A DNA stretch of 64,000 nt from Candidatus Bathyarchaeota archaeon (GCA_963733095.1 CAVTBV010000013.1:384001-448000), one strand, 5' to 3'. Positions 1 to 64,000 are shown, counted from the first letter of the stretch. A program made the numbers and translations. Notes: generated from the sequence alone by a model not told the origin.

Positions 1-462
1 CGCCAACGCACCAATGATGCCTCGGCAGGTGTTGAACCCGACTGCTTCAGCCCCCCACTTTTGAATGAGCACGGTTGCTTCTTTTAGGGTCACGATGGCG
101 GTTTCGGTTTTTTTCGCAAAAGCCTTCAGCTCCTCGGGTATTTCGCTATTTTGGTAGAAGACGATGCCGGGGTCGGTGCCTTTCTCTTTGACCGCCGATT
201 GTGCTTCCCACAGTTCCAAAGCCAACTCTTTTATTTGGGTTTCAAACTCGGCTTTATAAATGAATCGTAGGCATAGAGCGCCGTTGCCTCTGGTTTTCCA
301 AGGCACGTTGGGGTTAAGCCTAGTCAAAGCAGGATAATCGATAAACTTCACTTTGAATCTTTCAAGAAGTTTTTCAACGAGCACCGCGGCAAGGTAAGTG
401 GTACAGCCTCCCTTCGTTGAATCTGTATCATCTAACCCAATATGCATAGTCTGCTGTGTCAA
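1..462 (-). CDS. tiaS: tRNA(Ile2) 2-agmatinylcytidine synthetase (5' part; runs off the window)
   Basis: Manual minus-strand translation gives MHIGLDDTDSTKGGCTTY...LTRLNPNVPWKTRGNGALC, the TiaS N-terminal signature. Start is TTG at 462 or ATG at 447. Not in the ORF track. Confidence 0.9.
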   Translation of the reverse strand, partial: MTQQTMHIGLDDTDSTKGGCTTYLAAVLVEKLLERFKVKFIDYPALTRLNPNVPWKTRGNGALCLRFIYKAEFETQIKELALELWEAQSAVKEKGTDPGIVFYQNSEIPEELKAFAKKTETAIVTLKEATVLIQKWGAEAVGFNTCRGIIGALA

Positions 463-545
463 TTGCGGTTGCGCTCCAAGATAAAACAAGAAATGTGCGT
501 GGAAGGTAAAAAATATTGTTAGCTAAAAAAAGTTTAGACTTGGGA

Positions 546-830
546 CTATTGGATTAGTGGGCTTTCAAAAAGTGCTCGCTCTTGCAGCGCATTTTGGGGT
601 TTATCCGTGATTATCATGGTTAATTTTGAGTTTATTTGGCCGATTTTCTCGATGTGATGAGTAATTATGTTCTTGAGTTCTTCCATGCTTTCGGATTTAA
701 CATTAGCAATTATGTCGTAGACGCCCCAGAGAGTATTCACTTCTTCAACGCCTTCAACTCGCTTTAGGGCTCTGATAACTTGTTTTTCTGCTCCAATTTC
801 CGTGTTTATAAGAATATATGCTATGGGCAA
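546..830 (-). CDS. Lrp/AsnC ligand-binding-domain protein (no HTH)
   Basis: PIAYILINTEIG...GVYDIIANVK pattern; likely TTG start at 830 after a GGAG RBS (track ORF 546..902). Confidence 0.8.
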   Translation of the reverse strand: MPIAYILINTEIGAEKQVIRALKRVEGVEEVNTLWGVYDIIANVKSESMEELKNIITHHIEKIGQINSKLTMIITDKPQNALQERALFESPLIQ

Positions 831-1165
831 TTCTTTCTCCTCTTCGGGGTGGTGGTTGGTTTCAGAGGTTCGGGTGCTCTTTATCGTTCGAGGGGAACAC
901 AAAAAGTTTCATTGATATCCGAACCCCTTTATCCAACCGATTAAAAATTTTGTGCATCTGCTGGTAGCTAGAGCTTCGATTTCAGATGGGCTCTTTTTGG
1001 GCATTCCGTTTATTTGCAGGTTTGTTTTCATTTTGTCACTACCTGACGCACAGGAGTGATACATTGGTTAAAAATAATTTAAAATTATGTGACTGTATTG
1101 TGCTAGTCACAAATGTAACAACAAAGTTGGAATAATCCTTGTGTTTTAAAGAAAAGAAATGGTGT

Positions 1166-1402
1166 TTACTTGTCTTCGACGATAATCATCGTTAGTGTTG
1201 AACGTACTTTGTCCAGTCGCCTAATTCGCCAAGTAACAATTTCTTTCAGTTTGTCCATGGTGTCTGCTTTGACTCTTGCTACTATGTCGTAGACTCCGTA
1301 AACCGCTGAGGCTTCCTCTACACCCTCAACTTTTTTTAGCTCCTTTAAAACATCCGATTCAGAGCCTATCTCAGTATTTATTAACACAAACGCTGTAGGC
1401 AT
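1166..1402 (-). CDS. Lrp/AsnC ligand-binding-domain protein (no HTH)
   Basis: MPTAFVLINTEIG...VYGVYDIVARV...VRSTLT, a stand-alone RAM domain of 78 aa. Confidence 0.9.
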   Translation of the reverse strand: MPTAFVLINTEIGSESDVLKELKKVEGVEEASAVYGVYDIVARVKADTMDKLKEIVTWRIRRLDKVRSTLTMIIVEDK

Positions 1403-1418
1403 AACAATCCTCTAACAA

Positions 1419-2525
1419 TTACTTAGGATTAGTTTGCATTAAAATGTTTCCTTGCTGAACTTGTCCGGTTTGTCTGATAATTTTTATTCCAGCCCATTGC
1501 AGGGCAGAATAAGATATAATGAGTCGGAACCAAAGGTTCACCACCCTTGTCAGCAAGGTAACTGAGAAACTCAGATCAACCGGTATGCCTAAGAAAGTAA
1601 AGGTAGAAGTCATAACTATCTCGGTGAAACCAAAAATTGTTACCCCAACAGTCTGTAATGCTCCTGTCAAGGTAAAGACGATGAGTACTTTATCCACGGG
1701 TACAGGGTAGCCTAAAGCGATGAAAGTAAAAAAAACAACAGAGATTTCAAAGACAAAGCTAATAACTGCAAAGATTATTGGCCCAATTAACGCTTTAGGA
1801 TTTGCCTTTAATTGACCAAAGCCGACGTGAAAGTTGCCAAGTATTTCTTCGGTCTTATCCTTAAAATTTCGAGGGTTCCAACGTTTTCGGAAAAATAAAG
1901 CTATTTTTATTGACAAGTTCAGCAAGGTTTTGGTCGCTGTAGGCTTAATGCTAACATAATAGACGATGGATACACCCAGAATTGATAAACTCAAAATTGC
2001 GGTGATTAACAAAGCTGTTGCAAGCGACAAGGAATAATTAACAAGCACCAAACCCAAACCCGTCGTCAACGCAACGACACTAATAGTCATCGTGAAGATT
2101 TTTTGTCCAACCACTGACGCAACAATCTTTCCGGCATCAACCCTCGCGTCTTTAGTTAACATATAGGTCTTTGATACCTCCCCTGACCAGCCAAACTGCG
2201 GAACTGTTGCTTCAAAAAACAACCCGACCCACGTGAACAGAAAAGTTGTGCGTCTGCTAATTCTTACCGATAAACAGTTGAGTAATCCTTGCCAGACTAA
2301 CGACGAGAACAATGCAAACAGTGCATAAGCCACAAACGCAGCTGCGTAGATGCTAAGGTTGGTTTCCGAGAGAATGTCTATGACTTGTGTAGGATTAATG
2401 AAGAAGCAAACATAGAAGATGAAGGCGACTAAACCCAAAATCAAAACTATAGCAATGGGGTTTATGCGAAGGGGTTTTTTTGCTTGGGTCAATTTGGGTT
2501 TCAAGTCTTCTATAGACTTCGGCAA
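1419..2525 (-). CDS. Lysylphosphatidylglycerol synthase TM / flippase-like membrane protein (UPF0104)
   Basis: Multi-TM 368 aa with W...GLFFEATVP..SGE and LLTRVVNLW motifs. Confidence 0.75.
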   Translation of the reverse strand: MPKSIEDLKPKLTQAKKPLRINPIAIVLILGLVAFIFYVCFFINPTQVIDILSETNLSIYAAAFVAYALFALFSSLVWQGLLNCLSVRISRRTTFLFTWVGLFFEATVPQFGWSGEVSKTYMLTKDARVDAGKIVASVVGQKIFTMTISVVALTTGLGLVLVNYSLSLATALLITAILSLSILGVSIVYYVSIKPTATKTLLNLSIKIALFFRKRWNPRNFKDKTEEILGNFHVGFGQLKANPKALIGPIIFAVISFVFEISVVFFTFIALGYPVPVDKVLIVFTLTGALQTVGVTIFGFTEIVMTSTFTFLGIPVDLSFSVTLLTRVVNLWFRLIISYSALQWAGIKIIRQTGQVQQGNILMQTNPK

Positions 2526-2660
2526 ATTGACTTTTAAGGATTATACAAAACGAAGTTATGTAGCCCAAAGTTGCTAATGGGCTTAATGCTTTATTATGTT
2601 AAGCTGAAGCTTGATTCAAACAAAAGAAGAAAAATAAGCTAAAAATTTTGGCGGAAGCGT

Positions 2661-2894
2661 TTACTCTTCCATCATAATCAACGTTAGAGTTGAGCGGACC
2701 CTATTGAGTGTTCTTACTCTACGAGTTACCATGTCCTTGAGTTTCTCCATCGAGTCAGCTTTGACCTTAGCAATAATGTCGTAGACGCCATAAGAAAAGT
2801 AGGCTTCCTCTACACCCTCAATTGTTTTCAATTCTTTAACTATGTCTTCTTCTGCTCCTGATTCAACATTTATCAATACAAAGGCTTGTGGCAT
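2661..2894 (-). CDS. Lrp/AsnC ligand-binding-domain protein (no HTH)
   Basis: MPQAFVLINVESG...YGVYDIIAKV...VRSTLT; paralog of 1166..1402. Confidence 0.9.
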   Translation of the reverse strand: MPQAFVLINVESGAEEDIVKELKTIEGVEEAYFSYGVYDIIAKVKADSMEKLKDMVTRRVRTLNRVRSTLTLIMMEE

Positions 2895-3024
2895 TATGAG
2901 TCTCCAAGTAATAATAAGAACCCCTTAGTAATTAATATTTTATGCAGTAAACGGATATTTATAGAAAGAGACCACAAATTTTATGAGCTTAAGCCTTCTA
3001 TGAGCATGATTTGAGGCGTAACAA

Positions 3025-3359
3025 GTGGTTTATTGTTCAAAATGCGGCACCCTCAACTCTGACACTGATAATAATTGTTCAAACTGCACGCACCCCTTTC
3101 TATAACTCAAAACAGACCTTACTCAAAGTACGGAAGACGACGATATTGCCAAGAGCAACACGGATACCGTCAAAGAGGAAATGATGTCGGGCTTCTCATC
3201 GCAGGCTTATTTATCGTTCTAATCGGGTTAGCTGCCTTCTCGGGTTTTGCCGCGTTCTGGAACTATTTCTGGCCCATAGTAATTATTCTAGTCGGCGTCT
3301 GGATTCTTGTGCAGGGATTAAGACATAACCGCAAATACAAGCAAACCTCACCCTTATAG
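3025..3359 (+). pseudogene. Zinc-ribbon membrane protein, frameshifted
   Basis: GTG at 3025 gives VVYCSKCGTLNSDTDNNCSNC; a 1-nt deletion near 3088 then shifts into the frame APLS...TM helices (track ORF 3075..3359). Confidence 0.65.
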
Positions 3360-3476
3360 TCTAAACCTTACACCTTTTCAGTAATGAACATGCCTGATTG
3401 CACGTTTTTACAGCTTGGCACACAAAAGAGTTATATTAATTTAGCATGAAAGGAGTAGGTTATTGCGGGGAAAAGC

Positions 3477-5105
3477 ATGGTTAAGTACATTTTCGTAACA
3501 GGCGGCGTGTTGAGTTCAGTCGGCAAAGGCATCTTAACTTCCTCCATTGGAAAAATGCTTCAAGCAAGAGGACTAAAACCAACAGTTGTTAAAATCGACC
3601 CTTACGTCAACATTGATGCGGGAACAATGAATCCGTACATGCACGGCGAAGTTTTCGTAACCGACGACGGTGGCGAAACCGACTTGGATCTCGGCTGGTA
3701 CGAACGCTTCTTGGATTTAAGCCTAAAACAAGAAAACAACTTAACCACAGGAACAATCTATCGTTCCATAATTGAAAAAGAACGCCACGGCGACTTCTTA
3801 GGACGCTGCGTCCAGATTGTTCCGCATGTAACTAACGAAATAAAAAACCGCATCAGAAACGCCGCCAAAATGGTAAACGCTGAAATCGTACTAACAGAGG
3901 TCGGCGGCACAGTTGGCGACATCGAGGGCTTACCGTTTCTTGAAGCCATACGCCAGATGCGGGTAGAAGAAGGCTACGAGAATACACTCTACGTTCACGT
4001 AGCTTTGGTTCCAGTTTTAGACGTTACGGGCGAAATGAAGACTAAACCCCTCCAGCATAGCGTAAACGAATTGCGACGCATTGGTATTCAACCCGACACG
4101 ATCGTAGCTCGAAGCCCACATATGATTGACGCTGAAGCACTCAGAAAAATCGCGTTATTCGGCACCATTCCTGAAAGCGCTGTTTTCTGCTCATACAATG
4201 CTGAAACAGTCTATCAGGTCCCGCTTATTCTTGACAAGCAGGGCATGGGCGATTTTATTTGTCAACGCTTGGGATTCAAATGTGAAGGCAAAGATTTCGG
4301 TCAATGGCAAATCTTCGTTGACGGCATGGTTAATCCTGAGCATGAGGTAAAGATTGCTTTGGTCGGAAAGTACGCCGGATTATCTGATAGTTACGTTAGC
4401 ATGACTGAAGCATTACGGCACGGTGGCGCAGCATGCAAGACCAAAGTCTGCATATCATACTTAGAAGCAGAAAAATTTGAGCGGGAACCCCAATGCCTCA
4501 AAGACCTGTCAAATTTTGATGGCGTCTTTGTTCCCTATGGGTTTGGTCCAAGAGGAACAGAAGGTAAAATCGCCGCCGCTAGGTACGCAAGAGAAAACGA
4601 CATTCCATTCTTGGGAATTTGCTATGGCTTCCAGTTAGCAGTTATTGAATTTGCTCGCAATGTCTGCGGTTTAACAGATGCCAACAGCACCGAAATAAAC
4701 CCAGACACACCCTACCCCGTCATCGACCTTATGCCTGAGCAACGCGGAATCGAAACCAAAGGAGCAACTATGCGTCTGGGCGCGCATAAAGTGGTTTTGC
4801 AGAAGGGAAGCTTAGCCTATAGCATGTTTGGGCAAGAAGATATTCATGAGCGTCATCGTCACCGTTTCGAAGTAAACCTCGACTACATCGATGCCCTCAA
4901 AAACAACGGTTTACGCTTTACAGGAAAGAGCAGCGATGGCAGAAGAATGGAAACTTTAGAGTTGCCTGATAAATACTTCTATTTTGCCAGCCAATTCCAC
5001 GGTGAATTCAGAAGTCGCCCGGGAAGACCTTCACCCGAATACCTTGGTTTCATCCAAGCCTGTGTTAACCGCAAGCTGGGTAAACCCAAAGCCCCCCTCC
5101 CATAA
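3477..5105 (+). CDS. pyrG: CTP synthase
   Basis: [34 protein letters not shown] and HRHRFE motifs; 542 aa. Confidence 0.98.
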
Positions 5106-5184
5106 ACCTCTTTTTGTCTTTGAATGGCGGCGTTTACTAGAAAAGGCTATAATGCGCCGTTGACATTTCTGCCTAAAGGATCGA

Positions 5185-5481
5185 TTGAAAATGGAACCTA
5201 CTGGAAAAAGAGATTCAGATGCTTATAGCAAAAAAATGACTGAAAGCAAAGATGAACTAACCCTGTTACAAGAAGAACTCAACAATGTAATCGTAAGATT
5301 TGTATTACGTGCGTTGCGCGTGTATCAATCAACAAGACCTGAACCGTTGCGTGTCAACGAAATTGCATTGCTTGTTCGAAACGAAATCAAAAATGTTTTA
5401 ATAGATTTAAATGATCAGACAAACACCGACAACTTGGCAAAGTTAGCTAAAGAAGCCTGGGTCAAAGAAACCAAACAATAA
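5185..5481 (+). CDS. Hypothetical helical protein
   Basis: 98-aa ORF with an upstream TATA-like sequence and a downstream T-tract. Confidence 0.6.
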   Translation: MKMEPTGKRDSDAYSKKMTESKDELTLLQEELNNVIVRFVLRALRVYQSTRPEPLRVNEIALLVRNEIKNVLIDLNDQTNTDNLAKLAKEAWVKETKQ

Positions 5482-5581
5482 TTTTTCTTATTTTTTTCTG
5501 TCTAAACCTTGGCAGAAACATATGTTTTGTTCGATTGTTTGGAAAAATGTTGGTAAATAAAAAACTAAAATTGGGAAGAAA

Positions 5582-6004
5582 TTATTTTCGGCGGCAGAAT
5601 TCTTCCATTATTGACATCAATTTTGGAACCGCGTAGACGATTGCTCTATCATCCAATAAGCCTACGAGGGCGCCTTGTTTGTCAACGACTGGTAAGTGTT
5701 TGATATTCCAGTGTTTCATAAGTTTTGCTGCTTCTTCAACAGTTGCATTTTCGTCGATAACTACAAGTGGATTTGTGTAGACCATTCTTGCGATGACTGT
5801 TTTGAGTGGAACATTAGCTTCAACTGCTCTGATCAGTACGTCTTTGACGGTGATGATTCCGGTTGGTTTTCCGCTTTGGACAACGAGGATTGCGTCTTTG
5901 TCGAATTTGTTCATTATTGCAACTACTTCTTGCATTACAGTGTTGTTGTTTACGACTTTAACGTCTTTTTGCATGATGTCTTTTACAACGACATTACTTG
6001 CCAT
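5582..6004 (-). CDS. CBS-domain pair protein
   Basis: VKDIM...GIITVKD and EAAKLM...IKHLPVVD motifs. Confidence 0.9.
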   Translation of the reverse strand: MASNVVVKDIMQKDVKVVNNNTVMQEVVAIMNKFDKDAILVVQSGKPTGIITVKDVLIRAVEANVPLKTVIARMVYTNPLVVIDENATVEEAAKLMKHWNIKHLPVVDKQGALVGLLDDRAIVYAVPKLMSIMEEFCRRK

Positions 6005-6306
6005 TCAATTTTCACCTATAACGCTATCACAGAAGCATTTGTTGTTTATCAATTTTACGATTATTGAGGCTTATCTAATGTCTTCTTTAAGTTGGCGACT
6101 GTCTTGTTTTTTATTAGTAATTGTAATAGAACCATGTTATACCACAACTGCAACCCTCAGACGCCGTTAGGTGCTGCATTTTGTCCTCTGATTTAGCTTT
6201 TATTTGAAGACAGGCTGTGCAAGCCCCCATCTTGCTATAAAATCCAAAGTTGCATTAATGTGACGTATATAGTGTTGTGAGTTACAAAAGTAATCCATAT
6301 AGGATA

Positions 6307-6560
6307 CTAGAATTGAAGCTGTGTGATCTGAATTAGATTGCCACAGGTGTCATCCAACACTGCGATGGTCGAACCCGTACCCTTTAGCTCTTTTGGCTCG
6401 ATAGTAAACTTCAAGCCAAGCTTTTTCAATCGTTCACGCTCTTTTTGTATATCATCCACAACGAATAATGTTGCCTTAATACCCTGCTTAAAAAGAGCGT
6501 GTAAAACTTGAGAGCTTTGCTCTGATCATTAACGTACACGATAGTATACTTAATCCTTAT
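6307..6560 (-). pseudogene. VOC/glyoxalase family remnant with internal deletion
   Basis: Minus strand gives IKYTIVYVNDQSKALKFYT, then out of frame ALFKQGIKATLFVVDDIQKERERLKKLG...AVLDDTCGNLIQITQ*; the middle is missing. Confidence 0.75.
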
Positions 6561-6652
6561 AAAATCAGCAGTTGTAATTATCTTAAAAATAATAAGCTTG
6601 CGCCAAGAATTACATTTTAATATGATAAAAAGAAAGATTCTACTGTGATATT

Positions 6653-7084
6653 ATGACCCAGATTCAGCGAGGCGATGCAAAAAGTGGTCCCCAAAGAGTC
6701 AAATCTGCATCTCAACTGATAGACGCGAGAATCCGGGAGCTAGGCGACTGGCGCGGAGAGATGCTTTCCCGCCTCCGCACTTTAATTAAGCAAGCCGACC
6801 CCGAAGTCGTTGAGGAAGTAAAGTGGGTAAAGCCGACCAATCCGCTGGGCACCGCGGTTTGGTCTCACAACGGGTTGATCTGCACCGGCGAGACCTACAA
6901 GAATGTCGTAAAGATGACATTCCCAAAGGGCGCTTCGCTGGATGACTCATCAAGTCTCTTCAATTCTTGTCTCGAAGGTAGCGCGAGACGAGCCATCGAC
7001 TCCCACGAAGGCGACAAGGTTAACGAGGAAGCTCTGAAAACTCTTATTCGCGCCGCCGTGGCCCTGAACACGTCCTCGACATAG
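6653..7084 (+). CDS. DUF1801 (YdhG-like) protein
   Basis: GDWRGEMLSRLR...EEVKW...WSHNGLICTGETYKNVVKMTF; visibly more GC-rich than its neighbours. Confidence 0.85.
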   Translation: MTQIQRGDAKSGPQRVKSASQLIDARIRELGDWRGEMLSRLRTLIKQADPEVVEEVKWVKPTNPLGTAVWSHNGLICTGETYKNVVKMTFPKGASLDDSSSLFNSCLEGSARRAIDSHEGDKVNEEALKTLIRAAVALNTSST

Positions 7085-7250
7085 ATGGTTGATGGGATTC
7101 TAACTCGCTACTTCACTAATTTCACCAGACAACGATCTTTCGTTGTAAAGGAAGCGGCTCTGTGGTCAAGCCATTCTTAGATAAGAGAAGCTTGAAACAA
7201 CTTTGTTAAAAAGGTGTAATCCTTAAAGGCTCGTTTCTTTTATTTTAAAT

Positions 7251-7772
7251 TTGAAGGCACCGATTTTGAATAGCAACTCCAAAGACATCGAACGGTTTGG
7301 CACATGCTTAGATAAGGCTAAAAATTACGCTGAAGTCTGGAAAATCGTGAAGGAAACCGTAGAGTTCGCGTTGGGCAAACGCAGGGATAGCATGATGCTA
7401 TTTTTGGATGATTTGCCATTGCAGCTGGGAGCATACTACCCCGTCGGAACAAACAACATCGTCTTAAACCGTGCGCTCGTTGAAATCGTCGAGTCAGCAA
7501 TGAGTGATAAACCCACAGTTAATGCATTAATCTATAACCTTTTGCTCCACGAATATCTTCATGCATTAGGTGAAATGTCTGAAACGGGAGTTAGATGCGA
7601 AGTTGTTGAGGTAGCAAAGAAAAGCTTCGGAGAAACCCACATTGCCACGGTGGTTGCGTGTAAGTCGCCTTGGGTTTTGCTTAAAGATATTCCGCTTGGA
7701 CCCTACAATGCGCCTAAGCGTGTGATGGAGATTGTTCGGGATTTCGAGAAAACAGGAAAATACATCGTTTAA
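7251..7772 (+). CDS. Putative zinc metallopeptidase-like protein (HExxH)
   Basis: LLLHEYLHALG motif. Confidence 0.6.
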   Translation: MKAPILNSNSKDIERFGTCLDKAKNYAEVWKIVKETVEFALGKRRDSMMLFLDDLPLQLGAYYPVGTNNIVLNRALVEIVESAMSDKPTVNALIYNLLLHEYLHALGEMSETGVRCEVVEVAKKSFGETHIATVVACKSPWVLLKDIPLGPYNAPKRVMEIVRDFEKTGKYIV

Positions 7773-7838
7773 ATTTTGAGTTGCAGTGCCCTATTGGTTG
7801 TACTAAAATTGAAATAGTTAAACGCCCCATTATTATTC

Positions 7839-8699
7839 GTGGTTTGCGTTATGTTTGAAAATATTCTTCTCCCGTTAGATGGCTCTCACTCGTGTCAGAG
7901 GGCAAGAGAACTAGCAGCCACAATCGCCAAACAATTTGGATCAAAAGTCACGGTGTTGCATGTAATTTCCTATGACTTTATGCATCCTGAATTAAAAGCC
8001 AGCTATGAGTTGCCACAGTTGGTTTTAGAAGAACTCGATAAAGCCTACCAGAAAGCAGGTGAAAAAATCATTAAGGCAGCGGAAGAATTTTTCCTTGAAG
8101 AAAACATTCCTGTAGATGCCCTTCTTGAAAAAGCCGAAGACCCCGCTGACAGAATTCTGCAGAAAGTGAAGGCACTAAACTGCGACCTTATAGTGATGGG
8201 AAATATCGCGGAAGAACATGCCCACCGTTATTCGCTTGGCAGTGTAGCGGACAAAGTTTCGTTACATGCTCCCTGTTCAGTTTTGATTGCAAAGAGAAAA
8301 ACAGGAATCGGCAAATTGCTCGTGGGGTTTGATAGCTCCGAACAAGCCATTAAAGCGCTCAAGTATTCTGTTGAATTGTGTAAGCATTTTGAACATGCTA
8401 AAATGACGATACTTAATGTTGAGAACGGTGAATTGCATAGATTAGAACCCGCTCTAACCGAAAAAGTCGGCGAAAAAATACTAAACAAAGCCTCTACCCA
8501 TGTTGATGGGGTTGTTTGCGATAGGCGTTTAGAATATGGGCAGCCTGCTGAGATGATTATGAAAATATCAAAGATTGACGATTATGACCTTATCGTGCTT
8601 GGAAGCCGAGGCTTAAGCAGCATCAGAAGATTCTTGATTGGAAGCGTAGGCACCTATGTCAGTATGAATGCTGAACGTTCAGTGTTACTTGTTCGATAG
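7839..8699 (+). CDS. Tandem universal stress protein
   Basis: Two Usp domains (ILLPLDGS...GSVADKV; LLVGFDSS...GSRG...IGSV). Confidence 0.92.
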   Translation: MVCVMFENILLPLDGSHSCQRARELAATIAKQFGSKVTVLHVISYDFMHPELKASYELPQLVLEELDKAYQKAGEKIIKAAEEFFLEENIPVDALLEKAEDPADRILQKVKALNCDLIVMGNIAEEHAHRYSLGSVADKVSLHAPCSVLIAKRKTGIGKLLVGFDSSEQAIKALKYSVELCKHFEHAKMTILNVENGELHRLEPALTEKVGEKILNKASTHVDGVVCDRRLEYGQPAEMIMKISKIDDYDLIVLGSRGLSSIRRFLIGSVGTYVSMNAERSVLLVR

Positions 8700-8855
8700 T
8701 CCTAAAAAATAATTCCTTAAACTCTTTTATTTTCCCACAGCGGTTTATTAGTCAAAATTTTTTGTCCTTGAGATGGTAAGGCTACATTTTTTGAATGTTG
8801 AAGTTCAAAGCTTAAATGGAACAACCACGTTTCACTTCCAAAAGAGGAAAAACAG

Positions 8856-9746
8856 GTGGCTAACCAAAGAATCCAAGACGGCGACTATGTGCTAATCTAC
8901 TTAGATGCTCGTAGAACTTACATGATAAAGATACAGGCAGGACAAACCTTCCACACTCACAAAGGCTACCTTAAACTCGACGAGCTCATCGGCAAAGAAT
9001 ACGGCGAATCCATCAAGAGCAGCCTCGGCATCTACTTCACCACCCTAAAACCTAGCTTAACGGATTACATCATGAAGTCCAGTCGCAACACACAGATTAT
9101 TTATCCCAAAGACGCCGCCTTAATCGTTATGTTCAGTGGGATTGGACCGGGAAGCCGCGTGGTTGAATCGGGCACGGGCACGGGCTCATTAACAACAGCG
9201 TTGGCACATTACGTTGGTCCAACAGGAAAAGTCTACACTTACGAGTTACGACCTGAATTCCAAAAAAACGCAGCCAAAAACCTACAGCGTTCCAACCTCA
9301 TCGACTATGTTGAAATGAAAAGTGGCGACGTCACTGCAACCGGATATGAGGAGCGTGACGTTGATGCTGTGATTTTGGACCTTGCGGTTCCATGGCTTGT
9401 GGTTCCGCACGCTTACACTGCGCTGAAACCCTCAGGGGTACTTATTTCGTTTAGCCCCACAATTGACCAAGTCGTGAAAACCACCGAAGCCCTGCGCGAA
9501 ATCGGTTTTGTCTTCATCGAAACAGTCGAGTGCTTGATGCGTACCATGCAGGTGGAACGCGGAAAAACCCGACCTAACACAATGATGACTGGACACACAG
9601 GCTACATTACGCATGCCCGAAAAATCCTGAAACCACCCGTCCAAGAAACACCGCAGGCACCGCTTCAAGAACTAACTACAATACAGGACGTATCTGCAGA
9701 CCAAGAAGAAAATTTTGAAGATGTGGCAGAAGAAGAAACTGCCTAA
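8856..9746 (+). CDS. trmI: tRNA (adenine-N1)-methyltransferase
   Basis: TQIIYPKD, VESGTGTGSLT, DAVILDLAVPW and GHTGYI motifs. Confidence 0.95.
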   Translation: MANQRIQDGDYVLIYLDARRTYMIKIQAGQTFHTHKGYLKLDELIGKEYGESIKSSLGIYFTTLKPSLTDYIMKSSRNTQIIYPKDAALIVMFSGIGPGSRVVESGTGTGSLTTALAHYVGPTGKVYTYELRPEFQKNAAKNLQRSNLIDYVEMKSGDVTATGYEERDVDAVILDLAVPWLVVPHAYTALKPSGVLISFSPTIDQVVKTTEALREIGFVFIETVECLMRTMQVERGKTRPNTMMTGHTGYITHARKILKPPVQETPQAPLQELTTIQDVSADQEENFEDVAEEETA

Positions 9747-11368
9747 ACCCTATTTTTCATTTTGTGTTTTGAAGATTCAGGCATGGGCATGCTGAGTTGC
9801 CAGACTGCTTGCTTTAGTTGTTCGCTCTTTTCGCCGCGTGTTAAGCCGTAGTATGTGCCTAGGATTTTGCCGAAGTAGGGAATGATGAAGTTGTCGAAGG
9901 TTTTGTAGAGCAATGGATTGGTTATGCGGTTTTCTAGGAAGGTTGGTTTCCAGATTTTAATATTGTATTCCCAGCATTTTATGAAGAAGTCCCAGCGTGC
10001 TTTGGACAGTGAATCCATTTCTGTGCCTTTCTTGTTCATCAAAACACAGTTTTCAAGCGGCACGAAAAACAGCGGCACGTAGAATGCGTTGTAGCCTTTG
10101 AGTTTATCCATTAACTCAAGCGTCTGGAGCATGTCTTCTTCTTTTTCTTCAGGTAACCCGATGATTAAAGTTGCAAGTGGGTACCAGTCGTTATCGTTTA
10201 GGATGCCGAAAGCGTTGGTGACAACGTCTTGCCATTGTTCGGGCTTAAATGGTAACATCTTGCCTCCCATGTATTTCTTCATGAGGCGCGGGCTACCTGT
10301 TTCAACGCCTGTTTCGGCGGTGATGATTGGTTTTTTGCCGAATGAATACCAGCTTTTCTCGATGAGGATTTCCGCGAGTTGCTTAATCATTAATGGGTCG
10401 TGCCAAACAGGCGCCAATGACATGTGTGAAGCTTGGATGCTCTTTACACCAGGATGGCTTGCGACGCTTTTGACTAATTTAACGACTGCTTCGCGGTTTG
10501 GGATGAAGTTTTTGTTTGTGGCGCCATAGATGAAAAGGTCCTCCGTGATTAGGGTAACGTGGTCGCTGCCTTCAGCGGTTGTTAAGGCAACTTCCTGCAT
10601 AATTTTCTCAAGCGGTACATCAACTTTGTTTTGCATTGTTGGAGTGCAGAACTGGCAGTTTCTGCCGCATCCTTTGGAAATTTCTACTGCACCATGAATT
10701 GCTAAATGTTTGGTTAAGGGCATTTGAACATTATAGCTCCAGCTGCTCAACGATTCGTCTGCTTTTGCGATGCGGGGAATTGCTTCGCCGTTAACTGCTT
10801 TTTTGAAGATTTCAACGATTGGTTCTGGTTTTCCGCCGATGAGTACGCAGTCTATGCCGTAACTGTCCGAGACATGTTTGCGTTCAAGTTGCCATGAGCC
10901 AAAGCCACCAACGATGATTTTGGGTTTGTACTTTTTGATACTGGGATGCATGATGAGTTTCTTGAATTCAATAGCGTTCATGGGTTCTCCGCCGCCGACG
11001 ATGGAGGAGTATGTTTTGCTGACGTATCCCATGCCTGTGGGGTCCATGGAGGATATTCCTACGACCTTGGTTTCTGGACCGATGAAGTTTTGCAGGTCAT
11101 CAGGGTGAACAACTGCGATGTCCTGCTGTGAAAAACCACCCTGTAGAAGTATTGATTCAACTTTTCGCAATCCGTAAGGTGCACATTTTGCTTGCCCGTC
11201 GGGTTTGCGTCCAGTTGATGGGTAGAGTGTTTTTCGAACGTACGATAATGGAATAGGACCTTTGCCAAAGCCCCCTACGAATGCAATGAAGGGGTTATTG
11301 TAAAAATCACTCATTTCGGTGGACGATGCGGTTAGCACAATCTTTTTGCCCAATGGTGTTGTTGCCAA
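9743..11368 (-). CDS. B12-binding radical SAM protein, Grs/Gms-like tetraether-lipid-modifying family
   Basis: CGRNCQFC cluster motif, KIVLTAS...APYGLRKVE N-terminus, ETGVETGS. Confidence 0.75.
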   Translation of the reverse strand: MATTPLGKKIVLTASSTEMSDFYNNPFIAFVGGFGKGPIPLSYVRKTLYPSTGRKPDGQAKCAPYGLRKVESILLQGGFSQQDIAVVHPDDLQNFIGPETKVVGISSMDPTGMGYVSKTYSSIVGGGEPMNAIEFKKLIMHPSIKKYKPKIIVGGFGSWQLERKHVSDSYGIDCVLIGGKPEPIVEIFKKAVNGEAIPRIAKADESLSSWSYNVQMPLTKHLAIHGAVEISKGCGRNCQFCTPTMQNKVDVPLEKIMQEVALTTAEGSDHVTLITEDLFIYGATNKNFIPNREAVVKLVKSVASHPGVKSIQASHMSLAPVWHDPLMIKQLAEILIEKSWYSFGKKPIITAETGVETGSPRLMKKYMGGKMLPFKPEQWQDVVTNAFGILNDNDWYPLATLIIGLPEEKEEDMLQTLELMDKLKGYNAFYVPLFFVPLENCVLMNKKGTEMDSLSKARWDFFIKCWEYNIKIWKPTFLENRITNPLLYKTFDNFIIPYFGKILGTYYGLTRGEKSEQLKQAVWQLSMPMPESSKHKMKNRV

Positions 11369-11647
11369 ACCTTTTTCTTCCTCGTGAATAGTCTAAATGA
11401 TTAGTCCATACTCCTTTTAAGAATTACTATCGCTCACATGTTCTTGTTGAAGAATGATGCGAAAAACAGCCCTGAATCCTCAAAAAATTTGGCTGTTTGG
11501 GTTACCTTGGAGCCGCTTTTTAAAAAATAAAATTGAAGTTAACACATCATTTTTAACAAGCTAGCAAAAAGTTATATTTCCCTGTGACTGACTAGACTTT
11601 TGCTCAAAGAGCAGTTTTGAAAAGATAGACAAACGAGGAATACCCCC

Positions 11648-13111
11648 ATGGCAGATATCCTTTTAACCGCAGACCGAACCCTAATGAGCAATTATCATCA
11701 AAACGAATTTCTAGGCTTTGGAACCTGTGCTCCCCCAAACTTTATTCCCGAATGGCTCTACGCCTACCTTTTCTTTCCGCCTCTTCAAACAAGCAATGGA
11801 CAGCCATGGACAGCCCCTTACGGATTAAGAAAAACTGAAGCTCAACTTATAAAAGAAGGTTTCAAAGTAAAAACCGTGAGCCCAACTCGCATAGGAAACG
11901 CACTACGAAATGCGAAGGTTCTTGGAATTCATGCTATGGATCCGTTTGGTTTAGGTCCTGCTTCTACTACACTAGCATCCTTGTTCAAAAAGGAACCGTA
12001 TCTTGCAAAACATTTTCAAGCATTGCTGAAAAGCCCCTCTATCAAAAAAGCAAAACAAAACGGGCTAAAAATCATCGTTGGTGGACCTGGTGCATGGCAG
12101 TTTAAGTTCCGTGAAAAATCAGTAAACGCCTTAAACATAGACTGTGTTGTGGAAGGGGAAGGAGAAAACGTAGTTGGGAAACTCTTCAAAGCCGCTCTAG
12201 AAGGCCAAGAACTTCCCAAACACTACGAAGTCGGCCTTGGCGAAGTGCCCACAATTGAAGAAATACCCGACATAGTCCAGCCTTCAATCAATGGTTTAAT
12301 CGAAATCGGAAGAGGCTGCTGCCGAGGCTGCCAATTCTGCAACGTAACAACGCGGCCTCTTCGTTGGTATCCAATCGAAAAGATTATGCGTGAACTAAAC
12401 GTTAACCTTGATTCTGGAAAAGTTGCCGATGTCTGCCTCCATTCTGAGGACGTTATGCTTTATGGGTCAAATAACACGATTCCTCATGAAGACAAACTTG
12501 TGGAGCTACATGAGTTAGTGCTCAAAGAGGTGGATGGGGTTAGCTGGAGCCACTGTTCCCTTGCTGCCGTCGCGTCTGCTCCTAAACTTTTCTCGAAACT
12601 GTCGGAGACTATTTTGCAGAAACAGACTTGGTGGGGCGCTGAAGTAGGCATTGAGACGGGGTCTCCCGAGGTTGCTAAGAAAATTATGCCTGCAAAGGCT
12701 CATCCGTTTAAGGCTGAAAATTGGCATGACGTTGTTGTTGACGGCATGGGTTTAATGCATGATAACAAGTTAGTTCCAGCGTGCACCTTGATTGTAGGTT
12801 TGCCTGATGAACGCCAAGAAGACGTAATCCAAACTATGGATTTGGTAGCCGATTTAAAGGACATGCGAAGCCTCATCGTCCCATTGTTCTTTGTGCCGCT
12901 GGGAAAGTTGAAGAGTGAAAACTGGTTCAACGACACAAAACTCAGCAATTTACAAAAGCAGCTTCTGATTCAGTGTGCTGAACACGATTTCCGCTGGGTC
13001 GATAACTTGTTGGACTGGTCTTTTTCGGGAAAATGGTACTCGCGAATAATGAAGGACTTCTACAAAGGCTTCTCGGCGATTGCTAAGTATAAAGTGCGGC
13101 AAATAGAATAA
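11648..13111 (+). CDS. B12-binding radical SAM protein, Grs-like family
   Basis: CCRGCQFC, ILLTADRTLMSNYH..EFLGF and APYGLRK motifs, EVGIETGS. Confidence 0.78.
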   Translation: MADILLTADRTLMSNYHQNEFLGFGTCAPPNFIPEWLYAYLFFPPLQTSNGQPWTAPYGLRKTEAQLIKEGFKVKTVSPTRIGNALRNAKVLGIHAMDPFGLGPASTTLASLFKKEPYLAKHFQALLKSPSIKKAKQNGLKIIVGGPGAWQFKFREKSVNALNIDCVVEGEGENVVGKLFKAALEGQELPKHYEVGLGEVPTIEEIPDIVQPSINGLIEIGRGCCRGCQFCNVTTRPLRWYPIEKIMRELNVNLDSGKVADVCLHSEDVMLYGSNNTIPHEDKLVELHELVLKEVDGVSWSHCSLAAVASAPKLFSKLSETILQKQTWWGAEVGIETGSPEVAKKIMPAKAHPFKAENWHDVVVDGMGLMHDNKLVPACTLIVGLPDERQEDVIQTMDLVADLKDMRSLIVPLFFVPLGKLKSENWFNDTKLSNLQKQLLIQCAEHDFRWVDNLLDWSFSGKWYSRIMKDFYKGFSAIAKYKVRQIE

Positions 13112-13176
13112 CCTTTTTTGAAATGACTAAATTTAAATAGTCTTGTGGAACTGAAAGAGGAGAAGAACAATGGTTT

Positions 13177-13253
13177 GCCGCCGTTGCACAGCCCGGTAGT
13201 GCAACTGACTGTTAATCAGTAGGTCAAAGGTTCGAGTCCTTTCGGCGGCGCCA
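13177..13253 (+). tRNA. tRNA-Asn (GTT), encoded CCA, no intron
   Basis: Acceptor stem GCCGCCG/CGGCGGC, anticodon arm ACTGA-CTGTTAA-TCAGT, T arm AAAGG-TTCGAGT-CCTTT, then G-CCA. Confidence 0.96.
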
Positions 13254-13286
13254 CTGATAACGCGAAAAAACTACCAGTTTTTTCGT

Positions 13287-14720
13287 TCACTGAACTGAAA
13301 CCTCCGATCTAACCAGTTGCTTTAGCTGGTCTGCCAGAAGAGACAATTGATGATTCTGGTACACTTCTTGGGTCTCAGTGATGTTTCCCCGCAACAAAGC
13401 ATCCTTGGTTAATATTTCCTCTGGGTTTTGTCCCCAAGCGCGTATGATTTCTTTAAGTTGCTCTATTCTGTTTGCTTGAGTCTTCGGTCTTATGGCTAAT
13501 CCTGCAGAAACGTACAGATTTCTTAGAGTTTCTATTCCTAAGCTTTGGACGTCTTCATAGGTGTCGATTGTCTTGCCCATAAAGTACTTGGTGATTTCAC
13601 TGTCTATTTTTGATGCACTCATCTGTGTTCTAAACCATTTCCGCAAACTATGAGTTCTTACGCTATACATCCAGCTATTTGGCAGTTTCTCTGCAACGTC
13701 TGCTGCGACGGCGATTGTGTGGACGATTTTTCTTATTGTTTTCTCGCTTACACCTAATACTTTGTAGGCGTTATGGTCGCTTCGTATGAGAGGTGATTCG
13801 TCGGTGATTTCTTCTGGTGGCGTGTATCTGCTGCCTCGTCTTCTGTCGGCGATGTACATTTTTAGCAGTTGGCTTGCTTCTGCGTTTATGAAGGTGTCGT
13901 AATCGTGGTATTTTCCCTTGGTAATTTCTGCTTCTACATGGATGTGTATGGGAATTCTGTTGGCTTCTAGGTCGTCTTTTATGTGTCGATATTTTAGTTT
14001 ACTGAAGGTTCCTTCTCTAAATCCGCCTGTTGCTATGGCTGCTATGATGAAGGCTTCGCGGACAGCTGATTTGTCTATCATTGCTGTAATTTCTTCAGGT
14101 TTTGGGGCTCGGTCTTTGTAGGCGACTTTTCTGCTCAGTCGCTCTGAGAGTTTGACATCGATGCCATTTACGTGATAGAAGGTTTTGACGGCTTTTATAC
14201 AGTTATTTACGGCGGCTGGTTTGAGGTCGTCATCTTGTAGTTCGGCGAGATAGTCGTTTAAGAATCCACAGTGGTTCTGAACTTTTATAGGGTCAGAGAT
14301 GGCGCCTTGGGGTTTTACGTCTTGGATGATTAAGTCTGGGCTGTATCCTAACCAGATAGCGTATTTTCGCACGTTAACAGAATAGATTAGGCAGCTTCTG
14401 TGGGAGCCTGAGAGATGGCGTAGAAAATGGCGGGCGAGTTTTAGCATGCTTTGGTTGTCGAATATGAAGGGAATTACGCCTGGGCGCTCGTTTAGGCAAG
14501 ATCTGATTATGTAGTCGACGAGGTCTTTTTCTTTGGCTTCCAAGATTTTTTGGAGTTGTATCTTCACTGGGTTTTTGAGCTTCCAACCAGTTAAGCTAGT
14601 GTAGATCGTGACATAATCGTCTTCGAATGTCAGTGGAAGGTTGAGGCTTTTTAGTTCTTCAATGGAGAGTTGGCGGTTTCGAGAGATAGCGGGGGCTAAA
14701 GTAGTCGTTCGCTGTATCAA
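13287..14720 (-). CDS. Tyrosine recombinase/integrase
   Basis: GGFREGT (R), KGK, HSLRK (HxxR), FMGK and DTY; SAM-like N-terminal domain; converges on the tRNA. Confidence 0.92.
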   Translation of the reverse strand: MIQRTTTLAPAISRNRQLSIEELKSLNLPLTFEDDYVTIYTSLTGWKLKNPVKIQLQKILEAKEKDLVDYIIRSCLNERPGVIPFIFDNQSMLKLARHFLRHLSGSHRSCLIYSVNVRKYAIWLGYSPDLIIQDVKPQGAISDPIKVQNHCGFLNDYLAELQDDDLKPAAVNNCIKAVKTFYHVNGIDVKLSERLSRKVAYKDRAPKPEEITAMIDKSAVREAFIIAAIATGGFREGTFSKLKYRHIKDDLEANRIPIHIHVEAEITKGKYHDYDTFINAEASQLLKMYIADRRRGSRYTPPEEITDESPLIRSDHNAYKVLGVSEKTIRKIVHTIAVAADVAEKLPNSWMYSVRTHSLRKWFRTQMSASKIDSEITKYFMGKTIDTYEDVQSLGIETLRNLYVSAGLAIRPKTQANRIEQLKEIIRAWGQNPEEILTKDALLRGNITETQEVYQNHQLSLLADQLKQLVRSEVSVQ

Positions 14721-15229
14721 GTTTGTTGTCTCCTTGCGGAGTCTTTAGCTCCGTGAGTTTTTCGCTCCGATGGTCGGAACGCATACTCACCCTCTGGTAT
14801 TGGACGTTTGATATTTAAATGCCAGTTTGAATTTTTTTGTAATGGTCGCTGGCAGATTTTGAGTTTCTGCAGTTCCAAAACGTCGGTTTTTAGCAGGACT
14901 AAGCCTGAAGCTTTTGGGTCGCCACCGTGCAGCGTAGGCGGCTGGGCGTCTCTATCCCATGCTAAGGTTATGTAGAGTTCGCAATCGTAAACCAGCCAAC
15001 CAATGGCCTCCCTAATTTGCGGCTGCATCATTAAAGCGGAGCTGCGATTGTATAGAACATGGTCTCGATACCGAACATAAATCAACTTTTGGGGTGGGAT
15101 TTGGGAGCTGGTGGTGCCGGTGTCCTCTTTTGAGGGCAACTTACAAGATTTGGAACCGGCTTTAGTGCCAAAAACGACTTCGGAGGAGACTTGAAGGTTT
15201 GTAAGCTCAGCCATTCCCTCCCACCTCAT
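14717..15229 (-). CDS. Integrase-coupled hypothetical protein
   Basis: Overlaps the integrase start by 4 nt; core IYVRYRDHVLY...REAIGWL. Confidence 0.55.
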   Translation of the reverse strand: MRWEGMAELTNLQVSSEVVFGTKAGSKSCKLPSKEDTGTTSSQIPPQKLIYVRYRDHVLYNRSSALMMQPQIREAIGWLVYDCELYITLAWDRDAQPPTLHGGDPKASGLVLLKTDVLELQKLKICQRPLQKNSNWHLNIKRPIPEGEYAFRPSERKTHGAKDSARRQQT

Positions 15230-15487
15230 TTAGCAATCTGAAAAATCGGAAATCCCAAACAACTCAGCCAGATTCCTAAGAGCCGCCGACGCCTGCGCCT
15301 GCTTTTCTAAATCATGAATGCCTCTAATTTTGGACTCCATTTGCGCAAGTTCAGCCCTCAATTCAGCCTTCTCAACTAGCTGCAAACGGTCCTCATGTTC
15401 CCGCAGTGCAACGCCGACTTCGCTTACTATTACGCCGATTTGAGCCAGGACATCCACAAGGAGTTTTTCTCTCTTTGAATTAATCAA
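15230..15487 (-). CDS. Small coiled-coil viral protein
   Basis: 85 aa in a tightly packed run of genes leading into the integrase. Confidence 0.55.
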   Translation of the reverse strand: MINSKREKLLVDVLAQIGVIVSEVGVALREHEDRLQLVEKAELRAELAQMESKIRGIHDLEKQAQASAALRNLAELFGISDFSDC

Positions 15488-15698
15488 TCACACCTACCTC
15501 CTCGACTAAAATGGATCCATTGTTAATTTTGGCGTAGCGATGCAGAGCATACAGCATCACGTCAATTATTGTTCCGTCTCCCTTAACAGAAATGCAGCCT
15601 GCTCCCTTAGATTTCACCTTTAGTTGAACCCATCTGCTCACGATTAACTTTACGTGTGGGAGGGCTGATTCATCAAAAGTCAATTTTACCTCTCGCAA
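15480..15698 (-). CDS. Small hypothetical viral protein
   Basis: 72 aa; GGAGG RBS upstream; overlaps the next gene. Confidence 0.5.
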   Translation of the reverse strand: MREVKLTFDESALPHVKLIVSRWVQLKVKSKGAGCISVKGDGTIIDVMLYALHRYAKINNGSILVEEVGVID

Positions 15699-15993
15699 CC
15701 ATTCATGCCTCCAAAAACGTCAGAGTTGAAGAAGTGTCTTGTTTGGGAAGTTTGCAAGAGAAACTCCGATTGGTGAGATGAGAGAAGGTTATGCGGGGAC
15801 ACATACATGCTCCCAAGGGAGAAGAAACCCTGCGAACTCTTTTTCCCCAAGATATTTTCCTTCAACTTTGCCGCCTTACCCCTACGTGGAGTTTAAAGTT
15901 TAAGAAAATTCTGTGTTCACCAAAGTACAGTGTACTTTGTGAAGCTTCCGAAAGTATAGTGTACTTTGCGGGCTCTTCCAAAGTCCTGTATCT

Positions 15994-16404
15994 TTAAAAG
16001 ACATATTCGTTTTTTTCTTCTAAGAAAAGCACCATAGCAGCAAGTTGTGTGGTTAATGCTTGGTCACTTGCTTCTCTGTTAAACTGGTCTGCATTAATTT
16101 TATCCTGGTAGAAGGCGACTTTGGCTCTGATTGTGGCCTTATAAAGTGTGACTTGGGAGCCTGTTTGGGTCTGTCTTGTGCCAACTGATTTTAGGTACCC
16201 TTGCTGGGTTAGCGCTCGTACTCTGCGGTTAACATTCGAGTATTTTGTGAACTTCAATCCTTTATTTTTCTTGACCTCTTTTGCTATGTCATAGATGACT
16301 AGAGGGCTATTTTGGAAGAGGGTTAGCAGTATTACTCGGTTTAATTTGGCTTCTCTGCCTTTGAAGATCGAAATTGTTGAGTTGTGTCTTTTTGATTTGG
16401 AAAA
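15994..16404 (-). CDS. Winged-HTH regulator (start codon unclear)
   Basis: The frame stays open upstream of track ORF 15994..16257: SIFKGREAKLNRVILLTL...IYDIAKEV...YSNVNRRVRALTQQGYL; no canonical start upstream. Confidence 0.6.
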   Translation of the reverse strand, partial: FSKSKRHNSTISIFKGREAKLNRVILLTLFQNSPLVIYDIAKEVKKNKGLKFTKYSNVNRRVRALTQQGYLKSVGTRQTQTGSQVTLYKATIRAKVAFYQDKINADQFNREASDQALTTQLAAMVLFLEEKNEYVF

Positions 16405-16733
16405 TGTGGGGAGGCGTTTTGCTATTTTGATTGTGTCTTTATAGTTCTTGGGTGTTTTGGAGGGCCCTAAAATTAAGGGGACACCGCTCCCAAGAGTGAT
16501 TGACTAACTATTTGCATGGAATCAAAGCTGAAGTATTCAAGGGTTCCTATGTCTAAGGGGTCGAGTACCAAAACACAGTCAAGCACAATGACTACTGCTG
16601 TTGCAACTGCTGTTCCCCGGCTCTCCATAAACTCTGGAGCAAGCATGCAAGTCATAAAAGGTTAACTGAAATAAGGTTTTTTCAATATACAAGTTTAACA
16701 ATAGTTCAGAAAAAGTAATTTGTTTTTAGTAAT

Positions 16734-16960
16734 TTAAGTCTGAGGATGCTCACCATTTTGCTCACCCAACGATATTTTATTATGTTTAGCAAAGGCTGCT
16801 AGCTTGCGTTCAAGTTGGAGTATCTTTTTTTGTTGGCCTGTCAGAATAGAAATAACCATGGGCTCAAAGACGATTGGATTTGTCGCCATGCTACTCTCCG
16901 AAGCGTAATTCCTGCACATATCCATAAGGTCCTCAAACGCTTCCCTGTCCTCCTTACATA
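16734..16960 (-). pseudogene. 5'-truncated small helical protein of the type found beside PolB2 genes
   Basis: KEDREAFEDLMDMCRNYASESSMATNPIVFEPMVISIL; the usual MGRTxPS N-terminus is absent (recognised from memory). Confidence 0.45.
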
Positions 16961-17046
16961 AAGTGACAATAGAAAATAGATATTTCAATTTATAACAAAA
17001 TTTAAATGTAATTATGTATTGTCAGGTTTAAATCAGGTGGTCGCTC

Positions 17047-17628
17047 ATGAGTTTAGATTGGAAAAAATGGTCAAAAAATGACGTACTCTTTGGAATTATC
17101 CTACCTGTAATCGCAGTTTTTGTCATTGTATTAATTTCAAAACTTCAGTCGCTAGTCGGTGGAGGTCCTGGAATCGTTTTTGGGCTTACGATGGAAATAC
17201 TGGAGCTTGTCGTTATAGTAGGTGTTCCCTTAGCCCTTGGTTTACTATGGAATCAATGGGCAGGCGGCGCCTCAGGCTTCCTAATGGGTACATTCTACGC
17301 ATTGTACTGGGCAAACAGCTTCCATGACACATCAGGTTCAGGAACAGTCCTTTTAGCATATATCCTAAGTCCAATGTTAATCGGATACATGGCTGGGGCT
17401 CTAAATAAGCGGTCAGATAATTTCAAAAGGCTACTTATTGCAGGCATTGTCGATGCTACAATCGGAGGCATAGTTATGTTCAGTATATTCCAAATGTCGC
17501 CTGCAAACGTAGTAACAGGTGTGACCGGATTTGCATTGACAGTTTTGACGCGGATGCTTGCCGCTGTACTAACAGCTGTTGTAGTCAAAATATTCTTCTG
17601 GTACGGCATGGGTGCTCAAAAACAGTAA
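17047..17628 (+). CDS. Multi-pass membrane protein (ECF S-component-like)
   Basis: About 6 TM segments in 193 aa. Confidence 0.6.
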   Translation: MSLDWKKWSKNDVLFGIILPVIAVFVIVLISKLQSLVGGGPGIVFGLTMEILELVVIVGVPLALGLLWNQWAGGASGFLMGTFYALYWANSFHDTSGSGTVLLAYILSPMLIGYMAGALNKRSDNFKRLLIAGIVDATIGGIVMFSIFQMSPANVVTGVTGFALTVLTRMLAAVLTAVVVKIFFWYGMGAQKQ

Positions 17629-17825
17629 ACAACATCAAAGAAAACATCGCTGTTTCATTGATAAACATCGCCTTCATGGTCACTGCAGCTTTGCTTGGCT
17701 ACTTAGGGCTTGTCACAGGTTTACTGCTAAACGAAGTAAGTGTATTATTAGTGATCGGAAACGCGCTAAGACCATTGACTACCAAAAACAAATTCGACGC
17801 GGCAAACAAAAAACAGATGGAGTAA
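17622..17825 (+). pseudogene. C-terminal remnant of a heavy-metal P1B-type ATPase
   Basis: TVNNIKENIAVSLINIAFMVTAALLGYLGLVTGLLLNEVSVLLVIGNALR...* matches the last TM helices of P1B ATPases; no start. Confidence 0.7.
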
Positions 17826-17828
17826 GTG

Positions 17829-18206
17829 CTATATTGAGCGCCCTTTATCTGTAATTTTATATATCTTCCAGTTTTTCTTTTTGTAAGAAATAATGAGCCC
17901 TGCTTCTTCCAAAACCATAAGATGGTAAGACAGGCGCGAATCCGAAATTTTTATCAAAACTTTGATAACACAAGGACATAAATCGCATTGCCTAATAGCC
18001 TTCAAAATCGTCAGCCTTGTTTTGTCTGACAGAATTCGGTGCAGTTTAACTTCTGTGTCAACTTCGCCAGGTTTTATCGCACCTAAAATTCGGTCCAATC
18101 CGCCTATTTCAGCGATTGCCTCTGTGACTTCCTGAGGCAGAGCATCATTTTTGATTTTTTCTGAATCAGGGCAATTGCATTCTGTTACCATTTGGTGTCT
18201 ACACAA
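17829..18206 (-). CDS. ArsR/SmtB-family regulator
   Basis: LSDKTRLTIL...DLCPCVI...SRLSYHLMVLEEAGLI. Confidence 0.88.
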   Translation of the reverse strand: MCRHQMVTECNCPDSEKIKNDALPQEVTEAIAEIGGLDRILGAIKPGEVDTEVKLHRILSDKTRLTILKAIRQCDLCPCVIKVLIKISDSRLSYHLMVLEEAGLIISYKKKNWKIYKITDKGRSI

Positions 18207-18337
18207 AAACTACAACTGGACACTAATAAAAAGTAGTAGTTGAGCACCGCCTCAAATCTCCGTAAACTCGCACTTATTGCAGAGGCATCCAAAACAGTGA
18301 TGTGCACTTTCTCCTAATCAAGTTTAAGAATGCGAAA

Positions 18338-18567
18338 ATGTTAATGAGCGATTACGGTCCAGACTGCAAAAATGAATCAATTGTAACCGTAGATACGAAA
18401 GGCAGATTGTTCTCCCAAAAAATCCGAGAAAGGGAGCTGGTTTCAAGCCAAATAGCAAATTAGCTCTCCTATCTTTTGAAAAGGGAGGCGAAACATGTTG
18501 TGTTATAGTGATGAAGGCAGAAAGCCTATAGGAAGCCGTGAAAAAAACCTTAAGCTCACAGGCATAG
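18338..18567 (+). pseudogene. AbrB/SpoVT-fold protein (HgcC-like), degraded
   Basis: CKNESIVTVDTKGRL...AGFKPNSKLALLSFEKGGETCCVIVMKAESL* with an internal stop and a scrambled LPK segment. Confidence 0.55.
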
Positions 18568-18610
18568 CGGAAAAAGAAGAATTCGAAACACTAAAAGCAA
18601 ACTAACAAGG

Positions 18611-18961
18611 CTATTTTTTAGCCTCGCAGTCATAACAGACATTAATTTTTCGATTTGTCCAATAGTGTTTTCCGCATACTTCACACGTAGTCTTCCAAAT
18701 CATGCCCTTATCTTCTTCCTTCACCGGCGGATATGAAGCATTTCTTGACGGGAAAACTATCGCCTTCTTGTGGCAAAGAGGCGCACATGCTGAACAACCT
18801 TTGACACATTTAGTTGGGTATGCAACCACCGCTTTTCCTTCTAGAAAAGTGAAAACGCGGTTTGGGCAGTATTCAATGCAGCGTGGTTTTCCAGTGCCGA
18901 CACAGCCATCACACTTGTCAGAAAAAACTGTAGGAAACCAAGGGACATCTAAGTCAGACAT
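18611..18961 (-). CDS. 4Fe-4S ferredoxin with C-terminal Zn-ribbon
   Basis: CDGC...CIEYCP, CVKGCSACAPLC and terminal CEVC...CYDC. Confidence 0.85.
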   Translation of the reverse strand: MSDLDVPWFPTVFSDKCDGCVGTGKPRCIEYCPNRVFTFLEGKAVVAYPTKCVKGCSACAPLCHKKAIVFPSRNASYPPVKEEDKGMIWKTTCEVCGKHYWTNRKINVCYDCEAKK

Positions 18962-19017
18962 AAATATCCTCCGTTTGTCTTGTGAATTTTCGGTTTAAAT
19001 TCTTTTGTATTGAAATG

Positions 19018-21429
19018 TTACCTCCGAGTTGTCTTAAATTTATCTACAAGGTATACTTTGATTGGGTCGTTGATTATAAAAGTCGTTAGCAGTCCATATC
19101 CGAGGATTGCAAGGACAGGTATGTAGCCGAGGGGTGCAAGCTCTAAGATGCCAAAGATGGAGATTGCAATCACAAATAGGACTTCAGATAGAACCGTAAC
19201 GCTTAAGAATCTGCTTGGTCTTGATTTCCAAAAGTGACTTCTCTCACGTACAATCATTAGAGTGAACACTCCAATAAGGTTCAGATAAGCAAACCCAAAT
19301 GTGTAGATTTTCTCCACATTTCCAATCAGCCCAAAATATGATAGTGCAGGTACAGCAAAGATTGCGCTTTCAACCGTCATAAGTACGCCAAGTGATCCAC
19401 TGACTCCGAACAAACGTCGCATATCGAACGTGTCAGGCTTGAGAGAAGCCTTTACGTTATCGGTTGATATGGACATCGAGACGAAGTCGCCAAGGAAAAG
19501 CAGCAATACTGTGCCCGTTATTGATAGCATTAATGAGTGTGTAAGGAAGAGCATCACAACGATGAAGCCTGCGATGTGCAGTTTTCGGGCAACCATCATC
19601 AGGGCCCAACTGTAGATTCGCTGGTAAATAGTACGCGAAGTTTTTATCATAGATATTATTCCGCCCAAGCCCTCCACAGTAAGTACGGCGCTTGCAGAAT
19701 CCTTGGCAATATCCGTTGCGTTTTTCACAGCTATTCCCACCTCTGCTTGCCCCAGAGCAGGAGCATCGTTAACGCCGTCACCGGTCATTCCTACCACGTG
19801 CCCTATGCGCTGCAAAGTTTTGACTATGCTGAACTTGTCTTCAGGATAAATTTGAGCTATGCCATGACTGTTTTCGATCGTTGAGTCGATGGGTGTGGCC
19901 TTGGTTTCGTCTTCCTGAATTTTAGACATCGTTGTTACGTTGTTGCCTAATCCAATCTGCTGGGCGATATTCTTGGCAATAGGAAGAGAATCTCCAGTAA
20001 GCATCTTCACTTCCACGCCTAAAGCGCGAGCCTGTTCTATTATATCCCGTGAATCTTCTCTGATGCGGTCGGCTATGCCTGCAAGACCAACAAACTGTAG
20101 ATTATTTCGGTGAGATCCCTTAGACACTGCGATAACTCTCAGACCCCGCGCGGAAAGATCCTCAGCAATCGTTAACATTGCTTTTGCTTCGTGTTCGGGA
20201 ACGTTGCAGACAGCACATATTGTGTCAAAAGAACCTTTTCCTACATAGAGTTTCTCGCCAGCTCTGTCGATTGTAGCTTCTGTCATTCTAGTTTTAGGGT
20301 CGAAAGGTATGAATTCTTTTTGCACGTAAGTGTTCAAGGGTATGTGTGCTTCTGTGGCAGCGGTTAAGAAGGCTGTGTCAATTGGGTCTTGATTAGCCTC
20401 ATTTGATGCAAGTGTCCCATAAAGCAGCACGTCACCTTCGACAAATCCGTTTAATGGGACTTCTTTTTCAACGAATAGCTTGTTCATCGTGATTGTACCT
20501 GTTTTATCTGCGCACAATACATCCATAGTGGCGGCATCTTCGCTTGCGCTGAGCCTTGTAACGAGGACACCTTGCTTTGCAAGGACCGCTGAGCCAAGAG
20601 CCATGTTTATTGTGAACATGGTGGGCATCGCAACTGGCACGGAAGCTATGAGCAGCACTCCGGCGAGGGGTAGCAAGACGGCAAGTTCAAAACCTGTCAG
20701 AACGGCGTATACAAAGACTATTAGAAGAGATGCCAGGACTAGTATGGCCAGTTGGCGTGCAACTTTGACTGTGACTTCTTCCATGTGGAGTTTGGGTTTT
20801 GCAAGGTTAAGCAGCGAAATGGTTCGTCCAAAATAGGTTTTTAGTCCTGTAGCCTCGACTATGCCTGTGGCTTCTCCACGTTTAACGGCTGATCCTGAAT
20901 AAGCGATTTCTTTAGGTAACTTATCTACGATTCCAGATTCTCCAGTGAGCACTGACTGGTCTAAACCAAGAGAACCGTCAATTATCTTCACGTCTGCTGG
21001 AAGTAGGTCGCCGATTCTTAGTCTTACGAGGTCTCCTGGGACAAGTTCTCTGGCTGGGATGGTGGACCATTTTCCTTCCCTTTTTACTCGGCTTTCGATT
21101 CGTAGTCTCTGCTTGAGTTTGGCCATTGCTGCTTTTGCTCTTCCTTCACGCCATAGCGACATGCCTGCGTTGAATAGAAGGAGAAAGACGATGACGAGCG
21201 CCTGTGGATATTTGCCAAGAATTAGTGTAATGATAGCTGTGGCTTCAAGCATCCAAGGTACAATACCCCAGAAACGTTTTCCCAGCCTTGAAAGAAAGCT
21301 TACTTTTTTCTCGGGGACCTCATTGTACCCGTAGGTGACTATTCTTTCCTGAACTTCTTGGTTTTGTAGTCCAGTTTCTAAATTTGTTTCTTGAATCTCT
21401 TTTTTTGTTTCCTTTTCCATTTTCCTCAC
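19018..21429 (-). CDS. Plasma-membrane proton-efflux P-type ATPase (P3A-like)
   Basis: LTGES, PVAMP, CADKTGT, PFDP, MLTGD and TGDGVNDAP motifs; 803 aa. Confidence 0.9.
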   Translation of the reverse strand: MRKMEKETKKEIQETNLETGLQNQEVQERIVTYGYNEVPEKKVSFLSRLGKRFWGIVPWMLEATAIITLILGKYPQALVIVFLLLFNAGMSLWREGRAKAAMAKLKQRLRIESRVKREGKWSTIPARELVPGDLVRLRIGDLLPADVKIIDGSLGLDQSVLTGESGIVDKLPKEIAYSGSAVKRGEATGIVEATGLKTYFGRTISLLNLAKPKLHMEEVTVKVARQLAILVLASLLIVFVYAVLTGFELAVLLPLAGVLLIASVPVAMPTMFTINMALGSAVLAKQGVLVTRLSASEDAATMDVLCADKTGTITMNKLFVEKEVPLNGFVEGDVLLYGTLASNEANQDPIDTAFLTAATEAHIPLNTYVQKEFIPFDPKTRMTEATIDRAGEKLYVGKGSFDTICAVCNVPEHEAKAMLTIAEDLSARGLRVIAVSKGSHRNNLQFVGLAGIADRIREDSRDIIEQARALGVEVKMLTGDSLPIAKNIAQQIGLGNNVTTMSKIQEDETKATPIDSTIENSHGIAQIYPEDKFSIVKTLQRIGHVVGMTGDGVNDAPALGQAEVGIAVKNATDIAKDSASAVLTVEGLGGIISMIKTSRTIYQRIYSWALMMVARKLHIAGFIVVMLFLTHSLMLSITGTVLLLFLGDFVSMSISTDNVKASLKPDTFDMRRLFGVSGSLGVLMTVESAIFAVPALSYFGLIGNVEKIYTFGFAYLNLIGVFTLMIVRERSHFWKSRPSRFLSVTVLSEVLFVIAISIFGILELAPLGYIPVLAILGYGLLTTFIINDPIKVYLVDKFKTTRR

Positions 21430-21509
21430 TTTTGGGCGGTTCTAATTTTTGAAGCGGTGATTGTTGTGAATAAAAAAGGGGTTTAAGTGCAAAAAATTAA
21501 CGTTCAGTT

Positions 21510-21791
21510 TTAGGTTATTGCTTTTAGTTTGTCGATTGTCTTTTGGGTTTCCTCTTCTGATGGATGCGTAATGGCGCCAACAGGGCAAATGTCTTCACAA
21601 CCTCTGCAGAATACGATGCATTTGTTTGGGTTTACTACTGTTCTTTTTTGGTTGTCTTTTTCTTCAACTTTGAAGGTGCCCACATGGCAGAAGTCAACGC
21701 ATTTTCCGCAGGCTATGCATTTTTCGTAGTCTATTTTTGGGTCCCAAGGGATTTTTTCACGAGGAATGCCCTCGTAAGATTCTTCAGACAT
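21510..21791 (-). CDS. 4Fe-4S ferredoxin
   Basis: IPWDPKIDYEKCIACGKCVDFC...CIVFCRGCEDICP. Confidence 0.9.
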   Translation of the reverse strand: MSEESYEGIPREKIPWDPKIDYEKCIACGKCVDFCHVGTFKVEEKDNQKRTVVNPNKCIVFCRGCEDICPVGAITHPSEEETQKTIDKLKAIT

Positions 21792-21889
21792 GTTTTCACC
21801 ATTTGTTTAGCTATTACAAAAGGAAACAATATTTAAATATTGTTATGAATCTGAATTCGTTCACTACAATAAAGAATTAAAAAACAAAG

Positions 21890-22177
21890 TGATTTCTCAT
21901 TCAACTCTTTTTCTTAATTTGCTGATAATCTTGCCCGTCTCCAGCTTTGAAGGGTTGCTAATGGCGCCTGATGGACATATGGAATCACAACCAATGCAGT
22001 ATACGATGCAATTATCAGCATTTTTACAAAAGGCGATCTTTTTTTCTCACAAAAACTATAGAAACAGTGCTTGCAGTAATCCAAGCATTTTCTACACGAG
22101 ATACATTTTCCGTAATCGATAGTTGGATACCAAGGTATCATACTCCGTGGAACCCCGTGAAATGCTCTTTTCGACAT
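21890..22177 (-). pseudogene. 4Fe-4S ferredoxin, frameshifted paralog
   Basis: IPWYPTIDYGKCISCRKCLDYC, then a frameshift; the second motif NCIVYCIGCDSICP lies in another frame. Confidence 0.7.
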
Positions 22178-22193
22178 TCAAACTATCCTCTGT

Positions 22194-22526
22194 TTACGTT
22201 GTCCAGAACGAGTAAACTTCCAAGTTTATGAACTGTTTTTTTAGGAAAGCCTTGACTTCATCCTCATCTAGATTTAGAATACCGTTCTTATCTGCATGCA
22301 ATGGTATACCCGTTTCTCTTAGAGAACTACCTTTTGCAAAATCAAAGAACATGTAATAGCGTCTGTCATGCAGCATTATAATTCTAAGGGATGAAAGCTC
22401 CTTGTTAGGTGAGAGCCCGTTTTGCTCAAGGATGAAAGTTATTGACTGAGGCTTCTTTTCGCCAACTAACCTTTTGAATTCTTGCCAATCTCTAATTCTA
22501 ATATGACCCTCACTCATTTTCTTCAA
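22194..22526 (-). CDS. Hypothetical protein in the ars cluster
   Basis: 110 aa, overlapping the arsC stop. Confidence 0.6.
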   Translation of the reverse strand: MKKMSEGHIRIRDWQEFKRLVGEKKPQSITFILEQNGLSPNKELSSLRIIMLHDRRYYMFFDFAKGSSLRETGIPLHADKNGILNLDEDEVKAFLKKQFINLEVYSFWTT

Positions 22527-22935
22527 TTAACCTTTTGACTTTTTGCTCGATTTCATCTCTTATCTCGCGGACTTTTTCTATGGGCTTTCCTTTTGGATCC
22601 TCAAGTTTCCAATCGATTGTTGGTTTAAAGAATGGCCCGGGACATATTCCTTGGTCATTGCAGCCCATTGTCACAATCAAATCTTCATCTAGCGCCATTT
22701 TAGCAGTAAGTTGTTTGGGTTTGTTATTTGAGATGTCGATGCCTACCTCTTTCATTGCTTCAACAACTGTTGGATTTACTTTATCAGCAGGTTTGTTACC
22801 CGCACTAGATGCATTAATTTTGTCTTTTCCATTCTTATTAGCGAATGCTTCTGCCATCTGACTTCTGCCAGCATTTTCAACGCAAACAAAAAGAATTTTC
22901 TTTGGCTGAGTAGTTTTTTGGGCTTGCTTTATCAT
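22510..22935 (-). CDS. arsC: Arsenate reductase, LMW-PTP family
   Basis: LFVCVENAGRSQMAEA, TMGC...CP and DWKLEDP motifs. Confidence 0.92.
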   Translation of the reverse strand: MIKQAQKTTQPKKILFVCVENAGRSQMAEAFANKNGKDKINASSAGNKPADKVNPTVVEAMKEVGIDISNNKPKQLTAKMALDEDLIVTMGCNDQGICPGPFFKPTIDWKLEDPKGKPIEKVREIRDEIEQKVKRLIEENE

Positions 22936-22985
22936 TGTTTTTCACTCAATTATAAATAGGAGACTTTCATAACAACTTTTAAATA

Positions 22986-23336
22986 TTGTTACTAATAAAG
23001 AATCGTTGGGTAGCTAAATTGGAGCGCCAAAACCGATTCAAAGCAACAGTTTTTCATGCACTTTCCGACCCAATTAGAATGGAAATAGTTTCTTTTTTGA
23101 GGGATGGCGAGAAGTGCGTTTGTGAAATAGTTCCCCATCTGAACATTATTCAACCGCTCATTTCACGTCATCTAAGGATTCTAAAAGAATCAGGCATCGT
23201 GAAATGCAGAAAGGATGGAACTAAGCGCATGTACTCGATTGTTGACCAGAGACTATTCAACGTTATTGATGCATTAACCTCTGAACTATTAGATGCACTC
23301 ACAAAAGAGGTTTACGAAAACGCAACCTGCTGCTAG
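22986..23336 (+). CDS. ArsR-family regulator
   Basis: FHALSDPIR...EKCVCEI...ISRHLRILK with C-terminal CC; divergent from arsC. Confidence 0.9.
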   Translation: MLLIKNRWVAKLERQNRFKATVFHALSDPIRMEIVSFLRDGEKCVCEIVPHLNIIQPLISRHLRILKESGIVKCRKDGTKRMYSIVDQRLFNVIDALTSELLDALTKEVYENATCC

Positions 23337-23379
23337 GCGACTTTTAAAAATGACCTGTGAAGAAAAACCGAAAGCACAG

Positions 23380-23756
23380 TTGACGAAATAACAACAGCTC
23401 TCTGTAACGTTGGTTTTGCTTCTCCGCCTGACTGGCTCAAGAGCTACGATTGCTTAAGTCAAGGCGAAAAAATGCGGGTAGATATCGCGCGTGCACTTTG
23501 CACTAAGATGCCCATTAACCAAATAACTGGAAAAGAGCTCATAGTTTTCGATGAGTTCACAAGCGTAGTTGACCGAGAAATCGCTAAAATAGCGTCTTTC
23601 GTAATCAGTAAATCAATTAAACGTTCAAACAAACAGTTTGTTGCGGTCACATGCCACTATGATGTTGAAGATTGGCTTGAACCTGACTGGGTACTTTACA
23701 CAGACACTATGAAGTTTGAGCTTCGTGATAAAAAAAAGTTCACGACCCCCAATTGA
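23380..23756 (+). pseudogene. ABC-ATPase C-terminal half (phage-type ATPase-GNAT), 5'-truncated
   Basis: VGFASPPDWLKSYDCLSQGEKMRVDIARA...FDEFTSVVDR...AVTCHYDVEDWLEPDW; Walker A is missing. Confidence 0.75.
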
Positions 23757-24357
23757 GCTTGAAATCTATGAATGCAGCCGGAGTCTTTGGGGCATCTTTA
23801 GGCAATATCATTATCTAAACACAAACATCTTGACATCAAACAAACATTACGTGGCGCTCTACAACAGCAAACCCGTAGCGTTCATCTCGATTGGGCGTTC
23901 ACAGTACAAATACAAGTATTGGCGGGTTAGCCGCCTCGTGGTTTTGCCAGATTACCAGGGAGTAGGCATTGGAACAAGACTCTTGACATGGGCAGCCCAA
24001 CACTTTTATGAAAAAACGCGCCTGGACTTTTTCATCGTTTCCAGTAATCCTCAGCTGATACATTTACGCAACAGCCCTTGCTGGATCCTGAAACGAGCAG
24101 GGCACAGCGTAAACAAGAATAACAGGTTTAGGCGAGAAAAGAACCTACTTAATAGTAGCAGCCAAAACCGCTTAACTTTCAGTTTCAAGTACAAACCTCA
24201 AACTCACAGTGCGCGCACACTGGCCTCTGACATCTATGCGATGGCGGCAGCGGTTGCAAGTCTTTACGGTAACGGTAGCGGCATTTTAGCTGAGTTCCCT
24301 GAGATTGCTTTTGAGATGATGAATTGGGACCAAGAGTTGCTTAAAGCAAAAGAGTAG
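23716..24357 (+). CDS. GNAT acetyltransferase (partner of the ABC ATPase) with an unrelated-looking C-terminal tail
   Basis: WGIFRQYHYL and RVSRLVVLPDYQGVGIG; +1 frame relative to the ATPase across an A8 run (23730-23737). Confidence 0.75.
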   Translation: MSFVIKKSSRPPIELEIYECSRSLWGIFRQYHYLNTNILTSNKHYVALYNSKPVAFISIGRSQYKYKYWRVSRLVVLPDYQGVGIGTRLLTWAAQHFYEKTRLDFFIVSSNPQLIHLRNSPCWILKRAGHSVNKNNRFRREKNLLNSSSQNRLTFSFKYKPQTHSARTLASDIYAMAAAVASLYGNGSGILAEFPEIAFEMMNWDQELLKAKE

Positions 24358-24426
24358 TCTGCTTTGCTTCCCGGTAAGAAAAAACAAAAAGAAAAAAGTG
24401 TTGAGCGTTTTGTAAACGTTTTGCAT

Positions 24427-24828
24427 CTATGCTAGTTTTTTGCTACCTTGTCCAGGTGAGGCTTGGAAGACTGCGTCCACTTTTATTATGCCAACACTTT
24501 TTATTTTCATTTTCGAGGTTTCCATACTCTTCTTTGCGAAGTCATCGAAAATTGGTCCACTTGTTTGGAAACCGCCGAATGTTCCCTTTAATTGGTAGCC
24601 TGTCATTGGTCCTTTGAACACAGCAATAGCAACTTGCTTGTTCTTTTCAAGGTTCTCCTTTGTTTTTATGATGAAAACTTCTGCGAACGCAATAGTTTCG
24701 GGGTCTACTGCTACAAAGCTCCACATTGGAACTACGTTTGGAATGCCTTTAGCGTCTACTGTTGCTATCATTTTCGCTGAATCACTTGCACTTAAAACAT
24801 CCATTACTTCTTTAGGTATACTAACCAA
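24427..24828 (-). CDS. Pyridoxamine 5'-phosphate oxidase-like FMN-binding protein
   Basis: IATVDAKGIPNVVP...KTKENLEKN...GYQLKG...SPG. Confidence 0.88.
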   Translation of the reverse strand: MVSIPKEVMDVLSASDSAKMIATVDAKGIPNVVPMWSFVAVDPETIAFAEVFIIKTKENLEKNKQVAIAVFKGPMTGYQLKGTFGGFQTSGPIFDDFAKKSMETSKMKIKSVGIIKVDAVFQASPGQGSKKLA

Positions 24829-25145
24829 AAATCACACATCCTATTAAGGGAAACGACTGTAAAAGTCTAATAAACTTTTAGGGAATTTGAATAGAAAGTA
24901 GGCAGGCGTAAGTGTGTGTGGTTAGTCTGGTGGGGATGTTTGAAATTGACCCAACCCGCACTTCCTTGCTTTATTTTTTCAATACATTGAGTTAGAGTTA
25001 ATGTGTGTGAAGGCCCGAATTTCCGTTTCTGCGAATTATTGATGAGAACACGATTAACCCCAATGTCCATCCGCATTGTGAGTGCCTTCTAATTCGGGTT
25101 AAAGCTTAACACATTGCGAAGTAATAGAGGAAAGAAAGTCAAGCT

Positions 25146-26366
25146 CTAGCGTTTTTGATGCTTTCTAAAAAGCAAAACTGATGTTATAACAACTGCTAAC
25201 AGAATTATAGCAATGAATACTACTGTTGAAGTTGGGAACGACTCGGGGCTGTTGTCGTTAGGATATATATCGTTATACTGTGTAGCGGTGTTGCCAGAAA
25301 TTACGCCACCACGTCTGTTAAATGTGCCAGCATTATATACGCCTCCCCCAACTTCAGCTTTATTGTTAGAAATTACAGCATTTTCATACAAGCTAAAATT
25401 GCCATCAGGATAGTTGTATACCCCGCCCCCATAGGTAGCTTCATTATTAGAAATCATACCACCAGACATGCTAAAGATACCACTGTTAGAAACACCACCA
25501 CCTGATTGCATTAAATTCCCGCCTTCATTGTTGGAAATTTCACCGCCCGACATGCTAAAGATGGCACTGTTTTGCACTCCCCCGCCATCGTTATTACTGA
25601 TTAAACCCCCAGACATGTTAAAAGTGCCATAGTTCCAGCCCTGGTTATACGTACCGCGGTTATACACGCCAAAGCCTGTGTTGTTGGAGATTTCACCGCC
25701 AAACATACTAAACGTGCCGTACTCCATGTTGAACACAACACCACCACTACCACCATGACCAACTTTGGAAGTGTTATTGGAGATTTTGCCACCATACATT
25801 TCAAACCTACCACTATTAACCACACCATCACCCAAAATATTACCCGAAATCTCGCCATCGTACAGGATAAGTGTGCCACTTACATTAACACGCACAAGCT
25901 TGTTCCAAGCAAGAGGATAATTTCCACAAGTCACAGCAACACCATCAATCCTTAACACCCCACTACCCTCAACAATAATAACAGCATCAGAAAAACTAAC
26001 AGGAATACCATCCTCATTTCTAACAAGCTCTCTATCCCCCCCGATCAATTTGAAAAATTTAGACGTACTTGTCAAGGTTATGTCTTTGTTAGCAGCAATA
26101 ACAAGTTGTTCTGTAAGTGTAATGTCGTTATCAAGAGCGATAACTGTAGGTTCTACAGCGTTACTTACAGCATTTCTAAGTTCTATCTCGTTACCAACTA
26201 TTCTGTCCGATGTAGGGTGAGCAGTTGTTTGACCTGCAACTGGAGACAAAAAAACACCAAGAAAAGATGTTGCAAATAACAAAACAAGCACTGTCGTCAA
26301 AACTTTTGCCAAATAGTCCTGTTTTATCAACCCTTTTGGTCTTCCAAAGACATTAATGCTATGCAT
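25146..26366 (-). CDS. Cell-surface beta-helix protein with GGGVYN / F-x-M-x-GG-x-ISNN repeats (cargo)
   Basis: Signal peptide, repeats, ESFPT-TM-basic C-terminal anchor. Confidence 0.85.
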   Translation of the reverse strand: MHSINVFGRPKGLIKQDYLAKVLTTVLVLLFATSFLGVFLSPVAGQTTAHPTSDRIVGNEIELRNAVSNAVEPTVIALDNDITLTEQLVIAANKDITLTSTSKFFKLIGGDRELVRNEDGIPVSFSDAVIIVEGSGVLRIDGVAVTCGNYPLAWNKLVRVNVSGTLILYDGEISGNILGDGVVNSGRFEMYGGKISNNTSKVGHGGSGGVVFNMEYGTFSMFGGEISNNTGFGVYNRGTYNQGWNYGTFNMSGGLISNNDGGGVQNSAIFSMSGGEISNNEGGNLMQSGGGVSNSGIFSMSGGMISNNEATYGGGVYNYPDGNFSLYENAVISNNKAEVGGGVYNAGTFNRRGGVISGNTATQYNDIYPNDNSPESFPTSTVVFIAIILLAVVITSVLLFRKHQKR

Positions 26367-26407
26367 GATTTGCTCAAGAATTCAAGGCCTTGAAATGATA
26401 TAAAAAA

Positions 26408-26435
26408 CTATTCGTCAAACTTTCTTGACTAAGAC
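26408..26435. repeat. Palindromic site CTATTCGTCAA-ACTTTC-TTGACTAAGAC (11-6-11)
   Basis: Seen directly; extends as a ~40-bp near-repeat of 39167-39206. Confidence 0.8.
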
Positions 26436-26540
26436 AGAGCTAACAATTAGAACATAAGTCAAGGCATCAACGTCTAACCTTCATTGTGAATATCTTCTGA
26501 TTAGGGTTTCAGCTTAACAGTACCTAGAGAGGAAAAAAGT

Positions 26541-27686
26541 TTGTCAAAACCGCATAGCCGTGAGTTAGTCTTCATTGCGGGTTTGCATCGGCTTGATGCT
26601 TCCAACAAGAAGGCAGTTTTCTATTTGATGAATACTAGCCGGAATCGTAATCGCTGGGGAGTCACGCAGAAAGCGCTGGATGAGGCTTTGCCGTCGCTGT
26701 TAAAGAAGCCTTTGGGCATGGGTAAGGACTATAAGCTGGGGCATTTTGCAGACGATGAATGCATGAATGTTGGGTTGTTTTCGGCTTTTGAGAATAAAGG
26801 TAACTATGCATTGGGCACCGTCGACATAACAGATGATAAAGCCTTAAGCGATGTTGAAGCAGTCGAAGCCGTAACAATCCTCGAACAAGTCTTAGGCTAC
26901 GCATGGCCCAACTACAACTTGAGAGCGATTTGCCGCACCATCCCAATGGATAACTTGCAAGAACGCATAGACATCGCAACTAAATCGACAGGTCAACGCA
27001 AAGTTAAACCAATGCAGGAAGCCGAAATCAGCAAAGACGCATTCGCACCAGTAAACTTTGACCTCTGGAAGAACGTTGTGCACGTTGCAGTTGCCGATGA
27101 GGCAGGCATGAAATCAGCACATAACATACTTCAGCTCCAAACTGAAGCCGCTGGCAGAGATCTAGGTCGCATGGAAAACCTCGACATCAAAGACATTGCC
27201 GAAGCCTGCACCGAAAAAACATCCAGCACCCCATACGTGGATTGGGCAGCAAAATCAAGCGGCATAAGCACAAACGACCCATTCGACGCTATCATTCCCG
27301 CAATCGATTACATCCAGGGAAAAGGCTGGCCAGTTGACTTCATGGCATTGCACCAAACAATCTACAGCAAATTCATCCGCAACACTTACGTCCGAGAATT
27401 GGTTCATGCGGGCATTGCAAGTTTGGGTCCAAACGGCGGCGCCTTCACATTACCAGGTTACCCAACCGTTAAGGTTGTCACAGACTATGCATTAACAGAA
27501 ACTCCGGATGGCACTCATGGTCCACTGATCGGCAGTTCAGTTGCTCCAGGCTTGGTTTTCGGTGAAGGCCCAACAATGGCAGCACAGTACAGAGACGAAG
27601 CGAAAGGCTTTGACGGCTACATTATCCGCAAATGGCAAGAGCCAAAAGTAGTCATACAAGACGCTATCACAAAAATCTGCACCTAA
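26541..27686 (+). CDS. Major capsid protein (HK97-like) fused to a prohead-protease-like N-terminus
   Basis: N-terminus (NRNRWGV...GH...VG) is protease-like; the remainder resembles HK97 MCP (E-loop KVKPMQEA, MALHQTIYSKF, TLPGYP, EPKVVIQDAI); correct position before the connector. Confidence 0.7.
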   Translation: MSKPHSRELVFIAGLHRLDASNKKAVFYLMNTSRNRNRWGVTQKALDEALPSLLKKPLGMGKDYKLGHFADDECMNVGLFSAFENKGNYALGTVDITDDKALSDVEAVEAVTILEQVLGYAWPNYNLRAICRTIPMDNLQERIDIATKSTGQRKVKPMQEAEISKDAFAPVNFDLWKNVVHVAVADEAGMKSAHNILQLQTEAAGRDLGRMENLDIKDIAEACTEKTSSTPYVDWAAKSSGISTNDPFDAIIPAIDYIQGKGWPVDFMALHQTIYSKFIRNTYVRELVHAGIASLGPNGGAFTLPGYPTVKVVTDYALTETPDGTHGPLIGSSVAPGLVFGEGPTMAAQYRDEAKGFDGYIIRKWQEPKVVIQDAITKICT

Positions 27687-27718
27687 ACCCTTCTTTTTTT
27701 CATGCAATATCTAATCAG

Positions 27719-27754
27719 TCAAGCTTAGGTTTTTTGATACCTGAGTATCATAGC
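27719..27754. repeat. Cargo left-border motif, copy 1
   Basis: TCAAGCTTAGGTTTTTTGATACCTGAGTATCATAGC, about 29/37 identical to 42101-42137. Confidence 0.65.
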
Positions 27755-27815
27755 AACAGAGAATAAAGAAAGAAGCAAAGGCGTGATTGTCCACCAATTT
27801 AACTTAACTCGATTA

Positions 27816-28571
27816 TCAAAGAAAGTTCTTTGTAATCGCTGTTTGCCCAGCAGTTGCGTTAACGGTAAAGGTTGTAATGTAGTCTGTTTTTATCGAAATG
27901 TTGCCTGCTGTTGGACCCAAATAGTAAGTTACTGTGATGTTATAGGTATGCTCATTTATCAATACAACCGAATAATCTCCGATAGCACTGTTACCACCTA
28001 TGATACCACTTTGCGGAGGATAATTGTAAGGAAAACTAAAAGAATTGTTAGCACCTGTTTGAATGTCAGTGAATTGAATTCTAATCAAACTTGATGGGAA
28101 GGGTTGGGATAAAGGTATACTGTTTATTTTGCCTGATACAGTTATGCCAGCACTTAGTGGATAAACGAAGACAACAAATGTAGCGTTCTCTGCTTGTCCA
28201 TTGTCTAATGCTGTTACAGTGACTGTGTAGTTTCCTGTTGGTGTTGAATCAGGCACATAAACGGTTAGAATACTGGTGAAGTTTGATATTCCTCTCGCAG
28301 GTTCAAAGGTGCAGTTGACACCGCTTGAACCAGTATTACTGCTTAGCGTTATATTTTCAGCTTTACCTATTGAGGTTAAGTTGACTTGGGCTTGTAGATT
28401 GTTTCCTCGAATAACTTCTGTTTGGTTTAAAGACACATTTACGCTAAGTTTTGTAATTGACTGATCAGTTGTAGGTTGACGATAAAAAACAATCAATGAA
28501 GCAACCACAAGCACAACTATGATTACCGTAACGACCATTAAATTTCTACGCCTAGTTGAAGTTTGAACCAT
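27816..28571 (-). CDS. Membrane-anchored Ig-like surface protein (cargo)
   Basis: N-terminal TM, TPTGNYTVTVTA Ig/CARDB-like strand, many N-x-S/T sites; antisense to the viral operon. Confidence 0.8.
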   Translation of the reverse strand: MVQTSTRRRNLMVVTVIIVVLVVASLIVFYRQPTTDQSITKLSVNVSLNQTEVIRGNNLQAQVNLTSIGKAENITLSSNTGSSGVNCTFEPARGISNFTSILTVYVPDSTPTGNYTVTVTALDNGQAENATFVVFVYPLSAGITVSGKINSIPLSQPFPSSLIRIQFTDIQTGANNSFSFPYNYPPQSGIIGGNSAIGDYSVVLINEHTYNITVTYYLGPTAGNISIKTDYITTFTVNATAGQTAITKNFL

Positions 28572-28604
28572 GCTTAGTACTGAGAAATTAAAGCCAATAA
28601 AAAA

Positions 28605-28655
28605 CTATTCGTTAAAAAACTTGACAGTTGGCAGTCAAAGTTTCTTGACATGATA
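28605..28655. repeat. Tandem palindromic sites (CTATTCGTTAA-N5-TTGAC and GTCAA-AGTTTC-TTGAC)
   Basis: Seen directly between the cargo promoter and the connector gene. Confidence 0.7.
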
Positions 28656-28686
28656 ATAATCAAAGATTTGGCAGGAGCAAATTGGT

Positions 28687-29034
28687 TTGTCTATTAGGTA
28701 TGGTTGTTTGGTTAATGTTCAGGTTATGGCAGCCGTGACTGTCAATGATGGCGTGAGTTCTGCCGATCCTGAGTTAACTATGTACTTGGGTAAGGCCTGC
28801 GATTTCATTAACGACTCCCTCAAGGGATTTGTTTCGGTGCCGCTGGATCCTGTGCCTGCAGTTGTCGATACGATTGCAGAATTTTATGCTTCGGGACTCT
28901 ATCTTGCCCGAAACAATCTTGCTGACGGCCAGACACAGCATCCCAACGTGGTCTTGGCAGAAAAGAAGCTCTCTGAGTATAGGGCGAGCCTTCGCCGGAG
29001 CTATAAACTGTTCAGTAATTCTGATGAGGAGTAG
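28687..29034 (+). CDS. Head-tail connector (gp6/gp15-like)
   Basis: 115 aa, helical (LTMYLGKACDFIN...VPAVV); synteny after the MCP. Confidence 0.6.
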   Translation: MSIRYGCLVNVQVMAAVTVNDGVSSADPELTMYLGKACDFINDSLKGFVSVPLDPVPAVVDTIAEFYASGLYLARNNLADGQTQHPNVVLAEKKLSEYRASLRRSYKLFSNSDEE

Positions 29035-29500
29035 TGGCGCCTTGTCTGTTCGGGTTAGGGTGAATTTCACTAGGGTCGAGAGTCTAGTCAGTGGGGTAGC
29101 TGCTCGGCAGAGGCTTGTTTTTGGTGAATGGCAGCGACAGGGATCCGCCGAGGCTGAACATGTGTTGCGGGCTAATACGCCTGTTCGCACGGGGTTTCTG
29201 CGTGATAGTATCGTTAAGCAGTTGACGCCTTCGGGCTTCACAGTTTACCCCACAGCATCCTATGCATCAGCAGTAGAGCATGGGACTGGTCCGCACACGA
29301 TTTTTCCTTCACATGCTAAGGTTCTCTGTTTCAGGACGGGCAATCTTGGTTGGGCGTTTGGTGAAGGCGCAATATTTGCTAAGCGGGTTGAGCATCCGGG
29401 GTTTGCTGGTCGCTTCTTCATACGCAAAAGCCGTGATGAGTTGCGTGGCAAGTTAAGAGATTTGTATTTGATGCTTTGGATTAGGATGCAAAATGAGTAA
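29024..29500 (+). CDS. HK97 gp10-like neck protein
   Basis: TPVRTGFLRDSI, YASAVEHGTGPH and HPG...FF motifs. Confidence 0.85.
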   Translation: MRSSGALSVRVRVNFTRVESLVSGVAARQRLVFGEWQRQGSAEAEHVLRANTPVRTGFLRDSIVKQLTPSGFTVYPTASYASAVEHGTGPHTIFPSHAKVLCFRTGNLGWAFGEGAIFAKRVEHPGFAGRFFIRKSRDELRGKLRDLYLMLWIRMQNE

Positions 29501-29915
29501 CGGAATACTAGCTATAAAGACGGCTGTTAAGAGTGTTCTTGCGGACGCTTCTTTAGGTCAGGTTTCTAAGTGGCTCTCAGCTGAGCCTTCGCCTTCTGCT
29601 TATCCTGGATTATGTTTTGGGTGGGTTGAGTGGAGCGGCGGTCCAGTTGTTCAAGCAAATTTTGACCGCAAAAAAGCGGTTGATGAATTCTTCATAGTCA
29701 TAATTACGAAGAACGCTGATGCCGATCAAGCAGAAAGTGACGGATTGTCACTAGCCGAGAAGGCTGAAGCTTTGTTCTGTGCTGATCGTAAGTTGGGTGG
29801 TGCCGTAACTGATAGTTTGGTTACGTTGCGTGAGAAGCAAAAAGTGTTTGACGGCAAGTTCAGCGTTAATGCTGTTCGTTTGACGCTACAGACTTGGCGA
29901 TGGATGACTGGTTAG
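29493..29915 (+). CDS. Tail terminator-like protein
   Basis: 140 aa; synteny between gp10 and the tail tube; DRKLGG motif. Confidence 0.6.
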   Translation: MSNGILAIKTAVKSVLADASLGQVSKWLSAEPSPSAYPGLCFGWVEWSGGPVVQANFDRKKAVDEFFIVIITKNADADQAESDGLSLAEKAEALFCADRKLGGAVTDSLVTLREKQKVFDGKFSVNAVRLTLQTWRWMTG

Positions 29916-30044
29916 CGAGCACACCACACTATGTAGGACCTTCCTCGATACTAACGACTGGAATCAATCATCTTACATTAATTTTAAAGCGATAGGTCAA
30001 TTGTAAGTAAATTATATAACCACACAAACCCATTAGTTTCTAAT

Positions 30045-30848
30045 ATGCGTAGTCTGGGCAAATATCTGTTGTTATGCTTAGTTATTCTCTCAGCATCTAG
30101 CCTGTGGATGGTAAAACTCTCTGATGCTCAAGCCACACCTAATCCTGCTGCTACATTTGTCACTGGTGTTATATCCTCAGACACGACATGGACCAAGGTT
30201 AATAGTCCCTACAATATAACAGGCGCGGTAATAGCAAAAGGCGTAACTGTGACGATTGAACCAGGAACGGTTATTTATGTCAATGCTTTCGAAGGATTAG
30301 GCGTAATTGGGACACTTCGCGCAATAGGCACAAGTAATGAACCCATTACCCTTAACGGAGACTTTCGCATGAGAGCACCCGTTTTCGGAAGCAGTTCTTA
30401 CAACGGAATTTTATCGTTTAGCAATGAAAGCCAACCATGGGATGACAAAACAGGAACAGGATGCATCATCGAAAACACGAACATTGTTTCCTTGAGCGTC
30501 TATATTCATAATGCAACCATAAAATTGAACAATAACGTTTTCAGCGGGTACTACGAATACCATAGGCTTTGGATAGAAGGTGGTAACTCGATAGTCACCA
30601 ATAATAGAATATTAGCGGATACAATCGGAGCGGATAATAATTTTCCCCAATCTGGCAATAATACAGTTATAGGTTCTGGCGGCGTCAGTTATACACCGAA
30701 TCCAGTCAGTTATACTCCGAATCCAACTGCAACTCCTTCCCCTTCAGTTCCAGAGTTTTCTTGGTTAACAATCCTACCCATGCTTCTCGCCATACCAATT
30801 GTTCTGGTCATAATCAGAAAAACCGTTTCTAGAAACATTACTTTGTAG
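30045..30848 (+). CDS. Secreted beta-helix surface protein with PEF-type anchor (cargo)
   Basis: Signal peptide, DTTWTKVNSPY...IEPG, C-terminal VPEF-TM-RK; own TATA box. Confidence 0.85.
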   Translation: MRSLGKYLLLCLVILSASSLWMVKLSDAQATPNPAATFVTGVISSDTTWTKVNSPYNITGAVIAKGVTVTIEPGTVIYVNAFEGLGVIGTLRAIGTSNEPITLNGDFRMRAPVFGSSSYNGILSFSNESQPWDDKTGTGCIIENTNIVSLSVYIHNATIKLNNNVFSGYYEYHRLWIEGGNSIVTNNRILADTIGADNNFPQSGNNTVIGSGGVSYTPNPVSYTPNPTATPSPSVPEFSWLTILPMLLAIPIVLVIIRKTVSRNITL

Positions 30849-30979
30849 GATTGAAGCCAGCTTAAAAAGTAGTTTGGCATAAGGCGATTTTAGCTAACAC
30901 ACCTGTTAATCGATTATTTTGGTAACTGCCATTTTGGCATTACAACTAAAAATTTAGAAATTTTGGAGGAAAAAAAATT

Positions 30980-31380
30980 ATGTCTAGTCCTGTCCCTGTT
31001 TTGGGTAGAGATGCCCGTTTAATAAAATCCAGTGTAGCCATCGGTTATGGCAAAAGCATTAAGGTATCCGCGGATGCTGAAGAAATAAAAGTTTACAGTA
31101 TGGATTCTTTGCAGCCTGCTATCACTGCTGCTGGGAAGCAGTCTTTTAAGTGGTCCTGTGATCGCCTTTTCACCGATAAAACCTATTTGGCGCTGCTGAT
31201 GGCTGGCACCAAGTTTGATTTGGTGTTTGCTCCCGAGGGCGATGCTGAAGGCGATACGATTGAGACTTGGAAGAACTGTTCAGTATTTTGCATTGTGAGC
31301 GTTCAGCCGGCGAAGACGACGGTGTTCTGGAAAGCATCAGTGGTTCTGCTGAAACTGTAGAGTTCCCAGCTCCATCATAG
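30980..31380 (+). pseudogene. Tail tube protein, frameshifted
   Basis: After WKNC the protein-like continuation SILHCERSAGEDDGVLESISGSAETVEFPAPS* is in another frame, ending at 31380. Confidence 0.65.
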
Positions 31381-31386
31381 GAGAAA

Positions 31387-31980
31387 TTGTTCTTGTCTGA
31401 AAAGAAGATGAGTTCTGCTGCAGCTGCCAAGTTGCCTGAGAATGAGGCAAAAATTGCAGAGTTTAAGAGGCGTGCTGAAGCTGACGATGCCCGAAATGAA
31501 GCAGTTGCTAAGCTATTCGATCCTGTTGCATTGCTGCAGCGAGCTGGCCAAATCCATGAAGCTCAACATCCAACTTTGGGCTTGATTCGTTATGGTGAGT
31601 TGGTGATCGCTGACTCGGAAATCATCAATAAATGCAAAAACAAAGCAGATCGCAACGCCATGAGCATCTACTTGATGCTGAAAAAAGCCTATTCTAACCT
31701 ACCTGATTATACCCCTGAGAATATTAGCGAATTTAACTGTTCTTTTCCAATGTTGGAAGCTTCAGAACTGATAAAATTCCTAAATGAACAGCCGGGTTTT
31801 TTGTTAACCAAATCGCCAACTGGATCAAGCACAGACTCAGATGCCGAAAACATCGGTTTAATTCTCTCTACTTTTCCCCAATTCAATTTCAGTAGCTTGC
31901 GGGAGCTCACAGTTTTTCAGTTTAACTATTTGGTCGCCTGGGCAAGACTGCATCAGGTTAAGGTGAGGCAGATTGGCTGA
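31387..31980 (+). CDS. Tail assembly chaperone G/GT, now fused in one frame
   Basis: Lies between the tube and the TMP; slippery G GGT TTT at 31794-31800; T-like C-terminus ...LRELTVFQFNYL. Confidence 0.75.
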   Translation: MFLSEKKMSSAAAAKLPENEAKIAEFKRRAEADDARNEAVAKLFDPVALLQRAGQIHEAQHPTLGLIRYGELVIADSEIINKCKNKADRNAMSIYLMLKKAYSNLPDYTPENISEFNCSFPMLEASELIKFLNEQPGFLLTKSPTGSSTDSDAENIGLILSTFPQFNFSSLRELTVFQFNYLVAWARLHQVKVRQIG

Positions 31981-33313
31981 TTCTGACATAGAAATCAATC
32001 TAGATCTAATCGATAATGCTAGTAGCCAGTTAGCGGAAGCTTCATCAAACATTTCCAGTAGCCTAGATGAGGTTTCAAATTCGAGTAGTCAATTGGCTTC
32101 TGCCTCTGAATCGACCGTGCCGCCTTTATCGGAGAGTGAGCAGGCTCAGATGCAATTGGCTTCTGCAGCGGTGACGTTGAAGGATGCACAGGCAACTTTG
32201 ACATCCACCACTGAGAACCTGAATGCCGCTATTCGCAAGAACGGGTCCGATAGCGAAGAGGCTGCTGTTGCTCTTCGGGATTTTACAACTGCCCAGGAGA
32301 ACGTTAAGGATAGCCAAAGTGAGCTTAATTCGATTACCAAGCAGAGTTCAGGTTCTCTAAAGGGATTTGCTCTTGGTGCTTCTGGAGCTGCAACTGCAGG
32401 CTTTAGCCTGTATAGTAGTTTTGACCGGATTGAGAAAGCGGAGCTTGCAGTTGATCGAGCTAATTTGCAGGTGCGCACTTCAACTAAGGGGGTCGAGGAT
32501 GCCCAGCGTAACCTCAATGAAGCCGTTGTTGAGCACGGGGCGAATAGTGCCGAAGCTAAAGCCGCGTCAGAGCAGCTAAGCATTGCCCAAGAGCGTCTTG
32601 AGATAGCCAACGAGCGAGCTAAGCAGTCGCAGGACAACGTCAATCAAGCAATGATGACCAGTGCAATACAGATTATTCCTTCCGCCATCACCATGGTCGA
32701 TAGTCTGAGTAGAGCTTGGAAGAATTTTCCCGAAATGACAGGCGTTCTAAAGACTCTTGGCACCAACGTTTCTGACGTTGGTAGCAAGGCGACTCTTGCA
32801 GCTATTGGGGTGGGTTCTTTTGTCGGTGGCTTCACGTTGGGGGTTACGGTGATTAAGCAGTTTGGCGACCAGTTGGGTCCGGTTGGACGGGCTCTAATGG
32901 TTGTTGTTCCCGCAATTATTGCGGCTGCAGCTGCAGTTTGGATGCTTCAAGAAGGCATAACCTTGGGCGTTGCCACCGCGGCTTTGGTTGCTTCTGGTAT
33001 TGCTGTTGGCGCTATGGTTGCGAACCTTCAGAATTACGGAAACGTCATTGGCTTAGCAGGAGGCGGAGTCATAACCAAGCCCACATATGCTTTGGTTGGG
33101 GAGGCTGGTCCGGAGATTGTTATGCCTCTTTCTCAGTATGAAAGCCAACGTAGCCAACAAACCACTCAGCCTAGCACCATGACAGGGCCTAATGTCACTT
33201 ACCTAACTTTCAATCAAAACATAAATGGCAACATCGAGACCGAGGCAGATGAGGAACGCCTCGCCCAAAAAACCATCGACAAACTGGATTACGAATTAAC
33301 CAACAGGAGGTAG
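31973..33313 (+). CDS. Tape measure protein (short, 446 aa)
   Basis: DIEINLDLIDNAS start, Ala-rich coiled coil, TM region, LAGGGVITKPTYALVGEAGPE motif. Confidence 0.88.
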   Translation: MADSDIEINLDLIDNASSQLAEASSNISSSLDEVSNSSSQLASASESTVPPLSESEQAQMQLASAAVTLKDAQATLTSTTENLNAAIRKNGSDSEEAAVALRDFTTAQENVKDSQSELNSITKQSSGSLKGFALGASGAATAGFSLYSSFDRIEKAELAVDRANLQVRTSTKGVEDAQRNLNEAVVEHGANSAEAKAASEQLSIAQERLEIANERAKQSQDNVNQAMMTSAIQIIPSAITMVDSLSRAWKNFPEMTGVLKTLGTNVSDVGSKATLAAIGVGSFVGGFTLGVTVIKQFGDQLGPVGRALMVVVPAIIAAAAAVWMLQEGITLGVATAALVASGIAVGAMVANLQNYGNVIGLAGGGVITKPTYALVGEAGPEIVMPLSQYESQRSQQTTQPSTMTGPNVTYLTFNQNINGNIETEADEERLAQKTIDKLDYELTNRR

Positions 33314-33317
33314 TACA

Positions 33318-34252
33318 ACGGCAACTCTGATAGTGGACAATTTGAATAAGACGGTGGATGACTATCAAGGTTTTTGGAGCGATAACCCTTACGAAACCGG
33401 CATGGGCTGGCAATTCAGAATCGTATCTCCTACCACATTCTCAAGAATAGTCACTAAATTAAGAGCTATTAGCGAAGGCTCAACTCCTGCTTCTGGAAGC
33501 TTAATTGCCTACATTTACTCTAGCGATGGTTCTTTTCGAAGTACAGCCGCCTATGCCGACGCTTTGATTGCAGCAAGCCTAAACAGCATTGATATCGGGA
33601 ACCTTAATTCAAGCTGGTCGGAGCAAGACTTCAACTTTGACGACGTCGAGTTGGAGCCAGGTATCTATTTTTTCTGTCTCAAAACAAGCAGCTACGTTAG
33701 AAATGATGGTTATCTTCAAGTGGCGATAACATCGGGTTCGTCGTCTCTTGTTGGTTCTTGGACTTATTGGGATAGCGATGGAGCGGGCGGGGGGTATTGG
33801 TATTCGGAGGATGAGGACTGATGAGTTGGTGGGCGGGAGTCTTTGGCATCTACGGATCACAGCAGCCAGTCACCTCTTGGAGCATCGGCGGCGTCGATTT
33901 GCCTTATGGACCTGAAAGCATCCGATTGCCCGCATCAGCGCAAAAAGACAGCGTAAATGTTACCTCTTCGCTGCCAATCAATATCTACGACGGCCTAAAA
34001 GAATGCACACTCACATTAACAGGAACCATAGCCAACCCAACATTGACTGACGCCGAGCTCTGGAGCAAAATCATTGTGCCCCTACAAGCATTGATTGGAA
34101 CTGAAGTAACCCTCTTGTGTCCCATAGTTGCGCTGGTAGGCGAGTATGGTTTTGACAGCTTCAACGTTGAACGCGATACAAAGTTGGCGATTTACAGGTA
34201 TACCATAAAGTTGAGCAAGGGCTCACTGAATTTGGTGGAGGCGACTTATTAG
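33318..34252 (+). pseudogene. Distal tail (Dit-like) protein with an N-terminal beta-sandwich; probably one split gene
   Basis: Track ORFs 33333..33821 and 33821..34252 join as YWYSEDED / SWWAGVFGIYG; the in-frame codon after the AGGAGG RBS is ACG (33318). Confidence 0.5.
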
Positions 34253-35891
34253 ATGGGTTGGGTTGCGCTTTGGTATAATCCAGACACAGACGAAGAGGGG
34301 CAGTTTGTTGGCGCAAAAATTGAGCAAATTTTAGAGGAGATCACTCCCGAGAGCTATGCTACCTTCAAAGTCCCCAAAACCTACGAGTACCTAAACATAG
34401 CAAGAGACATCCGCTATCCAAGCAACCAATACTACGCGGGCTTATGGTACCCCGATCCAATGCGATCCCCAATTTATCAAGGCACCCTTGTCGGAGCGCA
34501 GCTTGAAGGCAAATTCATTAAATTTACGATTGTGGATGGGGCAGTCATAAAACTGGACCGCTCCGAGCCCTACACTGGCGTCTTTGATGAAACCCCAGCG
34601 GTCGATATGCTCTTAGAAATATTTGAGGATCTGGACTTGGATGTCTCAATTGGAGATTGTCCCTCAACAGAGATGTCTGTTGTTTTCTACAACGCAAACC
34701 CGCTTGACATTGTCAAGTTTGTTGCTGACGCTTTGGGCTTGGAGTATTGGGGGGATGGATATCAGACAATTAACATCGGTTCGCGAGGTCTTAATCAATG
34801 GTATCCCAATTACCAGCGGGTTTTCGCTGACACCAGCGGGGTAGATTCCTCGAAGAATTATGATCGGGTGATTGTGCGGGGCGTGGATTTGATGGGTCGA
34901 CATATCCGTGGCGTCGCAGGAGAGGGATCAAACGTTAAGACGACTTAGCGAATCTAACCCCTGCGAAGCGGAGGTTTTAAACAATATGGCAGCCAAAAAA
35001 CTCGCTGAACTGAACAATTCCTCGATTGGGGCGCCAATCTCATTTCTAAATTCTGACTCGTATGATTGGCGGGTAGGCGACTACGTTTATGTTTGGCGAG
35101 ATGATTTGCTTATTTTCTCAGATCAAAACTCCTCGCGTATAATGCAATTAACGCGAACGCCAACCAAAGCTACATGCCAACTGGGACGTCTCAAAGAGTC
35201 GGTAGCCAAGAATATTGCGGATCTTCGGCGTTGGGAAGAGCAGGGCATCTATTTACCTGGCTGCACGAGCTGGACCATAAACTTACAGGACCTCGTGGGA
35301 TTCTACCATCTAAATGAAGGCTCGGGAGTGGTTGCTCGAGATTCGAGCCCACGAGTTGATCCGCAAGATGGAAACATTGTTAACTGTGCCTGGCAGCAAA
35401 ATCAATACCTAAAATTCCTCACATTCAACGGCGGATCGTCTTATGTTGATATTGGAGACTCAATCACCTTCCAGTCAACAGGCAAATTTAGCGTTGGCGG
35501 CTGGATAAGCCCTTCAGTGCAAGACGGAAATAGCCGTAACATAATCCATAAAGACGGCCAATTTACCCTCAAAGTGGTAAACGGAACCGTCATTCTCATA
35601 GTCTACGATTCAGGCGGCACTCCTCACATTTTCACGACTGCGTCAATTGTAACGGTGGGCGGTCGCAACTTTGTCATGGCAACATACGATGGGACTACCA
35701 TCCGAATTTATCGAAATACCAAAGTTGTCCTCGAACAAAACATCGGCATGTCAATTCACTCATCGACAAACAAAGTCTACATTGGCATGGGTTTTCAGGG
35801 TGCCCTTGGCGAAGTGATGCTTTGGCAGCGCTGCCTATATGATCAGGAGGTGGTGGAGCTTTACTTTTTTCCCCTTGTCCGAACTGTATAG
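34253..35891 (+). pseudogene. Baseplate hub/Tal-like protein with C-terminal LamG domain, frameshifted
   Basis: YDRVIVRG hub-like motif; +1 shift near 34943 (NVKT / LSESNP); LamG FNGGSSYVDIG...ATYDG. Confidence 0.7.
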
Positions 35892-36282
35892 CTGGGTAGA
35901 AGTAGAAGTTGCAAACTCCACCCGCCATTTCCCCTATACCTACCAGCGCCTAATGCGAATTCGGCATCATCAATATCCGCCATAATGGAATCCGTTGGGA
36001 ATGCGTCACTTGCAGTACCCAAGTACTATTGCTCCATGAGCAAAAAGGCACATTCATACAACCAAGTTGCCTCCTACAACCCCAACGACAGCTTGGTCTT
36101 CGATGTAAATCCATTCAACCGGGAGATATTCCAGTAATGCCCATAACACATCATACCCAAGCGGTAACTCCTGGAAAGATCCCATGGCAATCCTACAACG
36201 AAAACCATGACTATAGCAACTTAGATGCTTCAACCCTCAACGGATCCACAAAAGTCAGATAATCGAGGAAGCACAAGAGGGT

Positions 36283-37216
36283 ATGGGCGGCGGAGAACCA
36301 GGCGAAACAACCATCATTGACAAACCTACTGGTGTTCAGTTTTTCAAGGGCATGATTCTTCTGTGGTCGGGTAAAATAGGCGATATCCCCAACGGATGGC
36401 ACCTATGCGACGGCACAGAAGGGGACTCCAGACTTAACGGATCGATTCATCAAAGGTGCCTCAAGCGACTCTGACATCGGCGACACAGGCGGAAAAACAA
36501 CCCTTCAGCATAGCGAATTAGATATCGAGGTCAATGTTGCCGACCATTCAAGCCACATCCACACTTATAGCGATGTTCTAGAGCATACTCACCCAATAAC
36601 TGACCCTGGACATTCGCACAACGAAGGCTACAGAAACTCGGGCACAGCAGGTACAGCAGGCGTTCAAGGTTGCAGTTCAGCAAACAACGCCTATATCGCA
36701 AACGGCATTCAAGGTAAAACAACAGGCATCACAGTTGACAACCCAGCTGGCGCCCTCGCTCAAGGTGAAACCGACGGCACAACCCTAAATCATGAGGTCA
36801 GCGTAGAGGTTGATTCGCTTAAACCGCACGTGTGTGTTGAGCCGCCCTTCTACAAATTAGCATTCATCATGTTCATTGGAGGTGAAAATTTGACAGATTG
36901 CATCATTAGAGTGTTCTGTTCTCTCCCATCTAACACGGGCGTGGAGGTTGGAGATGATACAGTTGAGCGAGGAGTATATGACGAATCAGGCGACGGATCG
37001 CAGAAAGTCCAGACGTTTGTAGTGCAAAAAGGCTCAATTCTAAACTTGCAGCTCTACAACAACTCTGGAAGCGACAAAGTCCTTGGCTTCGAATATGAAA
37101 GCGCAGAAGATGGACGCACACACGGAGAAGGGATCACCTCGATACCAAATGAAAACGGTAGAACCTTCAAGTTTGTTGCTGATCAGAGCGGAGATCTCTG
37201 GATATACGAGGATTAG
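36283..37216 (+). pseudogene. Tail-collar / short fibre protein, frameshifted
   Basis: KGMILLWSG..DIPNGWHLCDG; one extra G in 36421-36424; then TPDLTDRFIKGA...HxH repeats...PPFYKLAFIM continuing to 37216. Confidence 0.8.
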
Positions 37217-37226
37217 GTGACTTGGA

Positions 37227-38045
37227 ATGCCTGTGACTCTACAATTCACTGCAGATGTTTTGGAACCCGACCTCTACAATGACGTGCAGGGGTTGCCCGA
37301 TCCCTTTGGCATGGCTGTTATGGTTGGGATAAGCAACACCTACACCGCTGGGCTTTATTTCAGGGTTAGGCTTGTTTCACCGCCCGCCGACTACACAGTC
37401 TACCAGGTTAACCTTGGATTGCTCAACGCCGGAAGCTCAAGCATCTACTCCCCAATTTTCACAAGAAACATCCCAACATTAACCGCTGGCGAATACGACG
37501 AAACCGTAACCATGAGACTCGAAGCATTCTCAGACGCAGGGTACTCGGTTCCATACGGGTCAAAAGACCTCTCAGTTAATATTCACCACTTCGACCACTT
37601 AGATCCTGCTTGGACAGTTATAGAGCACGCTGATTTCAATGGAAGCATGAACGGCTGGAGCCTCTACTCAGCCCAAGGCGGCTACGACACAACATACTTC
37701 TACTCCTCACCCTCATCAGTCCGCGTAACATATACAGGCAGCTCAAACTATGGACCAGGCTACCTCAAAAAAACAATCACCGTCGGCGCTTACTCAAAAG
37801 CACGGCTGGTTATCCATCACTATGGCAGAAGTGGAAGCGACTACCAAAACAACGACGACTTCGAACTCACTGTCGCGGGGGTTCTTAAAAAGCAAAGACC
37901 CCTACCGTTACCCTACAATCAATGGAACCGCTTATGCTTTAACATGCCAGTTAACCAATCGTCTGAAATCTACTTCTGGATAGGCGGCCACCTCTACCAT
38001 TATCCCATGTATTACGTCGACGAAATCTGGGTCATCGCAAAATAG
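37227..38045 (+). CDS. Putative tail receptor-binding protein
   Basis: Intact 272 aa; aromatic-rich beta-sandwich C-domain ending YYVDEIWVIAK; last tail gene. Confidence 0.55.
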   Translation: MPVTLQFTADVLEPDLYNDVQGLPDPFGMAVMVGISNTYTAGLYFRVRLVSPPADYTVYQVNLGLLNAGSSSIYSPIFTRNIPTLTAGEYDETVTMRLEAFSDAGYSVPYGSKDLSVNIHHFDHLDPAWTVIEHADFNGSMNGWSLYSAQGGYDTTYFYSSPSSVRVTYTGSSNYGPGYLKKTITVGAYSKARLVIHHYGRSGSDYQNNDDFELTVAGVLKKQRPLPLPYNQWNRLCFNMPVNQSSEIYFWIGGHLYHYPMYYVDEIWVIAK

Positions 38046-38079
38046 CATTAAACGCTTTTGTTGGCACGTTTGCCATAAA

Positions 38080-38109
38080 CATATAGGCGCATTTGTAATG
38101 CGCTATATG
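38080..38109. terminator. Hairpin between convergent genes
   Basis: CATATAGGCGCATT-TGT-AATGCGCTATATG followed by a T-run. Confidence 0.5.
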
Positions 38110-38114
38110 CTTTT

Positions 38115-39071
38115 TTATAAGTCTGTTTGAAGTGATGACAAGACAGCAGGGTGTTTGCGTTTCTTGAAGCAAACCAGCAGACCTACACCTGCAACAGCCA
38201 CTGATACAACGATTACTATGACCAAGGTTGTAAGGAACGGCTCTGTTTTTGGTGGTTCGGGACCAGTATTAATGGTTGGATACGGTGTCAAAGTCGGCGT
38301 TGTCGGGATGCCAAAGTTAGGAATTTCGAAATCGGTTATCGGATTGACCAATGGGTGGTAGTCAATGCTTCTGTTAGTTGCCCAAGTGACTTCATCCACA
38401 TAGGGCGTGTCCCAGATTCCCAACCCAACAACTTCAGAGGCGTTTGGGTATTTGGAGGTGTAGTTGCTCCAGTAGTTCCTATCAACAAATGGTGCATCCG
38501 ATAAGTCAACAAGTGTGCCACTATCGAAGAAGTTGTTTTCAGTAATGATATCAAGCCCACCATGATTATAATCAACAAAAATTCTTGAATTCATGAACAC
38601 ATTACGCTCAACTATATTTCCCACTCCGCTACCGCCTAGAATGTGTATGCCTGCACTTTCAAAGCGGTTGCCGATGAAACTGTTATTGTTTGACGGCGTG
38701 TAAATGCCTTCCAAGAAATTACTAATTCGCAGATTCTTCACCAAGACGTTACCATAAGCATTGACTGTTTCATCATGCCCCACCAGATTTATCCCTCTCA
38801 CGTTTACTGTCTGGTTGCCTTCAAGGGTATGTCCTGCTCCGTCGATTGTAATTCCTGCTTTTTGAACTGTTATGGTGCCAAAAAAATCCACTACAAAGGT
38901 GTAGGTGCTCCCGTTTCTTTGAAGCCAAATGAAATCAGTGTCTGGTTCAATGCTTCCATCTGGCTTGATTGTTAGGTTTAGTGGTTCTTGTTCTTGCGCT
39001 TTAACTGGTAAGGCGAGGATTGAAAGAGAAACTATAAGGCACACAGTAACTAAAGCAATGCAGGCTTTCAT
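38115..39071 (-). CDS. NosD-like beta-helix surface protein (cargo)
   Basis: IKPDGSI, IDGAGHTL, NYWSNY...GIWDTPY...DYHPL; EPF-TM-KKRK anchor. Confidence 0.85.
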   Translation of the reverse strand: MKACIALVTVCLIVSLSILALPVKAQEQEPLNLTIKPDGSIEPDTDFIWLQRNGSTYTFVVDFFGTITVQKAGITIDGAGHTLEGNQTVNVRGINLVGHDETVNAYGNVLVKNLRISNFLEGIYTPSNNNSFIGNRFESAGIHILGGSGVGNIVERNVFMNSRIFVDYNHGGLDIITENNFFDSGTLVDLSDAPFVDRNYWSNYTSKYPNASEVVGLGIWDTPYVDEVTWATNRSIDYHPLVNPITDFEIPNFGIPTTPTLTPYPTINTGPEPPKTEPFLTTLVIVIVVSVAVAGVGLLVCFKKRKHPAVLSSLQTDL

Positions 39072-39112
39072 TTCTTATCTGAAAATAGTCATGAAGTTTT
39101 CGTCTTATAGGT

Positions 39113-39206
39113 ATTTTCGTCAAGGAACATTGACTAAGCACTCAACTAAAGCGGGCGGTTTTTTTAGTCAAACTTTATTGACTAAGACTAACTAAACATT
39201 AGAACA
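39113..39206. repeat. Two palindromic sites (ATTTTCGTCAA-GGAACA-TTGACTAAGCA; TTTTTAGTCAA-ACTTTA-TTGACTAAGAC)
   Basis: Seen directly between two divergent cargo genes; the second has perfect 8-bp arms. Confidence 0.8.
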
Positions 39207-39282
39207 GTTTAGGATAGGGATAGAAATAAGAGCTTTGACACCATGTTTAGCGATGATTAGGTGGCTTAAGGTTGGCTATTGA

Positions 39283-40839
39283 ATGAAACATAAAGTGATA
39301 TTTGCCACTGTTACGGTGCTCCTAATAGTATTAGTGTCAGCAACCGCCGTTATTGTTAACAACGCACCAACCAAAAATGACTCAACCCGTGTTGGTGTAA
39401 CTTTCGGCGGAGACAATAGCGCCGACGCGAAACTGCTGATTGATAGAGTCAAAGGTTATACTAACTTGTTTGTTGTGGCATCAGGTCCTCTAGAGTACAA
39501 TAGTTCTGAATTAGAGAATACATGCGATTATGCTGTTACGTCAGGGTTAGATATCATCGTTTACTTTGGTTCCTACGAGGCGCAGAGAAATATAACTGCT
39601 TCCTTCATTGACACTGCACAAAGTCGCTGGGGAAGCCATTTCTTGGGCGTATACTATGGGGATGAGCCTAGCGGAAAAGCGCTCGATGGAATCATGCGGT
39701 TAGATAACGTCCCCAACATAGGTAATGTGTCAGTAAGCAGCCATGACCTTACCGTTAGCCAAACCTCTGGTTCAATCATGACAAGTAAATCATTCATGTA
39801 TAGTCCTGATTTTTCAGGACAAATTAACGTACAATGTGTTGACTTTGCTGCGGGGAATTCCACAATGATTAATTATTTTCCGAACGGAACAATCGCTCTC
39901 GCCAAAAACAATGAGTATTTGATTTACTTGACAAACGGAACCGTGTTCAAACAAATAAGCTTTCCAAGCGCATTTCCGAACCCGAATAATGAATCCTGGG
40001 CATCAAATGGAACTGTCCTCATTCAAGAAGGCCCGTTTCCTACTCACTCGGTTTCTCCCCCCTCATTTATAGCTGTGACGGATAGAGGCGATATTTCTCA
40101 GTTCGAACCATACCAGCAACTCTGGGATTCACGTCCATTCCAAACAACAGATGACTTATCAGCAGTAGCTACATCATATGTAAAAACCCAGCAAGCGACA
40201 ACAGATTGGATAGTCAACCAAGGCAAGGTTAACCTCTTCACTTCTGATTATGTCCTTCACTGGTGGGATTATCAGGTCGGATATGACACCGTTTTTGCTG
40301 AGCTTGGCTGGAATAACACTGCTGCGCAAGAAATCGACTTAGTAAGAGGTGCGGCGAATCTGCAGGGCAAAGATTGGGGCACAATCATAGATTGGAAATA
40401 TAATCAGCCGCCCTATTTACCCAGCGGAAATGAGATGTACAATCAAATGCTCCTGTCCTATCAATGTGGCGCTAAGTACATTGTAGTTTTCAATTACTCT
40501 GAAAACATGACTGACCCTTATGGAACTTTGCAGAATGAGCATTTCCAAGCACTTCAACGGTTCTGGACTGATGTAGTGAAAAACCCCCAGGTAGTTAATG
40601 GTGAAATCAAGTCTGAGGCAGTTTTTGTTTTGCCTAGTAACTATGGGTGGGGCATGCGGAACCCGCAGGATAGTATTTGGGGCTTATGGGCTCCAAATGC
40701 TACTTCAGAGCAAATCTGGACCCAGCTTCAAAGCAGACTTACACAATACGGCTCAAAGCTGGACATAGTCTACGACGACGCAGCTTATCCTGTTGCTGAA
40801 AAATATAATCAGATTTATTCCTGGAATCAAACAACCTAA
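39283..40839 (+). CDS. Membrane-anchored secreted protein, glycoside-hydrolase-like barrel (cargo)
   Basis: N-terminal TM; GVYYGDEP, FTSDY, AELGWN motifs. Confidence 0.65.
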   Translation: MKHKVIFATVTVLLIVLVSATAVIVNNAPTKNDSTRVGVTFGGDNSADAKLLIDRVKGYTNLFVVASGPLEYNSSELENTCDYAVTSGLDIIVYFGSYEAQRNITASFIDTAQSRWGSHFLGVYYGDEPSGKALDGIMRLDNVPNIGNVSVSSHDLTVSQTSGSIMTSKSFMYSPDFSGQINVQCVDFAAGNSTMINYFPNGTIALAKNNEYLIYLTNGTVFKQISFPSAFPNPNNESWASNGTVLIQEGPFPTHSVSPPSFIAVTDRGDISQFEPYQQLWDSRPFQTTDDLSAVATSYVKTQQATTDWIVNQGKVNLFTSDYVLHWWDYQVGYDTVFAELGWNNTAAQEIDLVRGAANLQGKDWGTIIDWKYNQPPYLPSGNEMYNQMLLSYQCGAKYIVVFNYSENMTDPYGTLQNEHFQALQRFWTDVVKNPQVVNGEIKSEAVFVLPSNYGWGMRNPQDSIWGLWAPNATSEQIWTQLQSRLTQYGSKLDIVYDDAAYPVAEKYNQIYSWNQTT

Positions 40840-41054
40840 AACCATTTGGTCTCTTAACTTTTTATTGATATCTATTCTTAGGGGTTGAAGCATTTGGACG
40901 CTTGTATCTTTAGATATGTTTTTAGGTGTTGTTTATCGGTAAAATCTTTTTTTTGGGCAGGCTGGGCTGCTGCTCTCTTCAAGCAAAAAACTTGAATTTT
41001 TATTTTTGTTTCGAACTTCTCTTTTCCGTTTGATGCTTTTTGGAGGTGATTTGT

Positions 41055-41249
41055 TTGGTTGATGCGATAGAGGTATCTGAGAATAAGGAAGCCCTAATCG
41101 TCTTGGCTGGCACCGTCGCCGGCGCTGTTGCTTCGTTTGTTGCTTCTTTGCCGATTCCGCTGGAGATCAAGACCCCCGCAGTCGCGTTAGCATCCACCGT
41201 GACCGGTGCGATCCTGCTCTACTGGAAAAACAAAGTTAACAGACAATAA
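41055..41249 (+). CDS. Holin-like small membrane protein, copy 1
   Basis: GGAGGTGA RBS, 2 TM segments, YWKNK end reminiscent of SPP1-type holins. Confidence 0.55.
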   Translation: MVDAIEVSENKEALIVLAGTVAGAVASFVASLPIPLEIKTPAVALASTVTGAILLYWKNKVNRQ

Positions 41250-41276
41250 GAAGGCCTTCCTGTTTTTTTGAGTCTG

Positions 41277-41552
41277 TCAGAGAAGTTTTGATAAGTCATC
41301 GTATACTTTTTTTCGGTGGCCTACAAAGAGCACAATCACTTGGTTATTTTCGGTGTTTATTTCGTAGATGGCTCGGTAGTCGCCCGACCTTACGCTCCAA
41401 AAATCTGAGGGATGCAATGGCTTTCCTGTTTTCCAAGGGTCAACTGCAAGTTCTCCAAGAATCTGTCTTATTCTCTTTTGGTTTAGTCCATCAAGCTTTC
41501 TCAATTCTTTAGCAGCGTTCGGATGCAACAAAACCTTGAAAACCAAGATCAA
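41277..41552 (-). CDS. RelE/ParE-family toxin
   Basis: AAKELRKL...GKPL...SVRSGDYRAIY. Confidence 0.88.
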   Translation of the reverse strand: MILVFKVLLHPNAAKELRKLDGLNQKRIRQILGELAVDPWKTGKPLHPSDFWSVRSGDYRAIYEINTENNQVIVLFVGHRKKVYDDLSKLL

Positions 41553-41803
41553 GCGTCCTCTAATGGAACCAGCGCTTCAGGATTTTTCTTTGCCTCTTCG
41601 CTTCGCTTGCTTAATAACTTGTAGAATGCACGGGTTTTCTCGCGTTCTTCATATAGGCTTATAATAGTTTTTATGGCGTCGCTACGACTCTTGAATTTAC
41701 CTTCTGCTACCCAACTGTCGATTTCAGCGATCATTTCCTCTGGGAGTCTCAACTGCACTTGTGCCATCAAATACACCTGTAAACAATACTGTTTACAATT
41801 CAT
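41549..41803 (-). CDS. Ribbon-helix-helix antitoxin
   Basis: VQLRLPEEM...IDSWVAEGKFKSRSDAI; coupled to the toxin. Confidence 0.85.
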   Translation of the reverse strand: MNCKQYCLQVYLMAQVQLRLPEEMIAEIDSWVAEGKFKSRSDAIKTIISLYEEREKTRAFYKLLSKRSEEAKKNPEALVPLEDA

Positions 41804-41811
41804 TTAAAAGT

Positions 41812-42073
41812 TTTGGCCGCTGGTTGAATAACAACATGAAATTTTCGGCAGGAGACATAAAACTAAATGGCACGTCGGATGCCGTTTGGATGGATGAAAT
41901 CTGGTTCATGGCAAGCGCGCGTTCTAGTGACCATTATCCTCCTGCTGAGCAATGGTGCCGAGAAACTTTCAACATCCCTTTGCTCTGCATCGACAAGTAT
42001 TAAGTTCGGGTTCTACTACACGTGGGATGCGCATGGCGATTATGTTGATGATTTATGGGTCATAGCCAAATAG
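41812..42073 (+). pseudogene. Orphan C-terminal variants of the 37227..38045 tail protein
   Basis: QWCRETFNIP / KFGFYYTWDAHGDYVDDLWVIAK* aligns to QWNRLCFNMP...YYVDEIWVIAK*; preceded by WMDEIWFMA. Confidence 0.7.
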
Positions 42074-42100
42074 CAATAAGACTATCCCGCTTCAACCTGC

Positions 42101-42137
42101 TCAAGCTACTGGTTTTTCGATACCTAACTATTACAGC
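42101..42137. repeat. Cargo left-border motif, copy 2
   Basis: TCAAGCTACTGGTTTTTCGATACCTAACTATTACAGC, similar to 27719-27754. Confidence 0.65.
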
Positions 42138-42174
42138 CATAGAAACATCGATAGGAGCAAACTCAAAATTGCTT

Positions 42175-42687
42175 TTACTTAAATATGTAAGGCGGCGGTG
42201 AAGAAACTGGAACAGGGACTTCTTGGTTAGTCGTAGGTGAAGGCGGGATAGAGGGAGTAGCGATAGGCGAAATTATTGGCTTAGAGTTTGAGATTGTCGA
42301 CTTGACGTATAGGGTTAATTGGTGTGAAGTTACATTTACGTTGCTTACCACGATTTGCAGCCCCTCAAAACTGTATTTAGCTCCTTGAATGGCTCTGAAA
42401 CTTTGGTTTGAGTAAATAATTAGTGTTTGTTCTGTTGTAATGTGGAAAAAAGCGTCAGGAGGGGCACCTATTATGGGAGCGCCTCCATCAGATTTTCCAA
42501 CTAAGTAAAAGAGTATATAATACGAAGTGCTGCCAAATTTTACAGAGGTTGGCGGGTAAGAATAAGGGGTTAAAGTAATTTTACTATAACCTAAGAGCGT
42601 ATTAGCTACAAAGAGTTCAATGCCAACGACCGCTATGACAACTACTGCCAATAAGATGGCGACCGTTACAATTTTTCTCTTTGGCAT
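42175..42687 (-). CDS. Membrane-anchored surface protein (cargo)
   Basis: N-terminal TM, Pro/Ser/Thr-rich tail. Confidence 0.75.
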   Translation of the reverse strand: MPKRKIVTVAILLAVVVIAVVGIELFVANTLLGYSKITLTPYSYPPTSVKFGSTSYYILFYLVGKSDGGAPIIGAPPDAFFHITTEQTLIIYSNQSFRAIQGAKYSFEGLQIVVSNVNVTSHQLTLYVKSTISNSKPIISPIATPSIPPSPTTNQEVPVPVSSPPPYIFK

Positions 42688-42797
42688 TCAATCGCTTCCT
42701 CTGTTTCCAGTTGTGCTTTCTATTTCAATACCAATTTTACCCATGCTTAACATTAGGTAATGGAGTCGATAAAAGCCTATTCGTAAAGGATCCTTAA

Positions 42798-43994
42798 CTA
42801 AGCCTCGCCAAGCTTTCTTGACTGATGAGCGAATTTTCGATACCTGATTACCCCGGCAATCGCAAATATGGAAAAAAGCAAAGGCAAGATCACCAGCCAA
42901 GATAATTCTGGAACGGTAGATGTTGGGGAAGGATTGTCGATGCTGGCGCTAGTTCTAATTAACCAATTATTGCCTACCCCATTACCTCCCGCAAGCACAA
43001 AACCTCCGTCACCCTCTTGAATCACTGAATACGCTGTCGAGTTTAATGATAAACGCCACAGCAAATTTCCAGCCGAATCAGTCTTAATCAAGCTTCCAGA
43101 ATCGAAGTTGCCGCAACCTAAAGCGTATCCTCCATCACCAGCCTGAATCACCGACCAAGCTGCACCAGTATCGTATGTTTGGTTCCAAACCATTTTACCA
43201 TTCAGGTCAGTTTTAAACAACAAAACGGTATTGTTTACAGAGCCAGCCAACAAAAACCCTCCATCATCTAATTGAATAACCGAGTACGCAGCACTTTGGA
43301 TGCCATCATAAGTTTGGTTCCAGAGCAAATTGCCTAAATCGTCGATCTTCATGAGAAGAGCACTATTATTCATAAAACCTGCAGCGGCATATCCGCCATT
43401 ACTTGTTTGAACCAGCGACATAACCATGCCGTCTTTACCTTCATAGGTTTGGCTCCAAATTATATGACCAGTTAGATCAACCGCAGCCAACCAAGGAGCG
43501 CCGTTTTCGCTTCCAGCCAAAATGTATCCGTTGTCGCTTTTCTTGATTAAGCTTGATATGCTTGTGTCGCTGTAGTTTTGTCTCCACTGAAAAATGCCTT
43601 GAGAATCAGATTTGACCAAGTAACTGGAGCCGACAAGTGCATATCCCCCATCTGGCGCCTGGACAATAGAGTCAGCTCCACCCAAATTTACATTCATTTT
43701 TTCAGCAAAGTAAAACTTTTCCCATTGTTTGTCGCCCGAAGAATCAACTTTGATTAGCCAAGGTCCGACTGCTCCAATAACTATGCTCATCGCAGAACCT
43801 GCCAATGCGTATCCGCCATCGCTCGTTAGAGTCATTGCTCGAATTATTGATCCTGTGCTGTACTGCTGTTCCCATTCGATTGAAGGTGTGGTTGGAGAGA
43901 TGGCAGTGATCAGAGTTGCTTGTGACATCAAGGCTGCTAACAGTAATACTGAAATGAAAGCGAGAATAAGAGCCCAAACAAATTTTCCTCTCAT
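42798..43994 (-). CDS. Beta-propeller surface protein with PEL-type anchor (cargo)
   Basis: Repeated DGGY-LAG...WLIK-D--G---W-QTY blades; VPEL-TM-RK. Confidence 0.85.
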   Translation of the reverse strand: MRGKFVWALILAFISVLLLAALMSQATLITAISPTTPSIEWEQQYSTGSIIRAMTLTSDGGYALAGSAMSIVIGAVGPWLIKVDSSGDKQWEKFYFAEKMNVNLGGADSIVQAPDGGYALVGSSYLVKSDSQGIFQWRQNYSDTSISSLIKKSDNGYILAGSENGAPWLAAVDLTGHIIWSQTYEGKDGMVMSLVQTSNGGYAAAGFMNNSALLMKIDDLGNLLWNQTYDGIQSAAYSVIQLDDGGFLLAGSVNNTVLLFKTDLNGKMVWNQTYDTGAAWSVIQAGDGGYALGCGNFDSGSLIKTDSAGNLLWRLSLNSTAYSVIQEGDGGFVLAGGNGVGNNWLIRTSASIDNPSPTSTVPELSWLVILPLLFSIFAIAGVIRYRKFAHQSRKLGEA

Positions 43995-44662
43995 GCACTT
44001 CCAACTCTTTTGACTGTAGCAGATGCTGCCTTGGTCTTGATTGCGACAACGATGACGAGAACAGTCGCTAACAACGTTAAGACTGCTAACAATGAGAACT
44101 CTGGAACAGTAGGAGTTTGTGTAGGGCTTGGTTGTAATGGTTGAGTTCCTGTAGCAAAAAGAACTGTTGAGGAACTATTTAGGAAGAAAATGTCTAATCC
44201 TCCAGCAAACACCACTGCTTCAGCATACACAGTTAGATAGTGATTTCCTGGTGACAATGCAGGGGAATTAAGAGATGTGTTAAAGTTTGGGATTCCTGAT
44301 GATGAAGAAGCACTTCCATTTTTCCAAATGGTGAAGGCTTGCTCTGTCTTGTCATCTAATGTGTAAGTTATGTTGATTATAGATGAGATCTTTATGTCTA
44401 TGGATGAGTCATTCATGTCCAATTTGGGTCTATCTACATAGAAGTTTATTGTTAGATTATTTGAGGAATATGCTGTGTTGTTTTGTGGGCTAAATATTGT
44501 TATTTTCGGTGGGATTGCATCTGGTCTTGGCTCAATTTGGTGAAATATCCAAAAAGGGTTAGCCTCTACAACCTCAACCTGCATAGCACTCAATACCAAA
44601 ATGACCAGCATTAAGATAGTAAATAGTGCTATGAAGGATTTCTTAATCATGGCTGTCACCAA
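43991..44662 (-). CDS. Ig-like surface protein with PEF anchor (cargo)
   Basis: PPKITIFSPQNNT...YTLD...GNHYLTVYA; VPEF-TM. Confidence 0.85.
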   Translation of the reverse strand: MVTAMIKKSFIALFTILMLVILVLSAMQVEVVEANPFWIFHQIEPRPDAIPPKITIFSPQNNTAYSSNNLTINFYVDRPKLDMNDSSIDIKISSIINITYTLDDKTEQAFTIWKNGSASSSSGIPNFNTSLNSPALSPGNHYLTVYAEAVVFAGGLDIFFLNSSSTVLFATGTQPLQPSPTQTPTVPEFSLLAVLTLLATVLVIVVAIKTKAASATVKRVGSA

Positions 44663-45326
44663 ACTTTCTCTTTCTAAATAAGACTAAAACAAGGATTGTT
44701 GAAAGGAATAGGGGTAAAATTATCAACCAAGAAAATTCTGGAACAGTTGAAGTTGTTGATGTTGTGGATGTCTGATTTAAGTTGACTGTTTGTGTGTTGC
44801 TCCAGTCACTTGTTTCAGCAGGGTTAAAAGTAATCTCTGAATAACCATCTCCAGACTGTGCTTGAGTTGGAGCACCAGGTATGTAACCTGGCTTCTGAGT
44901 TATGGCATAGTAACCAGTTTTTGCTTGAATTTGAAAATCAAGCAAAGTACTGTTGCGAAGCAGGGGACTGCTCAGAATTGAATTCAGGAGTGACATTCCG
45001 GGTAGTGGGGGAATTGAAATAATTGTAGTTTTAGAGTTAGATTGAAGGTTATAGTTGCCACTTTCTAGCCATAAATCAGAGTTGTGGTCCTTTACTCTGA
45101 AGTAATATACTATTGAGTTAACAGAACTACTGTTAGTGAATGCTTGATTTTCCACAATTAGTTGTATTGTGCTGTTATTTGGCATTTGAATGGTAAACTT
45201 TGGTGCTGATGGCTTAGTTGACTGGGCATAAACACTCTCAGCCATAGGTTCCACTAAGAAAATTATCACTAAAATAGAAGTTAGTATAGCAAAACCGGGT
45301 CTTATTTTTTGCATTTTCTGCTTCAT
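44643..45326 (-). CDS. Surface protein with PEF anchor (cargo)
   Basis: Signal peptide, KPSAPKFT...SDWSNTQTV; VPEF-TM-RKRK. Confidence 0.85.
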   Translation of the reverse strand: MKQKMQKIRPGFAILTSILVIIFLVEPMAESVYAQSTKPSAPKFTIQMPNNSTIQLIVENQAFTNSSSVNSIVYYFRVKDHNSDLWLESGNYNLQSNSKTTIISIPPLPGMSLLNSILSSPLLRNSTLLDFQIQAKTGYYAITQKPGYIPGAPTQAQSGDGYSEITFNPAETSDWSNTQTVNLNQTSTTSTTSTVPEFSWLIILPLFLSTILVLVLFRKRKFGDSHD

Positions 45327-45490
45327 CTAAATAATTACTAGAGGCAACCAGCATATAGTTCTATTCAAAGAACAATCAAACAGCAGGTTGTTCCAAAATG
45401 GAACACTTGTGACAATAAACAGCTCGCCTTGGGAAAAGGTCTTTGATTTGAGTTATAGGACCATACAGGATCATTTTTTATTCACAGTTA

Positions 45491-45622
45491 TTGGAGGTGA
45501 GTTTTGTTTGGTTGATGAGGTAGAGGTATCTGAGAATAGGGAAGCCTGATCGTTTTGGCTGGCACAGTTGCGGGCGCTGCTACTACGTTTGTTGCTTCTT
45601 TGCCGATTCCGCTGGAGATTAA
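45491..45622 (+). pseudogene. Holin-like gene, truncated copy
   Basis: Near-identical to 46197-46325; 1-nt deletion (GAAGCCTGA); ends at LEIK. Confidence 0.8.
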
Positions 45623-45650
45623 AGCTCGATTAAAGCTCCGGTGGTGCAGA

Positions 45651-45875
45651 TTATGCGAGTAACTTGATGAATTCTTCCCTTTCTAGTTTGGCGTCTTTCA
45701 TTATTTTTAAAAGTAAACCCACGCCAATGTTTTCTTTAGCATGAACCGGAATCACAGTGATTCTACCGTCTGCATGTTTCATGACAACGTGGCTGCCGTG
45801 TTTTCTAGCAACCTCAAAACCAAGAGCAGATAAGGCTTTCATTACTTTTCTGGCTGGCTGTGGTCGAAGGCTCAA
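45651..45875 (-). CDS. hicA: HicA-family toxin
   Basis: ALGF...GSHVVMKH.DGR...IPVH...GLLLKI. Confidence 0.9.
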   Translation of the reverse strand: MSLRPQPARKVMKALSALGFEVARKHGSHVVMKHADGRITVIPVHAKENIGVGLLLKIMKDAKLEREEFIKLLA

Positions 45876-46087
45876 TTAGTGGTGACCTCAACAAGCTGTA
45901 AACCGACAAGCTCTATGCCTTCTTTAGGTTTGACAGCCTCAACCTCAAGGTAAGCAGTAATGGCTTCTTTGATGCGTTTAGTCAATTGGTCAAGAGTTTT
46001 GGCTTGCGTGTGACAGCCAGGAAGGTCTGGAACTGAGGCAACATACATGCCATCTTCGTCTTTTTCAACGATTACTGCGAACTTCAA
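45872..46087 (-). CDS. hicB: HicB-family antitoxin
   Basis: EKDEDGMYVASVPDLPGCHTQAKT...EAI. Confidence 0.9.
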   Translation of the reverse strand: MKFAVIVEKDEDGMYVASVPDLPGCHTQAKTLDQLTKRIKEAITAYLEVEAVKPKEGIELVGLQLVEVTTN

Positions 46088-46211
46088 AATAGATCACGAT
46101 TTAGGATTAGTCAGTGCGCTTACTAAAATCTTCTCGTCTAACTGCATGTTTGAATCTTTCTTGGTTTGAGTTCGCATTTCTGTTTTAGGTTAACTTTTGG
46201 AGGTGATTTGT

Positions 46212-46406
46212 TTGGTTGATGAGGTAGAGGTATCTGAGAATAAGGAGGCTCTAATCGTTTTGGCTGGCACAGTTGCGGGCGCTGCTACTACGTTTGTTGC
46301 TTCTTTGCCGATTCCGCTGGAGATCAAGACCCCTGCAGTTGCGTTAGCATCCACTGTGACGGGTGCGATTCTGCTCTACTGGAAAAACAAAGTCAACAAA
46401 CCGTAA
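46212..46406 (+). CDS. Holin-like small membrane protein, copy 3
   Basis: Near-identical protein to 41055..41249. Confidence 0.55.
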   Translation: MVDEVEVSENKEALIVLAGTVAGAATTFVASLPIPLEIKTPAVALASTVTGAILLYWKNKVNKP

Positions 46407-46604
46407 GCATCATCTTTCTTTCTTTTTTTAAGAGAAAATCAGCTTTTCATAGCCAAGAGTGTTTTTGAAGAGAGGTTGGCTTCTGTTTTTTACGCAGCAA
46501 TGCACCCTTTCAGCCAGTCTCTGGCTCTCTCTTTGAGTCTGTCTTTATGTCAGCCTTCAGTAGTAGCTGTGGTTATACAGTCACAAATCGTTAAGTGACT
46601 TTAG

Positions 46605-46813
46605 GTCAGTTATACAAGTGGCGAATAAAATGATGTTTTTGAATTATAAAAAAGGTAGTTTAGCTGGTTTGCTTTCGTATGCTATTATAGTAATAGTATC
46701 ACGCGCATGCTACGAGTCAGTTACGCAAGTGGCGAATAAACAGATGAATATTTGGCATAATAAAAAAGGTAGTTTAGCTGGTTGGCTCTGGTATGCTATT
46801 GTAGTGGTAGTAT
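46605..46813 (+). repeat. Imperfect tandem duplication (~110-bp period)
   Basis: GTCAGTTA..CAAGTGGCGAATAAA...AAAAAAGGTAGTTTAGCTGGTT...GTATGCTATT occurs twice. Confidence 0.85.
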
Positions 46814-46863
46814 TAATAATAATTCTAATTCTTGCTCTGAGATTTCTTTTTGGCATAATATAA
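46744..46863 (+). CDS. 39-aa membrane microprotein with a class-III-signal-like KKG/SL
   Basis: MNIWHNKKGSLAGWLWYAIVVVVLIIILILALRFLFGII. Confidence 0.45.
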   Translation: MNIWHNKKGSLAGWLWYAIVVVVLIIILILALRFLFGII

Positions 46864-47024
46864 GGCAAACTCAAAATCAGGAAGAAAGAGCTAAGGGCTT
46901 TTTTATAAATCGCCCTGCCTTAATTGTTGGTTATGCGGTTAATTCGCCCAACGTGCGCCTTCTTTTTTAATCAGTTATTTTTTGGTTTAGCGGTAGCTCT
47001 GGCTTCTTCTTTGTCTGCTCTTTT

Positions 47025-47210
47025 CTAGTCCTCTTCGATTTCTTTCAGCAAGTCTTCATCTTCAACTTGGCAAGTGTTCTCCTCATCCACTTCAACGGCT
47101 CGGTCTTGGATGCGATGTTTCGCTATTGTTATCGCTTCTGCTTTGGTGTCTGCATCTACAATTTCGGAACAGTATTCAACTATGAAGTGATTCTTTTTTG
47201 GTTTGGACAT
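47025..47210 (-). CDS. Small acidic hypothetical protein
   Basis: 61 aa with an AGGAG RBS. Confidence 0.5.
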   Translation of the reverse strand: MSKPKKNHFIVEYCSEIVDADTKAEAITIAKHRIQDRAVEVDEENTCQVEDEDLLKEIEED

Positions 47211-47371
47211 AAGTTAGTCTCCTTTAAGCTGAGCTTTTACCACCTTATTATGTCTAAAGGGAAACCAGACCAAAGGCTACTTAATTGATCAGCCATTTTT
47301 TTAGAGTACCGGCAGTATAGTTAAGCATAATTATTTAATACGTGTGGAATCATAGTAGGGTTCGACCAAAC

Positions 47372-47584
47372 ATGACATCTGAAGCTGAACTGAAAGAAAT
47401 TAGAAGTCTGCTGCAGAAACTAAACAAGAAAGTCGATGGGTTAAATGACTTAGTGGAAGAGAGACTAATCGGTTACGAAGAACCAACCAAAGAAGATGTT
47501 GCTGCAATAAAAGAATATGAAGCAACCAAAAAGAATGGAAAGCTAGCCTTGGTGCCTTTGAACGAATTGACAAAAGGGAAATAG
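47372..47584 (+). CDS. Probable antitoxin
   Basis: LIGYEEPTKEDVAAIKEY...LVPLNEL; lies upstream of a RelE-like remnant. Confidence 0.65.
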   Translation: MTSEAELKEIRSLLQKLNKKVDGLNDLVEERLIGYEEPTKEDVAAIKEYEATKKNGKLALVPLNELTKGK

Positions 47585-47587
47585 CGC

Positions 47588-47752
47588 TTGACCAAACACC
47601 TGGTTTTTGTTGAAGCTAACGCTCAAAAGCAACTCAAGAAAATGCCTGTGCGTGACCAAACAAGAATAATCGAAGTTCTAGATACCTTAGAGAAGGAAGG
47701 TTTGTCGGCTAGGCTTGATATTAAGCAGAAAATGACACAGGCTTACCGTTAG
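47588..47752 (+). pseudogene. RelE-like toxin, 3'-truncated
   Basis: MTKHLVFVEANAQKQLKKMPVRDQTRIIEVLDTL...LDIK, then similarity is lost; no R-x-GDYR half. Confidence 0.65.
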
Positions 47753-47864
47753 GTAATGTGTTGAGTTGATAACATGTTTACGCCTGTTTTGGATGCCCAC
47801 TCGATGTCAGCGACAAAAGACAACAAAGCTATTTAGCTATTAAGACACCTCAAAACAAGACAAC

Positions 47865-48027
47865 AATTGCTTGTTTAGGGATACGAGGAATTAAAATTTG
47901 TTGTGTGTCGGAATGGGGTGGTTGTAATTGGCGGGGGTTTGCTGAGGCTCTGGGTTGAAGAGGAAAGGATACAAATGCGTTTGTGGTGAGTAAGTCACCA
48001 TTAGTCTGATCAGAGCCTACTCAGCCC
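47865..48027. repeat. Conserved structured non-coding element, copy 1
   Basis: Homologous to 53568-53723; stem CTGAGGCTCTG / CAGAGCCTACTCAG. Confidence 0.85.
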
Positions 48028-48091
48028 CCAACATATCACCAACACTTTTTTTGACTAAAAAAGGGGGAAGGAAGTTTTGGTTGTAGGTTTT

Positions 48092-50723
48092 TTATGGTCG
48101 CTTTCTAAGCATTGACAGCACAACTAGAGCGAGGACTATGATGACTAGAACAAATAGGCCTGCGATTGCTGGAACAAAGTATTGATCAGCCATAGATGTT
48201 GTTGTAGCTGCTGCTGGCGTAACTGTTGCTGCCGGTTCACTGGCGGTGAAAGCTGTTGAAGCTGATGATGGATAGTAAGATTCTGAACCTTCAAAGTTGG
48301 CGATGACTGTGTAGTCGCCGGCGATGTCTGGTGTCCAAGTTAGACTGTAGGTACCATAAATGTTGCTTGTGGCTGTGCCGATTGATCGGTAGTTGCCGTT
48401 CGAGTCAACGACATTGACAGTTACTGGAACTCCAGTTACGTCGTTTGGCAATGGCTGCTGCATGTAAACATACTCCATCCATGGAGTCATGCTACCGTCA
48501 GACACACAGGGAACACCATTGGGGAAGTTTACTGATTGTGCCAGTTGTTTTGTGCCAGCTGAGAGATCTGTAATTTTTCCACTAATCGTTATCGGTGTAG
48601 CGGTTGTAACTCCCACGGCAGGTGCAGTAACAGTAATAGCGCTTGGTCCTTTGCCATAGGAATACAGTTGATTGTCGTATGCATTGCACGCGGTCATGAT
48701 ACCATCAGCAATAGTTGCACCGTTCGTAACGTCAAAGCCCGTTATTTTCCATATCAACGAACCATCAGTGGTGTTTATTGCCAGTTGCTGTGCTCCGCGG
48801 AATAAGGGTGGACTATATTCATGTCCCTCATTAAGGAACCAAACTCCATCCGCAACAGACCCACCGCTGAAAACCCAAAGTGGCCATACACCATAAGGTG
48901 TATCAGACCCAGCAAGACCATGCACTATGTTAGTACTTGTATACCACAGTTCTTCGCCTGTCAATATATTAATAGCCCAAATGTCTCCTCCAAAGCCCAT
49001 CAAGTAAATTACGCCGTTAGCAAGAACAGATTGGTAACCGCCGATACTGTCATAAGGATCTGGTACAGGATAGTTTCCGTTATCACCGGTAAGTTGCTTT
49101 GGACCCCATACCAACTTTCCTGTATTCAAGCTGTAAGCGTTAAGTACTCCAGTAGCAGATTGAAGATTAACGAAGACGCCATATCCAGCAGTAGTCATAG
49201 ATTCCCTTGTGAATGGTGTTAGCGTCCGGTTAGTTACCCATAACTGAGAGCCGTCGGTTGCACTGTAACCGGCTTCAATTTCGTAGCCAGTATTGAAATA
49301 AGTTGCATTTCCAGCAGTCAAGTAAACTACATCGCTACTAACGGTTCTAATCGAGAGGGTGGTTGGGAAATTGCCGGTTGAGATGCTAGTAAGCTAGTGG
49401 TACTGACCAAACGACGCCACGTTGGAAATCGATTACGCTATCTTGTCGGGGTCTCCAACTCCAACTTGCAGTAGTATCGCCAGGAACGTATTGGCTGGTT
49501 GGATAGAAAATCGCTTGTGTCGAGTTCCACATATTCAGCGTAGGTTTATGGTATGCATTTGCAGTGCTTGAGTTAACATAGTAGCCAATCAAATTGCCAC
49601 TTTCATCTTCTGTAAGTGACATCGAAGTCCCGTTAGCAATTGTGAGAACATAGTCCCCTGTCATAGCGTCATACATATTGTATGAAAGACCAGTAAGAAT
49701 GGTAGTCGATGATAGTGAGGCTCCAAGCGGGTTTCCAGTGCTCCACAAATACGCGATGGATCCATACTGGTTGGGTGTTACCATTTGAAGTAGTTGACCG
49801 CATCTTAAAGTTTCAGTTGAATCGTGGGTCCATAGTGTTTGTCCCGTTCGCAAGTCTACAGCAATCCAACCTACAGGGTTGGTTGAACTTCCAGGGTATA
49901 GTTCGTAATACATTACGCCGTTCATGATTATGGGTGCCCATTTTGGTTCGTATTGTGAAGTTGAATAGTAGTTGCTTGTGTCTGTTCCGCCAAATTCTCC
50001 TCCAACTAAGCCTCCGAATGCTACAGGCTTTGTCCATAAAATATGGGCGGTCTTTGGCGCTGAAGTGTATGGATTATAGTCTCCGGTTAGGTTGTATCTT
50101 CCGGTGTTGGCGAAACTATGTGCAGCTAGTCCAAGCCAATTTCCAGTAAGTGTCGACCATAAACCGTTTCCAGATTGTACCGGTCGTGTCCAGAAAGTTG
50201 TTGGAAGCGGAACGGTTGGAATGGCGGGTATTGCTTCTTCTTGAACTAGAAGTGTTGCAGGTTCGCTAGTGGATGGTTCAAAATAATCGCCAATGTACTC
50301 GTTATTTGGGCTTGCTCTATTTGCGCCTGCTAATGTTTCTCCTGGAAAGTCAAATACGAAAATGTAGTTACCTAGTTTGGTGGGTGTATAGGCTGTCCAG
50401 GTTCCTCCTGTATCGTCGGATGTAAATGGTCCTAGCGTTTCAGTTGTTCCATCAGGATGTGTTACTGTCACTTTGAAATTGTGCCATCTGTCTCCGAGTG
50501 CTCCTGCAGCTGTTGGTGGAGGTATTTGAATCCAGAATCCAACTGTTGCTGTTTGACCAAGACCGCAGGGGTTCGGTGCAACGTTACAGTAGGCATAAGT
50601 TGGAATGTTATATGCCGGCGTATGTGCGTTAGCATTTGGTAACATAAGCGTTGAAGTTCCCATTGAAATTGTCAAAAGTGTTGCAATCAAAATAGCCATA
50701 GTTTTATTTTTTAGTTTTTGCAT
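48092..50723 (-). pseudogene. PQQ-repeat beta-propeller cell-surface protein, single +1 frameshift
   Basis: Track ORFs 49386..50723 and 48092..49321 join as VPLA/TSISTGNF... if one T near 49391 is removed; paralog of 53784..56318. Confidence 0.85.
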
Positions 50724-50881
50724 TTTGTTTTTCTTTATCTTTCTTTTATTTTAATACACATAAAGTGTATGCAGCATGTATTCATCTTGAATTGCTTAAG
50801 AAATAGTGTAACCGCAAATTGTTGATGCAAAAAATTCTTATAGAAACGGGGAGAATTTAATACAGTGGGAAGGGTACACAC

Positions 50882-51751
50882 GTGTTTTTTGAAGATGAAG
50901 AAGCACTCATCCTGACCAAGCTTGGATTCACTCAAACTCAGACAAAACTGTATTTGACTCTTCTCAAAATGGGAAATGCAAATGGTAGAACACTCGCAGA
51001 ACATGCAAAAGTGCCCAGATCAATTGTCTACAGGGCACTCGATGAACTGCAAAAGAAAGGATTAGTTGAGAAAGAAATTGCACAACCTTACATTTTTAGG
51101 GCAATTTCAATTCAAAACGGACTACAAATGCTATTAGATCAAAAATTTGAGGAATGTAAAAAAATCCGAAAAGAAACAGGTAAGCTTCTTCGGAAAACAA
51201 AAAACAACCAAGACATGCCACTATCTGACCGACAATATGAGTTCTTAATGATTGACCGAAAAGAAAGGATAATCCAGAGAATGAGACACCAACACGAAAA
51301 TGCAAAACAACGCGTGGACGTTCTTTCTACCCTGCAGAGATGGTTGCAAATTCTTAATGAGTGTTTGCATGACTATGAAAACGCGATTTCGAGAGGCGTC
51401 CGGTATAGGGTAGTTTTAGATAGTTGTAAACAAGACATTGGGCGCCATAAGAATATTCGGGATCTGCTTTCAAATCCAAACGTTTGCCTCAGGTTGAGTA
51501 CCTGCTCACTGAGCGTCAACGCTGCCATCTTTGATGATAAAGAAGGCAGTTTCTGTTTTTATCCCTCAAAGCCTTTGTCAGAGTCCCCTATTATTTGGAC
51601 GAATCATCCTAGCTTCTTGGCGATGTTTCAAAGTCACTTTGAGAATATTTGGGAGTCAGCACAGTGTGCCACTGGAATAACAAAAAGTATAATTCAGCCT
51701 GCCAATTTAAGACAAAATGCGATCAAAACTGAGCAACCTGAATTGAAGTAA
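50882..51751 (+). CDS. TrmB-family transcription regulator
   Basis: LGFTQTQTKLYLTLL...VYRALDELQKKGLV; WTNHPSF...FENIW. Confidence 0.88.
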   Translation: MFFEDEEALILTKLGFTQTQTKLYLTLLKMGNANGRTLAEHAKVPRSIVYRALDELQKKGLVEKEIAQPYIFRAISIQNGLQMLLDQKFEECKKIRKETGKLLRKTKNNQDMPLSDRQYEFLMIDRKERIIQRMRHQHENAKQRVDVLSTLQRWLQILNECLHDYENAISRGVRYRVVLDSCKQDIGRHKNIRDLLSNPNVCLRLSTCSLSVNAAIFDDKEGSFCFYPSKPLSESPIIWTNHPSFLAMFQSHFENIWESAQCATGITKSIIQPANLRQNAIKTEQPELK

Positions 51752-52002
51752 ATCAGTTTGGCGTGCATGAATTCGAATGCTTTAATGACAATAGCTACAA
51801 TCATAACGCGCTCAGCTGGCAAAATAATGAATGCAAAAGCCACGACGTATAGAATGCCTATGGCGAAAAATCTTACAACTAAGTTGAACCAAGCTGTTTC
51901 GGGAATGAATGTTGGATAGAAAATTGAAATCAGGGTCAAAATTATGGCAGGCACTAAGGGGAACAACCCAGTAATAATTAGAGCCATCGATACTTTGCCC
52001 AT
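51694..52002 (-). CDS. Small membrane protein
   Basis: Hydrophobic 102-aa ORF with its own TATA-like sequence. Confidence 0.45.
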   Translation of the reverse strand: MGKVSMALIITGLFPLVPAIILTLISIFYPTFIPETAWFNLVVRFFAIGILYVVAFAFIILPAERVMIVAIVIKAFEFMHAKLIYFNSGCSVLIAFCLKLAG

Positions 52003-52320
52003 AGGTACACAGTTATTTTAAAATCATTTATGCCTTTTCACTCGCTCTTAAACAGAACTTCTTCAACCCGTTCAAGCCTGTCGTCCTTTATCGAAAATAA
52101 CGGCATATTAGTAAATGGGCTCTATTTTTTTAAAAAACTTGGCATTCACATTTTTAGAAACATTGTTATACGCCAGACCAACAAGAAATTGCTGCTCAAA
52201 CTGCCCCCTTTCAGGTCATTGAGTTCGCCAAAAGAATGTTAATAGCGTTTCAACTTTTGTTAACCCTTAAATATGCTTTGAAATATACCCTGTGATATTC
52301 ACCTTAAGGTATTGTAAATA

Positions 52321-52530
52321 ATGAAAATAACTAAAGAAGTAATCGCATGCCTAATTATTGGTGCAATCTTGGTGTTCTTTGGAACATCGGTTAAAAGTTA
52401 CGTCTTTGAAGCATTAGCTATTGTTGTTATAGCTTTCGGCGTCATTCTAGCGGTTTTCTGGGATGACATCTTCAAGACCGACAAGAAAACACAAGAAAAG
52501 AGAGAGAATGAAAATGGAATCGTTGTATAA
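52321..52530 (+). CDS. Small two-TM protein
   Basis: 69 aa; overlaps the SPFH start. Confidence 0.55.
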   Translation: MKITKEVIACLIIGAILVFFGTSVKSYVFEALAIVVIAFGVILAVFWDDIFKTDKKTQEKRENENGIVV

Positions 52531-53398
52531 AAAATTCGTTGCTGTAGCAATTATCGTTATGATATCAATAGTTTCAGTGGCAGTATTAACAAATGCATAC
52601 CAAACAGTACCAACCGGATACCAAGGCGTTGTACTTGCATGGGGTAATCCAGTTCGGACTGTAAGTTCAGGGCTAAATTTGATAACTCCAATCGCTGAAA
52701 ATATTGCTTTAGTGAACACTCAAATACAAAAAGCCACAGCCCAAGAGTCAGCCGCGTCTTCAGACCTACAGGAAGTATCAACATCAGTTACAGTTAACTA
52801 TCAGCTAGATGCAGCTTACGCTAAAGAAATCTACACCAATCTCCGTGACCAATATGAAACCAGAGTAATTCTTCCTGCGATGCAAGATGCCTTAAAAGCT
52901 TCAACAGCAAAGTTTCAAGCAAGCGAATTAATTACACAGCGAGAAGCAGCTAAAACCGCCTTTCTAACTCTGTTACAAGATAAACTAACTCAATATCACA
53001 TAACTATAGTCTCAGTTTCTATCACTGACTTCCAATTTTCAGAATCATTTAAAGTTGCCATTGAAGCAAAAGTTACAGCTGAACAAAACGCTCTTGCAGC
53101 AAAGAATAAACTTGAGCAAATAGGCTATGAAGCTCAACAGCAAGTCATCCAAGCAACCGCAAATGCCACAGCAATAGTAACCACAGCTAATGCTAACGCA
53201 AATGCAACAATAATAGCAGCAAACGCAACGGCTCAAGCAGTGCAAATAATTCAGGTGCAACTTACACCGGAGTATATAGCGTACCTTTATGCAATCGGCT
53301 GGGATGGAAAACTTCCAATCTACTGGTCTTCAGGGAATAGCACAGCTCCCTTCTTGCTATTGCCAACAGAACAAGCAATCAACACCACAACCCCATAG
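52514..53398 (+). CDS. SPFH/Band-7 (prohibitin-like) protein
   Basis: VPTGYQGVV, SSDLQEV, FKVAIEAKVTAEQ and WDGKLP motifs. Confidence 0.92.
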   Translation: MESLYKKFVAVAIIVMISIVSVAVLTNAYQTVPTGYQGVVLAWGNPVRTVSSGLNLITPIAENIALVNTQIQKATAQESAASSDLQEVSTSVTVNYQLDAAYAKEIYTNLRDQYETRVILPAMQDALKASTAKFQASELITQREAAKTAFLTLLQDKLTQYHITIVSVSITDFQFSESFKVAIEAKVTAEQNALAAKNKLEQIGYEAQQQVIQATANATAIVTTANANANATIIAANATAQAVQIIQVQLTPEYIAYLYAIGWDGKLPIYWSSGNSTAPFLLLPTEQAINTTTP

Positions 53399-53567
53399 TA
53401 TAACAAAGCCGTGAAGAGAAATATCGAACTCTACATGCAGAAAAAACCCCTCATCACTGATGGCACAGTAGGAAAGAAACCGTTTTTCAAACGAAAACAA
53501 CATGGGAAATCATGAAACCAAGTTCAAAGCAAAAGTCACTAGAGATTGCCCTCGCTACTGAAACGAT

Positions 53568-53723
53568 AATAACTTGTTAAGGGATACAAGGAAATAAAAT
53601 TTGCTGTGTGTCGAATGAAATGGTTGCAATGGGCGGGAGGTTTACTGAGGCTCTGGGCAGGGATTTTAAAGAGGAGCAAGTGCGTATCCCTAGATTAACT
53701 CATAACCAGAGCCTACTCAGCCC
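53568..53723. repeat. Conserved structured non-coding element, copy 2
   Basis: Homologous to 47865-48027. Confidence 0.85.
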
Positions 53724-53783
53724 GTTTCTTCTCCGATACTTAAAGACAAAAAAAGGGGAAAAGATTTTTGTTGCGATTTTATC

Positions 53784-56318
53784 CTATGATCTTTTCCTTA
53801 GCAGCAATAGTGCTAAGACTGCTCCGATTACGGCGAGTGCAACGAACAAGCCAACAATTGCAGGAACAAAATATTGATCAGCAACAGATTTCTCAGCGAT
53901 TGGCGATGGAGTTGCTGTTGGTGCGGCTGGGTCAACAACGAACGCTGCTACTGCGTGCGATGGGTAGTAGGATTGAGAACCAGCGAAGGAAGCGTAAACA
54001 GTATATTTGCCTTCGATGTCTGGAGTCCAGGTGAAACTAAAGAACCCGTCAGCATCACTTGTGGTTTGTCCAATGTCTCTATAGTTTCCGTTTGAATCCA
54101 TAACACTTATTGTAACTGGAACACCGGTTGCATTTGTTGGGCGGGGTAACTGCTTATATACATATACCATCCAGTCGCTCATGCTTGCATCAGATACTGC
54201 TGGAACACCGTTTGGAAAACGTGCTGTCAAAGCGTATTTTTCTGTGCCCGGCGATATGTCAGTTACTGTACCTTGAACCAGCACACTGCTGCCAAACGTT
54301 GAGACTGCGGGTAATGCTTCAACCTTTGTTTCACTCGGGCCTTTACCTACTGCGAATATAAGCACGTCATATGTGTCGATTTTTACAAGCGTACTATCTC
54401 CTATTAAACCTCGTCCGCCCCAGTCAGAACCTCGCATTAGCCCGTTTACTCTCCAGATGACCTCGCCCGTTGTTGCATTAAGACAGACGTACGGTGCACC
54501 TCTTGGCAATGGTTGGTTGTCGGAGTGCGCACTGGTTCGTATGTAGATTTTTCCATCAGCTATGAAATCAATTCGGGCGATCCAGTTGTCACTCCATAAA
54601 ATTTCATCCAGAGGATCAGTCATGGCATAAGCCCATAGTTTTTCTCCGGTCTTTGCATCATAGCAATCAATTATGCCCTTTGTCCCGTGAGTGTAGACTT
54701 TTCCGTCAGCGATAATGGTCCAAGTTTCTAGATAGCTTAAGTAAAACTCTGGCTCAGTTGAAGCCCACATAAATTCTCCGGTGTCAAGGTCGTATGTACG
54801 CAAGGTGCCAAGATCTTTCATGTAGATAACAAAGACTCTGTCTTTGACACCGACACGTGAGTAGCCAAAAGTTACGTTGCCAGCTGGTGCGTCATAGGTT
54901 TTATTGTACAGAAGTTGCCCTTGGTGTCCCAGTTTTAGGTCGATCGCCCAGATTGTGAACGGGGGATTGTTGATGTTTTCAGGGCTGGCTCTGAAGTAGC
55001 CGATTACAATGTCTTCTGCAACATAATAGCTAGGTGATCCCGGCAAGCCCGTGGGTATCGATACGTTCGCTTGGTAGCCGTTTAAGCCTAAAGGTGTTGA
55101 ATATGTCGTTGCTGTCGGTCCAGTTGCGTTGATAGTCTTTCCCTGTGGTCGCCATGAGCCCCAGTTGGGACTGTTTGGGTTTGTACCCCAATAGCAGTCA
55201 ATGACTGCTGAGGAGTTCCATACCAGCATATAGCCCCTTGTTTGATCGAGTACATATTTCATGATTTCTCCGTTTGGACCGAGTGTTGAGCTTGCGCTTG
55301 GTACGTTGGTCATTGTGAATAGCCAGCGTCCATCGGCAGGGTCAAATGCATACCATGTTGATCCAGAAGTGCCCCATAAGTATGTGAAAGCGCCCTGAAC
55401 GTTGAATGAGGTGAATTTCATTACTTGCCCAAATGATAGCGTTACATTGGTTCCGTCAGGTGCCCTTAGTGTTCTTGACCACAACTGTTCGCCTGTATGT
55501 ACGTCAACCGCAACTACATAGTTCTCGACAGAACTACCGCCGATAGTGTTGAATTTATTGTAATAAAGTATTCCGTTGACGATCACCGATCCAGAGAATT
55601 TGCCTTCGTAGGCATCGCCACCAAAGACCGAGTAGTCATAGTCTCCTGTAAGTCCTCCGTATTCTATGGGTTTAGACCACAGAACGTGTGCACTTTCTGG
55701 TGCATAATCGTTGTTTTCAACCACTGCACCAGCTAAGTTGTCTCCAAATTGGCCAATACCTAGCCAGTTTCCACCGATTACTTTCCATTCTCTAGCTTGT
55801 GCATCGATGGGGCGAGTCCAGTATTCTGTTGGCAATGGTATTGCAGGGTATTGATCAATTGGCGCATCGGTTACTGTGAGGTTAAGTATTTGGCTGTCAG
55901 CTGCCTCATAGTAAAGTTGATATTCTGTTCGACCAATGCTGTAGTTGTACCATTGTGCGGGAAAGTGCGTCTGTATTTGGTATGTGCCTGCAACATCTGG
56001 TACAAATGTTGTGCCCGTACCGCCCGTTGCATCTGTTCTAAAAGGCCCCAAGGTTTGCATCGTACCATCGGGTTTGATTATTATAGCTGTTATCCCTGTC
56101 CAGCCATCTTGTGTTATCCGCAGAGGTTGTGTGATGCCCAAATGGAGAAGGGTTTCTTGACCAACTCCTACAGGGTTTGGTGTCGAGCCGATGAAAGCAT
56201 ATGCTTTGATTTTGCCGGTAACTTGGCTGTCGGCAAGTGGTAAGGTAGCGGCAAGAGATATTGATATTGACAACATTAGAAACAAAGCAAGCAAAATCGT
56301 AGTTTTATGTTTAGACAT
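53784..56318 (-). CDS. PQQ-repeat beta-propeller cell-surface protein
   Basis: Signal peptide, PNPVGVGQ, YWTRPI, DAKTGEKLW repeats, GKGPS, C-terminal TM-RKR. Confidence 0.9.
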   Translation of the reverse strand: MSKHKTTILLALFLMLSISISLAATLPLADSQVTGKIKAYAFIGSTPNPVGVGQETLLHLGITQPLRITQDGWTGITAIIIKPDGTMQTLGPFRTDATGGTGTTFVPDVAGTYQIQTHFPAQWYNYSIGRTEYQLYYEAADSQILNLTVTDAPIDQYPAIPLPTEYWTRPIDAQAREWKVIGGNWLGIGQFGDNLAGAVVENNDYAPESAHVLWSKPIEYGGLTGDYDYSVFGGDAYEGKFSGSVIVNGILYYNKFNTIGGSSVENYVVAVDVHTGEQLWSRTLRAPDGTNVTLSFGQVMKFTSFNVQGAFTYLWGTSGSTWYAFDPADGRWLFTMTNVPSASSTLGPNGEIMKYVLDQTRGYMLVWNSSAVIDCYWGTNPNSPNWGSWRPQGKTINATGPTATTYSTPLGLNGYQANVSIPTGLPGSPSYYVAEDIVIGYFRASPENINNPPFTIWAIDLKLGHQGQLLYNKTYDAPAGNVTFGYSRVGVKDRVFVIYMKDLGTLRTYDLDTGEFMWASTEPEFYLSYLETWTIIADGKVYTHGTKGIIDCYDAKTGEKLWAYAMTDPLDEILWSDNWIARIDFIADGKIYIRTSAHSDNQPLPRGAPYVCLNATTGEVIWRVNGLMRGSDWGGRGLIGDSTLVKIDTYDVLIFAVGKGPSETKVEALPAVSTFGSSVLVQGTVTDISPGTEKYALTARFPNGVPAVSDASMSDWMVYVYKQLPRPTNATGVPVTISVMDSNGNYRDIGQTTSDADGFFSFTWTPDIEGKYTVYASFAGSQSYYPSHAVAAFVVDPAAPTATPSPIAEKSVADQYFVPAIVGLFVALAVIGAVLALLLLRKRS

Positions 56319-57084
56319 TTTTCTTTTTTCTTCCCCTAAACTTATAATTGAACAGAAACAAATTTTTCCAAAAAATTGTTTTTGTTCAATGGTCTTTGTT
56401 TTGTTAGGATATAATTTATAAAGTTAATTGGAAAGTGGGTACTGACGTCGAAAATGAATTATAAATTGATAAGAATAGGCGTAATTATAACAAAATTATG
56501 GCATAAATAGATAAAGCCAGATATAAACATTCGTTAACAAAACTGGGCTTTAAAGGTCTGAGAAATTTCGGTTTTAGATTTCTAAGACAGCAAAAGCTTA
56601 TTTTCTGATAAAAACAATAAAGCATTCGTTGTCTTGTTTTGTGGTGTCTTAAGAGCTTACACTCTTTGTATTGTCTTATTGGTGTAAATCGAAAGTCAGT
56701 CAAGCTGCCCTAGACGCTAAAAATGTTTGAAGATCTCAAGGAAATAATTCTTTTTACTATGCATTTCATGACACATTCTAATTAATTTATGGTAAAAAGT
56801 GTTAATGGAAAAATTATTTAAACGTGTAAACAGCCTATTTAACCATACTTTTGCGAAGAAATATGTTACAAAAGTGTTGTAAAAGGGTAAAACCGAACAA
56901 ACGGCACTTTTTCAATGAAAACCTATGGAGAAAACCCGTATAATTATTGAATTTCTTGATAATTCCTAAAAAGAGATTGTGTTCCAACACAACAGTGTGT
57001 TCCTTAAATGGAACAGATTGTTCCACGAGTAGAGCTAAAAGGCACTTTTGGTCCCTAAATAGATAAAGGAGTTTTGAGAAAACC

Positions 57085-57645
57085 ATGCGTCCGCTAGCAG
57101 GCAAGAAATTCACAATAATACTTATTATCGCACTTACCTTAATGACTTCAGTAACTGTAACATTACTTAGTAAAAACGAGTTCCTGACGAAAACTAATGC
57201 TGAATTACTAAGGACAAATAATGAATTACAAGAGAAGTACGGTAGCTCTTATGAGAATTTATTAATACAATTACAAAATGTATCTTCCGAGTTAGAGAAT
57301 GTTAGAAGAAATTATACTCAGTTATTGAAATTTTTTGGAGCAGATTCGGAGCCTAAAATACAAACCCTGCTTGGAACAACTTTAATAGAACCATACCAAA
57401 ATAAAGACGAAAACTATCTTTGGGTAACAGGAAAAGTTGAGAACACAGAAAACGTTACAGTTTATGACGTGCGATTGAAGTTTACGATTTTTACAAACAA
57501 TGGAGTCGATGTCAAAGAGGACCTTATTGGAACCCTGCAACCCTATCAAGTGGTTGATAGACGTTTCTCAGTCTTAACCTCTATGGGGAAGATAACAAAT
57601 TGGTCGATTGAAACAGAAGCAACTTTCATTCCGACCGATTACTAG
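57085..57645 (+). CDS. Membrane-anchored coiled-coil plus FxLYD-like domain protein
   Basis: N-terminal TM, coiled coil, VTGKVEN...IGTLQP. Confidence 0.65.
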   Translation: MRPLAGKKFTIILIIALTLMTSVTVTLLSKNEFLTKTNAELLRTNNELQEKYGSSYENLLIQLQNVSSELENVRRNYTQLLKFFGADSEPKIQTLLGTTLIEPYQNKDENYLWVTGKVENTENVTVYDVRLKFTIFTNNGVDVKEDLIGTLQPYQVVDRRFSVLTSMGKITNWSIETEATFIPTDY

Positions 57646-58170
57646 CTTCTATTGATCAGACGTGATATAGAAACGATTCAAAACTAAGTTTTAACCTACA
57701 AAGACCACCAATATTTTTTTGTGCATTAAAATTTAATAATCCCGATTTGACTACGGATACCTGCCCTGTCTGAAAATAAGCTGAAAAGGCAGGGCATTGT
57801 TTCTGCTCCCAATAATTGAGTTTGAGTTCCCCTAAAGAGGGACATCGTGAAGTCTTACTCTGAGAATTTATCTTTAAGAAGATATTTTGACGGACCCGCA
57901 CTCGTTAACGTGATGAGACATTCGAGAGGGTTAAAGGTGGTAGCGCATCACTTATTTTTTTAAGGCTGGTCCGCTAAAACTTTCTTGCATTTGCATTTTA
58001 ATAACTTTTTTTGCAATAAATAACTTTGTAACTGGATGAGTGCAGTGACAAAAATGTTCATTTTCACCTTAATTCATAAATTCATTTTAAGGCAATTCAA
58101 GGCTTCAATTATCAAAGCATGGCCCAGTCTAATTATTTTGAATCATTTTGAAGTATTTCAATTTCTTCGG

Positions 58171-58956
58171 CTATTCTTCAGCTTTTTCCCAATCGGATTC
58201 AAAGCTTGTTCTCAACACACCGATAAGGTTCCCGTTGTTTGTCCACAAAGAGGGGCTTTGACCCAATCCGCTTTCTTTGGAAGTTGTAATCAAAGCTTCT
58301 TTATCATCAGACATTATGAAGTGATTCAAAGGTTCACGATGAAACTTTACTTGAACTGAAGCGCCATCGATGAGTTTTTGCACTTTTTCCATGAGCAACT
58401 CGTCCGGATCTTCTCCTTCAAAAATTAGTCGAATCTGAGCCCCTTTCTTTATCGCCTGCTTGCATTCATCTGAAAACTGAGACATAGTCGGTATGATTCT
58501 TGCCTTGTCTGCAATCAGAGCGACTTCTTTTGCTGAGTTTCTAATCAGTCCCGAAGTCTTCGCCAAAATAGCTTTTTTTTCTGCTATCAGTATGAAAATA
58601 CTTTCCTCATTAGAAAGCGGTGGTTTCCAATCCTTAAGCGATAGTCTTTCAACTATACCTTTCATACCCTTCAAACGTTCATCAGATTTGCCTTCTTCTT
58701 CTGACACAAGGAAACTTAAGGCATCCGATATAGGCGTCGCTCGAATCTCTGTTGGTTTACCTAGCAGTTTTTCGATCAAACCCATATGCTCAAGAGCTGG
58801 CAGAATCCTGTAGACATCCTCTCGGTACACTTTCGAAAACTTCGATATTTGCCCAAAAGTGGTTTTTTCGAGTCTAAGTATAGCTAAGTAAACCTTTGCC
58901 TGATTGAGAGTCAAACCTAAACCAAGAAGCAAGTCCATATTTTCGTCGTTGGACAA
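58171..58956 (-). CDS. TrmB-family transcription regulator
   Basis: LGLTLNQAKVYLA...REDVYRILPALEHMGLIEK; SLWTNN...FESDW. Confidence 0.88.
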   Translation of the reverse strand: MSNDENMDLLLGLGLTLNQAKVYLAILRLEKTTFGQISKFSKVYREDVYRILPALEHMGLIEKLLGKPTEIRATPISDALSFLVSEEEGKSDERLKGMKGIVERLSLKDWKPPLSNEESIFILIAEKKAILAKTSGLIRNSAKEVALIADKARIIPTMSQFSDECKQAIKKGAQIRLIFEGEDPDELLMEKVQKLIDGASVQVKFHREPLNHFIMSDDKEALITTSKESGLGQSPSLWTNNGNLIGVLRTSFESDWEKAEE

Positions 58957-59483
58957 AATAAACTCCCATTATAATTCTTATATTGAATATTTTTAAATTT
59001 TGTGTCCTTTTTCCAAGTTAGCACTGAAAGTTATTGAATAAGTGATTATTATTTTGCAGGCTATAATCAATAAAACTGGAAAACTTGGTAGAAACGAGTT
59101 GGTTTGTATATGATAAGCTCCAGTTACATAGAGTTATATTCTATTAAGAAAATAACAGTTTTGATTGTAGAATGCAATAAGGAGAAGCGAATTTTGAGCA
59201 GAAATTCTGAATTGATTGATTTTCGATTGCCAAAAGAAAAATCATGGTGCGTTAGAATAGTTGAAGGTGAATTATTAGACGGTAAAGTCAGAGCAAAACA
59301 ATGTTCACAATGCAAGCACTCTTGTAATTTGGTTGCCACTGGATGTGGGAATTCAAATTCAATGCTGTACGGTTGTTCTGCAAGCAAATGTACTCATTTA
59401 CTCATACACGTTAAGTATACTTCTGCTTTTCTTCAATGAAGGTTATTCAATCCATATTTGAGGTAGGTGATGAAGAATTGAAA

Positions 59484-59726
59484 ATGAGTGATGCAATGAT
59501 ATTAAAACGTGAAATGGTGAGCTCCTGCAACGTAGACGTTGAAATTCTTGAAACCTTTAAGGATGGACTTGTGTTGAGGGTTGAAAACACAGTCAACAGA
59601 AACTCACTTGTGCTTATATCGGATTTTGTTGATAAACATCGGCTAAATATGTTGTTCGATAGTGGGGTTTATTTCATTTCTAAGGAAATCCTTGCGCCGT
59701 CAGAATTAACTTACTTATCAGAATAA
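59484..59726 (+). CDS. Hypothetical protein
   Basis: AGGTGA RBS; about 80 aa (track ORF 59436..59726). Confidence 0.5.
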   Translation: MSDAMILKREMVSSCNVDVEILETFKDGLVLRVENTVNRNSLVLISDFVDKHRLNMLFDSGVYFISKEILAPSELTYLSE

Positions 59727-60526
59727 GTGAAGTACTATCGTAAAAGCCCTTGGCGGGCGCGATATATAGACTAAGAATTTGTGTATCCAATACCATAATC
59801 CCGCCTCCCACTTCAACACTATCCTTCGCTTTGAAGATTTAAGATTTATCATCATTGAAGACTTGGCTAACGCCTCTAATTTTTTGTTTTTGAAGGGTTT
59901 AAAATATAGTTTTAAGTTAGGCGAGACAAACAGCACTGCAGAAATCCAAAAATACTGCAAACGAAGTTGTAGAAAATCAAAGAGGGCTCCTACAAAAGAT
60001 ACAGGCAATCTCAAGATTATGTGCCAATACTATGATAAACCGTATAATGAAAATAAACGGGCTTATGTATACACTGTGGAAAGTTTTTTTGCTCTTTCCA
60101 TAAAATCCCATACAACAGAATTTAATCCCCAAACCCAAACTCTCTCCCACAGACACATGACAAAGCCATAGGCTAAAACTAATAGTTAAGACAAAGAAGA
60201 AGAATATTCTCAGATAAATGGTATATAACGTGTTTGCATCAAAATTTAACCCGATAAGTCTCCTTTTCCTAAGAGGGCAGAAAAGGGATTTAGGGATCAA
60301 AGGAGCAGAGAATTATGTTAAAGAACTCAGTAAAATGAGTTAGAGCATAATCGTATGTATACCGAAGCAACAAAAACAGAGACGATGTTTGCGAGAAATC
60401 CCCTTTTTCTTTTTAATGGTCTCGTGCTATTGTGCAAAAACAGAGTCCTTAGGTGCAGGGAGGGTGCCCTTTAGGTAGGTGTACTCGCTACCTGAGGTGT
60501 TAGCTTATAAGTACTGCGTTTTTGTT

Positions 60527-61132
60527 TTATTGTTTCATTAGTTTTAAGCCGTTTGTTGATGTATAGACGTTCTGCTCGTACACTCCGTTCCAGTGGTCGT
60601 GCCATGTGCCTTCCATCTGGTTTGAAGTGAACGTAAATACACCAATTGTACCAATTTGCTCAATCGGACCCGCGTTTCCTTTAGTTAGAGTTAGCTGTGT
60701 TCCATTTATTGTGCCTGTTAGTTGCATTGGTGAAACATCAGGGGTATAACCAGACCCTTGAACTAATTGTCTATTTGAATAAGTAAACTGTATGTTGACA
60801 ATTACGATGTGCTCGTCGCTTGTTCCCGTTATAGTCCAAGTCATTGTGCGATCTTCTGAGCCCACATTTGTGAGTTGACCGAAGTTTTCATAGTCTGTGG
60901 CGAATGTAAATTGTGTGGACAATGTTGTTGTCCATGTTCCTTCTATGTCTCTTGTTGGAGTCAGTTTACCTCCATCAGAAATAGAGGTATCAGTGAAATC
61001 ATTGAAAAAACCAGTAAAATATAACGCTCCGACGATTGACACGATTAGTATCACAACAGGTATTATTTGACTTGGTTTCGCTTTGTTTTTCGTCTTGTTT
61101 GATTGCGATGGGACTTTGGCAAATCTAAACAT
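60527..61132 (-). CDS. Membrane-anchored beta-barrel-like surface protein
   Basis: N-terminal TM; Thr/Gly-rich beta strands (IEGTW). Confidence 0.7.
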   Translation of the reverse strand: MFRFAKVPSQSNKTKNKAKPSQIIPVVILIVSIVGALYFTGFFNDFTDTSISDGGKLTPTRDIEGTWTTTLSTQFTFATDYENFGQLTNVGSEDRTMTWTITGTSDEHIVIVNIQFTYSNRQLVQGSGYTPDVSPMQLTGTINGTQLTLTKGNAGPIEQIGTIGVFTFTSNQMEGTWHDHWNGVYEQNVYTSTNGLKLMKQ

Positions 61133-61536
61133 TTTTACACCTTACGCGAGATGAGAGGTAAACCATAAAAAACTTGTGTATTACAAATAAACATGCTTGG
61201 ACTAAGCAACAATTTTGTTGACGTGCTATTTCTCGGTTTTTAGGTCTTATGGTGCCAAAAACAGGGCTTTCTGATTACCCATATGTAAGCAGAGCAATTC
61301 TTTTCTAGACAGTTTCTTCGGCACTTCACGAAAGCCCTTTTAAACTGGGACGATGTTGATTCGATGGGGGATGATGTCGCCGTCCCAGTCTGACTGTAAG
61401 ATGAAGAACGAAAATTTGACAGACCCCATTTTCTTTTGTGTCTTTTTTTCTGCGGTTGGGTGTTCTTCTGGGGGAACGGGGTGTTCTTTAGGGAGAGTAA
61501 TATCTGGGAGTTGTCAATATCTTCTTGGTGACTTGA

Positions 61537-63441
61537 ATGAGTTTTCAAAGTAAAAGGGTCGGAACGTTGAAGAAAAGAGGAATCCTCAAATCCCTTATGC
61601 TTGCGGTAATTTTGTTTTCGGCAGTTTGGATGTTTAGCTTCCAGACGGGGCAAGCTTCTAGGATCATTGTCGTTCCGCAAGATTACCCCACGATAGGTGA
61701 GGCAGTGAGCCATGCTTCTGCAGACGACGTTATAGCGGTGAAGCCAGGGGTTTACTATGAAAACCTGCAAATCGACAAATCCATAACGCTTATGGGCGAA
61801 GACAGAGAAAACACCCTTATCATAGGTGAAGGCGGATCCGACGAACCAGCCGTTCTCACGTTGGCAGCCGCAAACATCAAGGTTTCAGGATTCACCATCC
61901 AAAGCGTCAACAGCACAAATCCCTCACAAAACGCCATAGGCATATACCTCCTGGGCGATGACTGCACAATCAGCGACAACATCATAAAGAGCAACTACTT
62001 CGGAGTTTTCTGTGCCGTCCAATCATCTACAACCATAACCAACAACATCATCACCTTGAGCATTAAAGACGGCGTCCGATTCTATGCTGGCTCCCAAAAC
62101 AACATCTCCGACAACAACATCATAGCAAACGCGGTTTCAGGTGTTGCTTTAGGCGGCTACTCAAATACAGTTGAGGGAAACACCTTTCAGAGCAATACCC
62201 GCGGGTTAGGTTTGGGTGCATCCAACTCTGTGGTGTTCAATAATACAATGGCTTCGAATACTGAGTCAGGTATTTTCCTCTCAGGGTCAAAAAACGTAAT
62301 CGTTGGCAACGAGGTTGATTCCAACAAGTACGGAGTCTACATTACGACTCAGGGGGCTTCTCCAACTGCAAACGAAATTTACCGAAACAACTTTGTTAAT
62401 AATTTCTATAACGCCTTCGGCAACTCTTCTTACCTTATCGAGAGCTGGGATGGCGGTTCTCAAATGGGCGGAAACTACTGGAGCGACTACCAAACAAAAT
62501 ACCCCACGGCCGCTGAAAACGGTAATTCAGGAATAGAAAACACTGCATACACCATTAACGCCAACAACCTGGATCAGTATCCCTTGACCACGCCCTTCAG
62601 AATCGCAAGTCTTGACAAGGCGCCAGCGGCAATCTCTCCAAGTCCTGTCAAGCCCAACAGCGTCGTTGCTTCATGGTCATTCGACAGTGTCGATTCGGAT
62701 CTTGTGGCTCCCGATTCAACTGGCAATAACCCTGCTGTTTTGGGGTCGGTTACTGGTGTCTACAACTACACCCCGGCCCGGGTGCAAGGCAAATTTGGGG
62801 CGGCATTAAGCTTCAACGGCAACACCTATGCCGCAGTCCAACCATCACCAAGCCTCGAAACCCTAAATGAAGTAACAGTTGATGTTTGGGTGAATGTGCC
62901 CGAAATCAAAGCAGACGTCCCCTACAACAATATCCTCATCGAAGCCGTCCGATCCACCGCGTCCCTCCCAACAAGAACTCTCGGTGTAGCGATTAACGGC
63001 GAAACACCCAGCAATGCAAGTTCCCCACCCATAGGTGTCCTCCGTGCCTATACCATGACATCCAGCGGCTTCAACGAGATAGACACTAAAGAGCCTCTTC
63101 CGTTTAACACTTGGGTTCATGTGGTTTTTGTCCGTAGCATAACCACCGGTATGCACCTCTATGTAGGCGGAAAAGAGCAGTCCGTTACCGTCGTTGCTGG
63201 AACAGCTAACCCCACGGGTCCAATACAGAAACCAACCGACATCTACATCGGACATGACTCAATAACTGAAATCGACCAACTCCAAATCAGTAACAATGCT
63301 GAGGCTTTTGGGCAACCGCTTTGGCAGCAATGGTGGCTATGGGCGGCGATCATATTAGCAGGCGTGGCAGGGTCTGGTTTGGTGTTCTACTTCAAGAGAC
63401 AGAGCGTAGGAAAATTATCTAAAAAACAAACAAATGAATAG
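61537..63441 (+). CDS. NosD beta-helix plus LamG cell-surface protein
   Basis: VPQDYPTI, GNYWSDY, LamG (GKFGAALSFNG, WVHV), C-terminal TM-KR. Confidence 0.9.
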   Translation: MSFQSKRVGTLKKRGILKSLMLAVILFSAVWMFSFQTGQASRIIVVPQDYPTIGEAVSHASADDVIAVKPGVYYENLQIDKSITLMGEDRENTLIIGEGGSDEPAVLTLAAANIKVSGFTIQSVNSTNPSQNAIGIYLLGDDCTISDNIIKSNYFGVFCAVQSSTTITNNIITLSIKDGVRFYAGSQNNISDNNIIANAVSGVALGGYSNTVEGNTFQSNTRGLGLGASNSVVFNNTMASNTESGIFLSGSKNVIVGNEVDSNKYGVYITTQGASPTANEIYRNNFVNNFYNAFGNSSYLIESWDGGSQMGGNYWSDYQTKYPTAAENGNSGIENTAYTINANNLDQYPLTTPFRIASLDKAPAAISPSPVKPNSVVASWSFDSVDSDLVAPDSTGNNPAVLGSVTGVYNYTPARVQGKFGAALSFNGNTYAAVQPSPSLETLNEVTVDVWVNVPEIKADVPYNNILIEAVRSTASLPTRTLGVAINGETPSNASSPPIGVLRAYTMTSSGFNEIDTKEPLPFNTWVHVVFVRSITTGMHLYVGGKEQSVTVVAGTANPTGPIQKPTDIYIGHDSITEIDQLQISNNAEAFGQPLWQQWWLWAAIILAGVAGSGLVFYFKRQSVGKLSKKQTNE

Positions 63442-63782
63442 CCAGAAAGGGAAAAAGATCCCTTTCTTTACAGGCTTTAATAAATCATAACGGTTTTGGT
63501 GTAAAAATGGATTAAAAAAAACAAGTATTGGGCAAGCTATTTTTTGCCTTTGCTCGCGTGTTTGGCTGGAAGTGAGACCTGTTTTCTCTCTTTTCTTTTC
63601 TGTTCTTTTTCACGTAGCATTTGTTTGTGTTTTTCTAATCCTTCAGCTTTTTTTGCTTTTTTAGACAAAATCTTCAACCTTAGCATGCAATAGAAAACGG
63701 CGGTACTCAAAAACATTATCCCAAATTTTACGTTTTGTCGCAATATTTAATAACAAAAACCGTTCACGATAAGATGGTGAAA

Positions 63783-63948
63783 TTGAAAAACGCCTAAAGT
63801 TGAGATTCACTGTCCAAAATGTGGCTCCTCAGCGGTTGAGCGGACTAAGAACCAAGAGTGCCGTTGCTCCTATTGCGGGGAAATTTTTTATTTTGTTACT
63901 CCGCAGTGTGGTTCTCAAACTGATGATTTAGATAGGTACAATCTCTGA
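63783..63948 (+). pseudogene. Zn-finger microprotein (CPKC...CSYC) with +1 in an A5 run
   Basis: TTG after a GGTGA RBS; removing one A gives MKTPKVEIHCPKCGSS...CSYCGE...*. Confidence 0.5.
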
Positions 63949-64000
63949 GTTGATGTGTTTTTTATTTGTGTTGGGTGGTGGATTTGTATTTTGGCACCGT

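Follow-up and report, generated by a model that had tools for sequence, protein, structure and literature searches.

Palindromic sites in and beside a defective provirus as predicted operators of a surface-protein regulon in an uncultured Bathyarchaeia archaeon

Genes and features of the provirus region

The window, meaning the whole 64,000-nt stretch of DNA that was analysed, contains a defective head-tail provirus, whose features are listed in Table 1 with the neighbouring genes and palindromic sites. The protease and capsid genes are fused, the portal and Mu-F genes persist as short remnants, and a search of the window turned up no terminase. The fused gene, B381, joins the N-terminus of a prohead protease/scaffold protein (residues 1 to ~105) to the major capsid protein (residues 102-381). 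In G010, G045, G017, G018, G041 and G071 the protease and capsid are two genes, 1.3-2 kb apart, and metagenome contigs diverge within B381 at 26841/26846.

Table 1 Features of the provirus region. Positions are counted from the first letter of the window; operators are predicted, with their PWM scores.
Positions	Strand	Feature	Details
25074..25111	+	Left copy of 38-nt imperfect direct repeat	3' end of remnant Mu-F-like minor head gene (..HPHCECLLIRVQL)
25146..26366	-	A406, 406-aa protein	N-terminal hydrophobic segment, GGxISNN-type repeats, C-terminal membrane anchor
26411..26432	-	Single operator, promoter of A406	35.3 bits
26433..26455	.	Conserved element with CTAA-N3-TTAG core	Just distal to the A406 operator
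26482..26519	+	Right copy of 38-nt direct repeat	Just upstream of protease/capsid gene
26541..27686	+	B381	Protease/capsid deletion fusion
27816..28571	-	C251, 251-aa protein	N-terminal membrane anchor; between capsid and connector genes; weak DUF4469 Ig-like match
28611..28625	-	Degenerate promoter-proximal site of C251	5-nt spacer
28631..28652	-	Distal operator, promoter of C251	22.8 bits
28687..38045	+	Connector and tail module	Neck/tail completion, tape measure and tail fibre-like proteins; phrog_5, phrog_167, HK97-gp10_like, TMP_3, phrog_5795
38011..38051	+	3' end of tail gene 37227-38045	Repeat family D4
38115..39071	-	D318, 318-aa protein	Signal peptide, C-terminal anchor; beta-helix-like
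39116..39137	-	Promoter-proximal operator of D318	28.4 bits
39164..39185	-	Distal operator of D318	32.0 bits; 48 nt from proximal
39283..40839	+	E518, 518-aa protein	N-terminal anchor; divergent from D318
42175..42687	-	170-aa protein	N-terminal membrane anchor; predicted regulon member
42780..42825	-	Tandem operator pair upstream of 170-aa protein gene	Repeat family D6; 24 nt apart

The surface-protein genes of the window are most likely host-type genes lodged in and beside this provirus. A406 has no Pfam, PHROG or NCBIfam match. It occupies a slot between the Mu-F-like and protease genes, whose boundaries are formed by a duplicated 3' end of the Mu-F-like gene (38-55 nt). The slot holds different genes in this genome (G000) and in two related ones, G010 and G060: three species, three occupants. 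It is empty in the more distant proviruses of G018, G041 and G045 (the last of them intact) and in 6 of 6 related viral contigs. In the window the two repeat copies are 82% identical (family D8). Homology to G010 breaks at the repeat, 53 nt from the palindrome, and resumes at its right copy; within the variable segment between the copies, the operator is the sole shared stretch. The comparison supports the reading of A406, together with its promoter, as an insertion in the defective provirus. A preliminary description of this DNA had proposed promoter-bearing surface-protein cassettes bordered by palindromes. The insertion of A406 among viral genes stands, but its borders are the 38-nt repeat and not the palindromes.

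G058, G048 and G024 carry orthologs of A406 (76-79% identity) in different surroundings. In G058, G048 and G070 the DNA stays homologous to the window for only 3-41 nt past the operator, which therefore lies close to the outer limit of an A406 gene module that has been relocated. A search for a direct repeat flanking C251 found none. D318 shows 30% identity to a NosD/beta-helix-type gene that lies behind the same motif in G008, and a homolog of E518 sits in an operator-rich surface-gene cluster of G045. The tail-gene 3' end recurs in decayed form at 42039-42079 (78%), and weak homology at the protein level starts at 41941; between the two copies lies the D318/E518/ParDE segment.

A 22-nt element at promoters across the genome

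The window contains four exact GTCAA-N6-TTGAC palindromes, at 26414-26429, 28634-28649, 39119-39134 and 39167-39182. The expected number is 0.11 (sd 0.31), and none of 100 dinucleotide shuffles reached four. The preliminary description had listed the same four and placed them between genes, and we find all of them between ORFs. Its other sequence observations also hold. The variant at 28611-28625 reads GTTAA-AAAAC-TTGAC and thus has one arm mismatch as well as a 5-nt spacer. A right arm is common to three sites (26414, 39119 and 39167), which run on as TTGACTAAG, a continuation that site 28634 lacks. The near-identity of 26414-26454 and 39167-39206 is seen in an alignment with few mismatches, and the extended pattern TTGAC...ATTAGAAC occurs at these two places only in the 2.84-Mb genome. 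A tandem pair had been missed, consisting of a proximal site at 42780-42801 (13.9 bits) and a distal one at 42804-42825 (23.5 bits).

The whole genome contains 22 exact sites, and 17 of them were used to build a PWM. Counting these seeds, the PWM gives 38 strand-hits of at least 15 bits in the genome, compared with 2-3 in three shuffles. At a threshold of 14.5 bits there are 37 positions, on 11 of the 16 contigs, forming 27 loci; four loci lie inside an ORF of at least 150 aa, three of them scoring below 19 bits. The window makes up 2.3% of the genome but holds five of the 37 positions, adjoining viral genes.

The full motif is a 22-nt element, TTA-GTCAA-GAAAsT-TTGAC-TAA. Its centre, initially written as N6, is constrained. 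Once the sites are oriented, the consensus there is GAAAsT: among 25 strong sites, the first position is G in 21, and the next three are A in 23, 23 and 25. The asymmetric centre is reversed in 3 of ~12 proximal sites. Information content falls to background 3 nt outside each pentamer, and the arms are therefore 8 nt long, not the 11 nt of the Xer/dif geometry that had been suggested.

Genome-wide, the motif is found at ~20 intergenic or promoter loci, often doubled and usually 24 nt apart. The tandem spacings are 24 nt (seven pairs), 25, 33, 35, 45 and 48 nt. All but the last proceed in steps of about one helical turn; the 48-nt pair at 39116/39164 is out of helical phase. Dyad symmetry and multiple sites at helical-turn spacing, this one pair excepted, are features of an activator operator.

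So is the position of the motif immediately upstream of the BRE/TATA region at a fixed distance, its core ending in most loci 7-9 nt before a TATA-like box. A promoter pattern composed of the site, a GAA-like triplet, 3-6 nt and a TATA-like box matches 18 times in the genome and 1, 3 and 1 times in shuffled genomes. From the end of the TATA-like box to the ATG is mostly 23-35 nt. At the A406 operator the minus strand reads TTAGTCAAGAAAGTTTGAC-GAA, followed by a TATA-like box at ~26399-26407, with a core-to-TATA offset of 7 nt and 32 nt from TATA end to ATG. The proximal operator of D318 has the same 7-nt offset, a box at ~39104-39112 and 34 nt to the ATG. The degenerate site of C251 is followed on the minus strand by GAATAG and a TATA-like box at ~28596-28605, 24 nt from the ATG, and 28597-28616 is 95% identical to 26400-26419 (repeat family D14). 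Most likely, then, the window sites are operators for the four minus-strand genes A406, C251, D318 and that of the 170-aa protein; the distal operator of D318 may also serve the plus-strand gene E518. The CTAA-N3-TTAG element beside the A406 operator recurs at 39186-39206 and in the promoters of A406 orthologs in G048 and G070.

The genes downstream of the motif are of a distinct class. Of the 15 downstream ORFs that were assigned, 13 have an N-terminal hydrophobic segment; in the background, 352 of 1450 ORFs do (24%). Families represented among them include NosD/beta-helix (two), a PQQ beta-propeller and a Fer4 membrane protein.

Conservation, a candidate regulator and the favoured reading

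The preliminary description had called for a PWM scan of the genome and its relatives. In the genome itself, such a scan locates the motif at ~20 promoter regions. A search allowing at most one mismatch finds it again in 19 of the 24 genomes from the same genus, and in one of the 16 from other families; the reversed motif, used as a control, is absent from all 41 genomes. The loci in relatives have the same order of site, GAA, TATA and ATG, and at 6 of 11 such loci the downstream gene encodes a homolog of a G000 regulon protein, so that the motif is conserved before orthologous genes in other species.

One gene preceded by the motif itself encodes a DNA-binding type of protein. G000:C1:84442-85407 specifies a 321-aa protein with three ArsR/TrmB-like winged helix-turn-helix (wHTH) domains and an N-terminal Cys cluster, and its own promoter carries a tandem site. 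Among 84 homologs, 15 have tandem sites upstream, and these 15 group together in a quick ML tree; the genes flanking the regulator gene and its sites are conserved in G001, L062, G022 and G020. It is only a candidate for the regulator of the motif genes. A search for a solved close relative found none, and its co-occurrence with the motif is imperfect: G005 (9 motif matches) and G040 (13) have no homolog at E<=1e-20, and several other motif-bearing genomes carry only other paralogs.

On the basis of these observations, we consider it probable that the palindromes are operators (upstream activating sites) of a lineage-specific surface-protein regulon in a genus of Bathyarchaeia, which in this uncultured archaeon most likely comprises ~20 genes for secreted or cell-surface proteins. 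The genome-wide distribution, the fixed promoter geometry, the gene class and the conservation across species can all be read from the sequence itself. An activator operator abutting the BRE/TATA, raised as a caveat in the preliminary description, is the reading that the evidence favours. A dimeric winged-helix regulator would bind the 22-nt element, the promoter-proximal copy directly adjoining the BRE/TATA region, with 7-9 nt separating its core from the TATA-like box, and a second copy lying usually 24 nt, sometimes 33-35 or 45-48 nt, upstream. Once bound, it would help to recruit TFB/TBP and so turn on the genes for secreted or membrane-anchored surface proteins. Binding of a protein at the motif, and activation as its effect, are what we infer from this arrangement. 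Several observations weigh against it: the strong conservation of the 6-nt centre, the closeness of the A406 operator to the edge of a relocated module, the concentration of high-scoring positions in the window beside viral genes, the 20 tyrosine-recombinase matches in the genome, the out-of-phase 48-nt pair, the reversed centre in 3 of ~12 proximal sites, and the imperfect co-occurrence of the candidate regulator with the motif.

Such an arrangement has precedents. Archaeal activators are described as typically binding just upstream of the BRE, as EarA, Ptr2, TFB-RF1 and TrmBL1 do (PMC5512572, PMC4158304). The EarA sites of the Methanococcus maripaludis fla promoter, like the Sulfolobus ara-box, are short repeated sites directly upstream of BRE/TATA, and are reported as necessary for activating genes for a cell-surface structure (PMC5512572). 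They are 6-nt boxes at one operon, however, whereas here a predicted operator, a 22-nt dyad, is found at ~20 promoters. Ptr2 of M. jannaschii, TFB-RF1 of P. furiosus and TrmBL1 (motif TGM) are described as using palindromic sites upstream of BRE/TATA and recruiting TBP or TFB, the position of a site relative to BRE/TATA deciding between activation and repression (PMC4158304). The palindrome and its placement are alike in the present case; the sequence, lineage and gene class differ.

Alternative readings and gene mobility

It is conceivable, if unlikely, that the operator-tagged surface-protein genes are mobile modules, each made up of a gene with its promoter, operator and CTAA-N3-TTAG element, which pass between genomic islands and the provirus slot and are exchanged by one of ~20 tyrosine recombinases at the duplicated sequence or at the outer edge of the module. 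If true, these archaea would vary their cell surface by means of a cassette system in which each cassette comes pre-wired to one host regulon.

In a related proposal, which we regard as improbable, the sites are operators first, and the ~20 dispersed near-identical 22-mers, often paired, act in addition as homology patches or secondary recombinase sites through which regulon gene modules swap between islands and the provirus slot. This would fit the three different slot occupants in G000, G010 and G060, the operator as the only stretch shared with G010 inside the variable segment, and the closeness of the A406 module edges to the operator. Metagenome contigs also diverge at 26400/26411 and 26433, either side of the operator, although short contigs from paralogous promoters would look alike. 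Yet a 22-nt stretch offers little length for homologous exchange, no canonical site was seen at the G060 cargo (judged by inspecting 260 nt rather than by PWM), and no joint with a clean crossover was found among the metagenome contigs; moreover, a functional promoter edge accounts for the end of homology with no role for recombination.

Equally doubtful is an extended promoter element that defines a promoter class and is recognised by a TFB or TBP paralog acting as an alternative general factor, with no dedicated regulator. The fixed TATA distance, the abutting BRE-like GAA(A) bases and the imperfect co-occurrence of the wHTH candidate with the motif are consistent with it; the dyad symmetry is not, nor are the helical-turn tandems and the distal copies at distances of up to 48 nt, which are typical of dimeric regulators and not of BRE-type elements.

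A very improbable reading is the one first proposed, that the palindromes are dif-like core sites at cassette borders, used by XerA or an integrase to insert surface-protein genes and to cut them out again: the dyad around a 6-nt centre, whose conservation would also suit a crossover region, the interruption of viral genes by cargo, the A406 module in differing contexts with homology ending 3-41 nt past the site, and 20 PF00589 (tyrosine-recombinase) matches in the genome fit it, but the sites are genome-wide promoter sites whose distance to TATA-like boxes is fixed at 7-9 nt, a constraint for which recombination has no need, each cargo gene has a site on its promoter side only, and the breakpoints against G010 fall at another direct repeat, 53 nt away. 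The preliminary description had itself held that the motif at fixed spacing before promoters of conserved syntenic genes would speak against recombination, and this is what is seen, since the same architecture occurs in 19 of the 24 genomes, including before the syntenic wHTH gene.

Comparison with known recombination sites agrees. Archaeal dif is described as an imperfect inverted repeat with 11-nt arms and a 6-nt centre, present once per genome in the replication termination region (PMC2958812). The inverted repeat and 6-nt centre are alike, but arms of 8 nt, 22 exact sites and 37 positions of at least 14.5 bits spread over 11 of 16 contigs, at ~20 promoter loci, argue against a site of XerA type. 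In the pdif (dif) modules of Acinetobacter plasmids, too, short dyad sites accompany accessory genes whose context varies. Those modules have Xer sites on both sides; here the 3' flanks of A406, C251 and D318 contain no PWM match of at least 9 bits, and at the one slot with definable borders these are formed by another direct repeat.

It is worth adding a comparison with the phage moron, a gene that has its own promoter, sits among conserved virion genes in the opposite orientation and is missing from related viruses. A promoter-bearing gene between conserved virion genes and absent in relatives is also what is found here. The carrier of a moron is a functional virus, whereas here it is a defective provirus, and the promoter carries a predicted operator of a host regulon.

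The palindromes of the window and their promoter geometry

The window contains four exact GTCAA-N6-TTGAC palindromes, at 26414, 28634, 39119 and 39167, against an expectation of 0.11; none of 100 shuffled sequences reaches four. The palindromes are real and non-random. As noted in the preliminary description, all four lie between ORFs, three of them share TTGACTAAG, and a degenerate variant with a 5-nt spacer is present at 28611-28625. The stretches 26414-26454 and 39167-39206 are indeed near-identical, and this extension is found at only these two places in the genome.

The source genome is an archaeal assembly of 2.84 Mb and 43% GC, in which the window is G000:C13:384001-448000. It has 22 exact sites, of which 17 belong to one family with the oriented consensus TTA-GTCAA-GAAAsT-TTGAC-TAA. 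A position weight matrix was built from these 17 sites, which are themselves counted among its matches. It gives 38 strand-hits of at least 15 bits in the genome, compared to 2-3 in three shuffles. At 14.5 bits there are 27 clusters of matches, with four inside an ORF of at least 150 aa, three of these four scoring below 19 bits.

In the orientation of the adjacent gene, GAA follows the proximal site and a TATA-like box comes 3-6 nt later, the core of the site ending 7-9 nt before the box. A regular expression for this full layout has 18 matches in the genome, compared to 1, 3 and 1 in shuffled genomes, and at these genomic loci the ATG is mostly 23-35 nt past the box. Paired sites occur at 12 loci; seven pairs are 24 nt apart, and the rest 25, 33, 35, 45 and 48 nt. 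Conservation is limited to 22 nt and includes the centre, so that the arms are 8 nt long, against 11 nt in dif. The table lists the promoters to which the sites of the window belong by this geometry.

Probable operator sites of the window with the genes assigned to them, and occupants of the provirus slot in the source genome (G000) and its relatives
Feature	Position	Gene or occupant	Remark
Operator	26411-26432	promoter of gene 25146-26366 (minus)	assigned by promoter geometry
Sites	28611-28625 and 28631-28652	promoter of gene 27816-28571 (minus)	assigned by promoter geometry
Sites	39116-39137 and 39164-39185	promoter of gene 38115-39071 (minus)	assigned by promoter geometry
Tandem pair	42780-42825	promoter of gene 42175-42687	assigned by promoter geometry; absent from the preliminary description
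Slot, G000		gene 25146-26366	between the repeats
Slot, G010		different 428-aa beta-helix-type gene	operator of 29 bits
Slot, G060		third signal-peptide gene	right repeat present
Slot, G018, G041, G045		uninterrupted	more distant proviruses; also six IMG/VR contigs

Directly distal to the operator, at 26433-26455 and 39186-39206, there is an element with a CTAA-N3-TTAG core, which is also kept in the promoters of orthologs of gene 25146-26366 in two other genomes (loci L138 and L142) and could be another binding site. Among the strongest tandem operators of the genome is G000:C15:5695-5740 (L030), where a TATA-like box is followed only by a 6-codon ORF. No Rfam match was found there, and the next gene, which is proteasome beta-like, starts about 366 nt downstream.

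A probable surface-protein regulon and its candidate regulator

An N-terminal hydrophobic segment is present in 13 of the 15 assigned downstream ORFs, compared to 352 of 1450 background ORFs, and a signal-peptide protein also lies behind C1:217901, one of three regular-expression matches with no assigned ORF. Pfam identified NosD/beta-helix domains in two of the downstream proteins, a PQQ beta-propeller and a Fer4 membrane protein, and found no family for the remainder. The surface-protein genes lying among the viral genes of the window, hereafter cargo genes, are on the minus strand; their products have an N-terminal signal or anchor segment and show no paralogy among one another.

Of 24 same-genus genomes, 19 contain the 18-mer TAGTCAAGAAASTTTGAC with at most one mismatch, and so does one of 16 genomes from other families in the order. 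The reversed 18-mer, used as a control, is found in none of the 41 genomes. The site-GAA-TATA-ATG layout recurs in 11 loci of relatives picked by the motif alone, and six of these 11 have homologs of the regulon proteins of the source genome downstream.

The sites are most probably operators that serve a conserved surface-protein regulon of Bathyarchaeia. The element would be an operator of the activator type, as the preliminary description had allowed in a caveat; this is favoured by its position before the TATA-like box, its symmetry and its tandem phasing. Both the protein that binds the element and its activating effect are putative. Members of the Bathyarchaeia abound in soils, peat and sediments; our literature search turned up no description of this motif, or of any regulon, in them. 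A conserved operator of 22 nt is a direct handle on co-regulated secreted and surface proteins, and a simple means of annotating surface-protein genes in metagenome-assembled genomes. It also supplies a candidate autoregulated winged-helix (wHTH) family.

This family is represented by the non-secreted member of the regulon, a protein of 321 residues (G000:C1:84442-85407) that has an N-terminal Cys cluster and three ArsR/TrmB-like winged-helix domains. Searched by sequence against the PDB, it returned nothing beyond a marginal match to MarR (E 0.53). Among 84 loci encoding homologs, 15 have tandem GTCAA sites upstream, 54 have a GTCAT-N-ATGAC palindrome about 110 nt upstream, and 15 have neither. 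The GTCAA-bearing genes cluster in a quick maximum-likelihood tree (SH-aLRT 89), and their flanking genes are syntenic in several genomes. In the commoner paralog (G000:C9:54988-55911, L129) and 53 other homolog loci, GTCAT-N-ATGAC stands beside a TATTTAAATA box, which suggests autoregulation through a related but distinct operator. Because the paralogs carry related, distinct palindromes in their own promoters, the triple-wHTH protein is a reasonable candidate regulator. Its co-occurrence with the motif across genomes is imperfect: no homolog at E<=1e-20 is found in G005 and G040, relatives with 9 and 13 motif matches respectively, and several other genomes have only other paralogs. We therefore give this protein at best an even chance of being the regulator.

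Recombination and the provirus slot

The preliminary description had read the palindromes as dif-like recombination sites bordering inserted cassettes. We consider this highly improbable, since the motif stands at fixed spacing before the promoters of conserved, syntenic genes, a pattern that the same description had named as contradicting recombination. The distance to the TATA-like box is fixed, the conserved arms are shorter than those of dif, and there are about 20 loci in the genome, whereas dif occurs once per chromosome. No site lies on the 3' flank of any cargo gene, so that the motif is on one side only; the comparison here is with pdif modules as published abstracts describe them. 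Compared by eye, only 2-3 of the approximately 20 motif loci have a PF00589 match within 3 kb. A dyad with a 6-nt centre at the edge of a cargo gene can simply be the outermost promoter element.

Population data were searched for the stretch 24800-29000 in four sequencing runs (X1-X4), as short Logan contigs, none of which spans the stretch. The best DNA runs contain at most 0.24 of the sampled words and all consist of Logan contigs; there was no RNA run among those listed. The contigs diverge at 25100, 26400/26411, 26433 and 26525, and at a fusion of protease and capsid genes (26841/26846). Joins of 26432 to 28632 resemble tandem operators that belong to other promoters. In a single X4 contig of low depth, 25109 is joined to 26633 and 26668 to 27603, with the intervening sequence not given, so that it is unreadable as an empty site. 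These contigs showed no interpretable empty site, no circle and no crossover within the 6-nt centre, which does not amount to evidence of absence.

The part of the cassette proposal that stands is the insertion of gene 25146-26366 into viral genes. The region 26.5-38 kb is a head-tail provirus remnant with neck/tail-completion, tape-measure and tail-fibre-like genes; the portal and Mu-F-like genes survive only as short remnants. In the ORF 26541-27686, a deletion has fused the prohead protease/scaffold N-terminus to the major capsid protein; in six related genomes these are two separate genes. Where relatives have the two genes, a gene of 154-163 aa lies between them. In comparison with G010, whose capsid protein is 97% identical, homology to the window ends at 25109 and picks up again at 26497. 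Both edges fall on an imperfect direct repeat of 38 nt (25074-25111 and 26482-26519) that duplicates the 3' end of the Mu-F-like gene. The borders are thus this repeat and not the palindrome, which lies 53 nt inside.

The occupants of the slot differ between genomes, and the slot is uninterrupted in distant proviruses and viral contigs (see table); on sequence comparison, gene 25146-26366 is therefore judged a true insertion. The six IMG/VR contigs came from a search with a 3-sequence alignment, a capsid-only query having found none, and contain no operator of at least 13 bits. No canonical site was seen in the 260 nt inspected at the G060 occupant. Distinct from the operator, the slot with its pair of direct repeats is a smaller finding. 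Its variability shows a quick turnover of surface-protein genes there, and bears on virus-host and cell-cell interactions.

Outside viral surroundings, G058, G048 and G024 have orthologs of gene 25146-26366 with 76-79% identity, and G070 has a further one. Their DNA is homologous to that of the window from the stop codon up to 3-41 nt past the operator. Such an end is expected if the operator is the outermost functional element of a relocated gene; the edge of the gene module may also have a role in movement. The protein family, which has GGxISNN repeats, is single-copy in the source genome and has dozens of matches per genome in G006, G017, G041, G049, G052, G062 and G066. The strict 18-mer was searched for in the family-rich relatives G006, G017 and G018, with no match.

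No direct repeats were found around gene 27816-28571. The 3' end of tail gene 37227-38045 has a decayed second copy at about 41941-42079, and the two bracket the segment holding genes 38115-39071 and 39283-40839 (plus strand) and a ParE toxin/RHH (ParD-like) antitoxin pair (41277-41803, minus strand).

At the other side of the provirus remnant, tRNA-Asn(GTT) (13177-13253) directly adjoins a weak tyrosine-integrase gene on the opposite strand (13287-14720); in the window, no second copy of the tRNA end turned up that could be an attachment site. The integrase and the remnant are separated by a metal/arsenic-type cluster (17829-23336) with two ArsR-family regulators, a P-type ATPase (803 aa) and a low-molecular-weight phosphatase/ArsC-like gene. 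Further surface-protein-like genes downstream contain a direct repeat of about 650 nt, 64% identical (47870-48526 and 53573-54218). A stretch with a 69-aa ORF is present in three copies of 87-95% identity (41017-41250, 45491-45622 and 46171-46407). The ORF has 88-94% protein identity to one beside a surface-gene cluster of G045, and the stretch may be a small repeated element.
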